DNA of 63,582 bases, filler included, from Octopus bimaculoides (Eukaryota), in the NCBI RefSeq assembly GCF_001194135.2. It is 4 parts of 4 records of this genome, joined end to end, with 100 filler letters (N's around TTAATTAATTAA, not from the genome) between each part and the next. Parts side by side here need not be neighbours in the genome. Positions count along the whole stretch, not along the records: positions 29,588 to 61,050 come from NC_068986.1; 3 more parts are not named here. One strand, 5' to 3'. Below the pieces are notes generated by a model. It was not told the origin of the DNA. It searched no databases and was given only the letters and a program-made list of their open reading frames with translations. Of this stretch, positions 1 through 63,582 are shown in pieces. Both the position numbers and the translations under genes were made by a program. How positions within the stretch are numbered: position 1 is the stretch's first letter; the number at the start of each line of letters is the position of its first letter.

Positions 1-43
1 TATATATATATATATATATATGCATGCATGTATGTATATATAT

Positions 44-423
44 CATGGCACCCCGTCATTTACGATGACAAGGGTTCCAGTTGATCCCATCAACAGAACA
101 GCCTGCTCATGAAATTAACATGCAAGTGGCTGAGCACTCCACAGACACGTGTACCCTTAATGTAGTTCTTGGGGAGATTCAGTGTGACACAGAGTATGAC
201 AAGGTTGGCCCTTTGAAATACAGGTACAACAGAAGCAGGAGGAAAGAGTGAGAGAAAGTTGTGATGAAAGAATACAGCAGAGTTCACCACCACACTCTGC
301 CAGAGCCTCAGGGAGCTTTATGTGTTTCCACTCAATAAATGTTCACAACGCCCGATCTTGGAATCGAAACCATGATCCTATGATTGCGAGTCCGCTGCCC
401 TAACCACTGGGCCACTGCACCTC

Positions 424-425
<2 letters not shown>
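44..425 (-). mobile_element. tRNA-headed SINE
   Basis: Minus strand starts with A/B-box-like TGGCCCAGTGGTTAGGGC...GGTTTCGATTCC. The body is shared with copies at 31568-31870 and 36714-37030. Confidence 0.85.
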
Positions 426-485
<60 letters not shown>

Positions 486-2084
486 GTCTGTCAATGACTT
501 TCATAGATACAGTCATGCAGTAATGCAGTATATCTGCTCTGCATATTCTTGGCTATATAATTTTGAATCGTTCAAGAAAAGTTTTGTTGTATTCATGTGT
601 TTTACAAGATGATAATGTGAAAATACTATAGAACTTTATTATACAGACAGACCCACAAGTAGCACATAAGATTAACATCATTTTCCACAAGAAAAATTAC
701 AATAACGTATTAATAATCGACACAGCAATATCAAATGACTACAGTTAAGTTCCATTAATTTGGTATCTGTCTGGTACTTTATTGTTTTCAAATTTTTCCT
801 CCTATATACCATCACTGACTGCCAACATCACTGTGTCATTGTTTATAGTCAAGTTGAACAGAATAGTGGCCAGTACCTAAGTGTATTGTGCCTATCTTTC
901 TCATAAATTGTTTGTATATTTAGTGAAAGTATTTTCCAGTGTTAAGAGCAACTAGTTTGGAAGAGATATGAAAAGAAAGCTACAGCTCTCACATCACATT
1001 TGATATTTGGAATAACAAAGAGGTGAAGAATTTGAATGCTCTTTTGATATTAAGAAACAAAAGAATAAGTTAATGCAATTCAGTGACAAGTAAATGTGTT
1101 GGTGTGCAGAATGTTTTAAAAATAAAAATTATAATTTTCAGAAATAAATGTTGTATAACATCAGTGGCTTAGTGTAAAGCAGCCAGAGCCAATGGTCATT
1201 GCAAACAGCAAGCAAATACACAAGGATATGAGGAATGCAACGACTTACAGTTAGGTAATTCATGATCTATATTCATAAACTTAATTTGTCTACTGAAAAG
1301 AAGTCAATAATGTACAGGAGTCCTAGACGAACAAACAGAATTTTGCTTTTATTAATAAAGATAAACAGCTGGAACACCTTTGATTGGTAGGTCAGCTTTA
1401 TCAAGGATGTCTGAGACTAAACGACAACTTCCATGCACTTTCTGTTATTTGTTCATGCAGTGTAATTATGGAACAAATCCTTTTGAAGCAAAAGTTCCAG
1501 TTTCATTATCCTTGGCATTTTTAATCTAAAATATTAAAGAACCCACTCTCTAGAATATATCTTTAGACTTCTTTAGCTTTACTTACTCTTAAGATCTTTT
1601 GTAGTCTGTTTTTAGATTTAAGCTGATTACCTTCCATGTATAATTCCATATTTGTCCTTCATTCTCATTTCATTCCATTTCTAACAGAGACTTACTTAAT
1701 TATTGAGATGCTAAGCAGAATGTGTTGGGTTAAACAAATGTACTATATACTATATGCATTGTAGTAGTAGAAATTTTAACTAATGCTGCAGCTGTAATTT
1801 AATATACAAGACAAATGTTAAATATCTATACAATCTCTTCATAATCAGAAAATATAGACTCCATAGCTATGGAGCCATGAAAAGAATAAATAATTATTAT
1901 TTTTATAAGTATTAATTACAGAAAGGCCTAATCAATCCACTTTATATATCATTTACTTTTTATATTTTGGTCAACAGACACTATTTATGAAGGCAATTAT
2001 TTTATTTCAGACTAGTTTGAAATACAATAATTGTTTAACACTCTCATATAAAAATATATCTAAGGGGAAATTTTAAATTGCAGA

Positions 2085-2990
2085 TTGACAACTGCTTCTC
2101 TTAGGCTCACACCTTACCTGTTTGCAATTATATTGGACTATGCAATGTGGCAGGCTATAGACAACAGTGATGAAGACCTTGGTTTTATCATAAACTGGCA
2201 AAGATCATGGAAAGTACCAGCAGTAACCGCCACAGACCTGGACTTTGCAGTTGATATAGCACTCATACCTAATTAAATAGATCAAGCTCAACAGCTGCTC
2301 AGCAGAGTAGAAACATCAGCTGCTAAAATATGCACACAAATTTCAAGAAAATGGAATACATGTCTTTCAACCAATCAAGTGATCCTGAACTGTTTGCTTT
2401 GAGCAGCTCCAAATTGAATGTTGTTGAAGAATTCAAGTATGCAGGTGATGGGTGAGCAGTTTGGAAGCAGACATTGAGATCAAGAAGACACAAGTATGGA
2501 CAGCCTGCCACACACTTAAGAAAGTCTGGAACTTCAAATTGCCCAGGAAAATCAAAAATCAAGCTGTTCATTGCAACTGTCAAATCAATGCTGTTATATT
2601 GCAGTGAAACATGGACACTGACAAAGAAATTATCAAACAGGTTAAATGGATGCTACGAAAGGATGCTATGAATGGCCCTAAATTTGAAATGGCAGCAACA
2701 TATGACAAATGAATGCCTTTATAAAGACCTGCTGAAAGTTAGTAAGAAGATTAGGCAAAGACAGCTATGACTATGCAGTCACTTTGTGCACCACCCTGAA
2801 CTGGAAGCATCCAAATTAGTTTTGTGAAGCTCACTTCATAGTGTTGTAAGAAAAGAAAAACGTCATATAACAACTTGATTGTAGACACTGACCTGGAGTG
2901 TATTCAATACATTGAGGCAGTGATGACAGACCAAGAAGTGTGGCAGGTAGACTTTGTTGCTGCAGCCCAAGTTAGAACCCGGCCATAATA
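2085..2990 (+). mobile_element. RTE-clade LINE, decayed reverse transcriptase and 3' region
   Basis: LTPYLFAIILDYAM, TDLDFAVDIAL (FADD), VEEFKY, KLFIATVKSMLLYCSETWTLTKKLSNRLNGCYERML. Confidence 0.88.
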
Positions 2991-3295
2991 AATAATAATA
3001 ATTAGGCTGTAACAAATCAAAGTAGTAAAACTCCTACCACATTTTACAATTCTTTGGGTTTTCATATTAGCAACAGTAAAGAACAGTTTAAAGTAGTCCA
3101 ATAGCATTAACTGGCTTCATGAGGCAATTTTATATTATGTCTTACAGGTGCAGACATGGCTATGTGGTTGAGAAGTTTTATTCCCTACCACATGGTTTTG
3201 AGTTTAGTCCCACAGCATAGCACCTTCTATTATAGGCCTACACAGACCAAAGATTAGTGAGTGGATTTGGTAGACAAAAACTGGAAAAACTTGTA

Positions 3296-3336
<41 letters not shown>

Positions 3337-4822
3337 ATGCATGCGTGTGCACATGAATGTACACATGTGTGTATGTGTGCATGAATGATGACATTCCATA
3401 CCTTTTCATATGACATCATTTGATTTGATGTCATATTCTGCCCCCTACAAACTTTATGCTTTTGGCCCTGTGTTTTCAGTTTTGAAAAAAAATCACCCAG
3501 CCATAAAATATTGTATTGCTAAGTCTTTGTACAACCTACGCCAGCAAGGAAAACTGGATGTAAAAATGAACAAAAGAATGAATATTTGCATGGAAGCATG
3601 ACTGTGAGAAAATTAAAAGATGCCAGGTGCAGTTAAGGACCCACTTCTTTCAGTCTGTTTTAATGAAGTAAAACTCCAATAAGTCTGCAGAGTTTGTATT
3701 AGCTGCAACAAGAGACACTTGTAAATGAACCAATGATATTGTTTGATTTTGGTTGGCATTTTTATCTTTTGTATTGTCTTGATAGAAAAAAGATTATAAA
3801 TAATGGGCTGTGTGGCAAGAAGCTTTCTTCCTAACAATATGGTCTTTGGATTCAGTCTCAGAGTGTGGCATCTTGGGAAAATGTCTTCTACTATAGCCCC
3901 AAATCACTATAGCCTTGTGAGTGGATTTCATAGGCAGAAACTGGAAGCAGCTTTCACATATATATGTATATATGTATTTATCTATGTGTGTATGTGTTTT
4001 GACATCTGGCATTGGTTTGTTTACATCCCTGTAACACTGTGCACACATGTGTGTGTGTGTGTGTGTATGTGCTCATGACTAGACATCATCTCTGTAACAT
4101 CCCTGTAGTGGTTTGACAAATAAAAACTGATAGAATAAGTTCCAGACTTAAAAATAAGTACTGTGGTTGATTTGTTTGACTAAATTCTTCAAATACTATA
4201 ACAAGTAAAAGATAAAAAAGATTTCTCTCTATATTTTCAGCACTTTGGCTCAAGTCTGTTAAATTGGACAAACTTATTAATCATATAATTAAGGCAGGAT
4301 GATCATGGCTGGAATGCCTTTGATCATAGGTCAGCTTCACCAAGGCTGATCTGAAGCTAAACAATAACGATATCCATGCACTTGTTTTTATTATTTGTTC
4401 CAGCAGAATAATTACAGAACAAGTATATTTTAAAATTGAAGTTACAGCTTTGTCATCCTTGACATTTTTAATCTAAGCCATTAAAAAGCCCACTCTCCAG
4501 TATTTATCTTTAAACTGCTCTAGCTCTATTTCCTCTGAGACCATTTGTAGTCTGTTTTTAGATTTAAGCAGATTACTTCCATATATAATTCCATATTTAT
4601 CTTTCATTCAGATTTCTCCATCACCAAATTTAACCTCATCTCTGCCATTAAGAATTACCTAATTTTTGAGATGCTAAACCATGTGTTTTTGGACAACATA
4701 AACCTAATATGTAGTAAATCTATTGTTGTAATAAATATTTTAGCTACTACTGCATCTGTAATTGAATACACTGGAAATATGTAAACAAATGTCTGTTTGT
4801 GTCTTTTATTTTTATCTCTTAG

Positions 4823-4927
4823 TAAGGAGAGAAAGCAGTGCTCATAACCCTTCACAAGTCCTCCAAGACTTGTGTGAGATAGATGAATGGATCCCCAACC
4901 AGAGACTTGGTCTGGATGCTTACAACA
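4823..4927 (+). CDS. Orphan internal exon, unknown protein (xRRESSAHNPSQVLQDLCEIDEWIPNQRLGLDAYN)
   Basis: Long pyrimidine tract TTTTATTTTTATCTCTTAG, donor A|GTATGT. 105 nt, phase 1-1, open frame. Confidence 0.55.
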
Positions 4928-6498
4928 GTATGTACTTTGCTAAAGGTATCTGAGTTGATAAATGATGCAGCTAAACCAGGCAACAGCTTAAGTCTACTGC
5001 TCAAGTAGCCTAAGGTGGGATTGAAACTCAGAATGCAAAGATCAGGAAGATATACTATGAGGTGGTATGTTCAACGCTCTAACATTCTCACCAGTCCATC
5101 ACCATAGACTGGCACTCTATCAATCCCAGGAGGATAAAAGGCAAAATTGACCTTGGTGGATTTGATCTCAGAATGCATGGTGATTGCATTGATAGTGGTT
5201 GTGGAGTTGGGGTTGTTAGTGGTGATGGTTATGTTTGTGGCATGGGTTCAATTTCTGGACTGACTAAAACATCATGTCCTTGAGTAAGTTCATNNNNNNN
5301 NNNNNNNNNNNNNNNNNNNNNNNNNNNNNNNNNNNNNNNNNNNNNNNNNNNNNNNNNNNNNNNNNNNNNNNNNNNNNNNNNNNNNNNNNNNNNNNNNNNN
5401 NNNNNNNNNNNNNNNNNNNNNNNNNNNNNNNNNNNNNNNNNNNNNNNNNNNNNNNNNNNNNNNNNNNNNNNNNNNNNNNNNNNNNNNNNNNNNNNNNNNN
5501 NNNNNNNNNNNNNNNNNNNNNNNNGTCCCAGTGGTTCAGAAGTTACTTCCCAATCATCTGGTCTTGGATTCAGTCTCACTGCATGGCACCTTGGACAAGT
5601 GTCTTCTATTAATAGCCCTTGGTTGACCAAAGCCCTGTGAGTGGATTTAGTGGATAGAAACTGAAAGAAGCCCATCGAGCATGTGTGCATATGTGTGTGT
5701 GTGTGTATGTGTGTGTATGTGCGTTCATATGTGCCCGTGTCTAGACATCATGTGGGGTTGTTTGTTTCCAGCCTACTCCAAAAACATTCTAGCTACGGGA
5801 AGTAATAGTACCTTGCTTGGATACAAGTGAGGGCTGGTGACCAGGAAGGGCATCTAGTCATAAAAAATCTGCCTCAACAAAAACAAATTTTGACTGATCT
5901 GTGAAAGCATCTAAAAGTAGATGTTAAAATGATGATGATGATGATAATGATGGCGGTTGTGGTGGTAGGGGTGTTACCAAGCCATGCTCATTTGTGAGTG
6001 ATGGTTGGTTGAATTTTGTAAATATCCTAAAAAGATAGGATGGTCTTGGCCGGAATGCTTTTGATCATAGTTCTGCTTGATCCAGAGTTGATCTTGATCT
6101 AAACAACAGCAAAACAGCTGCAGTAATAAAACCAATAGATACCTCACACTTCCTTCCTGTAGAATAAATTATCAACAAAGAAGGGGTGATATCATTGAGA
6201 ATTTAGAGTCTTAAACTGATTGTGTATGCTGATGGAGTACAGGGTTCAAGGTTTCAATCCTGGATAATGCTAAGTTGCCTTTAAATAACTGCTTAATCTG
6301 AAAAGATTTGGAGAGGGTAAGACTTAAAAATGGAAAAAGAAAATAAAAGAATACTTCTTAGTATGTTACACCCAGCGACCTAATAAAGGGTATGGTGTGT
6401 GGTGTGCTAAGCGGTATGAATGTACGCATGTGTGTGTGCTTGTATGTATACACATTCAGACAAATACATGCATATATGAGTGTGTACACATGTATATT

Positions 6499-6549
<51 letters not shown>

Positions 6550-8526
6550 GTTTACATACACACACAGACATGTATGTATGTATATATATATCTGTCTTCT
6601 ATCTATCTATCTATCTATCTATCTATATATCTATATATATACACACACACACATACATACATACATACATGCACATAAATATATATGCATCTATGTGTGT
6701 ATGTTTGTATATGTATTTATACATACATATGTACACGAAGCAGAGTANNNNNNNNNNNNNNNNNNNNNNNNNNNNNNNNNNNNNNNNNNNNNNNNNNNNN
6801 NNNNNNNNNNNNNNNNNNNNNNNNNNNNNNNNNNNNNNNNNNNNNNNNNNNNNNNNNNNNNNNNNNNNNNNNNNNNNNNNNNNNNNNNNNNNNNNNNNNN
6901 NNNNNNNNNNNNNNNNNNNNNNNNNNNNNNNNNNNNNNNNNNNNNNNNNNNNNNNNNNNNNNNNNNNNNNNNNNNNNNNNNNNNNNNNNNNNNNNNNNNN
7001 NNNNNNNNNNNNNNNNNNNNNNNNNNNNNNNNNNNNNNNNNNNNNNNNNNNNNNNNNNNNNNNNNNNNNNNNNNNNNNNNNNNNNNNNNNNNNNNNNNNN
7101 NNNNNNNNNNNNNNNNNNNNNNNNNNNNNNNNNNNNNNNNNNNNNNNNNNNNNNNNNNNNNNNNNNNNNNNNNNNNNNNNNNNNNNNNNNNNNNNNNNNN
7201 NNNNNNNNNNNNNNNNNNNNNNNNNNNNNNNNNNNNNNNNNNNNNNNNNNNNNNNNNNNNNNNNNNNNNNNNNNNNNNNNNNNNNNNNNNNNNNNNNNNN
7301 NNNNNNNNNNNNNNNNNNNNNNNNNNNNNNNNNNNNNNNNNNNNNNNNNNNNNNNNNNNNNNNNNNNNNNNNNNNNNNNNNNNNNNNNNNNNNNNNNNNN
7401 NNNNNNNNNNNNNNNNNNNNNNNNNNNNNNNNNNNNNNNNNNNNNNNNNNNNNNNNNNNNNNNNNNNNNNNNNNNNNNNNNNNNNNNNNNNNNNNNNNNN
7501 NNNNNNNNNNNNNNNNNNNNNNNNNNNNNNNNNNNNNNNNNNNNNNNNNNNNNNNNNNNNNNNNNNNNNNNNNNNNNNNNNNNNNNNNNNNNNNNNNNNN
7601 NNNNNNNNAACCATGTTAGACCTAGGGCTAAACAAAGGCAGTCTTTATCACTACCACCACCAGCACCACCACCACCACTTACGCTAACACCATCATTGAT
7701 ACCTCCTCTCACCAACACCACTACCACTGCTAGCCAATGAGGAAGCCGCTATGTGGTCGTTCATCCAACAAAAAATAGCAGTCATATCTCCCTCAAATCA
7801 TACTAAGAAGGGACATACTAGACATGGTCTTGGGTTTCCTGCACAGGAAAAAAAGATGAGATGTTGTGATTGGAATGCTTTCAATCTTAGGTCTATTCAA
7901 CCATGTTAGACCTAGGGCTAAACAAAGGCAGTCTTTATCACTACCACCACCAGCACCACTACCGTCAACACCTCTGTGACTACCACCATTACACTACCAT
8001 CACCATCATATTTACTATCTCTCAACACCACCGTCACAGATGCCTTCTACCAACACCATTGCCATTACTATTGACCCCCAACTCAACCATTATCACCACC
8101 ACTACCACCACTGCTGCCTCCGCCATCACCACCACCATCACCATCAAGACCACCACCGTCACCATTTGTAGTTAGTGGTGGTTATGACATTGGTGATGAT
8201 GATGATGTTGACAGTGCCACTGGCCACATCATTATCAATGAACCAACAAGGGAGACCCTTTATGATCACTTGACCTGCTAGATATTCTTTTACTGTTTTA
8301 CTTGTTTCAGTCATTTGACTGCAGCCTAGCTGGAACACTGCCTTTTAGTTGAACGAATCGACCCCTGGACTTATTCTTTGTAAGCCTAGTACTTATTCTA
8401 TCATTCTCTTTTGCTAAATCGCTAAGTTACAGGGACGTAAACACACAACATCGACTGTCAAGCGATGGTGGGGGAATAAACACAGACACACAAACATATA
8501 CATATATATATATAAATACATACATG

Positions 8527-8568
<42 letters not shown>

Positions 8569-10615
8569 NNNNNNNNNNNNNNNNNNNNNNNNNNNNNNNN
8601 NNNNNNNNNNNNNNNNNNNNNNNNNNNNNNNNNNNNNNNNNNNNNNNNNNNNNNNNNNNNNNNNNNNNNNNNNNNNNNNNNNNNNNNNNNNNNNNNNNNN
8701 NNNNNNNNNNNNNNNNNNNNNNNNNNNNNNNNNNNNNNNNNNNNNNNNNNNNNNNNNNNNNNNNNNNNNNNNNNNNNNNNNNNNNNNNNNNNNNNNNNNN
8801 NNNNNNNNNNNNNNNNNNNNNNNNNNNNNNNNNNNNNNNNNNNNNNNNNNNNNNNNNNNNNNNNNNNNNNNNNNNNNNNNNNNNNNNNNNNNNNNNNNNN
8901 NNNNNNNNNNNNNNNNNNNNNNNNNNNNNNNNNNNNNNNNNNNNNNNNNNNNNTATATATATATATATATATATATATATCATCATCATCATCGTTTAAC
9001 GTCCGCTTTCCATGCTAGCATGGGTTGGATGATTTGACTGAGGACTGGTGAAACCGGATGGCAACACCAGGCTCCAATCTAATTTGGCAGAGTTTCTACA
9101 GCTGGATGCCCTTCCTAACGCCAACCACTCAGAGAGTGTAGTGGGTGCTTTTACGTGTCACCCGCACGAGGGCCAGTCAGGCGGTACTGGCATATAAGAT
9201 GGGCTTCTTTCAGTTTCTGTCTAGTGAATCCACTCACAAGGCTTTGGTTAGCCCAAGGCTATAGTAGAAGACACTTGCTGAAGGTGCCACACAGTGGGAC
9301 TGAACCCAGAACCATGTAGTTGGTAAGGAAGCTACTTACCACACAGCCCCCACTCCTAGCAACCAAATCTCCCCTAAAACAACACCTTACCATCTTAAAT
9401 GAGAAGAATATGTTGGATAGATTAGTCATCAATAGACAAAATGATCGGATGGTCAAGGCTGGAATGCTTTTAGTTTTATATTTATTTGATGAGAACTAAC
9501 ATGGGGGCTAACATTAACAATATCAGCAACAACTTCCACCTCTACCACCACCACCAGCACTAACTAACTTATAACTTCATCATCACCACCACTGCCTCTG
9601 CCAACACTTGCACCACCATCACCACACCACCACCATCACCACACCACCACCATTTTCTTTGCTGCTGCCAACACTAACACCATGACCTCCACAACTACAA
9701 CCTGCACTGGCACTACTGTAGCCACCACTATCACCACCATTATCAGTTTCAACACTACCAGTCATACATATCTCACCACCACCACCAACATATAGTAACT
9801 CTTCATTCTCTTCATTCTCTTCATTATCTTCATTATCTTCTTCTTCTTCTTCTTCTTCTTCTTCTTCTTCTTCTTCTTCTTCACAATCTACCCTCTGTAT
9901 CTTACTTTTAATGTCCATATTCATTAATAACAAACACATCACCACTATACATCATCTGCACCTAACTGCATCCCTCCACATTAGTTTTCATCTTTCCAAA
10001 ACACAGTAAACATTAACAACCAATAAGCTTCTATGCAATGTTTCACCCTGCAAGAAATAGCAGCCAAAACTTAAATAGGAAAGGACACATTGGAAAGATG
10101 GTTCTAGATATACAAAAAGAAGCAACATAAAAAAAACAAAAAAAAAAACAGACAGGATGATCATGGCCAGAATGTTGTTGGTCATACATCTGTTTGTTTG
10201 ACCTAGGTCTAAACAAATACAACATGAAATAAAATTCTAACATCAAAGGCCAACATCCAACCCATGGCAGTGGTGGTAGCGGCGGTGGCGGTGGTGGTGG
10301 TGGTGGTGGTGGTGGATGGTGGCAGGGATAGTCATGTTGGTAGTGGAGTGGAGGTCATTATCTTGTATGTCTCACCTCAGTTTGTTTTAGANNNNNNNNN
10401 NATGATCAAAATAATTCCAGCAATGATTATCCCATATCTTTTTTTATTTTTCTTTCCACACCAATCATACCTGGTTTTTTATTCTTTTTTTTTTTTTTTT
10501 GAGCCAGCAAGGTGTGTTATGAGGAAGATTTGGCTGCTAGTAGGACTAGTGGCTATTTAGATGCTCCTTTGTTGGCTCATAGTCGATAATTTTATTACCT
10601 AGGTAATTTAATTAG

Positions 10616-10679
10616 TACTGGAGGATGGATATCATGAAAGAATCCGGGCTAAAGTAATCAAAATGGATGAAAAAATATT
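10616..10679 (+). CDS. Orphan internal exon, unknown protein (xLEDGYHERIRAKVIKMDEKI)
   Basis: T-rich acceptor TTTAATTAG and donor TT|GTAAGG. Phase 1 start is compatible with 4823-4927 (joined: LDAYNILEDGYHERIRAKV). Confidence 0.35.
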
Positions 10680-11854
10680 GTAAGGATTTTTTATTACCTT
10701 TGTTATAGCAAAGTAGCACTATTACTAAAGTAGTAGTCAAATCTCCCTCAAATCACACCCTACAACTTGGAGATGAGAATCACATTGGCTAGTGTAGCCC
10801 TGTATAGACAGTAAGTGAAATGAAAAATTGAGGGGGTGGGATGATCATGGTGGAGAGAGAGACTTTGATTGTAGATCTGCACGATCAGGAATGGCTTGAG
10901 GCTAAGTAACTACAACAGCAACAAAGAGCTTCTCTGTCTGTAAGAGACAGAATGTAAGAAGTATGTGTAAGAATATACAATGAGATAACTGGCAGACTGA
11001 TAGTGAATGAGGACTTGAGATGTGATAGATGTATAGTAATAGTTAACAGTAGGAGCGCTAATGAAATGAAGTCCATCAACTGCCCAAACAGATCCCTGCT
11101 GTAATAGATAGCTTCTGTTACCTAGGAGATCTAATTTGTGCTGGAAATAGTTGTAAGGAAAATATAGTAGCTAGAGTAAAGAAGATGAGGAAAGAGGTTT
11201 AGGGAGTGGTTACCAGTGTTAGAAGTATGTGTACGGAGTATTGATGCAACAGGGTCAAACAGCTCACATAGCTAAGACTTTTTCATTGGCTCTGTCTACT
11301 AAGTTATGATTATGCTATGATAGACAAGTATTTTAAATAATATCCAAAAAATCATCTGGCTGATTAGTAAATCTTCCTCCAACAACAAGCTGCACCTATC
11401 AGCATAAATGGCAGAACCCAACCTACTAGAAATACCAGCTTAATCTCCTTAGAGTCACACCATCTTGAAAAAAAAAATGGAAAGAAATGTTAGGTGATGT
11501 AGTCCTACAGCCCTGAAATGATGGGATGAGACAGCTGGAATACCTTTACTCATAGGCTTGCTCAGTCAGATTTGTCTTGGAGTTAAACAACAACACAAAG
11601 CAACAATCATTAGCACACTGATGCAGTGTGTTCTCTATTTGTCTCTTCTACCATTACCACAATAGTCCATTGTTAAACAGCCAGCTGGAGCACCTACTTC
11701 ACCTTACTGTGCTTCACTGCCACCTCCAAACTCTATACCAAACACTATTCCTCAGTCTTTCTCTCTAGAACTGCAAGCTAATGAGAGGGCATCTATGCAG
11801 TTACTCAACATGCTAGAAATAGCAGCCAAATCTCCCTTGAATCACACCCTAGAA

Positions 11855-12137
11855 CAGGGGTTTTCAAACTGTGGTCCGCAGACCATAGGGGGTCCACAAG
11901 GACAAGACAGGGGGTCCGTGGACAGCAAATACTTTTTATGGGCAATTTGATTTTATATATGTTTTTTAATCGAAATCTTTTAATTGACAATAAACCTATT
12001 TGTTAAATACTGTTAAATAAATAAATGTAAAAATATGTTATTTTAAGCAAATATTTATGTATAAATTTCATAAGCGTTTATAAGGTAAAGCCTGAAATAC
12101 AAAGGGGTCCGCAAGTCAAAAAGTTTGAAAACCCCTG
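11855..12137. mobile_element. hAT (Charlie-like) MITE, 283 bp, inserted into an older SINE-like repeat
   Basis: Perfect 16-bp TIR CAGGGGTTTTCAAACT and perfect 8-bp TSD CCCTAGAA (11847-54 and 12138-45). Confidence 0.92.
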
Positions 12138-13607
12138 CCCTAGAACATATTAGATAATCTATGTTTGAAAGAAAATGGCATGATTAGGGTTGGAATACTT
12201 TTAGGCCTAGGTCTACTGGTATGGACACATGATGAAAATAAATAAGTGATGGGTGATAAAGAACTGTATAGGTGGAGGGTATCTATGAAAGAAGAAAATG
12301 TGGGAAGAAGTAACAAATTTAGATCTCAGAATGTTGTGACTCACAGAAGAGATAAAATAAATTGAGATGATTGGTTAATATGATGTGTATGGCAGAAAAG
12401 TATAATGAATGAAAAATTTTATTTGTTTCAGTCATTTAACTGTGGCCATGCTGGGGCACTGCCTTGAGGAATTTTTAGTCGAATCGACTCCAGTTCTTTT
12501 TTTTTAAACCTGGTACTTAATCTAATACACTCTTTTGTCGAACTGCTAAGTGATGGCAATGCAAACACACATACACACACACACACACATACGATGGGCT
12601 TCTTTCAGTTTCTGTCTACTAAATCCACTCACAAGGCTTTGGTCAGCCCAAGATGATAGCAGGAGACACTTGCCCAAGGCACCATGCAATAAGACTGAAC
12701 CCGGAACTATGTGGTTGGGAAGCAAGCTTCTTACTACACAGTCATACCTGCACCTATATATTAAAATATTAATGATGATGACAATGATGATAATAAAGAA
12801 AGCAATGATGCAATGCCGATGATGACAATGACAACAATGAAGATGATGGATGATGATGATGATGATGATGCCAATGGCAACAATGATGATGATGATGCCA
12901 ATGGCAACACTGATGATGATGGATGATGATGATGATGCCAATGGCAACAACAATGATGATGATGCTACTGCTGATGATTTCCATGATGATAAAGATGAAA
13001 TTGTGAATATGCTTTTCTCAACATTATCTATTGTTTACTGTCTTTCAATACCTTACTACAATTATACATGATAATTGTATACGACTATAATTAATGGTTC
13101 CAGTAAACAAGTTACTACCACACCTACCACAACCGTCACAACCAGCTGCATACTTTTAAAACATCATCAATTCTTTTATCCACCAGGATGAATGGGATGG
13201 TTTTAGATGTGTGAATGGGTATGTTAAATGGGTATGCTATCTTAAAGCCAGTGGGGGTACATAGTCAAGGAAGTGCTAGCTCATTGACATGAGGTGTGAA
13301 CAGGTATGCTTAAAGGGTGTGGTATACTTCATGGGAGGCCATATACACATGTCAAGAAATAACAATCTAATATATTTATGTATTCTTAGCATTCTTTTTT
13401 CCCCTGGTTTTAGTCATAGGAATGCAGCTATGCTGGAAAACTCTCTTCTAGGTTTTAATCAATCATATCAACTCTAGTACTTATTTCAGCCTGGTATTTA
13501 TTTAATTGAGCCATAGTTGTTGAATCATTAACTTTCACATTTCGATGCACTTTTGGTAATGCTTTCTGAAACATCAATTTTTACACAAACATAGATAAGG
13601 ATACAGA

Positions 13608-15062
13608 TTGGGTTGGCAACTAAGTTCCTGCCGTTTTTTTTAATTTTGGAATTTATCGCATTTTTAAATTCTGGAATCTATTTTTTCCAAGAATTCTATT
13701 TTTGGATCATTTTGGAATCTATTTTGTTCTTTTTCTAGTTAATTTTAGTTAATTTTTGTTTATTTTCAGATCATTAAAATGGACTGTCAAGTTAAGAAAA
13801 ACGAGCATTTTCGACACCTCCTTCTTTTTGCTTTTAATCAAGGTTCTAAGGCTGCAAAAGCTGCTCGCAACATTTATGCTGTGTATGGAGAGTGTGCCAT
13901 AGCTGAAAGAACCGCTCGTGATTGGTATGCCAAGTTCAAAAATGGAAATTTTGACCTCAAAGATGCACCTCGTTCTGGCTGTCCAGTTGAGTTCGATGAA
14001 GAGTGATTAAACCAACTTTTGCACGAAAATTCTCGTCAAANNNNNNNNNNNNNNNNNNNNNNNNNNNNNNNNNNNNNNNNNNNNNNNNNNNNNNNNNNNN
14101 NNNNNNNNNNNNNNNNNNNNNNNNNNNNNNNNNNNNNNNNNNNNNNNNNNNNNNNNNNNNNNNNNNNNNNNNNNNNNNNNNNNNNNNNNNNNNNNNNNNN
14201 NNNNNNNNNGTCAAACGACAAGGGAACTGGCAGAGAAAATGGAATGCTCCCACACTGCTATAGAGAAACATCTTCACTCGATGGGAAAGGTTCAGAAGTA
14301 TGGAGCATGTGTTCCGCATGCTTTAAGTGACAACAAAAATCAACGACCCACAATCTCTGCTGGTTTGCTTGCTCGTCACCGCTCAACTCATGGACACAAG
14401 CAACGATTTCTTTACTGTCGAAGAAAAATGGTGCCTGTACATCAATATGAAGCAGTGTAAGGAATGGTTTAGCCCCGGTAAACAAGCGACACCGCGCGTG
14501 AAACAAGATCTTCATCCGCGTAAAACAATGTTGTGTGTATGGTGGGACTAGGAAGGGATTATCCATTATAAATTACTTGAACGGAACCAAACGGTCAATG
14601 CGGAACTCTATATTCAACACAGGGAACGACTCAACACGGCTATTCAAGAGAAAAGACCTAATTGGCAGCATGGAGTTCTTCTACTGCACGACAACACCCG
14701 CCCTCATATTGCCAATATGACCAAGGAAGCCATTCAAACACATGGCTGGGAAGTGCTGCCACACCCGTCGTACTCTCCTGATTTGGCACCAACAGATTTC
14801 CACCTCTTTCGATCTCTTTCAAATGCTATGCGCGGATATTTGTTCAATACTGATGCAGAATTGAGAGCTTGGTTGAATCAATTTTTTGAGTCGAAATCAG
14901 GTGATTTCTACCAACGAAATAATGAAAATCTTGTTGAACATTGGGAAGAAGTTGTAAGCAACAAGGGTAAATACATTATTGATTAATTAGTTGTTATTTT
15001 TTATTAAACTGTTTAAAAAATTTAAATTTAAAAAAACTGCGGGAACTTAGTTGCCAACCTAA
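13608..15062 (+). mobile_element. Full-length defective mariner (DD34D) transposon, mellifera-subfamily-like
   Basis: TIRs TTGGGTTGGCAACTAAGTTCC / GGAACTTAGTTGCCAACCTAA, followed by TA at 15063-64. Transposase remnants 13779-14986: EHFRHLLLFAFN, CVPHAL (WVPHEL), HDNTRPH and YSPDLAPTDFHLF, with stops and frameshifts. Confidence 0.95.
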
Positions 15063-16740
15063 TACAAGGCACAAACATGACTGTACATATACAAGGTACA
15101 AATATGATTGTGTGCATATAAAAGGCACAAATATGACTGTGTATATATGCTTCACAACCATGGGGTTTCAGGTTGGCCATAGGTCAACCAAAGACTTGTA
15201 AGTGGATTTGGTTGATGGAAACTGAAAGGAACCCAATGTCTGTATACATGTGTCTGAGTATGTGTGTGTGCATGTGTGCATGCATGTGCATGTGTGCATG
15301 CATGTGCATGTGTCACTCCCTGTCTTGATTGTGCAATATTTGTAAATGAAAATCACTGTCATACAAGCAGTGTCATTCATTTTGAATCTTCTCTCAAGGT
15401 CAACCTCATTTGACCTATGTATGTGTGTGTGTGTGTGTGTTATATTGTTATACTGCTTTAATAATGCATGTTGTGTTATACAATTATGGCATGTGTGTAT
15501 GTATGTTAACTAACTTTAATGAGTGCAGATTTACATATGTATGTATGTGTATGTGTGTCATATAACTATCATATATGTGTTAGAACAATACAACCATATG
15601 TGTGTATATGATACCACAAAAATATGGTATTGTACCATAAATGTAGAACCACATGTGTATATGTATATATATGTGAGCGTGTATATTTATACATATATAT
15701 ATACATGCACATACACATGCATATACATACATATATGTGTGTGTGTACCTATGTGCATGATACCACCATGATACGGTGCTGTGCCATCAATGCATATGCG
15801 AGCTGTGATAAGTTGGTTCAATAAACAAGACAGATGCTTTGCTATCCAAACCTGCCTTCTTCATCACTAAAATAAATATATTATCATTCCATAACTGAGA
15901 GTGATAATTACAGCCATTCAACTCCTGTTGTAATGAATGCCTTACAGCTAGAACACAGCAATGAAAATACATTCATTTTCTCCAGAGACCAATAAATATT
16001 AGCTGAGATATTTTCAACATTAGCTCTGCCAGTCTTTATTTATTTAGCCCTCCACCGCTTTAAACTAGCCATTTCATAATCTCAGCATCATCATTTCACT
16101 TACTGACATCTCCAAAAAACAATCAGCCAACCAACCGAACAAACAAAAACAACTTGCAACATCTATTTTCTAGAGACAACCCTCTAACATTTCATGTAAA
16201 CAAATCATTAACTGGAGTTGTTCATCTCTGTTCATCTTCAACAATCACCATCCTTTGACTTCTATCAAGAAGGAAAGATTCAACTTAACAATAACAACAA
16301 AAACAAAATGGCTTACAAATTGCCTCAGAAATTTTATAATCATCAAAGCATTATATAACATCTTTGGAGGCCTTTTGCCATATTTGGAACTGGAAAACAA
16401 GACGTTTTATCTTTATTTAGCAAACGCACATGCATGTGTGTGGGGGTATTCTGTTTCAGTTGAGAGGAAAGGATTGAAACAATGTGAAATGGAGTACACT
16501 GCTCAAAGTCACAAAGCACCTCATCCAAAAGTTGAATATAAAATCTAACAATTCTGAGACCACCAAACCACTAAACCACACACTTTTACAGCAATTGCTG
16601 AGGAGATAGTTTAACCCTACAAAGTACTGGCAGTCTGTTTATGGGAAGGTGGTGGGGTGCTTGTGTTCTTAATCCCCGAAACACTGCAGAAGCTGCAGAT
16701 ACACCCCAGCTGAATAGAATGATGGGCTTAAGACAAAATT

Positions 16741-16784
<44 letters not shown>

Positions 16785-16884
16785 NNNNNNNNNNNNNNNN
16801 NNNNNNNNNNNNNNNNNNNNNNNNNNNNTTAATTAATTAANNNNNNNNNNNNNNNNNNNNNNNNNNNNNNNNNNNNNNNNNNNN
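16785..16884. other. Artificial scaffold-joining spacer (44 N + TTAATTAATTAA + 44 N)
   Basis: Palindromic 12-mer at 16829-16840 with stops in all six frames. Exactly 100 bp and identical to two other spacers. Confidence 0.95.
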
Positions 16885-16974
16885 TTTTTTTTCCTTCCTT
16901 CCCCCTCCCAAAAAGAAAAGCTCTACATTGTATTTGTCCCATCTTCGTTGAGCCCTGTGTGGCTAATAAAAGAA

Positions 16975-16977
16975 ATG

Positions 16978-17024
<47 letters not shown>

Positions 17025-17057
17025 TTATCTATCTATCTCTTTCTGTGTGTGTATCTA

Positions 17058-17094
<37 letters not shown>

Positions 17095-17230
17095 TTATTT
17101 GTCAATCAGTCTGTCTGTTTATCTGTCTGTCTATCTATCTATCTGTGTGTGTGTGTGTGCGTGTATCTATCTATCTATCTATCTATCTATATGTGTGTGT
17201 GTGTGTAGCTGTCTATCTCTCTGTCTGTGT
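16975..17230. repeat. (TATC)n/(TG)n compound microsatellite
   Basis: Direct reading. Confidence 0.95.
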
Positions 17231-17619
17231 ATCTATATCTACATATGTATGTGTATACCCTGTGTGCATGGGTGTATGGTCATCTAGAGGACACCAATCA
17301 GATTGCCTCTTCTCATAAATGTTTTAATTATAAAATAGTGCAGCTAAGACTGCAAAATTGAGTTGGCCAAGCCGCAATAGTTGTATTCTCTTCAATGCAC
17401 AACCTTCTAAAAATAAAATTTGAAAATTTTTACATCAGCGTTAGAAGAAATTATAAAAGAAAAAAAAATATTCTTTAAGTAACAAATCTAGTTTTATCTC
17501 AGAGATAAAACTTTCCATGCTTCAATTATCAAAAACTGCTCTTATCAAATTCATATTATTTTTTTCTTCAGATAAACTGTCAAAGAAGTTTCATTGCAAT
17601 ATGGTGATTTTCTGACCAG

Positions 17620-17647
17620 ATCTCTCTCTCTCTCTCTCTCTCTCTAA

Positions 17648-17717
<70 letters not shown>

Positions 17718-17796
17718 AACTCTCCCTCCCTAGCTCACTCGCTTTATATCTTTGGCTATTCAATGCTTACACTCCTTCTCTTGATGTTTCTTTTTG

Positions 17797-17840
<44 letters not shown>
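17620..17840. repeat. (CT)n-rich microsatellite
   Basis: Direct reading. Confidence 0.95.
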
Positions 17841-17844
<4 letters not shown>

Positions 17845-18929
17845 CTTCCCTTGCATTCCTCCTCTTGTTCATCATCTCTTGCTCTTCCCATCCCTTGTTT
17901 TCGTCTTCTCCTCACTTGGTGACTTCCTTTCTTATATTTTCGTCACTACTTTCTTTCTATCAATATATTTAAGATGAAATGTAAAATTTACATTAACCAG
18001 AAAAAAAATGTAAAATTAGGTATATTCAGCAATTTCTGTGATAAATTCTAGAACTTTCTTAGTGTCATTATTTGCAGTAAAGTCAATATTCAGAGATACA
18101 ACATCAATGGCAAGTAATATCTGAATATTTCTTAACAATTTAATTCAACTTTCTGCACATCAGGTCATCAACAAACCAACTAACAAAGCTTGTTATCACA
18201 GAAAATAACATATTATTAAATATATTCAGATTGAGATCTCAGCCAAGTATTCTATTAAAACAGTTCATGAGAGAAATTCTCCCTGTTATTCAGTATTTAT
18301 CATAACATAGAAATATAGAGTATCAATTTTAAATATCAGAGAGTTGAATATATCAATTTCTTATGAGGAATGTAGAATTCAATAGGCTTCAGGCATTGCA
18401 CTTGATCTGAGAGTGAGAAATGGAACAGAGAACAGTTCATTCTTATTCTTAGACAGAAGGACAAGACCTGAAATATGTATTTAACTCTGCTGAAGTAGAT
18501 CATTATTCTATTATCGTTGGATTATGAATTACAGATTATGTGTTACTCTGCGCATGTGTATCATCATCATAATTTAATATCCACTTTTCCATGCTTGTAT
18601 GAGTTGGATAGACTTTATTTGAGGCAGATTTTCTGTGGCCAAAAACCATTCCTGACAGCAAACTTCACCTTTAGCCCCAAGCAAGGTAATATTTCCCCAT
18701 GGTCAGACATGTTTTCACAGAATATTGGAACAGGATGGCACTGCTTGTATGACAGTGACATTCATTTACAACTAAAACACAATGTTAAGAAAAGGCGACA
18801 CAAACACACATACCGAATCCACTTACAATGCCAAAGTGGCTCCAAACCATATCAAAAACCATATGGTTAGGAAGTAAACTTCTTACCATACAGCCACACT
18901 TGCACCAACATATATATATATATATATAT

Positions 18930-19470
18930 GGCAATGACTAGCGACTGAGACTTTTGGAAATATGCTGTGCGTGAGAAGACCCGGCAAGACAAGTGAAACC
19001 ATAACCCGTGGCCTTTACCAGGGGTGTAGCCAACCCACTTATGCGTACCTTTCCTTCTTTGGACACAAAACCCTGCTTACGAAGACCTGTTGAGGCAAGT
19101 GAAATCAAAAGCGAACCAAATTCGATGACTGGCACTCATGCCAACCTTCCTTCATTGGACACTAAAGTCTGCTTGCAAAGACCTGTTGGGGCAAGTAAAA
19201 TCAAAACTGAACCAAATTTGATGACTGGCACCCATGCCAGTGGGGCGCTAACAGCACCATCCAAGCGGGATCACTGCCAGAGCAGCCGTCTGGCTTCCAT
19301 GCTGGTGGCACATAAAAAGCACCATTTGAGCGTTATCGTTACCAGCATCACCTTACTGGCACTTGTGCCGGTGGCACGTGAACAAAACAAACACTCTCAG
19401 AGTGGTTGGTATTAGGAAGGACATCCATCTGTAGAAATCTGCCAGATCAGATTGGAGCCTGGTGCTCCAA
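18930..19470 (+). mobile_element. Long SINE-like element with an internal ~99-bp tandem duplication
   Basis: Two units CCTTCCTTC.TTGGACAC...GATGACTGGCAC.CATGCCA at about 19048-19240. The 3' part matches the minus-strand copies at 8979-9190 and 19471-19910. Confidence 0.75.
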
Positions 19471-19910
19471 TCATCATCATCGTTTAGCATCCACTTTCCA
19501 TGCTAGCATGGGCTGGACGATTTGACTGAGGACTGGTGAACCGGATGGCTGCACCAGGCTCCAATCTGATCTGGCAGAGTTTCTACAGCTGGATGCCCTT
19601 CCTAATGCCAACCACTCCAAGAGTGTAGTGGGTGCTTTTACGTGCCACCGGCACGAGGGCCAGTCAGGCAGTACTGGCAACAGCCATGCTCAAAATGGTG
19701 TATTTTACGTGCCACTGGCACAGAAGCCAGACAGCTGCTCTGGCAATGATCACGCTCGGACGGTGCTGTTAGCGCTTCACTGGCACAGGTGCCAGTCATC
19801 GAATATGGTTCAATTATGATTTCTATTTCACTTACCCCAACAGATCTTCACAAACAGAGTTTAGTCTCCAATGAAGGAGAGGTTGGCAGGGGTGCCAGTC
19901 ATCGAATTAG
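19471..19910 (-). mobile_element. Inverted copy of the same element with a (GAT)n tail
   Basis: CATCATCATCGTTTA.C.TCC.CTTTCCATGCTAGCATGGG...GATGCCCTTCCTAA.GCCAACCACTC, as at 8979-9190. Confidence 0.8.
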
Positions 19911-20129
19911 GTAAATAGAATTATATGTAGTGCTAGAGGTGGGAGTTTTCACATAAGTGCTAGACATTGAAAGTGAGAAAATAACTAGTTTTTGAAATGA
20001 AATATTGTAGAAAAATCTTGTACAATTCCTAAACTGAACATCTAACTAATGAGTGTTAAGAAATAAATTGTTCATCAGACTGTGAATCATGAACTTTTTT
20101 TTTTTTGTCAATTGCTAAAAAGTGGAAAA

Positions 20130-20400
20130 TGAAGTCATTTGGTAATATAACTTGATACCATGACACCCTACTTCAAGCAAATATGGTTATGCATGGACAA
20201 ACCCCTGAAAAGAGATATAGAAAACACAAAAAATAACTACAAAGGTATGGTTGAACAACATCAAGGAATGGATAGAGAGGAAAATGGTTAAAAAAAAAAG
20301 AGATTGACTGATGATTGGAAAAGTTGAGGGGAGGTTATGTCATTTGCTCTGCACCTATAGTTTTCTGAGGCTATGGATGATCAAGTCTCCACACTAGCCA
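20130..20400 (+). mobile_element. RTE-like LINE 3' end remnant
   Basis: FGxIxxHDTLLQA..HGQ...NNIKEWI pattern across frameshifts. Confidence 0.4.
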
Positions 20401-23400
20401 CCTAAAGAAAATCGGTGTCAGTGATGTCAGATTTTTATTTTTATTTTGTTTTGGTTTTTCATGATATTTTTTTTTCACACATTTTTTAAAAGTATTTTTG
20501 TCTCTATTTCATCTTTGAAATTCTTGACTTTGTAGTACCAGAAGATTGAATAATGATCCAAGTTGCAAACACTTTGTCATGCTATACAATGGTCATTAAT
20601 TTTTTAATGTATCTCAGACAATTCTTATTGTACTTTGAATAAAAATTATTCCTTTCTTTACATAATACTGATGCTTTCACCATAGTAAATGCTTGTTAAT
20701 CATACTGGGAATATTTTGCAAGTTTCCATTACTATTGTTCACACTACGCTAATTAATTTTAATACAAGTGAAAACCGTTTTTTCCTTTTCTTTTTTATAA
20801 CTTTTACTTTTTGTTTTTGTTTTTTACTGAAGTTATAGAATTTCTTTGTTGTTTCATGTGTAGCAGACTTTCCTTTATCCATTATTTTAGTTTTTCAAGA
20901 CATTAGAAAAAAAAAAAAAAATGTTTGAATTATATTTTGAGAAGTCAGGACAATACAATTCTAACAAAAATAAAATTATATCTGTTTTATTGATTAAGGA
21001 AAATCTCACACCACAAAAACATTCAATGCATAACAAAGCATTTATTTTTATTTGTATAAGAATTATGCCACAACAACTTGTTTAGAATTTATATTTCAAA
21101 CAAAATTATGTATATTAAAAAAAAATTTAAAGAATTAGCTATCAGTGTCAGCATCATAACACTCTAGGGTGTAGGGAAAAAAAAGGAGCAAAAAGTGACT
21201 GCCAATCACCTACATTTACCTGTCTTATGTGTCAAGAGACGTGGAATCCCATTCAAAACAAATCTAAAATTTTAAAAGTTTATAGTACATGAGGTGGTTG
21301 CAAGAAGATGTTCTTGTTTTGCAATCAATGGGTAAATCTAATTTTGTGTTTGACATAGTAGTAGACATAGCTAAAGCTACTTCACAAATGAATATCTAGA
21401 ACCATTGTAAATGACTTTGTTGTTGGTGGTGGTGTTATTGTTTAACCTACAGGTTAACCCTAGTTGAATAGATCAAAGGCGTTTCCAGCAACAAATATTC
21501 TGCTTTTAGGCAGAATAGGACTCCTACTTCCACCTTCCTATTTCTTTATGACAGTAGGGTATGATATGGAAGTGATTGGCTGCTATTTCTAGTAAGTTGA
21601 ATGACTGTATAGAGTCTCCCTTATTGGCTTGCCTGATTTCCTTTGAGAGTCAGTGATGACACCTGAACTTCTATCTGTGTTTCAAACATAGTCAGCATAG
21701 TAGACAGAGGGCATAATTTCCAGTTGTTATATCTATGGCTGCTATGGTCATGTAGAAGACTTCTTCCAAGCAAAGACAATGACAGTGAGATTGATGAATT
21801 ATTTATCCTTTGACTAATAAAATCATTGTGTCACATATACCTGGAAGACATAAGACCTTTAGCTCAACCATTATTTTCAAATAATCCATCTAGGTAGTGA
21901 CAAAACTGGGGAATGATTATTAACATGTGGCAGTGAAAATACTCTTTATAACTGAGGTACATGGAACAAGGAATGAAACAGTCTTTCATGCAACATAAAA
22001 CACTGTACTTTAGTAGTCTTCAGTCACACTTCTGATCAGATAAAGCATTGCAAACGAAATTGGATAGAAAGAAACAACAGAATCTTATTAAACTACAGCT
22101 GATAGTAGACCTTAATACATCACAAAATTCCACTCACAAGGTAATGGTTAACCTGGGGTTATATCAGAGGACTAAAGCCCTCTGTTGGTGCAGTACTGTG
22201 CAGTGAGATGAAGCCATGTCTTTGTGAAACAAACTTCTTCACAACACAGCCATACATCAGCTTCATGAATTAAATACACCTACCCTACAATGTCAGTCTC
22301 AATATCAACAACCATATCAAAACCTTAAATACAGGCTTTGATAGAGTAATTTTGAGGCTAAGGGTTGGGGGCCAATGTATTCTGATGCAAGCATACAATA
22401 CAGGTTTCCAGTCTGAGAATAGGTCAGTATTTTAATATTTTGTTTCCTATTGCATTAGTTATGATTATGTTTTCCACCTCCATTTCACTCTCTCTAAATT
22501 TTGGCATTCCATAATTGTTTTCCTTCCATCTCTGGCTAAACTATAAAAAATTTAACAGTTAACTTATAAGACATTTGCTAATGAAGCAGTATCCACTTGA
22601 AGATTGGAAACATGCAGTCAGCACTAGGAGTTCACACTTATCAAACTAATTCTTCTCCAAACCATACCATATTTTTAGGTGGTGCATCTAGGTCCAAAAT
22701 ATCTCATGTGTCTGTCCTATTTTTTAAAAGAGGACAAGGGAGATTAGGCTTCTATTTCTAGTGAACACATAGAGACTCCTTCATTGACTCATCTCTGACC
22801 ATGTATTTTTAACTTTGGAAATTAAGTATTTTTCTTATCTGTATTTCATAGCATTAAGAAAAGCATTGACTTGGCATGCTGTTTGTTTGGGATTTTTTTT
22901 TATTTTCCAGAAAATTTCTTTATAACTTACATTTGTAAAATATATTTTGAAATGTCAGCATTCTATATAAACACACACACACACACATAGTGACAGTTTC
23001 AATATATTACAACCTTAGTTATTTTTTAGATTGGAATTTGTTTTTCTTTTAAATAATAAAATTTGATTTAAAAAAAAGAACAACTAGTAAGCTATAGATA
23101 AAATTCTTTTTAGTACCAAGTTTCAAATATCGTTATTTTGTGTTTTATTTTATTGAACACCATTCTTCTTTTATTAGCTTTGGTTTGGTTTATAATTCTT
23201 CTTAGTGACTTTAGTTTTTAAATTTGATTGGCAATAAATTTCAGCTATTTGGAAGTTTTTTATCTATAAAATTTGATTAAATTAACTTTGACGAAAAATA
23301 TGGTGCAGTTTCTATGGAAGATCTTTTGCAGTATATCCACCTTATCACACAGTATGAACCAAAAGAAAATATTCTACACAGATAGTTGATATGTTCTAAA

Positions 23401-26400
23401 TAGCAGCCAAAACTGCCTCACTTTGTACTCACCATAACCTGATAAAAGACAGTGATAATGATGATGAGGCTATATATACATGCATATATGTTGAGCAAGT
23501 TTCTTCTACCATACAGCTGGACTGAACAAGGAATTGATGGAAACTGAAAGAGGACTATCATATATGTGTTCGTGTGGACATGCATGAATGTGTGTTTATA
23601 TTGGTGGTTTTCTGAAAATCATTCATCCGTGGGATTCAGTATGTTTGAATAAAAGATTATATGGTCATGGTTGGAACATCTTTGATCATTAGTCAGCTGT
23701 ATCGGAATTGACCTGGGCTCCAAAGAAACAACAATTACTAATACTACAATAATCTCTGCCCTTTAGTATTAGAAAGCAGCATACCACTTTCACCCTGAAC
23801 CATCCCCTGCTCTGTTTGCCTTATCACCCTTAAAATGTCTCACCCCACTGGTATCAGAATAAACATTTTTATCCAATCATCCCTTACAACAACTACTGTT
23901 CAGTGGAAATCTATCCCTACTCACATTTTACTTAAGCGTATTGAAATCTCAAACTGAACATCAGCTTCATGAATCAAATTCATAATTGCCTGGGAAAATC
24001 TACACAGCACAGGGTCACTACTATCTCCTCATTTCACTGGCTAATATAAAAAAATGATAAACACATACATGACTAGTACATGCATATAAATATATCTATG
24101 TGCATATGTGTGTGTGTGTGTGTGTGTGTGTTGATGGGGGGGGGGCATGTGTTGATTCAATTTTGCATCCAGTTTTCATGCTTGTGTGATTTAGACAAAA
24201 TATTATTCAAGCATTGTTTAACACCTGAATGTCCTTCCTGTCACTATTCCTTACCTGTTTTTCATGTAAGGAATATCTTATTCCTCATGTCTTTGACGGT
24301 GCGAAGTCTATGGGACAGCTTGTTGACAGGGGAAATGTCAACAATGTCACCATAGCCGAGTGATTTTCAGACAAGTATCAACGTAAACACATCAGTATCA
24401 TTCAAGCAATGTTGTTTGTTTCTAGTCTTCCATGAAAAATATATCTGACCATGGGTAATATTACCTTACTTGGAAAGAGGTGAGAGTTGGTGACAAGAAG
24501 AGCCATAGAAAATACAAGTGTAGAAAATCAGCCTCAACAAATTCCATCTCAACCATGCAAGTGTGGGAAAGGGGATGCAAATGGTGATGATGAGGACAAT
24601 ATAAATGTGAGCACACGTGTATACATAAACACATACTCGTATTTGTTAAATAGAAATTAAATATGAAATGTGGTTGTTAATGAAAACATTTTTTCCAGTT
24701 TCTATAATAAATATTCACTATTGTAAATTTTTACAAATATTAAATGGAAATAAATTTAAAATATTAGAAAGGCATAATTTAATTAATTTACTATATATAT
24801 AAAATATGCTGTTTTGATAAAAATGAATGAATAACAAACAAAACCATTTAAAAATATAAAAACTAGAAACATATTGAACTCTACTTAAGCACAAAATCAA
24901 AATTTATAGCAAGGAGGTTACAAACAATTAAATGTACCCCAGTATTTTATCTGGTACTTATTTTATTGACCTTGGAAGGTCAAAAGACAAAGACAACCTA
25001 AGCAGGATGAAAACTAAACTATTAAGAACAAATCAATTGAAGCTAGCAGTGACTGTGTTTGCATAATATCAATAATTCCTAATACAGACAATATTTCTTC
25101 TGTAAATATCCAGCATGTAGATTGTACAGGGTCAGTGCTGAAAATACTGAACAGGATTATATTTCCTGTAATAATTTATCGATATATTTGGACATGTAAC
25201 TCAGAAGACCATATTCAGTGATCTAAAATGAAATTTCATAATTTTCTATATATAACTCTTTCTATTCCCAGAATTTGCAACCAATGTATTTCGTTTAACT
25301 GCTTCACTTATTCTTCTTGTATTTCTCAAGACTATTAAGATATCTCGTTTAATCTCTTTACTCTACATTTCTCTCTTTGCCCCAATCTCTCTCTCTCTCT
25401 AAATATGCACACACATACAAACATATATGCATATATTATAGAATATACATACATACATACATGCACACACACACATATGTACTCACACTCTAAGAAAATT
25501 GAATTACAATGATATTGAAGTTATATAACCTAGTTTTCAGCTAATGTTCCTCCATTCCTGCAAATGTTTCAGTCATAAATCATCCATACAACTACATATT
25601 CAAAGAATAGGTTGCAACTAGAGGGTGATTAGTTTGCTTTAAGAGTTTACATCATCTCATTTGGAAATCAGAAAAACTATTAGACGTTGGACATATGGAG
25701 GTAGGTAGGTATGGCTGTGTTGTGAAGAAGTTTGTTTCACAAAGACATGGCTTCATCCCACTGCACAGTGCCTCACTAGCATAGGGCTTTCGTCCTCTAA
25801 TATAACCCCAGGTTAACCATTACCTTGTGAGTGGAATTTTGTTGTTTGAAACTGTTGGTAGCTTGTTTGTATGTGTGTATGAATTCAGTTACTTATACAT
25901 TTCCCTGAATGGACCTACATAGCAAAGCTATCACATTTATGGTATAAAAATATCTGCAAAACACATATTCCAGTCCCTCTTTCCTTCTTTAACTCGTCTA
26001 CACCTGACACAAAGCCATTTCCCTCAATGCTGCACCCCATCCTCTCTGGGAAGAGATCATGTGTTGTGAGTTTCTTGCTGACCCCACTAGTGCTGGTGCA
26101 CTTCATGAAGTGATAGGTATTAGAAAGGGCATCCAGTCAAAGAAACCTTGCCAAAGTAGACACTGGTGACCAACACAGCCTTCAGGGCAGTCGGATCCTG
26201 TCAGACCATGCCAATGTGGATAAGCAACATTAAATGATGATGAAGCTAGAATTTGATGACTTCACTGAATGGATATCACAACAAAGCTATAATATTTTCG
26301 ATGATATAAAAATATGTATGTTTACTATTTGTGTGGTGTACTATAAGCAGGTAATGTTCATGCACTATCTAACATGCACCCATATATGCTAAACATTTGC

Positions 26401-27903
26401 AACATTACTGTATGTATGTGTGTGTGTTTGTATGCATATACGTGTGTGTTAACCAATATCTTCCACTATTGCATGTTTGTTAAGGATATAAGTATTGTCA
26501 AATAAACTGAAGCGCGTGTCTTCTTTTGATAGTTTATTGTGCAAAAGTCAGCCAGGAGCTAAAAATCTTAATAACTATGTTGTCACTGAAATCTTTTATT
26601 GAATAATACACAATTTTCAGAGACTGACATAAGTTTTTTTTGACAAGGTTATGGAATAAGGCATTTGTTCAAGGTACAGCACAGTAGGACTGACTGTTGC
26701 TTCTCATTATTGATTTATTCAAAATTTTGTATAAGAATAGGGAATTACTTGGACTATTTTGAAAATTTCCTTCAGACCATTTGTTCTACATAGAATTGTG
26801 CATATTTTTCTTGCTGTTGTCACTGTTACAATTGGCCCATTGAAAGCCTATAATCAGTAATACTACTATTTACTAATAGCAAAATAAATATAAAAGTTAT
26901 AAATTATGGGATAATTTATTTCAGTGTTCAGTCTTATTAGAAATCTTTCTATTGTCTGTTGGTTTCATTCCTTTTAAATTTATCTTTTACATCAGTTTTT
27001 ATAGTCTTATGGATTATGTTAAATATTTTTCTTAAGGACCAGAAATAGTTTGAGAATAGATAAGGATTAGATAAGAACATATTTATATTGGAAAAATTAA
27101 AATCTTTATATCCTATTCCAATATTGTAATGTATCTGCAAGCCTCTGCAACTGGAATAAATAATACTATTATCTATAGGAAATCCTATACAACCGATTCA
27201 AATGTTATAACTTGTATCTAAAATTACACTATACCTTCTATACTCTACTTGTTTCAATCATTAGGCTGCGGCCATTCTGGGGCATCGGCTTGAACGTTTA
27301 GTCAAATGAATCAACCCCAGTACTTATTTTTGAAAGCCTGGTATTTATTCTATCAGTCTCTTTTATTGAACTGCTAAGTTTTGGGCTGCAAACACTCCAG
27401 CACTGGTTGTCAAGCAGTGGTGGGGAGTGACAAACACAGACAGAAAAATATACACACATAGGTATACATACATATATATATATATATATATANNNNNNNN
27501 NNNNNNNNNNNNNNNNNNNNNNNNNNNNNNNNNNNNNNNNNNNNNNNNNNNNNNNNNNNNNNNNNNNNNNNNNNNNNNNNNNNNNNNNNNNNNNNNNNNN
27601 NNNNNNNNNNNNNNNNNNNNNNNNNNNNNNNNNNNNNNNNNNNNNNNNNNNNNATATATACTAGGACCAGTAGATTGATATCTGAGCTCAACCTCTCAGC
27701 AGACCCTTCGCTATTGCCATTACTTTGGGTAGCTTTCTCTTAAGACTATTAGAATTTGAAACAAGTTTCCAAAGACTGTCATAAGTTTTGCCGATGAGGT
27801 TGTGGAAGAAGGCATTTTGCTTAAGGTACAGCACTGTATGATTGAATGTTGCTTCTCATTATTGCAAAGCAAACGTTTCTGTTACACCCGTGCTCTAGTT
27901 TAA

Positions 27904-27952
<49 letters not shown>

Positions 27953-28946
27953 TTAAACACAAAGTATTGAAGTTCAAATGGGCTGCAGTAACATCAGATG
28001 AAATGCAAACTCAGTGAGTGATAAATGTTTTAAGAAAAGGTTTTGAAATGTCAACTGCACAAACATCACTTGTTTCTCTCTCCATCAGAGATGCTGTCAT
28101 CCAGTGATAGGCTCAATGGAAGCCCATAGCTAATGCATTTGTTCACAAATGCATGACATAAATAGGTAAAGCAAAAAAGACTTTCTAAATCTAATATAAT
28201 TTAGCATTTACATTTCGTTGCTAGTTTCTCTATTCATGTGAGCATTGTGCAATGTTTAGCAATGCTGGACAAGGCAAAAAATGAGATGTCCAGTCCTCTT
28301 AAACACATTCAGCCTCATGTGTTAGTAATAGACAACAGTGTTGAAAGCTTTGAAATCCCTTATATAACTTCTTAAGCCACTTTCTTAACTACCTTGTGAA
28401 ACAAAGGAATAATAAATTTGTTCTGCTTAAAAAAAGAGAGTCAAAGAAACCTAATCATTTATGGTAAGTGACACTATCAAGAGTATTCACCTTTTATATT
28501 TACATTTCTTAATTTCATTCACAGCCTTCAACGAACATAAGGTTTCCTTCAACCATCACAAATCAACTGCTACTCACAGCATGTGAACTTATAAATTTTA
28601 CAATCTAGAATTTAATTATTAAAACTTTTTAACGTAAAGTGAAATCTATCATGATATGCATCAAAAGGAGTTATCAGAAGGTTTGAGATAAGTTCTTAAA
28701 ATGCCTGGTAGCACGTTACAGTCTTGATTATATAACATATCTAAGAAACACATTTACACAGAATCTTTAGAGTATCTGACAGTCTGAAGAATGTAACTGA
28801 GTCAAAACTTCAAAGTCACCATCAGCAATTTCTGCTTAAAAATATGAATGCATATATATATATATATATANNNNNNNNNNNNNNNNNNNNNNNNNNNNNN
28901 NNNNNNNNNNNNNNNNNNNNNNNNNNNNNNNNNNNNNNNNNNNNNN

Positions 28947-29307
28947 CCACATGGTTCTGGGTTGAGTCCCACTGCGTGGCACCTTGGGCAAGTGTCTTCT
29001 ACTATAGCCTCGGGCCGACCAAAGCCTTGTGAGTGGATTTGGTAGACGGAAACTGAAAGAAGCCCGTCGTTTATATGTATATGAATATATATATTTGTGT
29101 GTCTGTGTTTGTCCCCCCAACATCGCTTGACAACCGATGCCGGTGCGTTTACATCCCGTAACTTAGCGGTTCGGCAAAAAGAGACCGATAGAATAAGTAC
29201 TAGGCTTACAAAGAATAAGTCCTGGGGTCGATTTGCTCGACTATAGGCTGTGCTCCTGCATGGCCGCAGTCAAATGACTGAAACAAGTAAAAGAGTAATC
29301 AGAGTAA
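28947..29307 (+). mobile_element. Young copy of the most abundant SINE in the window (head + microsatellite + tail)
   Basis: AGTCCCACTGCGTGGCACCTTGGGCAAGTGTC...GCATGGCCGCAGTCAAATGACTGAAACAAGTAAAAGAGT. Diverged copies near 3150, 3800, 5525, 8290, 9200, 12420, 27245, 38995, 45890, 47470 and 53860. Confidence 0.9.
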
Positions 29308-29339
29308 TGTCCAAAATGAACCAGGGACCACTTGATTCG

Positions 29340-29487
29340 AGCATGGAGATGATTCAGATCTCATATAGAAGCAGTTGTTGAAGATGAAGGTGGCTTTATT
29401 GAATAACATTATAGAAAAGAACGTTTATTTTATCCTCATAGCATTTTTTGATAAATAATGTTGTTATCTGTTATTACATGTTTTTTA
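29340..29487 (+). mobile_element. 3' end of a DD37D (maT)-like transposase
   Basis: IEAVVEDEGGFIE* terminal motif, cut off by the scaffold end. Confidence 0.55.
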
Positions 29488-29587
29488 NNNNNNNNNNNNN
29501 NNNNNNNNNNNNNNNNNNNNNNNNNNNNNNNTTAATTAATTAANNNNNNNNNNNNNNNNNNNNNNNNNNNNNNNNNNNNNNNNNNNN
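29488..29587. other. Artificial scaffold-joining spacer
   Basis: 44 N + TTAATTAATTAA (29532-29543) + 44 N. Confidence 0.95.
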
Positions 29588-29929
29588 CACACTCGCGGTC
29601 GGTATCGCAACCGAGACGACGGCCTTTCGATCGCACCGGTGGTTGGCCGGCGGACCTTCGCCGCCTGAACCTCCTCCGCTTTCTCTTTGCTCCTAATCGC
29701 TTCCGATCGCTCGCCGGCATCCATCTCGGCCGCGGCCGCCGCTTCCTTCTCGACCTGCTGCTGTTTCTTCTCGCCCGCGCCTCTCAGCCTTTCCTGGCGT
29801 GCGTAACACACGGACACACACACTCGCGGTCGGTATCGCAACCGAGACGACGGCCTTTCGATCGCGCCTGCGCTCCGCCGGTGGAACTCCGTCGCCCGAC
29901 CGTCTTTCCGCCGCCTAAGCATTATATTT

Positions 29930-30680
29930 GCAGATCCACCGAATGTTGAACATTGTTAATGCATTCAAGCGTTCTTGCACCATTGTAGACCGAAAGTATT
30001 TTTTAATTTGTCTTAGGATACTATGGCCATTAAGACAGAAAAATGCGAAACTCGATGAGGATAATATTTGGGGAAACATTGCTCGATCTCAATTTATTTT
30101 CTTTAATTTTGAAATTCACAGCATGAACATTTTTTAAGAAGTACTCACCTTTCTGGCACATCAGTTGTGTATATCACTTAAAACAATTGAAATTGATTAA
30201 CTTTCTGTAGTGCGCATTCTCATCTAATCGCTTAAAGTTCCACGTACAAATCAGTGACATGTAAGACCGATAAAATCAATATACGCTTAATTCTGAAGTA
30301 ATTTCGTACATAATTTTGCGTTGTGAACTCCCCTTCAAACTACAAAAGCTATCTGGCATATCAATTTTGATTGGAATATGCCGTAAATATTCCATTTCTG
30401 TCTCAGTTTCAGAATATTTTCTTATATTGCATGAACGTTGTCCCTAGTCACATGTAATGTGAACTTCACAAAGTTTTAGTTTTATGTTGGTTTCTTGAAA
30501 CATTCTGAGAACTTTAATGTAATTGGCAGACATCACTACATATTCAATGATATCCAAGTATTTTGTGATACTCCGCAGCTCAGACTTACACTCTACTGCC
30601 AAGTAGTGATTTTCCTCAATTCTACCGATATCCAAATTCCGTGCAATTGACGTAACACAGTCAATCCCCACTGACTGTCT
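29930..30680 (-). mobile_element. Decayed hAT transposase C-terminal half (ZMYM1-like, with dimerisation domain)
   Basis: ILRQIKKYFRSTMVQERLNALTMF matches the hATC motif (KTYLRSTMxQERLNxL). The upstream frame 30149-30671 has only 3 stops in about 174 codons. Confidence 0.7.
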
Positions 30681-30715
30681 TCTTTAATATTTTTATGCAG
30701 TAAGACAGAAAGGGA

Positions 30716-30940
30716 AGGGCGGGCGAGCTGGCAGAGATGTTAGCACGCCAGGTGAAATGCTTAACGGTATTTCGTCTGCCGCTACGTTCTGAGTTCAAAT
30801 TCCGCCGAGGTCGACTTAGCCTTTCATCCTTTCGGAGTCGATTAAATAAGTACCAGTTACGCACTGGGGTCGATGTAATCGACTTAATCCGTTTGTTTGT
30901 CCCCCTCTATGTTTAGCCCCTTATGGGCAATAAAGAAAGG
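30716..30940 (+). mobile_element. Second abundant SINE family
   Basis: GGCGAGCTGGCAGA..GTTAGCACGCC..TTCTGAGTTCAAATTCCGCCGAGGTCGACT.GCCTTTCATCCTTTCGG. Further copies near 34826, 35085 and 39690, and on the minus strand near 48530-48740 and 49080-49480. Confidence 0.88.
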
Positions 30941-31567
30941 GAAGGTATTCTTTCTAATGTTGAAAATTGGTATATATACATATTTCATCTATTTTGGTTA
31001 TAATATCATTTTTAATTATCTTAAATTTTATCTTTATACAATATTGTTTATTAGCGTCTTGCCCCTTTAACTGTTCTATTTATCTATTTNNNNNNNNNNN
31101 NNNNNNNNNNNNNNNNNNNNNNNNNNNNNNNNNNNNNNNNNNNNNNNNNNNNNNNNNNNNNNNNNNNNNNNNNNNNNNNNNNNNNNNNNNNNNNNNNNNN
31201 NNNNNNNNNNNNNNNNNNNNNNNNNNNNNNNNNNNNNNNNNNNNNNNNNNNNNNNNNNNNNNNNNNNNNNNNNNNNNNNNNNNNNNNNNNNNNNNNNNNN
31301 NNNNNNNNNNNNNNNNNNNNNNNNNNNNNNNNNNNNNNNNNNNNNNNNNNNNNNNNNNNNNNNNNNNNNNNNNNNNNNNNNNNNNNNNNNNNNNNNNNNN
31401 NNNNNNNNNNNNNNNNNNNNNNNNNNNNNNNNNNNNNNNNNNNNNNNNNNNNNNNNNNNNNNNNNNNNNNNNNNNNNNNNNNNNNNNNNNNNNNNNNNNN
31501 NNNNNNNNNNNNNNNNNNNNNNNNNNNNNNNNNNNNNNNNNNNNNNNNNNNNNNNNNNNNNNNNNNN

Positions 31568-31870
31568 TTGTGAGTGTTTGTTGAGCGAAAACACCTAAAG
31601 CTCCACGAGGATCTGGCAGGGGATGGTGGCGAACCCTGCTGTATTCTTTAACCACGACTTTCTCTCACTCTTTCTTCCTGTTTCTGTTGTACCTGTATTT
31701 CAAAGGGCCAGCCTTGTCACACTCTGTGTCACGCTGAATCTCCCCGAAAAGTATGTTAAGGATACATGTGTCTGTGGAGTGCTCAGCCACTTGCACGTTA
31801 ATTTCACGAGCAGGCTGTTCCGTTGATCGGATCAACTGGAACCCTCGTCGTCGTAACCGACGGAGTGTCG
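31568..31870 (+). mobile_element. SINE, same family as 44-425
   Basis: Near-identical body and tail CTGGAACCCTCGTCGTCGTAACCGACGGAG. Confidence 0.85.
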
Positions 31871-32119
31871 CGAATAGCTAACTATAGTTGTTGTCTCATT
31901 ATGTAATTCGTTGTTCGTGCAATGCTTTCAGTGGTCAGTGATGTTTATCTATCTATCGTTTTGTTGTTTTGAAGTCTTAAGCATATTCATTTGCAGTTCA
32001 GTATTTACCCTATTTCTTTGTGATACACACACACACACACACCCACACACACAAACATATACATAGGTACGTACATACCTATCTGCATATATATTACTTA
32101 CATAAATACATACATACGT

Positions 32120-32625
32120 ACAAACATGCTCTCTTCCTGATGACTCCCCATTCAACCCCAAATCAGTTGGACTAGCAGACAAAAGAAAGACCATGCAAAG
32201 GTATGTTTCTCGTAGACTTGAAGAAGATAGTAACATTGACATGAAGCGAAGTCTCTCTTGGACTCGTGACCGCTAAATCACATCACACATCGCAAGCTAC
32301 GCATTTGCAATCCCAGAAGAGGAGATTGCTACTAAATGCCTCATCAACAAAAGAGACAGTGAAGCAGTTGGAGTTTCAAGATGCAACCGTAAATGTAGAT
32401 TATGTCATATTTCTGTGGAAGACATCACACGTGATTAGCAGCTGCCAAAAAATGTCATTAATGTATTATCTCCCTTTGCGACATGATGTTGTCGCAAAAA
32501 CAATATACCATGCCATTCAGAAAAATGTCTGTCCTGGAATAAATATAGAGAACCCCGCTTTTATTTAATACGTGCACAAATACAAGCACAAGGAATACTG
32601 GTGGAATATTCGAAAAATCTGCCAA
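32120..32625 (+). mobile_element. Fragment of a restriction-like-endonuclease (R4/NeSL-type) non-LTR element, CCHC knuckle region
   Basis: CRLCHISVEDITHVISSCQKMS..YYLPLRHDVVAKTIY...KEYWWN across a frameshift. Confidence 0.7.
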
Positions 32626-32639
32626 GTGTAAGCATAGCA

Positions 32640-34420
32640 GACTGGATAGCAGAGTGAGGGTGGCAGTGCTGTTTAGGAAAGGCCTAGATCTCGAGGTACG
32701 GACGATCTTCCCGGACCCAGAAGATAAGTTGGTGGTCTTGGATGTGAGTAGTAGAGAAAGTAGTGCTTTCAGACAAGTCGCTGTGTACGCCCCAACCGGG
32801 ACGGGACAGCCAGATTTCTTCGGACGTTTGGCGGTTTTCCTTGGGACACCTCGCTCTTTAGTTTTAATTTAGTGGGCGACTGGATGGCCATTTTGGGGCC
32901 AGCCGATAGCAGAGAGGGATGCAAAAGTCTCGCAAACCTGTTCAGTCGTTTCCAATTGGCTGACAGATACCGACTGAATTTCCCGAATGTGCCAGTGTGG
33001 ACATGGGTGAGCAGCACCGGGTCTATCAGATTGTATTTAGATAGGCTATTCTGTAGGCCAGTAGATAGAAGTAGCATAGGTTGTCCACAGTTCAAAATCG
33101 TCGGCTACATAGACCACAAATTTGTGATCTGCACAGTCGACCTAGATAGGATCCATAGGCAGGGCCCCGGGTACTGGAAGCTGAATGTATCTTTCCCTGC
33201 GCACCAAGCATTCAGAAACCAGGTTAGCAAGTTAGTCCATCGGAAGTTGGCGGGCGCAATCATCAACAATCGCTGGTGGATTGCCCTGAAAAGGGCTATT
33301 AGAGTAGAAGCAGTAGGATTTATTAAGGAAATAGCCTTATAGGGAGAGCTAGTTAGAAAGCTAGAAGAGGCGCTCAGGAGAGGCATCGTGACCTACGTGC
33401 TGGCGGTGAGATTGGCGCTTGATCAATTCTTCAATGTCAAGCATAAGGGTTGCGTTGTCAGAGCAAGGGTGCGTGCTCTAAGGCATGAAGTGACGAAAGC
33501 CGTTCGCTGGGCTCAAGTGACAGAGGTGCAACGTGGCAACAAATCCACAATTCGGTCTTTGAAGGGCCGGGACGGGCACATGCTACACGAGTCCTAGAAG
33601 ATGTGTACAGAATTTCAGCAGCATTTCGCCCAACTGTTCGGGGCGCGCGGTGTGTCGGGGATGGAGGTGGATTTCACCTACCTAGACGGCATGCCGCGCC
33701 TTTCGACCAAGGATGCAGAGTTTTGCGAAAAGCTGATACCAGCAGAAGACATACGGGATGCGATGACGATCTGCACAAGGGAGAAGTCTCCGGGGCTGGA
33801 TGGTCTGCCCTTCGAGCTTTATCTTAATATACCAGACTTGTTGGGGAATCTCTTGGTGGGTGTCTACCACGTCTGGCAGCAGAACAGGAGAATACCCAAT
33901 GCTGTGAGTCGTGGCGTGGTGGTTATGGTGAGAAAGGACCCGAACAAGGGGAACGAAATAGATAATTTTAGGCCTATAACTCTGCTAAACGCAGATTATA
34001 AGATCTTGGCCAAGGTGTTAGCCAAGAGGTTGGCGCTTGTCGTCGGTAAGCTGGTCGGTAACGCGCAGGCATGCGCTATTCCGAACACATCTATCAACGA
34101 CAACTTCTACCTCACACGCTACATCATAGAGACCATCAATATTTGGAGGCTGTCCTCGCGGCGGCCGGCTTCGGTACCGTTTCCAGAGGCTGGATCGCTG
34201 CAATGTATAACAGCATTTGTTCGGTGGTCAGAGCAAACGGCCATCTATTGGTCGCTCGGTCCGTCAAGGATGCCCACTCTCTCCCCTTCCATACGTGCTG
34301 GCTCTCGAGCCATTACTGGGGAAGTTAGATACTTCAAGGGGCATCCCTTGTGATCTAGGGTGCGAAAGCTCCGTGTCGGCACATGCGTACAACGTCACTG
34401 TAATAGTGTCGGGCAGCTCA
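32640..34420 (+). mobile_element. Tx1/L1-clade LINE ORF2 fragment (APE endonuclease + RT), decayed
   Basis: AVYAP, GDW, YLDR, DHK, GPGYWKLN, KSPGLDGLPFELY, NFRPITLLNADYKILAKVLAKRL, SVRQGCPLSP. Internal deletion near 34140. GC-rich relative to its flanks. Confidence 0.92.
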
Positions 34421-34439
34421 GAAAGGAGCCCATTCTTTG

Positions 34440-34745
34440 GCCTCCTTCCGTAGAAGAGTAATATCTGGTCGGTTATGTTGCAACATCTTATCTATGTAGA
34501 TTGGCGTATACCATGCGAGTCTCCTTCTGATCACTCTCTGCTACTGGCAAAGGTTGGTGTTCATACCACTTGTTGCAACATTCTAACCCTCATTTCCTAC
34601 ACAACTCCCAGTGTATTCGTACTTCCATTTTGTCATGGTGTTTTTTGTACTCCTTTTGGGTCAGTTTTGAGCATCCGCAAATCATGTCTAACTGTCTCAG
34701 ACGATTTTTCACATGATCTACACAAAAGTCTATCATTATTAATGT
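34440..34745 (-). mobile_element. R4/Dong-type non-LTR fragment (zinc knuckle)
   Basis: CRSCEKSSETVRH..CSKLTQKEYKK.HDKM..RIHWELC..KWYEHQP across frameshifts. Confidence 0.75.
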
Positions 34746-35431
34746 TGTTGTTGGGGTCTACGTAATCGACTATCACTCTGCTACAACATTTCAGGCCTTG
34801 TGCTTATCGTAGGAAGTTTTATTAATGGCGGCAAGCTGGCTGAATCGTTAGCAAGCAGGACGAAATGCCGCTAAGCATTTCGTCCGTCCTTACGTTCTGA
34901 GTTCAAATTTCGCTGAGGTCGTCTTTGCCTTTCGTCCTTTCAGGATTGTTAAAATAAGTACCAGTGAAACACTGGGGTCGATGTAATCGACTAATACCCT
35001 CCCTAAAAATTTCAGGCCTTGTGCCTTCAATAGAAAGGATTATTATTATTATTATTATTATTATTATTGTTGATGTTATCAAAAGCGTCGAGCTGGCAGA
35101 AACGTTAGCACGCCGAGTGAAATTATTAGCAGTATAACGCCTGCCGTTACGTTCTGAGTTCAAATTCCGCCGATGTCAACTTTGCCTTTCATCCTTTCGG
35201 GGTCGATTAAATAAATATCAGTTACGTACTGGACTCGACATAATCGACTTAATCCCCTCCCCCAAGCTGCCCTTGTGTCAAACATTTGAAACCATTATTA
35301 TTATTATCATCATCATTTATGGTTTCTTTTCATTATAACTTTATTTCAGCTGCCTTAGTACCGGGCATCCCCCGGAGGCCAAGAGTAGCAAGGGCACTTT
35401 TGTTTTGCTATGCATGCTAAAATTATCACCA

Positions 35432-35467
<36 letters not shown>

Positions 35468-36713
35468 GAAAGGATTGAGGTAACTCCTCCTGAAGATATA
35501 GAGTCAAAATTAAAAGAAGAGTGCCATTTGCTATCTCGTGAACTGAACAATATTTCGACATCTTGCGTGTCTTCCACTGGTTCAAAAAATAAATTTGTCA
35601 NNNNNNNNNNNNNNNNNNNNNNNNNNNNNNNNNNNNNNNNNNNNNNNNNNNNNNNNNNNNNNNNNNNNNNNNNNNNNNNNNNNNNNNNCAGGAGGAGTTA
35701 CCTCAATCCTTTCTATATAAACGAAAATGAAGTAGATTGACAAATTTATTTTTTGAACCAGTGGAAGACACGCAAGATGTCGAAATATTGTTCAGTTCAC
35801 GAGATAGCAAATGGCACTCTTCTTTTAATTTTGATATTATTATTATTATTATTATTTTATCATAAGTATTTCAGTTCTCATAAAGAATTTAAGACAAAAA
35901 AAAAATATGCATATTTGTATTGTGTTTTTGTTTTTATTCCTGTTTACGTCTGAAAATTTTTGGTGAAAATACGTAAACACGTACACACATACATATAAGC
36001 ACACATACATAAATATACACACTCACAAACATGCACACACGCACACGCATGCATACATGTACATACATACATACATATTAGCATTCTCCAGACCCTAAGC
36101 CATTATTCAGTTTGACACGAGAGTCTTTTAGTTCTTTCTACTGATTTTAGAGTCAGAAATTTTAGAGTAAGAAATTTTTCATATTTTAAAAAATTGCAAA
36201 CATCTTTTTCAGCTGAAAAATTCATTGAAAATGTATTAATTATCTTCAGTGTATTTTTCAAAATAAGTAATAATTCTTAATTCTTTGTTGTTTTTTTTTT
36301 AATGCATTTTTATTTCATCTTTGAGCTAAAAGTTAATTGTATTTAATTCAAATTAAGATATTTTTTTCTATATCAGACTTTAAAATGTTTCTTTAATCCT
36401 CACTTCTTTGTGAAATCTATTATTTGTTAATAATTCAAATATATTAATCCAACATACTGAAGTTTTTAAACCGAAGATATAAAAATGCTTTTCTGTATGT
36501 TTGGATCGATTTCTTAGATTAAAGCCTCGAAGGAGATGGCCAAGCATAGCCGCCGTCCAATGACTGAAACAAGTTAGAGTTAAGAAATATTACTTTTTAT
36601 ATAAGTAGACTTCGTTTAATCCTCCGTAAGCACTGATCATAGGAGCCTTAAGTCGATAATATTCCAACCGTGAACACCCAGCCATTTTTCTACGAATTCG
36701 GTTTATGTTTGTT

Positions 36714-37030
36714 AACGCGCTTGGCTTAGTGTTTAAGGTATTTGGCTCACGATAGTAAGCTCGTAAGTTCGATTCCCAGCGAGAGTTATGTCCTTGAGCA
36801 AGACACTCCATTTCACGTTGCGTCAGTCCACTCAGCTGACAAAAATGAGTTGTACCTGTAATTCAAAGGGCCAGCCTTATCATATTCTGTGTAATGCTGA
36901 ATCTCCCTGAGAACTACGTTAAGTGTACGCTTGTCTGTGGAGTACCCAGCCATTTGCACGTTAATTTCCCGAGCAGGTTGTTCCGCTGATCGGATTAACT
37001 GGAAATAACGTCGTCGTAACCGACGGAGAA
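36714..37030 (+). mobile_element. SINE with a different head/core but the same 3' half as 31568-31870
   Basis: tRNA-like head (GTTCGATTCC) plus shared TTCAAAGGGCCAGCCTT...GTCGTCGTAACCGACGGAG. Confidence 0.75.
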
Positions 37031-37067
37031 CCAAGCCAGTTAATGCTTGATTATACATCAGATAATA

Positions 37068-37921
37068 TGCGGTACATTCAGAAAGTATGTGACTTTATTT
37101 TTTTCTCGCATAACTAATGTCGCATGGGTAAAATCCTTCGGACTGGAGGTGACGCCACCGTTCCTGCGCATGTGTAAAAAGTTTTGCACCGGTAGGCCGC
37201 GTCAGTTCTCAATTGTTACGCCTAGCGTACAGACAAGTAGTGTGCGCTCGTCGGATATTCGTTTTCACATTAGCTGACCGAACGCATCGAGCAGAGATAT
37301 TGCATCAAATTTTGTCAAAAGCTTGGTGACACTCAAGCTCAAACCACCCATAAGACTAAACAGGCCTTTGGTGATGATGCTTTGGGAAAAAAAAAACGGT
37401 CAGGCAGGCTATCCACAAACCGGAACGAGGAACCGATTGAGAAGGTTCGGAGAATAGTCATGGAAGATCGTCGTGTAACAATCCAGGAAATTGCTCACGA
37501 AGTGGGAATAAGCACAAAATAAGTTCATTCCATTTTAACGGAAGGTTAGTGCATGCGGAAAGTGTCGGCGAATTTCGTCCCCAAGGTAGGGAAGCAACTC
37601 CGCATAGACATGGATCAGGACATGCTAGACTGCAAACTACGACTCAGACATCATGAAGACCATCATCACTGGTGATGAGACATGGGTTATGGTCTCTGCT
37701 CAATGCCTTCGGTCATCTTGCGTGAAAAAGAATATCTGGCGAGCGCGCTCTACACGTCTGTACTTTAGGTATAACAGGCAGGAACTGACGCGCCTGCTGG
37801 CACGAAACTTTTTACGCATGCGCAGGAAGGGTGATGTCATCTTCCTCCCAAAGAATTTTGCCAACATGGTATTTGTTTTGGCGAGAAAAAATAAAGTCAG
37901 ATACATTTTGAACACACCTCG
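37068..37921 (+). mobile_element. Internally deleted mariner with long (about 140-150 bp) imperfect terminal inverted repeats
   Basis: TA on both flanks. Transposase remnants ERIEQRYCIKFCQKLG, EDRRVTIQEIAHEVGIS and KTIITGDETWV. The ends are inverted homologues (GACTTTATTTTTT(T)CTCGC; TTCCTGCGCATG(T/C)GTAAAAAGTTT; GCGTCAGTTC). Confidence 0.85.
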
Positions 37922-39191
37922 TATATTTAGTAATACGCTAGTCTTAGGCAAGGTGCCACTTTAGGTGACTTGGGCTAACCACGTGTTTAGCCCAAGTCAC
38001 CTTGTAAGTTAATTTGATAGATGGAAAGTGCAGAAACCAATGTTTTGTATGTGTATGTGTGTGCGTGTCTTTGTGTTTGCACTCAAACTGTTGACAACTG
38101 GCGTTAGTTTGCTTGCGCTCCCGTAAATGAATAGTTCAACAAAGTGAACGACAGAACAAATATCAGACTTAAAGAGTAATACTGGGGCCTACTTGATTCT
38201 GGTCATGCCCTAATCTGCCTATAGTTTAATGAGCGAAGCAGATAAAAGAATAAAAGACTATGAAAATGTATGAAGAATTAATACAAAACAAATAGAGCGA
38301 ATAGGCGAACAAGAGTACACGAAATATAGTTTTTAGTTTTAGTGAAGAGGAAAATTGAGTGAGTTCGGTGTCTCACTACGAAGAGACATCCTTATTAGCT
38401 GTTTAACTGTTTTTCGCTATATGCTAGTCAGAGGAGAAGGAGGAGGAGAAAGAGTGGGATAGCGGCCATACACTTTTGCAAACTCTCTCACATAGGTGAA
38501 ACTGATGCGGTTGATACTCATCCAGAATACCAGAAAGTCAACGAGTGCAGGACATAGGGTCCAAATGTTTGTAGCAGAGTAAACTCAGCCAGAAGCATCC
38601 AGAGGACCAAGTAGTGATGATAAGCTCGTTAACACTGCCATCTATGAATAAAAGCAGAGGCTAACTCAGTGAATTAGAACGTTTTCTAATAACGTGAATT
38701 TGTGGGCTCTAACCTCATACACGCGGTAGTGATGGGGGTTTCTTTGGGTGATATTTCGAACTTCAAGTACGAGCAGTCAAATGCCATTCAAACCGCACCA
38801 CGCCGTCTTACAAAACTACAGGGCACATTAGATAATGCAGTTCTACATACCTCTAAAAGACGGAATGGTCACGACTGAAATACCTTTGATTATATGTCTG
38901 TTAATAATCATCAAGATTTCTGTTTCCATAACAGGATCAAAGGAAGGCATTTAACTAATGAAATCAATTCAGCACATGGCTTACCTTTTACCTTTTCAGT
39001 CATTAGACTGCGGCCATATTGGGGCTCCACCTTGAAGTGTTTAGTCGAACAAATCGACCCCAGCACTGATTGTCTTTTTTTTGTAAACCTGGTACTTATT
39101 CTATCGGATTCTTTTGCTGAACCGCAACGTTATGGGGATGTAAACAAACCAACACCAGTTGTCAAGCAGTGGCTGGGGACAAACAGACTTT

Positions 39192-39231
<40 letters not shown>

Positions 39232-40111
39232 CGCATATGTGTATGTATGTGACGCTCTTTCAATTTCCGTCTACCAAGACGATTGCCCAAAGTGCCACGC
39301 TGTGGGACTGAACCCGGAACCTTGTGGTTGGGAAGGAAACTTATTATCACGCAGCCACACCTGCGTTTATCCTGGGAAAGATTAAAAGACAAAGTCGGCA
39401 TCATGAGGGATTGAACTCAGAACGTGACGTAATAAATGCCTTAAAATGTATACGTAGCTCTATAAATTCTGCAAGTAATAGTTTGTAGATACCTTGTATT
39501 TACTTTTTATTGTTTTCCAACCGTCAACAATTGTGAGAACAATTTGGAAATATATGACCAAACTAAAGTATAGAACCAAACTAAAGTATAGAACCAAACT
39601 AAACTCAAGCGCTTAATCAATTAAAAACTAATGTTTTTATTTATGAGTAATTTGCGGACAGTAGATTAGCAAACTCGTTAGAGCTTCGGACAAATTGCAT
39701 ATGTGATATTTTCCAGATCATAGCGTTCTGAGTTCGAACCCCACCGAGGTCAACATTGCCTAATAATCCTTCGAGTCGATAAAATAACGTACCAGTCAAA
39801 TATTGAAGTCGATTTCGTTGCCTATTCCCCTCCCAGATTTTTAACTCCATACCTACGTAAGAAATGATTACTATTCATTTCGATATTTAGCTACTCTAAT
39901 GCAATATGAATTTATGGAGAAGAGAGCAATCGATTCAATCGACCCTAGTATTTAACTGGTATTTATTTTGTCAGGTTCTGAACTCAGAACGTGAAGGTAT
40001 GTAATTAAACATTGCATGCCGTTTTATCTTTCTTCTCTCCGATTCTGCAATTAGACTTCTCTTTTTTTTCTACTGTAACGTAGAACCTAAAATGGTGTAT
40101 GATATATAGTT

Positions 40112-40300
40112 TTATTCATTAAACATTTTCAAAGCTTCGTTTGTTGCTCTAGTTTTGGTTGATTGTTGTAATTTCGCAATAATTGATTCATTAGGTACGA
40201 AGATCATTGATTGATATTGTCCCCTGATTCCGCTTTCATCCTTTTGCATAAATAACACCGCCTTAGACTTTCTGTAAGCAAACAACTGGATACGGAATAA
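40112..40300 (-). CDS. Secreted Cyt-like protein, terminal coding exon 4 (LFRIQLFAYRKSKAVLFMQKDESGIRGQYQSMIFVPNESIIAKLQQSTKTRATNEALKMFNE*)
   Basis: Acceptor TTATTTCTTGCAG, phase 0 matching exon 3. 62 codons then TAA at 40114-40112. Continues the beta-strand pattern of exon 3 (PYFK|LFRIQLFAY). Confidence 0.85.
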   Translation of the reverse strand, partial: LFRIQLFAYRKSKAVLFMQKDESGIRGQYQSMIFVPNESIIAKLQQSTKTRATNEALKMFNE

Positions 40301-42044
40301 CTGCAAGAAATAATTAAAAGACATTTTAATGAAATATAAAATCTTAATAAAAATTCTTGGGAAAACAACATGAAAGGTTTAGTTTTTGAAAATATTTTAT
40401 GTCAAACGACCAAAATTAAACAATGGGACATAGAGACTTAATCCAGTTTAATACCATATTCTGACCCTTGAGTATTTTTAGCGGAGTCCCACTCTGTTGT
40501 AAACCTTCAGATCAGGTTTCCGGTTTGAGGATATTTTCCTCCTCCCTCCCATCAGTTTCGGAAGCCCTGACAAATAAAAAAGGTCTTGAGCATTGCTCCT
40601 CTCTTCTATCCCAGTCATAAAAAATAGCCTCTCAAAATTTGGATAGCTGCACCCTATGGTCTTTTAACGTTCAGTGATCATGTAAGAATGAAGCAGGAAA
40701 AGCTAAAATTCTACTGAGAGATTGAAAGAAAAAAAGTCTTTTTATTGGCCGAGTATGGAGGAAGAGGTTGTATTTATGGCCTTAGATAGCCTCGCTAAGC
40801 CATGACGCGATTAATGTTCTTCTTCAACAGTATGAGTCGACTGCTGCAGGAAAAATATAGGCTAAGAAGGAATACCAGAGAGCTGAGGTTCTGAATAGGA
40901 AGGAGTGTGAGTGATGGTTAATGGACACACAAAACGGGTTGCGGAGAAGAATAGAGATGAGTATATCGAAAGTGACTGAATGTAGATGACACGTGACCAG
41001 CCAGTTCTGAGAAGTAAAAGCTATTACATTAGCAGCAGCAAAAGATAGATAAAATAAAATAACACGGCATATCTGTGCGTCGGTGCCTATCAGTCTTTTG
41101 GCAAGTGACTTCATGTTAATCACTCAAAGTGACGCTTTATATAGTTTATCTACACCAAATAAAACATCCTGTAATGTATAACAACCAGACATCATGGCGA
41201 CCTTTGACATGTAAAACAGTCCAAATTATGATAAACTCTTAGAAGTTTGTAAGAAACATTGTAAAAGATCAGGAGATAAAGGTGATTAAAGTATGTTCAA
41301 TAATTTTTCATGATCTGGAAACAAAATTTGAGTTCATCAATGTAATTTTATCTTTGTTGAGGGTGTGAACTTCTCCGTAGAGTTAATTTCTGATAATTTT
41401 GATAACCAGAGTAAAATGAGTTTGTTTCTAATTCAAAGTTTTCATAAATAAGGAATATGAGTTTGATGTCTTTAGATTAGTGAGTGCGTTAAATACTTTT
41501 GAATCTCATGCTCTTCCTGTTTATTTCCAAGAAGGTTACGAGCTTACAAACCTATATGATTAAAGGCATGCCATCCATGGCAATCAAATCTTCAATTTTC
41601 TGACCTAGTATATCTAAGGATACATTCTCCAATGTTTAATTTCCTTTTTTTTTATCTGACGCAAGAATTTCTAAGCAAAGTTATTCGTCGATAAACTCAA
41701 TTTCCCATTTCTGTCATTCAGCTTAGATCCAGATCGAATCACCACAGCATAAATTCTCGTCGTCTGTATTCTAACTAATATACAATGCGTCGATACTCTT
41801 GTACCTGTCACAGATTATGTATTCCAAGCGTTTCCTTCTCACATTAATGCCATTACTAGTATCTAGAACTACACACACTTCTAGAAGGCTGATATCATCA
41901 ATCACGCTTCTCTGAATTTCTACATACAAGTGTCATCCATGTGTAACGTCCACTCTTCACATCAGACGAGCACCGTTTCGACGAATATATATCTCGAATA
42001 CACAGTGGAAGGTTATATGTGTTTCGACAAAATTCAACACCTTC

Positions 42045-42318
42045 TCACAAGAGCCCACGCAACTCAAATAACAGATACTAAATAATCTTTACGATCATGT
42101 AACACCGAACTCGTCAAATTTAAGTCATATGGACTACGTTTGGAGCGTTGTTGAAGGAGAGACTAACCGACATCTTCACAATACCATAGCTGCACTGAAG
42201 GCCGCCATTGTACAGGTGATGTCCGACATGAAAAAGGAGCATTTAGTGAAAGCACGACAACGATTCTTGTCCTAGATTGAAGCAATCTACGAAGCTGAAG
42301 GCAGATTCATAGAATAAG
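42045..42318 (+). mobile_element. C-terminal fragment of a DD37D (maT) transposase
   Basis: SNLSHMDYVWSVVEGETNRHLHNTIAALKAAIVQVMSDMKKEHLVKARQRFLS*IEAIYEAEGRFIE* (degenerate SPDLNPLDY...EGGFIE). Confidence 0.7.
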
Positions 42319-43099
42319 TTTTGCAAGAAACCACAATGTACAGCCAGTGCAGGAGTGGCAGAATTTCTTGGTTTGGTATGGAATGGAGACATCTATTGAT
42401 TATGTGGCTGGATAGAGTGCTGATCTTTGTTTAAAAACCAATAGCATGTTCTTCAATGTTTGTAAGAAGTAACAGTTCATAGGTAAACACCATAACGATG
42501 CAATTCTTTTGGTAATATTGATGGAATCAGATAACTACTTCTGGTTCCTTGGCAAATTAGCGAAGTGTTTCAGAAATTCTTATCAATTGATATATGTTGA
42601 TCAGAATATGCAGGAAGTGGTTTATTGATTTTCTTTCTTTTGAATGAGAGTGCTACATAGAGTATATGTTTTGGTGAGGGCAAGTATTGAATGCATTTAT
42701 GGAATAAGAGGGTTTTCGTGCGTGTGTGTTCTGTAAATAAGTTGATGGATGTATTTCTGTCGTTGACGAGGAATCAATTGTTTGATCAACTGAACGACCT
42801 GTTCATTCAATTGAAGTGATAGTGGCTGAACCCTCTTCAGGCATATGTACCCATAGCGTAATTTTTTAGTAGAATCAGTGTAACACAGTGTGTAACAAGG
42901 GTGTACTGATGAATTACGGGTACAATCCGACTGACTGATTTCTATAAATGTTCCTTCTACCCAATTTTAGTCGCAAAATATGGGCCGATTCAGGAAAATG
43001 ATATCTATTTAATATGCTAAGCAGCGGGATCGAACTCAAGACATCGTGTTTGCAAAGCGAATTTTTTAACCATTCGGCTGCGCCAGTAATTCAGTAAAT

Positions 43100-43480
43100 T
43101 GTGAGTCTATTAAACGCATCAACATCTACACGAACTGGCTCAAGATCTGCAAAAATTGAAACTACCAATACCACACTTGTGTGCCGAGAGTGCTGCTTTA
43201 CTCCGTTTCCGAATGCATTAATCGGTGTCTCATCAGGCGGTGAAGCAGCTCTGTAGGTGTTTCGGACCATCACCGTCTACTAATATAAGCAACAGTAGCA
43301 CGTGCTTTGATGAGTCGAATACTGCACCTTTGGGTCAGAGGTTTCTAGTATCCTCATTGCTTGTTCGTGCTGTACCACTCAACTCCTCTCTTGAGTAAGA
43401 CGTAATGGCTTGATGTTTCAGCGGCTTCCGACAGTTTTTTAGCAACATCTTATCTCATCCTTCGCAGACAGTCTTTCTTC
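43100..43480 (-). mobile_element. Highly decayed RTE-like LINE fragment
   Basis: KKLSEAAETSSHY and RLIKARATVAYISRRxW resemble the post-RT RIxKARxxFxxLxxxW motif. Confidence 0.4.
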
Positions 43481-43928
43481 ACATAAAGAGTAAGTTACTG
43501 AATGTTATAGATTTTGATAGTTGAGGGGAGTTAAGAGAGTAATAGAAGACAAACGAGTAATAGAAGATATAAAAACCAAACATTAAACTAATTCTTTGTG
43601 TCTGACAGGAATTGATGAGCATGGTGGATTTAAAAATCATGATCATCATGTCTCTTTCTCACGGAGAGGGAGAGAGAGAGAGAGCGAGAGAGAGAGAGAG
43701 AGAGAGAGAAATAGATAGGATAAAATGTAAAGTCAACTCCAATTAGTTGAGATTTGAAATCAGAACCCAGACCAACGAATTTTAAGTACTATGAGGTTTG
43801 GAATTCGGCACTTTCGACTTTTATGGCAATGAATGAATAAATAAAATAAAAATGAAAAATGAAAAATAAGAATAAATAAAATTTAAAAATAAACAAAATG
43901 GGGGAGTATTTGTGGTTTTAAACATTAC

Positions 43929-44150
43929 CTTGAAGTAGGGCTTATTTAAATCAGGGTAACGAAGGACACCCATATCAACGACACTGCGTTCAACGTAATG
44001 ATTTCGGAGAAGGACACTACGAAAGCCTTTGATCTTTGCGCCAGTAGATGCTACGATATTTGCATAGTCAAGAATTTCGATCTTCGTGTCAGCTAATACG
44101 TCTGGGTCATCAATAAGTTCATTTGCAAACCAGTCAGAAACTTCTTCTAC
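43929..44150 (-). CDS. Secreted Cyt-like protein, coding exon 3 (VEEVSDWFANELIDDPDVLADTKIEILDYANIVASTGAKIKGFRSVLLRNHYVERSVVDMGVLRYPDLNKPYFK)
   Basis: Acceptor CTCTCTTACAG, donor AAG|GTAATG. 222 nt, phase 0-0, 74 open codons with globular composition. Confidence 0.9.
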
Positions 44151-44310
44151 CTGTAAGAGAGTAGCATACACAATTAAGTGTGTGTATATACATACATACA
44201 TGATAAATTTTTATTCAGCCGACCCGCTAATTGCAACAGCAGTGGTTTTTCAATCGGTCTCTTCCTATATCAGTGACAACATACACGCATACATATTCAT
44301 AATACTTACA

Positions 44311-44576
44311 TCTTATATATAAATGGCAATTTCTGTCTGTCTGTGTGTCCGTCTATCCGTTAGTCTGTTACCATCTTGGTGCCTAAACCAGGGAACCAAT
44401 CTTCACCAAACTTTGTATACATGTTGAATTAACATCCACCTCAATTATAGGCTAATTGGATTTCAATAAAAATCGATAATTGACCGACTATGGGGGTTGG
44501 GCTATTGTGCGATAAAATCATCCTTTGCATCCTTCTCTAAACCTTGTACACAGGCCGCCAAGCTTCTACACACTAG
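44311..44576 (+). mobile_element. Non-autonomous Helitron (266 bp), in intron 2 of the secreted-protein gene
   Basis: Inserted between A and T with 5' TC and 3' CTAG. Internal (CTGT)n tract and an ATCTTCACCAAACTT motif resembling the 5' end of the 56157 element. Confidence 0.75.
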
Positions 44577-44599
44577 TTGACTTCCGACAATTTCAAAAT

Positions 44600-45335
44600 C
44601 TCGACTAACAGAGAACAGGATTGGCTCTTCCTTTTAATTCCAACTTTCTTTTATTCTTATCTTCTCTCTAGGAAAGAGACAGCGGTGGCTTTGCTACGGC
44701 TCATTTGCATGATTTTTAGAAGGAATCCATCAGGGCCAGTAGTTGAATTCAGGTTTTTCTCATCTAATGCCAGTATGACATCTTTTTTGTTTATGTAATC
44801 AATCTCCAGTGCCTCCCTTTTGTGGGTAGAGTGACAAAGAACTCAGCTGGTTTGCTCACCTGCATGAACTCTAGAAGTGGAGGTGGTCAAAATGATTTTG
44901 AATATTTTATTACTCGTAAGGTTTCCCGTGAGGGAGTTGTCTTTGGGAAGAGTGGCCCTACCCTGCAATTCACCGAAGCAGTTTCTGTGGCAAATTTGAA
45001 GAAGGCTTTAGGGTTTGATTTTATTGTCTATTATCCATGTTTCTTTGTCTGCTCTTTCTTTTTATGGGAGGGTTGCAGATTTTTCTCAATCTCCTCCAGT
45101 TATTTTCGGGCGGGATCTTTCACTGCTTTTGAATTGTTTGTTTAGGTGGTTTGCAATCTTTGTACATCGTCTCATAAGAACTTTCCTTTCCCAGGGAATT
45201 CTATTCTTGTGAACAGTGGCCTTTCTCTCCGGAACTGATATGTAGAATATAGCTTGCGTTACGGACTTGAATTGTTCAAGTTTCATATCGATGTCAGATG
45301 TGAAGAGACATTTAAGCCAATCCTGTTTGAAGATA
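44600..45335 (-). mobile_element. CR1/Jockey-group LINE ORF2 fragment (between endonuclease and RT)
   Basis: KNRIPWERKVLMRR, IDNKIKP and VILALDEKNLNSTTGPDGFLLKIM (GPDG motif upstream of RT). Many stops. Confidence 0.65.
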
Positions 45336-46069
45336 CATACATACATAGTGAGAGAGAGAGAGTGTGAGTGAGTGTGTGAGTGAGTGCGTGCATGTTCCTG
45401 TATGTGTGTGTGTGCGCGCATGCATATGGCTGTATGTGCGTGCGTATCTTTTTGCGTACATGCCTGCGTGTGTGTATATGTATGTGTGTCTGTGTATATG
45501 TATGTGTGTCTGTGTATGTGTATGCATAAGTATGAAGCAAAAAATATAGGCAGATCGCTTTTAAGTGATGAGAAGACTTACAATTCCTTCCTGCTTGTCA
45601 CTGGTAGCTAGACGGTAGTCACTGTAGCCTAGGTATTTCTCTCTGAAAATTTCAGTGGAATTGTCAGGAATCAGAAGGACATTTTGATTCATGAGAGAGA
45701 CGTAATCTTTGAAAGTAATTATTCTGTTGCCCATGTTTTCTCTCACAGTTTGTATGCGTTTGTTGATTCCAGCTATGGCGATCTGTAGAATAGAGACAGT
45801 GAAGACAAAAAAAGAGGTTAATAATAGTATGCATCCACATATCTCAATTTTATCTTTTTATCTTTTATCTTTCATCTTTTTATTGGCTCTAGTTTTGAGA
45901 CTGCGACTATCCTGGGGCACCGCCTTGAAGGGTTAGTCAAACAAATCGACTCCAGGACCTTTTTTTAAAGCTTTGTTCTTATCTGTTGGTTTGTTTTGCT
46001 GAACCGCTAAGTTACGGGTTCGTAAACAAACCAACACCAGTTGTCAAGCGGTGGTTGGGAACAAACACA

Positions 46070-46091
46070 TAGACACACACATACATACATG

Positions 46092-46178
<87 letters not shown>

Positions 46179-46492
46179 GCATATATACATACATAGATAC
46201 ATATATAAATATATATACATATATACATAAATATATATATATACATACATATATATACATACCTATATATGCATGCCTATATATATATGTACATATATAT
46301 ATATACATGCTTATATATATATATAGATATATATATATACATACATACATATATACATAGATATGCATATACATACATATATACATAGATATACATATAC
46401 ATACATATATATACATACATACATATATATACAAATTTATATATATACATATACATATATATATCTATATACATACACATATATATATACCT

Positions 46493-46546
<54 letters not shown>
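46070..46546. repeat. (CA)n/(TA)n/(CATA)n compound microsatellite
   Basis: Direct reading. Confidence 0.95.
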
Positions 46547-46548
<2 letters not shown>

Positions 46549-46798
46549 CAGGTTTCTTTCAGTTTCCGTCAACCAAACTTACTCACAAAGTTTTCGTCGA
46601 CTCAAGACTATAATAAATTAGTAAAAGCCACTTGCTCAAGGTGCCACTTGCAGTAGAGCTGAATCAAAGTCCGCACGGCCAAACTTAAAAAGCAATAGAC
46701 TAACTACCAAACTGACTGGTAGAATAGAGACTGGTAGAAAAAGAGACTGGTAGAATAAGCACAGTAATGGGAGGTGGAGTAAATTTTGATGAACAAAC

Positions 46799-46945
46799 CG
46801 GGCTTGGGCATTCTGTCTCGACCAGCGAGCTGCATGAGGCATGGCTCATCATCAAGCGAGCCGCACAACAAAACAATTTTCAAGGTAATTTTACGTTAGG
46901 CGTGCCACTGAGAAAGTCCCACGAGCCACTGTTTGCCCATGACTG
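46799..46945. mobile_element. Older copy of the same 146-bp hAT MITE family
   Basis: Colinear with 51581-51726 (shared AAGCG(A/G)GCCGCAC, GCGTGCCACT, CATGACTG). Degenerate TSD GAACAAAC/GACTAAAC. Confidence 0.7.
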
Positions 46946-47680
46946 GACTAAACCATTGCAAATGGTGTTCCAGCATGGCCGCTGTTCAATGACTGAAACA
47001 AAAAAAAAAAAGAAAAGAATTCTCCATCACTGACCTAATTAGTGTCATTTTGATGTTTAAAGTAATTAATTCTCTTAAATCTTGGTTAATTGTTCTTTTA
47101 GCGTGTGAGGAAATCATGTTTACAAACTTTGGACTTGTGTGTCTATTGTTAATTTTCTCTGGCATTCAACTGCCCTTTGCTTTCATTGTTTTCTCCCCAC
47201 TTCTCCACCCCGCAACAGACGTGGTGTCTAAATATCTAACAATCCCCACCCCTTCAGTGTTTCTTGATATCTCAAACGAGTGTACGTGGTCATTTAAAGA
47301 GCCACTTGTTCACATCTCGTGAACCTTGGATGATCAGTGGCGACAGAAGACTGATAGAAACCCTACAAGTTTTAAGAAGAAAAATATATTTAACTAAATC
47401 ATTGATCCATTTCCTTTTTTTCGTTTGTATTGGTATAACTCAGCAGATTTTGGGATTAAGTTAAAACTTGTACTTGTTTCAGTCACGAGACGACGGTCAT
47501 GCTGGGACACCGCTTTGAAGGATTTAGACGAACAAATAGACCCCAGGACTTTTTCTTAAATCTGGCAACTTATTCTATCGGGGGTATTTTTTTTGCTGAA
47601 CCACTAAGTTACGGAGAGGTAAACAAACCAACACCGGTTGTCAAGCGGTGGAAGGACACACACATATCATGTACAGATAT

Positions 47681-47728
<48 letters not shown>

Positions 47729-47791
47729 TCATATATACATACATTTATGGATGTATGTATACACACATACACATACACATACACATATATA

Positions 47792-48190
47792 CGAGGGGTG
47801 TTCATTAAAGATTTTCCCTGACCCACTTCCGGTTATTTTAGGAAACGGAACTTGAATAGATATAACGTCACTACATGTCACATTGTAAATTGTAGCTCTC
47901 CACTAGGATTCGTTTGTCTTTTACGGCTGCTGAAGTGGACTAAGGTGTTATTATGGACGCAGTTGAATGCAGATCAGTGAACAGGTTCTTATACTTGAAA
48001 GGTCGTGCACCGAAAGAGACTATCGATGAGATGAAAGAAGTTTATGATGACGATGCACCATTATACAACGTAGTCAAGCTGTGGCATCGCCAGTTCAAAT
48101 GTGGTCGGACATCCGTGGAAACTACTCCTATTCCTGGACGACCACATTCCGCCATTGATGATGACACCAGCCATAAAGTGGAACGCCATT
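47792..48190 (+). mobile_element. 5' fragment of a mariner (irritans/Himar1-like) element, in intron 2 of the secreted-protein gene
   Basis: TA|CGAGGGGTGTTC terminus. HTH region MDAVECRSVNRFLYLKG...VKLWHRQFKCGRTSVETTPIPGRP at 47953. Confidence 0.8.
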
Positions 48191-48804
48191 TTGGATCTCG
48201 CCTCTCACAATATAGAAACATTTCTCATGGCACCAACCGACAAAATGGAAAAGGCACTGCCCACGATGTCATGGGAGATGCGCTGGAACAGCCACTCTGA
48301 CTCACGGGGCTCGCAATTGTGGACAACAATTTCCGCTCCGGTAGCAGTGAGTGAACAGGGATATGGTCCGAGGACCAAGAATACCGGAGGTCTCAACTGC
48401 CACAGACTCGACTATAAACCTGAGTTCGGCGGGTTTTGTGCTCTGAAGGTAAAGTGCCAGAACAAATGCCGTCAAACATTCGGTTCAGCACGCTGCCTTC
48501 ATTTACACTTATTAATCACAATATTGTTTTCAAATGTTGGCATAAGGCCAGCAATTTCGGGCGAGGGGGTAAATCGTTTACATCGACCCCCAATCCTGAA
48601 CTAGTACTTTTTTCGTCGACCCCGAAAGAATGAAAGGCAGAGTCGACCTCGGCGGAATTTGAACACAGAACGTTCAGAGACGGATGAAATGCCGCTAAGC
48701 ATTTTGCCCAGCGCAGTAATGATTCTGCCAGCCTGCTGCCTTATATAATATCAACAATATTAAAAAGAACAAGTCAATATGATCAAGAGATAAAAGACGC
48801 TTAC

Positions 48805-48983
48805 CAGTAAATTTCTGTCCATATTTTTTATGGTTTCGTTATTAAGCTGTCCATAACTAGCTGCCAGGCTACAGTGGTAAGGAACCATTTCCATGTCCTC
48901 TACATCTTCTGTTTTTGATAATTCTATCATTTTACGAGCCAGGGCAACCACAGCACCAGTCGTGCTGAGACCTGCAGACGAAG
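48805..48983 (-). CDS. Secreted Cyt-like protein, coding exon 2 ((A)SSAGLSTTGAVVALARKMIELSK...NETIKNMDRNLL)
   Basis: Acceptor TTTTATACAG (AG at 48985-84), with an in-frame alternative CTGCAG 12 nt downstream (exon start 48971). Phase 1 start matches exon 1. Donor CTG|GTAAGC, phase 0. No stops. Confidence 0.85.
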
Positions 48984-50889
48984 CTGTATAAAACGAGCAA
49001 GAGAATATTTTATTTAATAATGTATGTTTATTAAAAGTATGTAAATGGATAAATTCGTTTGGCTGAACTCATGCTAAAATAATACTTTTAATTTTTGGCA
49101 CAAGGTCAGCAATTGTGATAAGAGGAGATATTCGATGACATCGAATTAAGTGATCGATTTGTACTTATTTTATCGAACCTGAAAGGATGAAGGGCAAAGT
49201 CAACGTCGGCAACATTTGGGCTTTGACGGAATGTTGCTACGCAGTGATAGTTCTGCCAGCTCGTCACATTCCGGACCGAATATTGTTTCCTACTCTAGGC
49301 ACAAGGCCCAAAATTTTGAGGGAGGGGGACAGTCGATTAGATCGACCCCAGTACGCAACTGGGACTTAACTAACCCGAAAGGATGAAAAGCAAAGTCGAC
49401 TTCGGTGGAATTTGAACTCAAAACGAAAAGACAGACGAGAAACCGCGAAGCATTTCGCCCGGCGTGCTAACGTTTCTGCCTGGTCATCACATTCAGAACC
49501 GAATATTATTGATAGCTATTGAGTCGAGTCTAGAGCAATGAGTAAAGAATTCGACCTCGGGAGGAATCTTTTTCTTTTTTGAAAGGTTTGGGGTCCACAC
49601 CAAAAGGCTTCTCCCATAGCCTTCGCAGCTTCTCATTCAAAGGAACCGTTGAGATCGATTTAGTTAATGAACAACTAAAACAGCTACAAGTTGATACTTG
49701 CGAGGGAAACAAGGGCAAAAGAGGGAATTGAGAGGGTTATTATATGAAATGACATTATCGATGGATATTTGGGTAACAAGAATGTACGTTTTCTGAGCAA
49801 TGGTTCACTGTCATCGTCATCTTCACAATATTTGCTGCTGTCTCCAAGTACATCTTCATCTACTATTTCTTCTATCTTAACACTTGATGTCTTTGACTAA
49901 GCAACATATAAAATAAAATAAAGCAGTTAAAAATAAAGACATACTTTACAACACAAGATCTATTTTAGTTAAAGAAGTGTTAGGAAGAAAATAAGAAGTT
50001 ACGTTACTTTACTGAATCGAAAGGCATAGTTTCAGCGAAGGGGCTTTGCTGATAATGTCATCGTGACTCCGACTTTGAAGGGCAATGTTGTGTACGGCAG
50101 TGGACTTTGAAATTACATCTCAACATTTGAAGACAAACCAGTTTAAAGTTAATTTCACTATATTACATGTGTGGTGCTCTACCGTCACCCACACACCACA
50201 CAACACACATGCATTCACACGCACACACGCACGCACAAACACGCGCGCACTCACTCACGTACGTACGTATACAAACACATACACAAATGCCGTTGCTAAG
50301 TAACAAACCGTAGAGTGCAATTGTTTATTTAGGCCTGTCCAGTACTGGATGTCTTGCTGGTGTTATTCAGCTGATCATTGACTTCCTGGTTCCTTTCGGC
50401 CAGTAGATAATATTTTACATGTGTCACATCAGGAACAAACGCGAATAAAATCCCATGTACAATAGGAAAAGAATGGACGAAACAAGAAATTCCTTTGGCT
50501 TTTGACGGAAATACATTTTTATGTTTTCACTTGATAACAATGTGGACAGAACTGGATTTTTTTTAAACAATAAAAAAATAGCTAAGTAAGAAATTATAGA
50601 TATAAACGAAAAACTTTACGGGAAGACTTTATAAAACAATACAATTCACCACAGTACGAGATATGGTATGATTGGAACAAAAGTTCGATGGGGTGCCTAT
50701 TGGTGGGTCGACTACCTGGGTGTCATAAGGCTGCTGGAACAGGGTTGATCGAGAGGTTATTCAACAGCAACGAAAATAATTATAATGATAATTTTTGAAC
50801 AGCATTTGTCACGTATTTTTTTAATTATTACAAAGGATTGTTGGTTATTACGAAGGATATTAATAGGGTTTTCCTCATCATGTACTTAC

Positions 50890-50941
50890 CATTTGAATAG
50901 GCAAAGGACGACAACAGTAACAGCGCAACTATGAACTTCAT
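50890..50941 (-). CDS. Secreted Cyt-like protein, coding exon 1 (signal peptide MKFIVALLLLSSFAYSN + 1 nt)
   Basis: ATG at 50941. Met-Lys, hydrophobic core and small-residue end form a typical signal peptide. Donor AATG|GTAAGT after 50890 (phase 1). An upstream acceptor TTTCATTACAG at 50969-70 implies a further 5' UTR exon. Confidence 0.8.
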
Positions 50942-51580
50942 GTTTGCCTTCAGTATCGCGTATGTTTTCTGTAATGAAACTGGACGTTATTTTTATCCGT
51001 TTATATTATTTAGACAGATGGTTATTTCTCAAGAATGTTTTAACTGAGAACAAAGATGCTAGTAATAACACTGTTAAATATAAACAATATATTTGGAGAT
51101 ATGTTAGATGTGGGAGGATGTGGGGCTTCATAATAATAATAATAACAACAATATATTAGTCTAGTTTAGAAATAAAATTACCGAAACGACATTGTATAGA
51201 AGACCAACTGGCATGTGTTTATTGTCACATAGACTGCATTATACGCAGCACTTTTAACGTAACTTTCGAGCAAAATTAATTATTTTATCCATTAAAATTC
51301 TTTGCACATAGCTTCATCGATAAATGTTACTTTTTTTGTTGCGTGTGCTTGTTTTATACGGGATAATTTAGGTAATGCATTAGTTTTAGTTTAAAGGACT
51401 GTTATAAGAGAATGTACTAACGTATCTTATCTTCTATTTTTATCCTCTTCAAGACACTCTTTTCTATCAGCTTTAGCTAAAAGTAAACGTCAATAAAAAT
51501 AGGTGGGCCACATTAATGCGAGTTGAAAAATGCCACAGAAGAATGGCAGCAATCCGAAACGATAAGATGTTAGACTAGAC

Positions 51581-51726
51581 CAGGCATGGAAAACCTTTTT
51601 CGAGAAGCGGACCACATAAGACGTGGCCCATCATTAAGCGGGCCGCACTACTAAAAGATTTTATGATAATTTTTCGTTAAGCGTGCCACTCACAAAATCT
51701 TGCGGATCGTAGTTTGCTCATGACTG
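51581..51726. mobile_element. hAT MITE, 146 bp
   Basis: Imperfect TIRs CAGGCATGG / CATGACTG and perfect 8-bp TSD GACTAGAC. Confidence 0.85.
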
Positions 51727-52573
51727 GACTAGACTATTGGCAAAAATCTTCGCTGAGCGTTTATATCACAAAGTTAGCAACAAAAAGTGGACAAGTCACT
51801 CCATAGCAGTAAAAAGGGACTTCAAGGGAATACCGATCATGGTTAGCATTATATTATCATAAACTAAATCCTTCGTATGTGTACATTCCGGAGAACTACG
51901 GTTTATTGTAAGCTCGCGCTAGATGTGCAGTGTGTGATATTTAGTGAACTTCAAATGTTATACAAAATCGTAAGCTTACAAAAAAGAAAAAAAAAAAAAG
52001 AAAAAAAACTACGTCTTTTACAAAAGAACAAAGCAATTTTTATAAAGTTTCTTCTATAACCAATGACAGAATATCTTACACGAATTTATTTCACTGAAGT
52101 AAATCGGATTCTAAAACAGGGACCAAAGTCCTTTCTTCACTTCTTGGGTGTCCTCTTCTGTTCCAATAATCACAGCTTTTAAAGAAACACCGAATTCGTA
52201 TTGATTCAAATAAATATTTTGCTGTCTCAACAGAGAGGAGCGGAAAATTCGAATCCATTCTACTTTAAAGTCAAAATAAGAAGGTATCGATTACAGACTC
52301 ATAAATACACAACACTTCTGAAAGCTCAGGCGTTGTTAATAGGAAAAGGAAAAATAAAGATAATTAGCTAGGTTTGGGTATTTTAACAGACAGTGAAGGA
52401 GTTTTTTTGTTTATGGCTTCAATGCAACACGTTTCAGTAGCAGATCGAGAAAATACGAACCAGAAATCACATCTTATTCATGTGATCACCGTGTTTCATA
52501 TATATTTCCAGATAATGGTACTTCTAGAAAAAAAAAAAAGAAAGTAGTAAGTCATAATCATTAAGTGCTAACT

Positions 52574-52993
52574 TCAACATTTGCTCATCCGGTTAAGCGA
52601 AGCAGGTAAAAATCCAAACCCGCTATCTTCAGTTCGGTCAAGAATTTTGAGTAGCGACCGAAAGAGTATTAATACGAAAGCAAGCGACTGAAATGATGTT
52701 CTCTTGAAAGTCATTGGAGTAACGTTACTTAATAACGATTGTACCTCGGAAATCAAGAAGTCATTCCACGTTAAGAGATGACAGCATAGTACTGCAAGCT
52801 TGTGGCTAGAGTGTCCGAGGAAAGACTTGTAGGTCAGATTTTGGGGAGACCTTGCGGGTAGATAACCGGCGAGATGGTTGGATGTCCATAACCTCAGTTT
52901 ATCTCGCTTGGGGATGCAGCCAGATGATTTTCTGACGGTTACTTTTGGTAGGACCCTCTGGAGAGCGTGTGTGAAGGCCTCTACCCCACGATC
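52574..52993 (-). CDS. Putative terminal exon or pseudo-exon, 139 aa, weakly TIR-domain-like
   Basis: About 146 stop-free codons in AT-rich DNA. Pyrimidine-rich acceptor CCACTATTTCCTGTAAG. The segment LRLW..YLPARSPQNLTYKSFLGHSSHKLAVL...SEV...LILF...LPASL loosely follows the TIR box2/BB-loop pattern (by eye only). Confidence 0.3.
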   Translation of the reverse strand, partial: DRGVEAFTHALQRVLPKVTVRKSSGCIPKRDKLRLWTSNHLAGYLPARSPQNLTYKSFLGHSSHKLAVLCCHLLTWNDFLISEVQSLLSNVTPMTFKRTSFQSLAFVLILFRSLLKILDRTEDSGFGFLPASLNRMSKC

Positions 52994-54005
52994 CTTACAG
53001 GAAATAGTGGGTTATGAGAATGAAGACACGACTGTTCATCAAGCATTTCCAAAGGGCATTAAAGCCGTGGAAATCATAAGAACAGCTCTGTGTAATGTTA
53101 TGGATATATTGTGGTGCAAATTGGGTACAAAGCTGTAGCTATATTGTAAGACTGCAAACTCCAAATAGTTTAAAAGTGGAATAAATTATTTTTCTGTGAT
53201 GGAGAAGATTTTGTAATGGCTTAGTTAGATGAGGAAGGGCTCTGCTCATGATATGACTGGTATGAAGAGGAGAATAAATTATCCCCAAACAGAAAACTTG
53301 GCTTGAATACATGCAACAGCTTAATCTATACTGAAGGCACACAAAGACCAGGTGATGTATTAATCTGTCTGGTCTTTGGGCAACTCTCTTTCTATATAAA
53401 GATCTTCACTATCTAATCACGCCGACTTAGTTAAACTTATATTATGCTGATGAGAGCTAATAGACTGAAACATGTTCATTTTTATCCCTTACGAGCAAGC
53501 TAAAATAATACTTTCTTTCCTCTAAGCATGTAAATAAATTTCGAGAGAGTAATTCTTGATGCTTTGAAATAGTCTCCCATTTTCTCTGAGAGTAGCCAAC
53601 AACTTGTACAAGGTTCAAATTTCTTTTCTCAACTAAAGAGGGTAATTATAATTAATTTATTAATTTAAATTTTGCATATGGTATTTGGTATCTTCTTCCT
53701 CAACTTATTTATTCAAATTTACACCATAGCAAATTTGGATAAATAAGTAGTAGTAGTAGATGTGGATATCATTTGCTTTTCAATTGTCCCACTGCATTGG
53801 GAAATGATAACACATTGGCAGTTCAGCCGCAAAATTGTATTCAATATAACTTTAATCTATGGTTGGATGGTTTTGCAGCTCCCTTTCCAGCGACGTGGTT
53901 TCGGATTCAGTCCCACTGCGCAGCACCTTGGGCAAGTGTCTCCAACTATAACCAGGTTTTTCGCCCCTTAAAGTCAGGAACTTTTCAGCACCCCTCGCGC
54001 GCGCG

Positions 54006-54097
<92 letters not shown>

Positions 54098-54220
54098 TGC
54101 GCGCGCGCATACTTATGTATACATACATACATACATACGGTTAATAAATTGTCGTCTAAATAACGCAAAAATGAAAACAACACTGACATCTCATTTTAAC
54201 ATAAAATTACATTAAAATAT

Positions 54221-54722
54221 CTTGAAACTGGGTCCTCCTGCGTGTGTGGCACGGTGCAGGGTCCTGTTGCCAGAAATAGGGTCTTCAATCAGCCACTCTT
54301 GACCCAGGGCAGCACTACCTCCTCCAGGCACTTAATGTAGGCCTCCATGTTGAGTTTGAAGCCGTGTGTGAAGATGAATGGAGGCATAACGTCGCCATCA
54401 GTAGTGATCACTCCAAACATCAGGAAGTTGACTGGATGTTTGATTTTTTTCACTCTCGGTACATGTCTTCAGATTGCACTGCTCTAAGATTGGCACCCAA
54501 ACACTCTGAATTGTTCGTATTAGAGTTTCCGGCGAGAATGCCAAGCAGTACAGCATGTCGTTTCCAAATCTCTGACAGAGTGAATTGCATCATGGTACTG
54601 GTTTTCTCATAGACGGTGCCCAACTGACCTTACTATACTGTGTAGTCGACAAAATCAAAAACAAACAATGTGCATGCGCAAAATTGTAAATATAAAATGG
54701 TAACAATTTAACTATCGCACCC
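54221..54722 (-). mobile_element. Internally deleted maT/DD37D (Bmmar1-like) Tc1/mariner element
   Basis: Minus-strand KHPVNFLMFGVITTDGDVMPPFIFTHGFKLNMEAYIKCLEEVVLPWVK, then a frameshifted QQDxAPCHT-like motif. N-terminal remnant and a TA-flanked end at 54722. Confidence 0.8.
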
Positions 54723-54724
54723 TA

Positions 54725-54757
<33 letters not shown>

Positions 54758-56156
54758 GAATGTATGTATGTATTTTGTATATATATGTGAGTTTATGTGT
54801 TTGTTTCCCAGCTGTTTGACGGCCAGCGTTAGTCTGTTTACGCCCTTGTAACTTAGCAATTCAGTCTGAGAGACGGACAGAATATTTACCGCGACTTATT
54901 TTAAAAAAAAAAGCAAAAAAAGCATAAGAACTGAAGTCGATTTGTGAACGAAAAAAGCCTCCAAGGCTGTGCTCCAGCATGGCCGCCGTCTAATGACCGA
55001 AGGGAGTCAAAAATAAAAGATGAATTTAAATCCAAAGTATATGAAATATAATATATGATGTACCAAGCTCTTATAGAAGACAGGAAAGAGAGGAAAACAT
55101 GCCTTAGCACGGTATGAGTTGGTCACTGAGAAGCTTTCAGCAGCATTGCTCTTTAGATTACTGGAGACATCCTACATTAACAAAGCGACCTTAGAACAAA
55201 CAAACTATGTCAACCATGCCTCGTCAAAATGGAAAGTAAATCAAAACAAAATGGAGATAAGGAAAACCATTCCTCTAATCACAAGAAATATCTAGTAAAA
55301 GGTGGGGAAAAAACAAGTAAAAGGTGGAAAAAAACCCAAAAAATTAACCGAAAAATATAACCGTGGGGCTTTTGTCCTACTTTCAGAAATGTATAATGTA
55401 ATGTATAAATAAATTAGGTCATCTATTCTAGATGTGAACTAAAGTTTCAACATAGTTTGTAAGTGAAAGCATTCCGAAGCGATAATCCAGTCAGAACAAT
55501 TGATGATTGATTCTCAGAGAAGTGAAGGTGCTGATGTGTATAGGCGCGCGTGTGACTGTGTGATTTGGTGACAAGAAGAGGTCTTGGTGTGTGCGTGTGT
55601 GTAGTTTAAGTGGTTGATTTACTGGCAAGAAGTAATACGGTATACGGTATTTAAGGGGTTGATTCAGAGACACATAGGTGATGTGTGTATTTTTTAAGCC
55701 AAACAATTTCACAAAGTTACGAAGATATGGATATTGTGGAAGGTTGCGTGATGTTCTGAGATTGGCCTGCATTGAAGCTATTGAGAAATATAAGCAGACA
55801 TTTAATGACCTATAAAAAAAGAGAAAAAAACCCCCACAAAACAGAATTACTTTGCTGATGTATAATGTTGAAGGAAGCGGGCTATTTTGTTCCCACTGGA
55901 AGTTTGACTAGTGAAAATGAAGTAATTCCTACTGGCTTGAAACTGAATGAAGGTAGTCTTACAGCGTTTGTTTCAAAATATAATTAACTGTATTGTAGCG
56001 TGCAAATGCTGTTTTTTAGGGCTGAGTTTCCAGAATATTGGAATATTTGACAAGTCGGTGTATTACATAGATGTAACATAGCTAATTATACCGGGAGTAT
56101 AACGGATATTTTTGTCCCTTAGACCTTTATTCCAACCTCTAACTCTACTATATATA

Positions 56157-58507
56157 TCTACTACATATGTGAGAAATTCTGTCTGTGGGTGTGTTTGTTT
56201 GCGGAGTTGTTAGCTCCTCCTACATCGTTTTATCGATTTTGATGAAACTTGACACGTGAGTAGAACTCATGTTTGGAAACCTCATGGCATACTCAGATTG
56301 TTGAAAAAAAAATCGATAACAGTGCCCCTGGAAGGGATCCTTATATATAACTAATATATTTTATTTTAACAGTCAAGGGAAATAACCCAATCATTTTCCT
56401 ATATTATTTGGTATAAGTCAAATTGAGTATGCTCATTTTTTAGTATTTGAAATGTTAGAGTTATTTTCACAATTTATTATACAAATAAATTGTATTTTCC
56501 TAAGCAATAGATCCACTTATTTAGGTTAGTGACTTACTCACGTATATACCATGGATGACGATGCCTTTCATATCACTTCAGCCAATTGAGAAGCGCTGCA
56601 TGAAGAACTGTTCTGCTTTTAGACAAATGCACTGTCAATACAAAGGTCACACCCTCTTTACATGTAGGAATATCTTAAAATCTATCTGTACATCTTGAAA
56701 ATGGCCACCATGTATATTTCACAGAAGACATTGCTTGAAACCTAGTTTTGAATCCACGAGAAACCACTTTGATAGCTTTCTTCAATGTGATCTGTTTGCC
56801 CGAACACTGTTGTTTGTAGAGGTCTCCGTGTACTATACTTGGGCACACAATAGATGGAACAGACGTAAGCATGGAACACGCATTGAGGGCTGGGAAGACG
56901 ATGCTGTCTTCAGAAGTGAGGCCATCGGGGGGTGCACACTGTGCACCCTAATCAGCAGGAGTGCTTCTTTCTGTATCTACTGCTATATGCTGTCAGAGGT
57001 CCTACATCATTCACAGACTTTCGAAGACACAATGGGAAGTGTGTACAACTTATAGAGAAGCTTGCGCCAAACATGGACTACTGGAGGACGGTGTTCACTG
57101 GGACCAGACACTGGGGGAGGCAGCAGTCAGCAGAGCACTAAGTCAACTGTGCCAGCTATTTTCTATCATGTCGATGACATGTGGCTTGCGTGAACCTCTC
57201 AAGCTTTGGACGATCCACAAGACCAGCAGAGGACATCTAGAAAGGATTCAAAGGCAAACCTCAGCGGAAATTGCCACGTTCAATAACGTCATTTACAATG
57301 AAGCATTGCTTGACCTGGACACCCGAGTGCAAGCTATGGGAGGTCAAGGCATTGCTACATTTGGTCTGCCTCAACCGGTGCAGGCAGCAAACAATCTCGC
57401 ATTAGAGCATCTGCGAGAAATCAGCTATGACATCAAGGAAATGACGGCGCATATTGCTGATAACGAACACAAACTGATGGAGGACCAACTGGGTGCTTAT
57501 AAAACCATTATTTCGAGCATTGAAAATGAAAGAGGAGAACTTTTCTTTTTGGATGCTTCAGGTGGAACTAGCAAACCATTAGTCATCAACGTTCTTCTGG
57601 ATAAACTGCACTAAATGAAACACATTACCATAGCAGTGACGTCAAGTGGCATGACTGCAACTCTGCTAAGTGGTGGCTGCACAGCTCATTCCTGTCTCAA
57701 AATCCCTTTGGACCTTTCCAAGAAAAAGAAGACAAACTGCAACATCAGTCGTGGTTCTATAAAAGGCAAACTTCTGGGCGAATGCAGGCTGATCATCTGG
57801 GATGAAGCGACAATGTGACATAAGGTTTCCTTTGAAGCTCTTGACATGTCCCTTCAGGATCTGAGACACAACACCAGGCTCATGTGAAGTGCCACAGTCT
57901 TGCTTGCAGGAGACTTTAAACAAACCCTTCCGGTGGTTTCAAAGGGGACAAGAGCTGATGAGGTAAATGCCAGCATAAAGTCGTCCTACCTATGGAGCAG
58001 TTTGAAAAAGCTGAGACTCACAACCAACATGAAAGTGCAGCTCAGTTGTGATGACGCAGACGGAACCTTTTCAAAACAGCTGTTGGACGTCGGTAATGGC
58101 ACTTCGGTTGGCGAGAATGATGGCTGGGTAAACTTGCCTTTTGGACATATGGTATCTGATTTAAAGGAACTAATGCATAAGGTGTTTTCTAACCCGAGAA
58201 ATCAGTTTACATGCCACAACTGGCTGAAAACCCGTGCCATTTTAGCTCCAAAGAATGTGAGAGTTGATGATTTGAACTTTAAACTTCTGGAACAGTTGCC
58301 AGGTGAGCATCACATCTACAATTCCATTGACACTGTACTCAACAGCGATGAAGCTGTGAATTATCCACTTGAATTCTTGAATAGTCTAACACCACCCGGC
58401 CTCCCACCCCACAACTTGCATCTCAAGATTGGGGCACCAGCTATGATGCTTCGAAACCTCGATCCACCAAATTTTTGCAATGATACACGACTTATAATAA
58501 AGAAGAT
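56157..58507 (+). mobile_element. Internally deleted Helitron carrying a decayed RepHel PIF1-like helicase
   Basis: A|TC start and a typical 5' region (ATCGATTTTGATGAAACTT). Helicase remnants: TVHPNQQECFF, YREACAKHGLLED, FFLDASGGTSK (Walker A), TAHS, IIWDEATM, LAGDFKQTLPV, RAILAPKN, SLTPPGLPPHNLHLKIG, MLRNLDPP. Several stops and frameshifts. Confidence 0.92.
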
Positions 58508-58860
58508 GCTCCACCCTTATTGCAGCTCCTATTTGTTCCATGTATTTCTCAAGATTTTTACTCGCTGTTCCCAGGGCTCCGACAATTATTGGTACTACTA
58601 GCACCTTTTTCAGCGACAACAACTGCTTAACCCCACCAAGCTGACCTGTCATAGCTATCGACTTTTCTTTCTTCCTTATCGCATACCTTATGATCCAGCA
58701 TCGTTTGCTTTCATTCTCAATTAACACTATGTCTGGTTTCCTATTCTCTATCTCACGGTCGCACTGAATGACAAAATCTCATAAGATCTTTGCATTATCA
58801 TTTTCGATGATGCCTTCGGGTTTGTGTTCGTACCACTTTTTTGCTTTTCTTGTGTTTCAA
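58502..58860 (-). mobile_element. R4/Dong-type non-LTR C-terminal endonuclease fragment truncating the Helitron
   Basis: KWYEHKPEGIIENDNAKIL.DFVIQCDREIENRKPDIVLIE and VVPIIVGALGTASKNLEKYMEQIG..IRVEHL. Confidence 0.85.
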
Positions 58861-59199
58861 TAGCATTTTAACTGTTTCAATCAGTAAACTTTGTATGCAA
58901 CAATTCTACAGTCTTGGTTGTTTAAAATTTATCCAGTTCTTTTCAAAAAGTGGCCAAAAATTGTAAATCACCTACTATAATACACATCAAACGTACCTGG
59001 CTGGTGCAAACACTGCTGTAGTGACGTCACTTAGGCGTCGGTTATTTTACAGGAACTAATATGGTATCAGATATACCATAACACCATTTACTCGAAATAG
59101 AGTTACCGATTTACTTACGGTATATATAATATCATATTGTAATATATTAGAAATGTTATAAAGTACACTGCTAGTATTTTCTTTAATTTGTAAATTTTC

Positions 59200-61032
59200 G
59201 TCTTGCTTCACGAGACTATTGGTCTTGAACCAACGTATCTATTTTGATGCTGCTCATGGATCATGTCTGCTACATGCTTCTCTAGAATCGGCCAGTGTGC
59301 AGTGTTTCCTTTCATTGCACAATTTGTCCTGGTTATACTCCTGTAGTAACGCCGTGCGCATGCGTAGTCTCACGCATGCGTAGAATTAAACAACCAAGCG
59401 TTCCCGCTCAATTCATTCTCTTTCTTGCTGGCCAGCATAGAGCAATGGACGTGTCAAGAGTGTCTCTAACATTCGAACTCTGGAGACAGCCTCTTTACGT
59501 GTTAAGCTGTCTCTCTACATCTTTCGGACTTACGCTCGACAGCTCGCTCACACCTACATAACAACGTCCCAACAACAGAAGCTGTAACAACAAGAACTAA
59601 AGATGTATATATTTACCACCTGAATAAAGTGTTGTTTAAGTTGATAGTCTGGAGTTCAGCGTTCCGTTATATTCTTTAATATTATAGTAGGAAAGTCAGG
59701 TATACAATCTAAAGATGTATAACCCACTTTCTTACTATACTCCTTAATAAGTCTTCCTTTAATCTCCAAACCCTTACCATCTTTTCGGTTGCACCGTATT
59801 CTCTCGCAGCAGCACAGTTGTTGTGGGACTTGGTGTATGTTACCATTTTCAACTTAAAACCAGTTTCATATTTCCTTGGAACCATGAAGAGGTTTTACAG
59901 TTGCTGGAAACTAATGTTCACCCAGGGAGAGTTCTGCTGTTTATAAAGGAGTAACAATTTGAGCCTGTTCAAGAAACTCTGTGAATGTTTAAAAGTAACC
60001 GATAATTGTAAGGTTTATTGTGATTGGTCTAACTGTCACAAATTAACCAGTCACAGAAGGTACAGGTACATGCTGTTAATCTGCCGCAACAAGTAAACTA
60101 GTTACCGTAAACTACACTTGTCCTGAAAGCCCTCGGCTACCTGAGCGCTGTATGAGAGAGCGCTCTAGCGAGGCAGTGGAAACAGAACTGACCCTGGGAA
60201 CCGGCTGAACGGGCTGATTGTTTACATTTTCTGTTCGTCAGCTGTTGCAAATGGCGTCTGGTGTCTGTCCATTAAGTTTGCTGTGTTGTTATTTTAATAT
60301 AATCTTACTATTAATCCAGCTTTCCAAACATGCGTGTAAGTATCAGTGGAAAATACTGAGTTGTAGAACCATAAGATCTGTAAAAGGTTGATAGTTGCAA
60401 TAGAGACATTAGTCTCTTTCAATCACCTTTCAACAAATTATATATTAAAAAACAGTAGAACAATTAACAACATAATAAAAATAAGCTTTATTTTTGGTGA
60501 TGCTTGGTTTTACATATCCTGTGTCATTCAGATTAGCAGCCGCTGGTTAACTTGTAATCGGCATTGGAAGGTTAAGAACTTCGTTGAGGCATCTGAGAGG
60601 GGCAAGTTGTTGTTGTGTCGAAGACATCGCGCTAAAGAGCAAGTTGTTGCCACGTCGAAGGTATCATGCTGAAGAGGCTTAGAAAGCGAAAGAAGCGCTT
60701 TAAGTACTGGTTTTACTACGCATGCGCATTCGAGGGGCGTAGATTGTACTTCCTTAATGGCGGCCATAATTTCGCGCCACTACAGATCTATGCGTATAAT
60801 GTTCTCCATCGACATGTGCAGGTATCAGTAGAAAATACTGCGGTGTAGAAACATAGGATCTGTGCGACTGTTCTTTGCAACTGTTCTTCATTGGCTTTGA
60901 TGCTACTCTAAACCACAGGAAGTTATGGTTCAGGTTTCATACGGAGTATATATACTTCGTATATAACCTGAACCCTAGTTTGGGGTTAATTTTGTAAAGT
61001 TCAAATTCCGTCCTTACGCCAGAATATACGGT
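59200..61032 (-). mobile_element. Decayed pogo/Tc2-like DNA transposon, interrupted by a solo LTR
   Basis: Minus-strand Brinker-type DNA-binding domain MVPRKYETGFKLKMVTYTKSHNNCAAAREYGATEKMVRVWR (about 59885-59745). It resumes left of the LTR as ITRTNCAM..HWPILEKHVADMIHEQ. Terminus TA|CCGTATATTCTGGCGTA near 61032. That both parts belong to one element is inferred. Confidence 0.6.
59342..59739 (+). mobile_element. Solo LTR (398 bp), probably Ty3/gypsy type
   Basis: TGTAGTAA...TTACTATA inverted termini, 4-bp TSD CTCC (59338-41 and 59740-43), internal AATAAA at 59623. Confidence 0.8.
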
Positions 61033-61050
61033 ATATATATATATATATAT

Positions 61051-61150
61051 NNNNNNNNNNNNNNNNNNNNNNNNNNNNNNNNNNNNNNNNNNNNTTAATT
61101 AATTAANNNNNNNNNNNNNNNNNNNNNNNNNNNNNNNNNNNNNNNNNNNN
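61051..61150. other. Artificial scaffold-joining spacer
   Basis: 44 N + TTAATTAATTAA (61095-61106) + 44 N. Confidence 0.95.
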
Positions 61151-61964
61151 TATATATATATATATATATATATTTATGTATGTATGTATGTATGTATGTA
61201 TGTATATATGTATGTATTTATGTATGTATGTATGTATGTATGTATGTGTGTGTGTATGTATGTGTGTATGTATGTATGTATGTATGTATGTATGTATGTA
61301 TGTATGTATGTATGTAGGAGTGTATGTATATTCGTGAAGCGTTCATAAAAGACATTTGTAGACAGACGACATCCGAGAATGGACAGAGAAACAAGGACCT
61401 GACTGGTTCTATGCATGCAACACAACCCAGAAGAAACTGCGGAATAGTTGCAAGCTGACCCCTAGGGCACAAGTAGGGGACCAGAAGGATGACTGAAGTA
61501 ACATGCAACAGAAGCAGACGATAGCATAAACCGGAAGCAGACGATAAAACGTCTCAATCAGTTTGATGGATAGTCGGTCCCTACTTTCTTTTTAATGCTG
61601 GAGATTATCCGAAGCCCTTAACCAACCAATACTCTATGCATGCAACGCAACTCAAAAGAAACTGATTCGCTAATATTCCTGCAGCCGCTGGTGGCGCTGC
61701 AGTCGTTGTACATGTCTTGCAGATCCACAAGAGCAACGTAACATTGTTATTTTACTGGTCGTGGTGTTTTGTAGATGGGGTGTAGCACCTGTGGATAAAC
61801 CACAGTTTGTACTGTCTGGTGAGTGTCCCTGAGGTACTCCTTCCTTATTTAGGGTCCCAGCTTCTCCGTGGAGTCGTTGGAGGTAAATCGCGTCTTAGAG
61901 GTTTTAAAATTGATGGAGCCAGTCTTGTATTTGGGCTGAGCACAGGCGATTCCTTAAAGAGAAT

Positions 61965-61993
61965 GAGTGTGAGTGTGAGTGTGAGTGTGAGTA

Positions 61994-62033
<40 letters not shown>

Positions 62034-62109
62034 AGATGTAGACTAACAGAAAAATATCTGACAAGAGAGGCAGAAAGAGAGACAGAGGGAGTGAGAGAAA
62101 CACAAACAG

Positions 62110-62200
<91 letters not shown>

Positions 62201-62509
62201 GACAGAGACAGATAGAGAGATAGTGACAGAGAGAAAGAGTGAGACAGACAGAGAGACAGTAAGGGAATGAGAGAAAGACTGACAGACAGGGGCAGAGAGG
62301 GAGAGAGAGAGGCAGAGGGGAGAGAGAGAGAGGGATGGACAATAACTGAGAGATAAACATAGAAAGATGTAGAAAGTGACAGAGACTGACACAGAGAGTG
62401 AGAGAGAGAGTGAGGGGGCAGAAAAAATAGACAGAAAGATAGAGAGAGGCAGAAAGAGAAAAAAAGAGAGAAAGGAGAAAGCTGGAAGAAGAGCGAGCGA
62501 GTGTAAGAA

Positions 62510-62590
<81 letters not shown>
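61965..62590. repeat. (GA)n-rich polypurine tract
   Basis: Direct reading. Confidence 0.95.
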
Positions 62591-62594
<4 letters not shown>

Positions 62595-63014
62595 TACAGA
62601 GGAAGTATAGAGATAAACCAGATGGCGCTGCGTTTAATGAAATGTTGCGTGTCTCCTCTCTCCAGTTGAAATCCAATCATTCTCATCGTCACCAATCTCA
62701 CTCCCTCTTCACATTTCTCGGAGACATAGTTACCCTGTTACAGCCACCGCCATCGTTTCCAGTCGCCCACTTAATACTAGGCGCTCTTCCCTATACCCGT
62801 CTACCCCGAACAATCTCAAAAATTGGTATCACACTCCCTATTTTTTGTGTAAGGGAGTATTGGTTGGTTAGGGGCTTCGGATAATCTCCAGCATTAAAAA
62901 AAAATAGGGACCGACTATCCATCAAACTGATGGAGACGTTTTATCGTCTGCTTCCGGTTTGTGCTATCGTCTGCTTCTGTTGTATTCCCTCTTATCTCTA
63001 TTTCTCAGTTGACA

Positions 63015-63582
63015 AACGCACACACACATAAAAACGTGCACACACACACATGCATATACACATACGCAAATACAAACATACATATATACACACACACAAG
63101 CACATTCATGCACGCACAAAAGCGCACACACGCATATATCGATATACATACACACACACACAAAAATACGTAAATACATGATCACATACACGTATACACA
63201 CATACATGCACACATACACACAAACACACATATACGCACGCAAACATACATACATACATATCTACGCATATAGACACAACTGCACACATGCCCCACACAC
63301 ACACACACACACATACACATACACACATTCAGGCACACAGACTCACACACATACAGACACATACACAAACATACACACACACACACACACACACATTCAC
63401 ACATATGCACATACACACACGCACAACTGTACACACAGACGCACACGCTGACAAATACACACACGTGCGCACGCACGCACGCACACAAGCACTTACGCAC
63501 GCGCGCGCGCACACACACGCACGCACACACACACACGCACGCACGCACACACACGCGCACACACACACACACGCACGCACAC
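63015..63582. repeat. Degenerate (CA)n/(CG)n microsatellite
   Basis: Direct reading. Confidence 0.9.

Follow-up and report, generated by a model that had tools for sequence, protein, structure and literature searches.

The LOC106875293 locus of Octopus bimaculoides, which lies in a stretch of 63,582 nucleotides including filler (the window), encodes in five exons a 280-residue protein with a signal-peptide-like N-terminus, whose predicted structure resembles that of the Bacillus thuringiensis Cyt toxins and of the fungal cytolysin volvatoxin A2. From the structural model and by analogy with these toxins, our preferred reading, to which we give a probability of roughly 45%, is that of a secreted protein with a cytolysin-like fold that would attack membranes as Cyt and volvatoxin A2 do and serve in extracellular defence, immunity or venom. 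It is at the level of the predicted fold, and there only, that the likeness to Cyt is supported, and by analogy a toxin function is plausible. The gene model, the family with its membership and distribution, the predicted secondary structure, the Foldseek ranking and the substitution pattern are results of the analysis; a cytolysin fold proper, membrane damage, the tissue and the target are what we infer.

Gene structure

The minus-strand locus comprises five coding exons (Table 1). Spliced from the genomic sequence they give a CDS of 843 nt and a product of 280 aa that matches NCBI XP_014778869.1 / UniProt A0A0L8GQM4 (LOC106875293, Octopus bimaculoides) residue for residue. An in-frame stop is found 16 codons upstream of the ATG and there is no in-frame ATG upstream of this start codon. 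Homologous mRNA contigs of ~1.03 kb carry a 927-nt ORF, indicating that the UTRs of the family are short.

Table 1. Features of the LOC106875293 locus; positions count along the window.
Feature	Position	Strand	Length, phase and signals	Content
Exon 1	50890..50941	-	52 nt; phase 1 end; donor GTAAGT	ATG and signal-peptide-like MKFIVALLLLSSFAYSNA
Exon 2	48805..48983	-	179 nt; acceptor ...ATACAG, donor GTAAGC	residues 18-77; N-terminal helix, strand b1 (YHCSLAAS), start of helix A
Exon 3	45582..45782	-	201 nt, 67 aa; phase 0/0; acceptor ...TCTACAG, donor GTAAGT	residues 78-144; rest of helix A, helix B, long strand 114-131; pLDDT >90 over most
Exon 4	43929..44150	-	222 nt; acceptor ...CTTACAG, donor GTAATG	residues 145-218; helices C and D, strand 195-208, invariant RYPD...PYFK loop
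Exon 5	40112..40300	-	189 nt including TAA stop; acceptor ...CTTGCAG	residues 219-280; two longest strands (217-233, 236-254) and C-terminal helix
Candidate poly(A) signal AATAAA	39962..39967	-	144 nt past the stop codon	sequence pattern alone

A sequence-only reading of this DNA had described a four-exon gene. Its coordinates, GT-AG sites and phases (1/0/0) were correct, but exon 3 was missed inside its “intron 2”. Joined together, the four exons do yield a 642-nt ORF whose translation is precisely the 213 aa it described; the length of exon 3 is divisible by 3, so that its omission leaves the frame intact and the four-exon model seemed complete. The true product is nonetheless 280 aa long, and the gene model needs correction to five exons; the single cysteine noted in the shorter protein (C55) is also the only one in the full-length protein. 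Could the 213-aa product be a genuine exon-3-skipping isoform and the functional protein? The 201-nt, phase 0/0 exon would allow it, but such an isoform would lack helix B, strand 114-131 and half of helix A, all of them core elements predicted with pLDDT >90. Moreover no homologue of any kingdom, mRNA-derived ones included, is without the exon 3 segment, and conservation of the exon extends to its splice sites: the tandem paralog LOC106875294 has an exon 3 with identical boundaries and the O. sinensis ortholog has exons of 52/179/201/222/189 nt, all GT-AG. We consider a functional skipped form highly improbable. The exon 2 boundary (…LL|IA…) is likewise found in both the paralog and the O. 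sinensis ortholog.

The exon 1 segment has a 10-aa hydropathy maximum of 2.69, as in all cephalopod paralogs, and a signal-peptide-like N-terminus is present in 16 of 16 cephalopod-type members, in agreement with the earlier claim of secretion. Cleavage is predicted near SNA|SS and, if the signal peptide is cleaved as predicted, a mature protein of ~262 aa would be secreted. Such an N-terminus is absent from the fungal, plant and cyanobacterial members of the family and a signal peptide is missing from most non-cephalopod members. Many fungal defence proteins have no signal peptide, like the fungal members here. RefSeq already contains the five-exon model, under the label “uncharacterized protein LOC106875293”.

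An unnamed family across kingdoms

The protein belongs to an unnamed family without a Pfam model, for which our profile search found 417 clusters at 50% identity with E <= 1e-3 and 85 with E <= 1e-30. Its hosts are coleoid cephalopods, many fungi (with an abundance in Agaricomycetes), Marchantia, a fern, a brown alga, Microcoleus cyanobacteria and giant viruses, a patchy distribution in which kingdoms are mixed. Cephalopod members are matched at E 1e-126 to 1e-38, and homologues down to E = 1e-126 show that the feature is real and far above chance. Full-length similarity and the shared motifs W..N...D.D, G.LRYPD...PYFK..RI and Q.D.SGI.G place the octopus protein in the family. It is 30-38% identical to fungal members, and RYPD, PYFK.xRI, D.SGI.G, W151, D159 and D161 are near-invariant polar motifs or positions. 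With a family that spans fungi, plants, cyanobacteria and giant viruses, an octopus-specific oddity is ruled out.

Coleoid members form a multigene, tandemly duplicated group with signal peptides: O. bimaculoides has at least 4 loci on a single chromosome, with the tandem paralog 14.5 kb away, and O. sinensis has at least 7. In one family member of 468 aa, P0135, the family domain is followed at the C-terminus by a RicinB_lectin_2 domain that scores 27.1 bits (cutoff 25.6). We could find no account in the literature of a cephalopod protein of this kind, as the sequence-only reading had supposed, and we found no literature or proteomic record for any family member.

Predicted structure

An AlphaFold2 model computed without templates on the 90-sequence family alignment reached a pLDDT of 84.0 and a pTM of 0.83. 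Its elements are H74-94, H101-110, E114-131, H138-157, H160-180, E195-208, E217-233 and E236-254; the strands are amphipathic only in part. The model is reproducible since the independently predicted structure of a viral member, M1I283 (BFVD), superposes on it with a TMq of 0.81 and an rmsd of 2.5 A at 30% identity. A second viral member, M1HBT0 (BFVD), gives a TMq of 0.57, so that the predicted fold is shared with other family members. Both viral proteins are true homologues of the octopus protein, but longer (367-371 aa).

The order a-a-b-a-a-b-b-b in a single alpha/beta domain is that of the cytolysin fold, described for CytC as a1-a2-b1-a3-a4-b2-b3-b4 (PMC5390079), and the earlier claim that the elements follow one another as in Cyt and volvatoxin A2 thus held for the model. 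In a Foldseek search of 350,542 PDB chains, ranks 1-9 were all taken by Cyt1Aa (6t14, 6t1a, 6t1c, 3ron), volvatoxin A2 (1vcy, 1pp0), Cyt2Aa (1cby) or Cyt2Ba (2rci), with probabilities of 0.87-1.00, E of 7e-5 to 3e-3 and 216-259 alignment columns, and from rank 10 onward the probability was <= 0.30. The same families ranked first with an earlier, weak model. CytC (2MLW) and Evf were not within the top 50 matches. Global superposition on the Cyt and volvatoxin structures, in which a sheet of modified Greek-key order lies between two helical layers, was poor (TM 0.24-0.35, rmsd 10-13 A), and TM values of this size lie under the usual same-fold range. The structure prediction and Foldseek search that the sequence-only reading had proposed as a check therefore returned the expected families as top matches, but with low TM scores only.

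A sequence link between the family and Cyt/volvatoxin was found by none of the methods used. The PF01338 (Bac_thur_toxin) search, also proposed earlier, gave no match at E <= 10 for the 213-aa protein, 12 cephalopod members or 90 diverse members of the family. Family profiles found no Cyt chain in the PDB, hhalign of the family (90 sequences) against a Cyt profile of 8 sequences from Bt, B. cereus and Streptomyces gave a probability of 0.12% and E 0.46, and BLASTP against Cyt1Aa gave E > 20. As a control, the Cyt profile detects volvatoxin A2 (E 1.4e-9) and Dickeya CytC (E 4.5e-14); since volvatoxin A2 can be tied to Cyt by its sequence and the octopus family cannot, the latter stands as a family of its own rather than an orthologue of volvatoxin A2. 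The Cyt signature previously read in the sequence could thus not be upheld: the likeness survives in the order of elements and the top nine Foldseek matches, and fails at the sequence level and in global superposition. The Cyt1Aa peptide cited in that reading is exact (residues 196-226). Compared with it, hairpin 221-252 is the best local window (32-mer; z = 4.5 against shuffles), a parallel that is not significant by itself because the window was picked after the fact. Among other animal or fungal pore-forming families, aerolysin/ETX-MTX2, actinoporin, MACPF, gasdermin and aegerolysin had no Pfam match in any member and were absent from the top 50 PDB Foldseek matches.

The likeness to Cyt may be superficial, a similar order of elements in another fold with an unrelated function, for example an enzyme or a cell-death or regulatory protein that stays inside the cell in fungi and came to be secreted in cephalopods by co-option. 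The poor superposition on every Cyt structure, the failure of hhalign and of PF01338 (0 of 90 members), the conserved Asp, Arg, Ser and His positions and the scarcity of signal peptides outside cephalopods would all suit such a protein. We nevertheless regard it as unlikely, given that nine of nine top matches come from one small family, near full-length and collinear, that this ranking was repeated with two different models, and that the order of elements is identical to that of the cytolysin fold with no other fold scoring comparably.

Possible function

If the preferred cytolysin-like reading is followed, the protein would fold as an alpha/beta sandwich in which a helix pair (A/B), a long strand and a second helical layer (C/D) are completed by three long C-terminal strands that run antiparallel and by a helix at the C-terminus, and the analogy with volvatoxin A2 and the Cyt toxins would make a direct attack on lipid membranes its most likely action. 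The Cyt toxins (Cyt1Aa 3RON/6T14, Cyt2Aa 1CBY, Cyt2Ba 2RCI) are likewise single-domain alpha/beta proteins of similar size with a helix pair, a strand, a helix pair and three long C-terminal strands, but there is no detectable sequence homology with them and the TM is only 0.24-0.30. Unlike Cyt, the octopus protein has an extra N-terminal helix and strand and a long C-terminal helix, and polar motifs absent from Cyt proteins are strongly conserved in its family; it is encoded by an intron-containing eukaryotic gene with a signal peptide, whereas Cyt is a crystal protoxin. Volvatoxin A2 (Volvariella volvacea; 1PP0, 1VCY) offers a eukaryotic, basidiomycete instance of the cytolysin fold, with a Foldseek probability of 0.99 and the highest target-normalised TM of the set, 0.35. 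The architecture of Cyt1Ca, in which a Cyt domain is joined to a ricin B lectin (pBtoxis “RICIN domain-containing protein”), is mirrored by P0135, although this is the one lectin fusion seen in the family and the octopus protein itself is without a lectin domain.

The signal peptides and tandem duplication in coleoids fit an extracellular defence, immune or venom role, and together the signal peptides, multiple loci, patchy distribution and lectin fusion give the family what appears to be a toxin-like genetics. The venom, mucus or egg-defence role put forward in the sequence-only reading is at this stage conjectural. Between O. bimaculoides and O. sinensis orthologs dN/dS was 0.89 overall, a value from small counts. 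Octopus orthologs have conserved C-terminal strands and fast-evolving helices: dN/dS was 0.18 for the three C-terminal strands (195-254), and helices C-D had 12 nonsynonymous changes against 1 synonymous, both again from small counts. Conservation across the family is unusually high for a toxin, and the polar motifs could mark a specific ligand or catalytic site.

This last point bears on another reading, in which the same kind of alpha/beta sandwich would be non-lytic, a secreted binder or carrier of lipids or small hydrophobic ligands, comparable to Evf, a Cyt relative that binds fatty acids, or to START/Bet v 1 proteins of the helix-grip type. Polar motifs that hardly vary and an identity of 30-38% between kingdoms would suit a defined site better than a generic membrane-inserting surface, and START, Bet v 1 and PYL are the next Foldseek matches below Cyt. 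In addition, Cyt-family proteins, among which Evf is classed, have a pocket that may bind lipid (PMC5390079). However, the START/Bet v 1 matches, the best outside Cyt, stay at a probability <= 0.30 and TM <= 0.25 and find no Pfam counterpart, and a dN/dS near 0.9, lineage-specific expansions, patchiness and a lectin fusion are what one would sooner expect of conflict or defence genes than of carriers. We hold a non-lytic carrier to be rather improbable.

Evolutionary perspective

We know of no animal Cyt-type cytolysin. In coleoid cephalopods the family would have acquired signal peptides and expanded in tandem. We speculate, with less conviction than for the cytolysin-like reading as such, that the family could be a fourth branch of the cytolysin fold (beside Cyt, Evf and volvatoxin), deeply divergent and so far unrecognised, that spread horizontally, was captured once by a coleoid ancestor and is made up in cephalopods of secreted pore-formers. 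Cyt-type cytolysins have so far a limited taxonomic occurrence, in microbes (PMC5390079). Horizontal moves would have taken place among fungi, early land plants, cyanobacteria and algae, and after capture the coleoid genes would have gained introns and signal peptides and expanded to a secreted multigene pore-forming family for defence or venom.

If this doubtful scenario were correct, these proteins would be the first animal Cyt-type cytolysins. A cytolysin-fold relative with membrane activity would bring a new pore-forming class to animal toxinology and immunity, offer a clear case in which to study how genes pass between kingdoms into cephalopods, suggest a function for the hundreds of proteins from fungi, liverworts, a fern, cyanobacteria and giant viruses that are labelled “hypothetical” and provide new scaffolds for the conversion of an alpha/beta sandwich to a membrane-inserted oligomer. 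Were the likeness superficial, this would still be a widespread, well-conserved family worth characterising. Giant viruses would be plausible carriers of the gene; the member P0061, on the metagenomic giant-virus contig L012, adjoins an NCLDV major capsid gene and chlorovirus-type genes.

A five-exon octopus gene

The gene at 50941-40112 on the minus strand is already known as the RefSeq locus LOC106875293, where its product is entered as an uncharacterised protein. The sequence-only reading had assembled four minus-strand exons here into a secreted protein of 213 residues. Those exons stand at the positions listed in the table, with AG acceptors, GT donors and phases 1/0/0, and the 213-residue protein is the product of the 642-nt ORF spliced from them. 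The observation is therefore real and the gene model lacked one exon, a further 201-nt coding exon (exon 3). Homology searching showed that the 280-aa Octopus bimaculoides protein XP_014778869.1 is the same protein save for 67 added residues between NMDRNLL and VEEVSDWF. The five-exon CDS (52 + 179 + 201 + 222 + 189 = 843 nt) translates identically to XP_014778869.1 / A0A0L8GQM4. Sixteen codons before its start codon there is an in-frame stop, and its own stop codon is followed after 144 nt by an AATAAA.

The exon-3 segment is present in all homologues. Introns of the paralog LOC106875294 match those of LOC106875293 at three positions (between LQ and II, EI and VN, and FK and LF), and the O. 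sinensis ortholog has identical exon lengths with GT-AG borders. In a homologue of 45% identity (P0009) the segment is included in a contig of about 1.03 kb that represents mRNA, since it is intron-less in at least 55 sequencing runs. A functional isoform that skips exon 3 is very improbable. The four-exon frame stayed open because the length of the exon is divisible by three; in the AlphaFold model described below the exon provides half of helix A, helix B and the long strand, all at pLDDT >90, and an isoform deprived of these core elements could therefore not fold in the same way. The introns of LOC106875293 measure 1906, 3022, 1431 and 3628 nt and those of O. sinensis (fetched locus L024, CM016864.1:83,850,981-83,872,137) are 1.1 to 4.2 times as long, at 2993, 7454, 5975 and 3892 nt.

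The locus corresponds to CM046606.1:2,832,039-2,842,868 of assembly GCA_001194135.2. The piece that carries it (29588-61050) consists of AT-rich animal DNA, its G+C content being 35-45%, and is interrupted by two assembly gaps; a search for a second gene copy within this piece found none. The tandem paralog LOC106875294 (287 aa, 47% identity) shares the strand and the intron positions and is found 14.5 kb upstream, and beyond it is an OPA3 gene. Contamination or recent horizontal transfer was considered and rejected, given the four spliceosomal introns conserved in paralog and ortholog and the 117-Mb chromosome scaffold with animal genes and animal transposons alongside. LOC106875293 is a resident, intron-bearing animal gene.

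Features of the LOC106875293 region (window positions unless indicated) and of the predicted protein (residues)
Feature	Position	Strand	Details
Exon 1	50941-50890	-	
Exon 2	48983-48805	-	
Exon 3	45782-45582	-	201 nt, phase 0/0, ...TCTACAG acceptor, GTAAGT donor
Exon 4	44150-43929	-	
Exon 5	40300-40112	-	
LOC106875294	L002 (fetched locus) 10001-22265 = CM046606.1:2,857,418-2,869,682		just past high-coordinate end of the piece
N run	31090-31567		478 bases, assembly gap within the piece, not artificial linker
N run	35601-35688		88 bases, assembly gap within the piece, not artificial linker
Non-LTR retrotransposon remnant	32872-34353	+	ORF 33601-34353, reverse-transcriptase fragment, RVT_1 at 21.9 bits (sub-threshold)
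Compound (AC)n/(AT)n/(ACAT)n microsatellite	46061-46546		about 480 bp, intron 2, about 280 bp upstream of exon-3 acceptor
Mariner-type fragment	47953-48300	+	intron 2, Mos1-transposase HTH_48, 26.6 bits (cutoff 24.1)
PIF1 helicase and Pif1_2B ORFs	56961-57614, 57900-58601	+	58 and 56 bits, adjacent
N-terminal helix	residues 26-47		model
Strand	residues 53-60		model
Helix A	residues 74-94		model
Helix B	residues 101-110		model
Long strand	residues 114-131		model
Helix C	residues 138-157		model
Helices D	residues 160-180		model
Low-confidence loop	residues 182-192		model
Three long strands	residues 195-208, 217-233, 236-254		model
C-terminal helix	residues 264-279		model

A family found across kingdoms

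An exhaustive profile search over 1.84 billion representative sequences placed the octopus protein in a family that has no Pfam model. At E <= 1e-3 the family comprises 417 clusters, at E <= 1e-30 it comprises 85, and every member is annotated as hypothetical. Among the named members those from animals belong to coleoid cephalopods only: O. bimaculoides has LOC106875293, LOC106875294, LOC106883829 and LOC106883830 on one chromosome, O. sinensis at least 7 loci, and O. vulgaris, Argonauta and Sepia are further carriers. Many Agaricomycetes carry it (among them Leucocoprinus, where at least 7 copies occur, Mycena, Galerina, Trametes and Grifola), and other members come from the Ascomycetes Trichoderma, Fusarium, Podospora, Aspergillus flavus and Exophiala, from Mortierella, the liverwort Marchantia (3 loci), the fern Ceratopteris, the brown alga Choristocarpus and several Microcoleus cyanobacteria. 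A hydrophobic, signal-peptide-like N-terminus is found in all 16 of the 16 cephalopod-type members; fungal, plant and cyanobacterial members are without it.

The family also extends to viruses. One member (P0061, L012 6001-6807) lies on a 16.4-kb ENA metagenome scaffold together with an NCLDV major capsid protein gene, a DUF1390 gene and a Chlorovirus glycoprotein-repeat gene, and from this gene content we conclude that giant viruses carry the family. The viral structure library BFVD holds two clear members, M1I283 (TMq 0.81) and M1HBT0 (TMq 0.57).

In a rough neighbour-joining tree, treated as indicative only and with no firm conclusion on the direction of transfer, the main cephalopod clade is separate from a fungal, plant and cyanobacterial group; the bootstrap for cephalopod monophyly is close to nil, since a second, divergent cephalopod clade splits off. 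The three Marchantia polymorpha members (P0193, P0199, P0224) are nested among those of Sordariomycetes (Ascomycota), and the branching of the fungi is at odds with the species tree, which suggests a fungus-to-liverwort transfer as well as repeated transfer or loss among fungi.

When the literature was searched by LOC, XP, UniProt, Marchantia and viral identifiers, neither LOC106875293 and its paralogs nor the Marchantia and viral members turned up. No family protein was found in two papers on cephalopod venom and mucus, and the literature searches met with no Cyt-like protein described from a cephalopod or other animal. At most, the family would be a new and very distant one with a predicted cytolysin-like fold, an assignment tempered by the weak global superposition described below. 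The fold link, the occurrence in animals, the giant-virus members and the spread across kingdoms would be of interest to specialists in pore-forming toxins and horizontal gene transfer.

A possible likeness to Cyt cytolysins

A Cyt/volvatoxin-like signature had been read from the sequence, in part from a Cyt1Aa peptide. The peptide is exact (Cyt1Aa residues 196-226), and among windows of the octopus protein its parallel with residues 221-252 scores best (BLOSUM62 score 22, z = 4.5 against shuffles), a comparison picked post hoc and no evidence alone. The signature itself did not hold in any sequence test. Pfam scans of the 213-residue protein, 12 cephalopod members and 90 diverse members returned only scattered sub-threshold noise such as EF-hand and NPH-II. 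We built a Cyt profile from 8 sequences fetched with the Cyt1Aa peptide (cyt genes carried on Bacillus thuringiensis plasmids, plus related genes from Bacillus and Streptomyces), which as a control recovered Cyt2Ba, Cyt2Aa, Dickeya CytC (4.5e-14) and volvatoxin A2 (1.4e-9) in the PDB. Aligned with it by hhalign, the 90-sequence family alignment gave a probability of 0.12% (E 0.46), and when the octopus protein was compared with Cyt1Aa by BLASTP, E was > 20. Sequence searches of the PDB with the single protein and two family profiles gave no credible match; the best, ribosomal eL27 at E 0.11, was dismissed as noise. By these sequence measures the protein is outside Pfam PF01338.

Predicted structure points the other way. 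AlphaFold2, run without templates on the 90 diverse sequences, gave a model of pLDDT 84.0 and pTM 0.83; none of the five models fell below pLDDT 81. The core order of the octopus model, α-α-β-α-α-β-β-β, is that described for the cytolysin fold of CytC, in which helices a1/a2 cover one face of a sheet and helices a3/a4 the opposite face (PMC5390079). Among 350,542 PDB chains Foldseek ranked exclusively Cyt1Aa protoxin/toxin, volvatoxin A2, Cyt2Aa and Cyt2Ba at positions 1-9 (probability 0.87-1.00, E 7e-5 to 3e-3, 216-259 aligned columns); from rank 10 onward came START/Bet v 1-type proteins at probability <= 0.30. A first run on 12 cephalopod sequences was poor (pLDDT 55) and served solely as a robustness check, with the same families at the top. 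Gasdermin, aerolysin, actinoporin, MACPF and aegerolysin gave no Pfam or Foldseek signal and were dropped.

The nine top matches and the element order favour the proposed Cyt-like structure, with a reservation as to global superposition, where TM is only 0.24-0.35 and rmsd 10-13 Å. The model superposes on the independently predicted viral M1I283 with TMq 0.81 at 2.5 Å. We therefore take the octopus model to be reproducible, and to differ substantially in overall geometry from the Cyt crystal structures. An unrelated function, with no more than a superficial resemblance to Cyt, is a less likely reading. We regard the cytolysin-like fold as the best available reading of the model, not an established one, at roughly two chances in three.

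A possible membrane-attacking role

The LOC106875293 protein has a secretory-type N-terminus and a single alpha/beta domain with three long conserved C-terminal strands. If it works as Cyt and volvatoxin A2 do (PMC5390079, PMC12637454), the helical layers would come off the sheet after secretion, the C-terminal strands would then join the target bilayer, and the protein would oligomerise to form pores or filaments. The fungal counterpart of this module might be a cytoplasmic defence protein, set free on damage to hyphae or fruiting bodies. We hold this secreted, membrane-attacking mechanism tentatively and at a little under even odds.

Some family members carry features that bear on such a role. 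P0135 (468 aa) has a C-terminal RicinB_lectin_2 domain (residues 365-441, score over the Pfam cutoff), the same lectin-fused architecture as in Cyt1Ca and related B. thuringiensis toxins, and P0038 (322 aa, from a JGI metatranscriptome) an N-terminal LDL-receptor class A (LDLa) module at residues 20-56. The member from Microcoleus sp. AT9_B5 (L011 6001-6855) is flanked on the same strand by Aspzincin_M35 protease, MVL lectin and ABC exporter genes (region 4098-9007), surroundings that may be a secreted or defence neighbourhood.

Between the O. bimaculoides and O. sinensis orthologs the Nei-Gojobori dN/dS is 0.89 overall (dS 0.088, dN 0.078) and 0.18 across the three C-terminal strands. In helices C-D, 12 changes are nonsynonymous and 1 is synonymous; in the C-terminal helix the numbers are 7 and 1. 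A conserved sheet with fast-changing helical surfaces fits a conflict or defence protein that keeps its core mechanism, the counts being small. Conservation of the family between kingdoms is strong, at 30-38% identity and with near-invariant RYPD, PYFK..RI and D.SGI.G motifs, and the strands are only partly amphipathic. Both features count against a generic membrane toxin, and the protein may have a specific ligand-binding or catalytic role instead. A non-lytic binder of lipids or other ligands would share the predicted fold with the membrane-attacking protein that we favour; we consider it rather unlikely.

Repeats around the gene

The DNA around LOC106875293 holds remnants of several mobile elements. 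An ORF ahead of the one at 33601-34353 in the non-LTR remnant is endonuclease-region-like and has no Pfam match. The mariner-type fragment is on the strand opposite to its host gene. The ORFs at 56961-58601 form a split helicase gene of Helitron-like or PIF1-like type, probably decayed, at a distance of about 6 kb upstream from where LOC106875293 starts. The microsatellite in intron 2 yields spurious long minus-strand ORFs of the type 'MYIYVCMY...' at 46012-46434.
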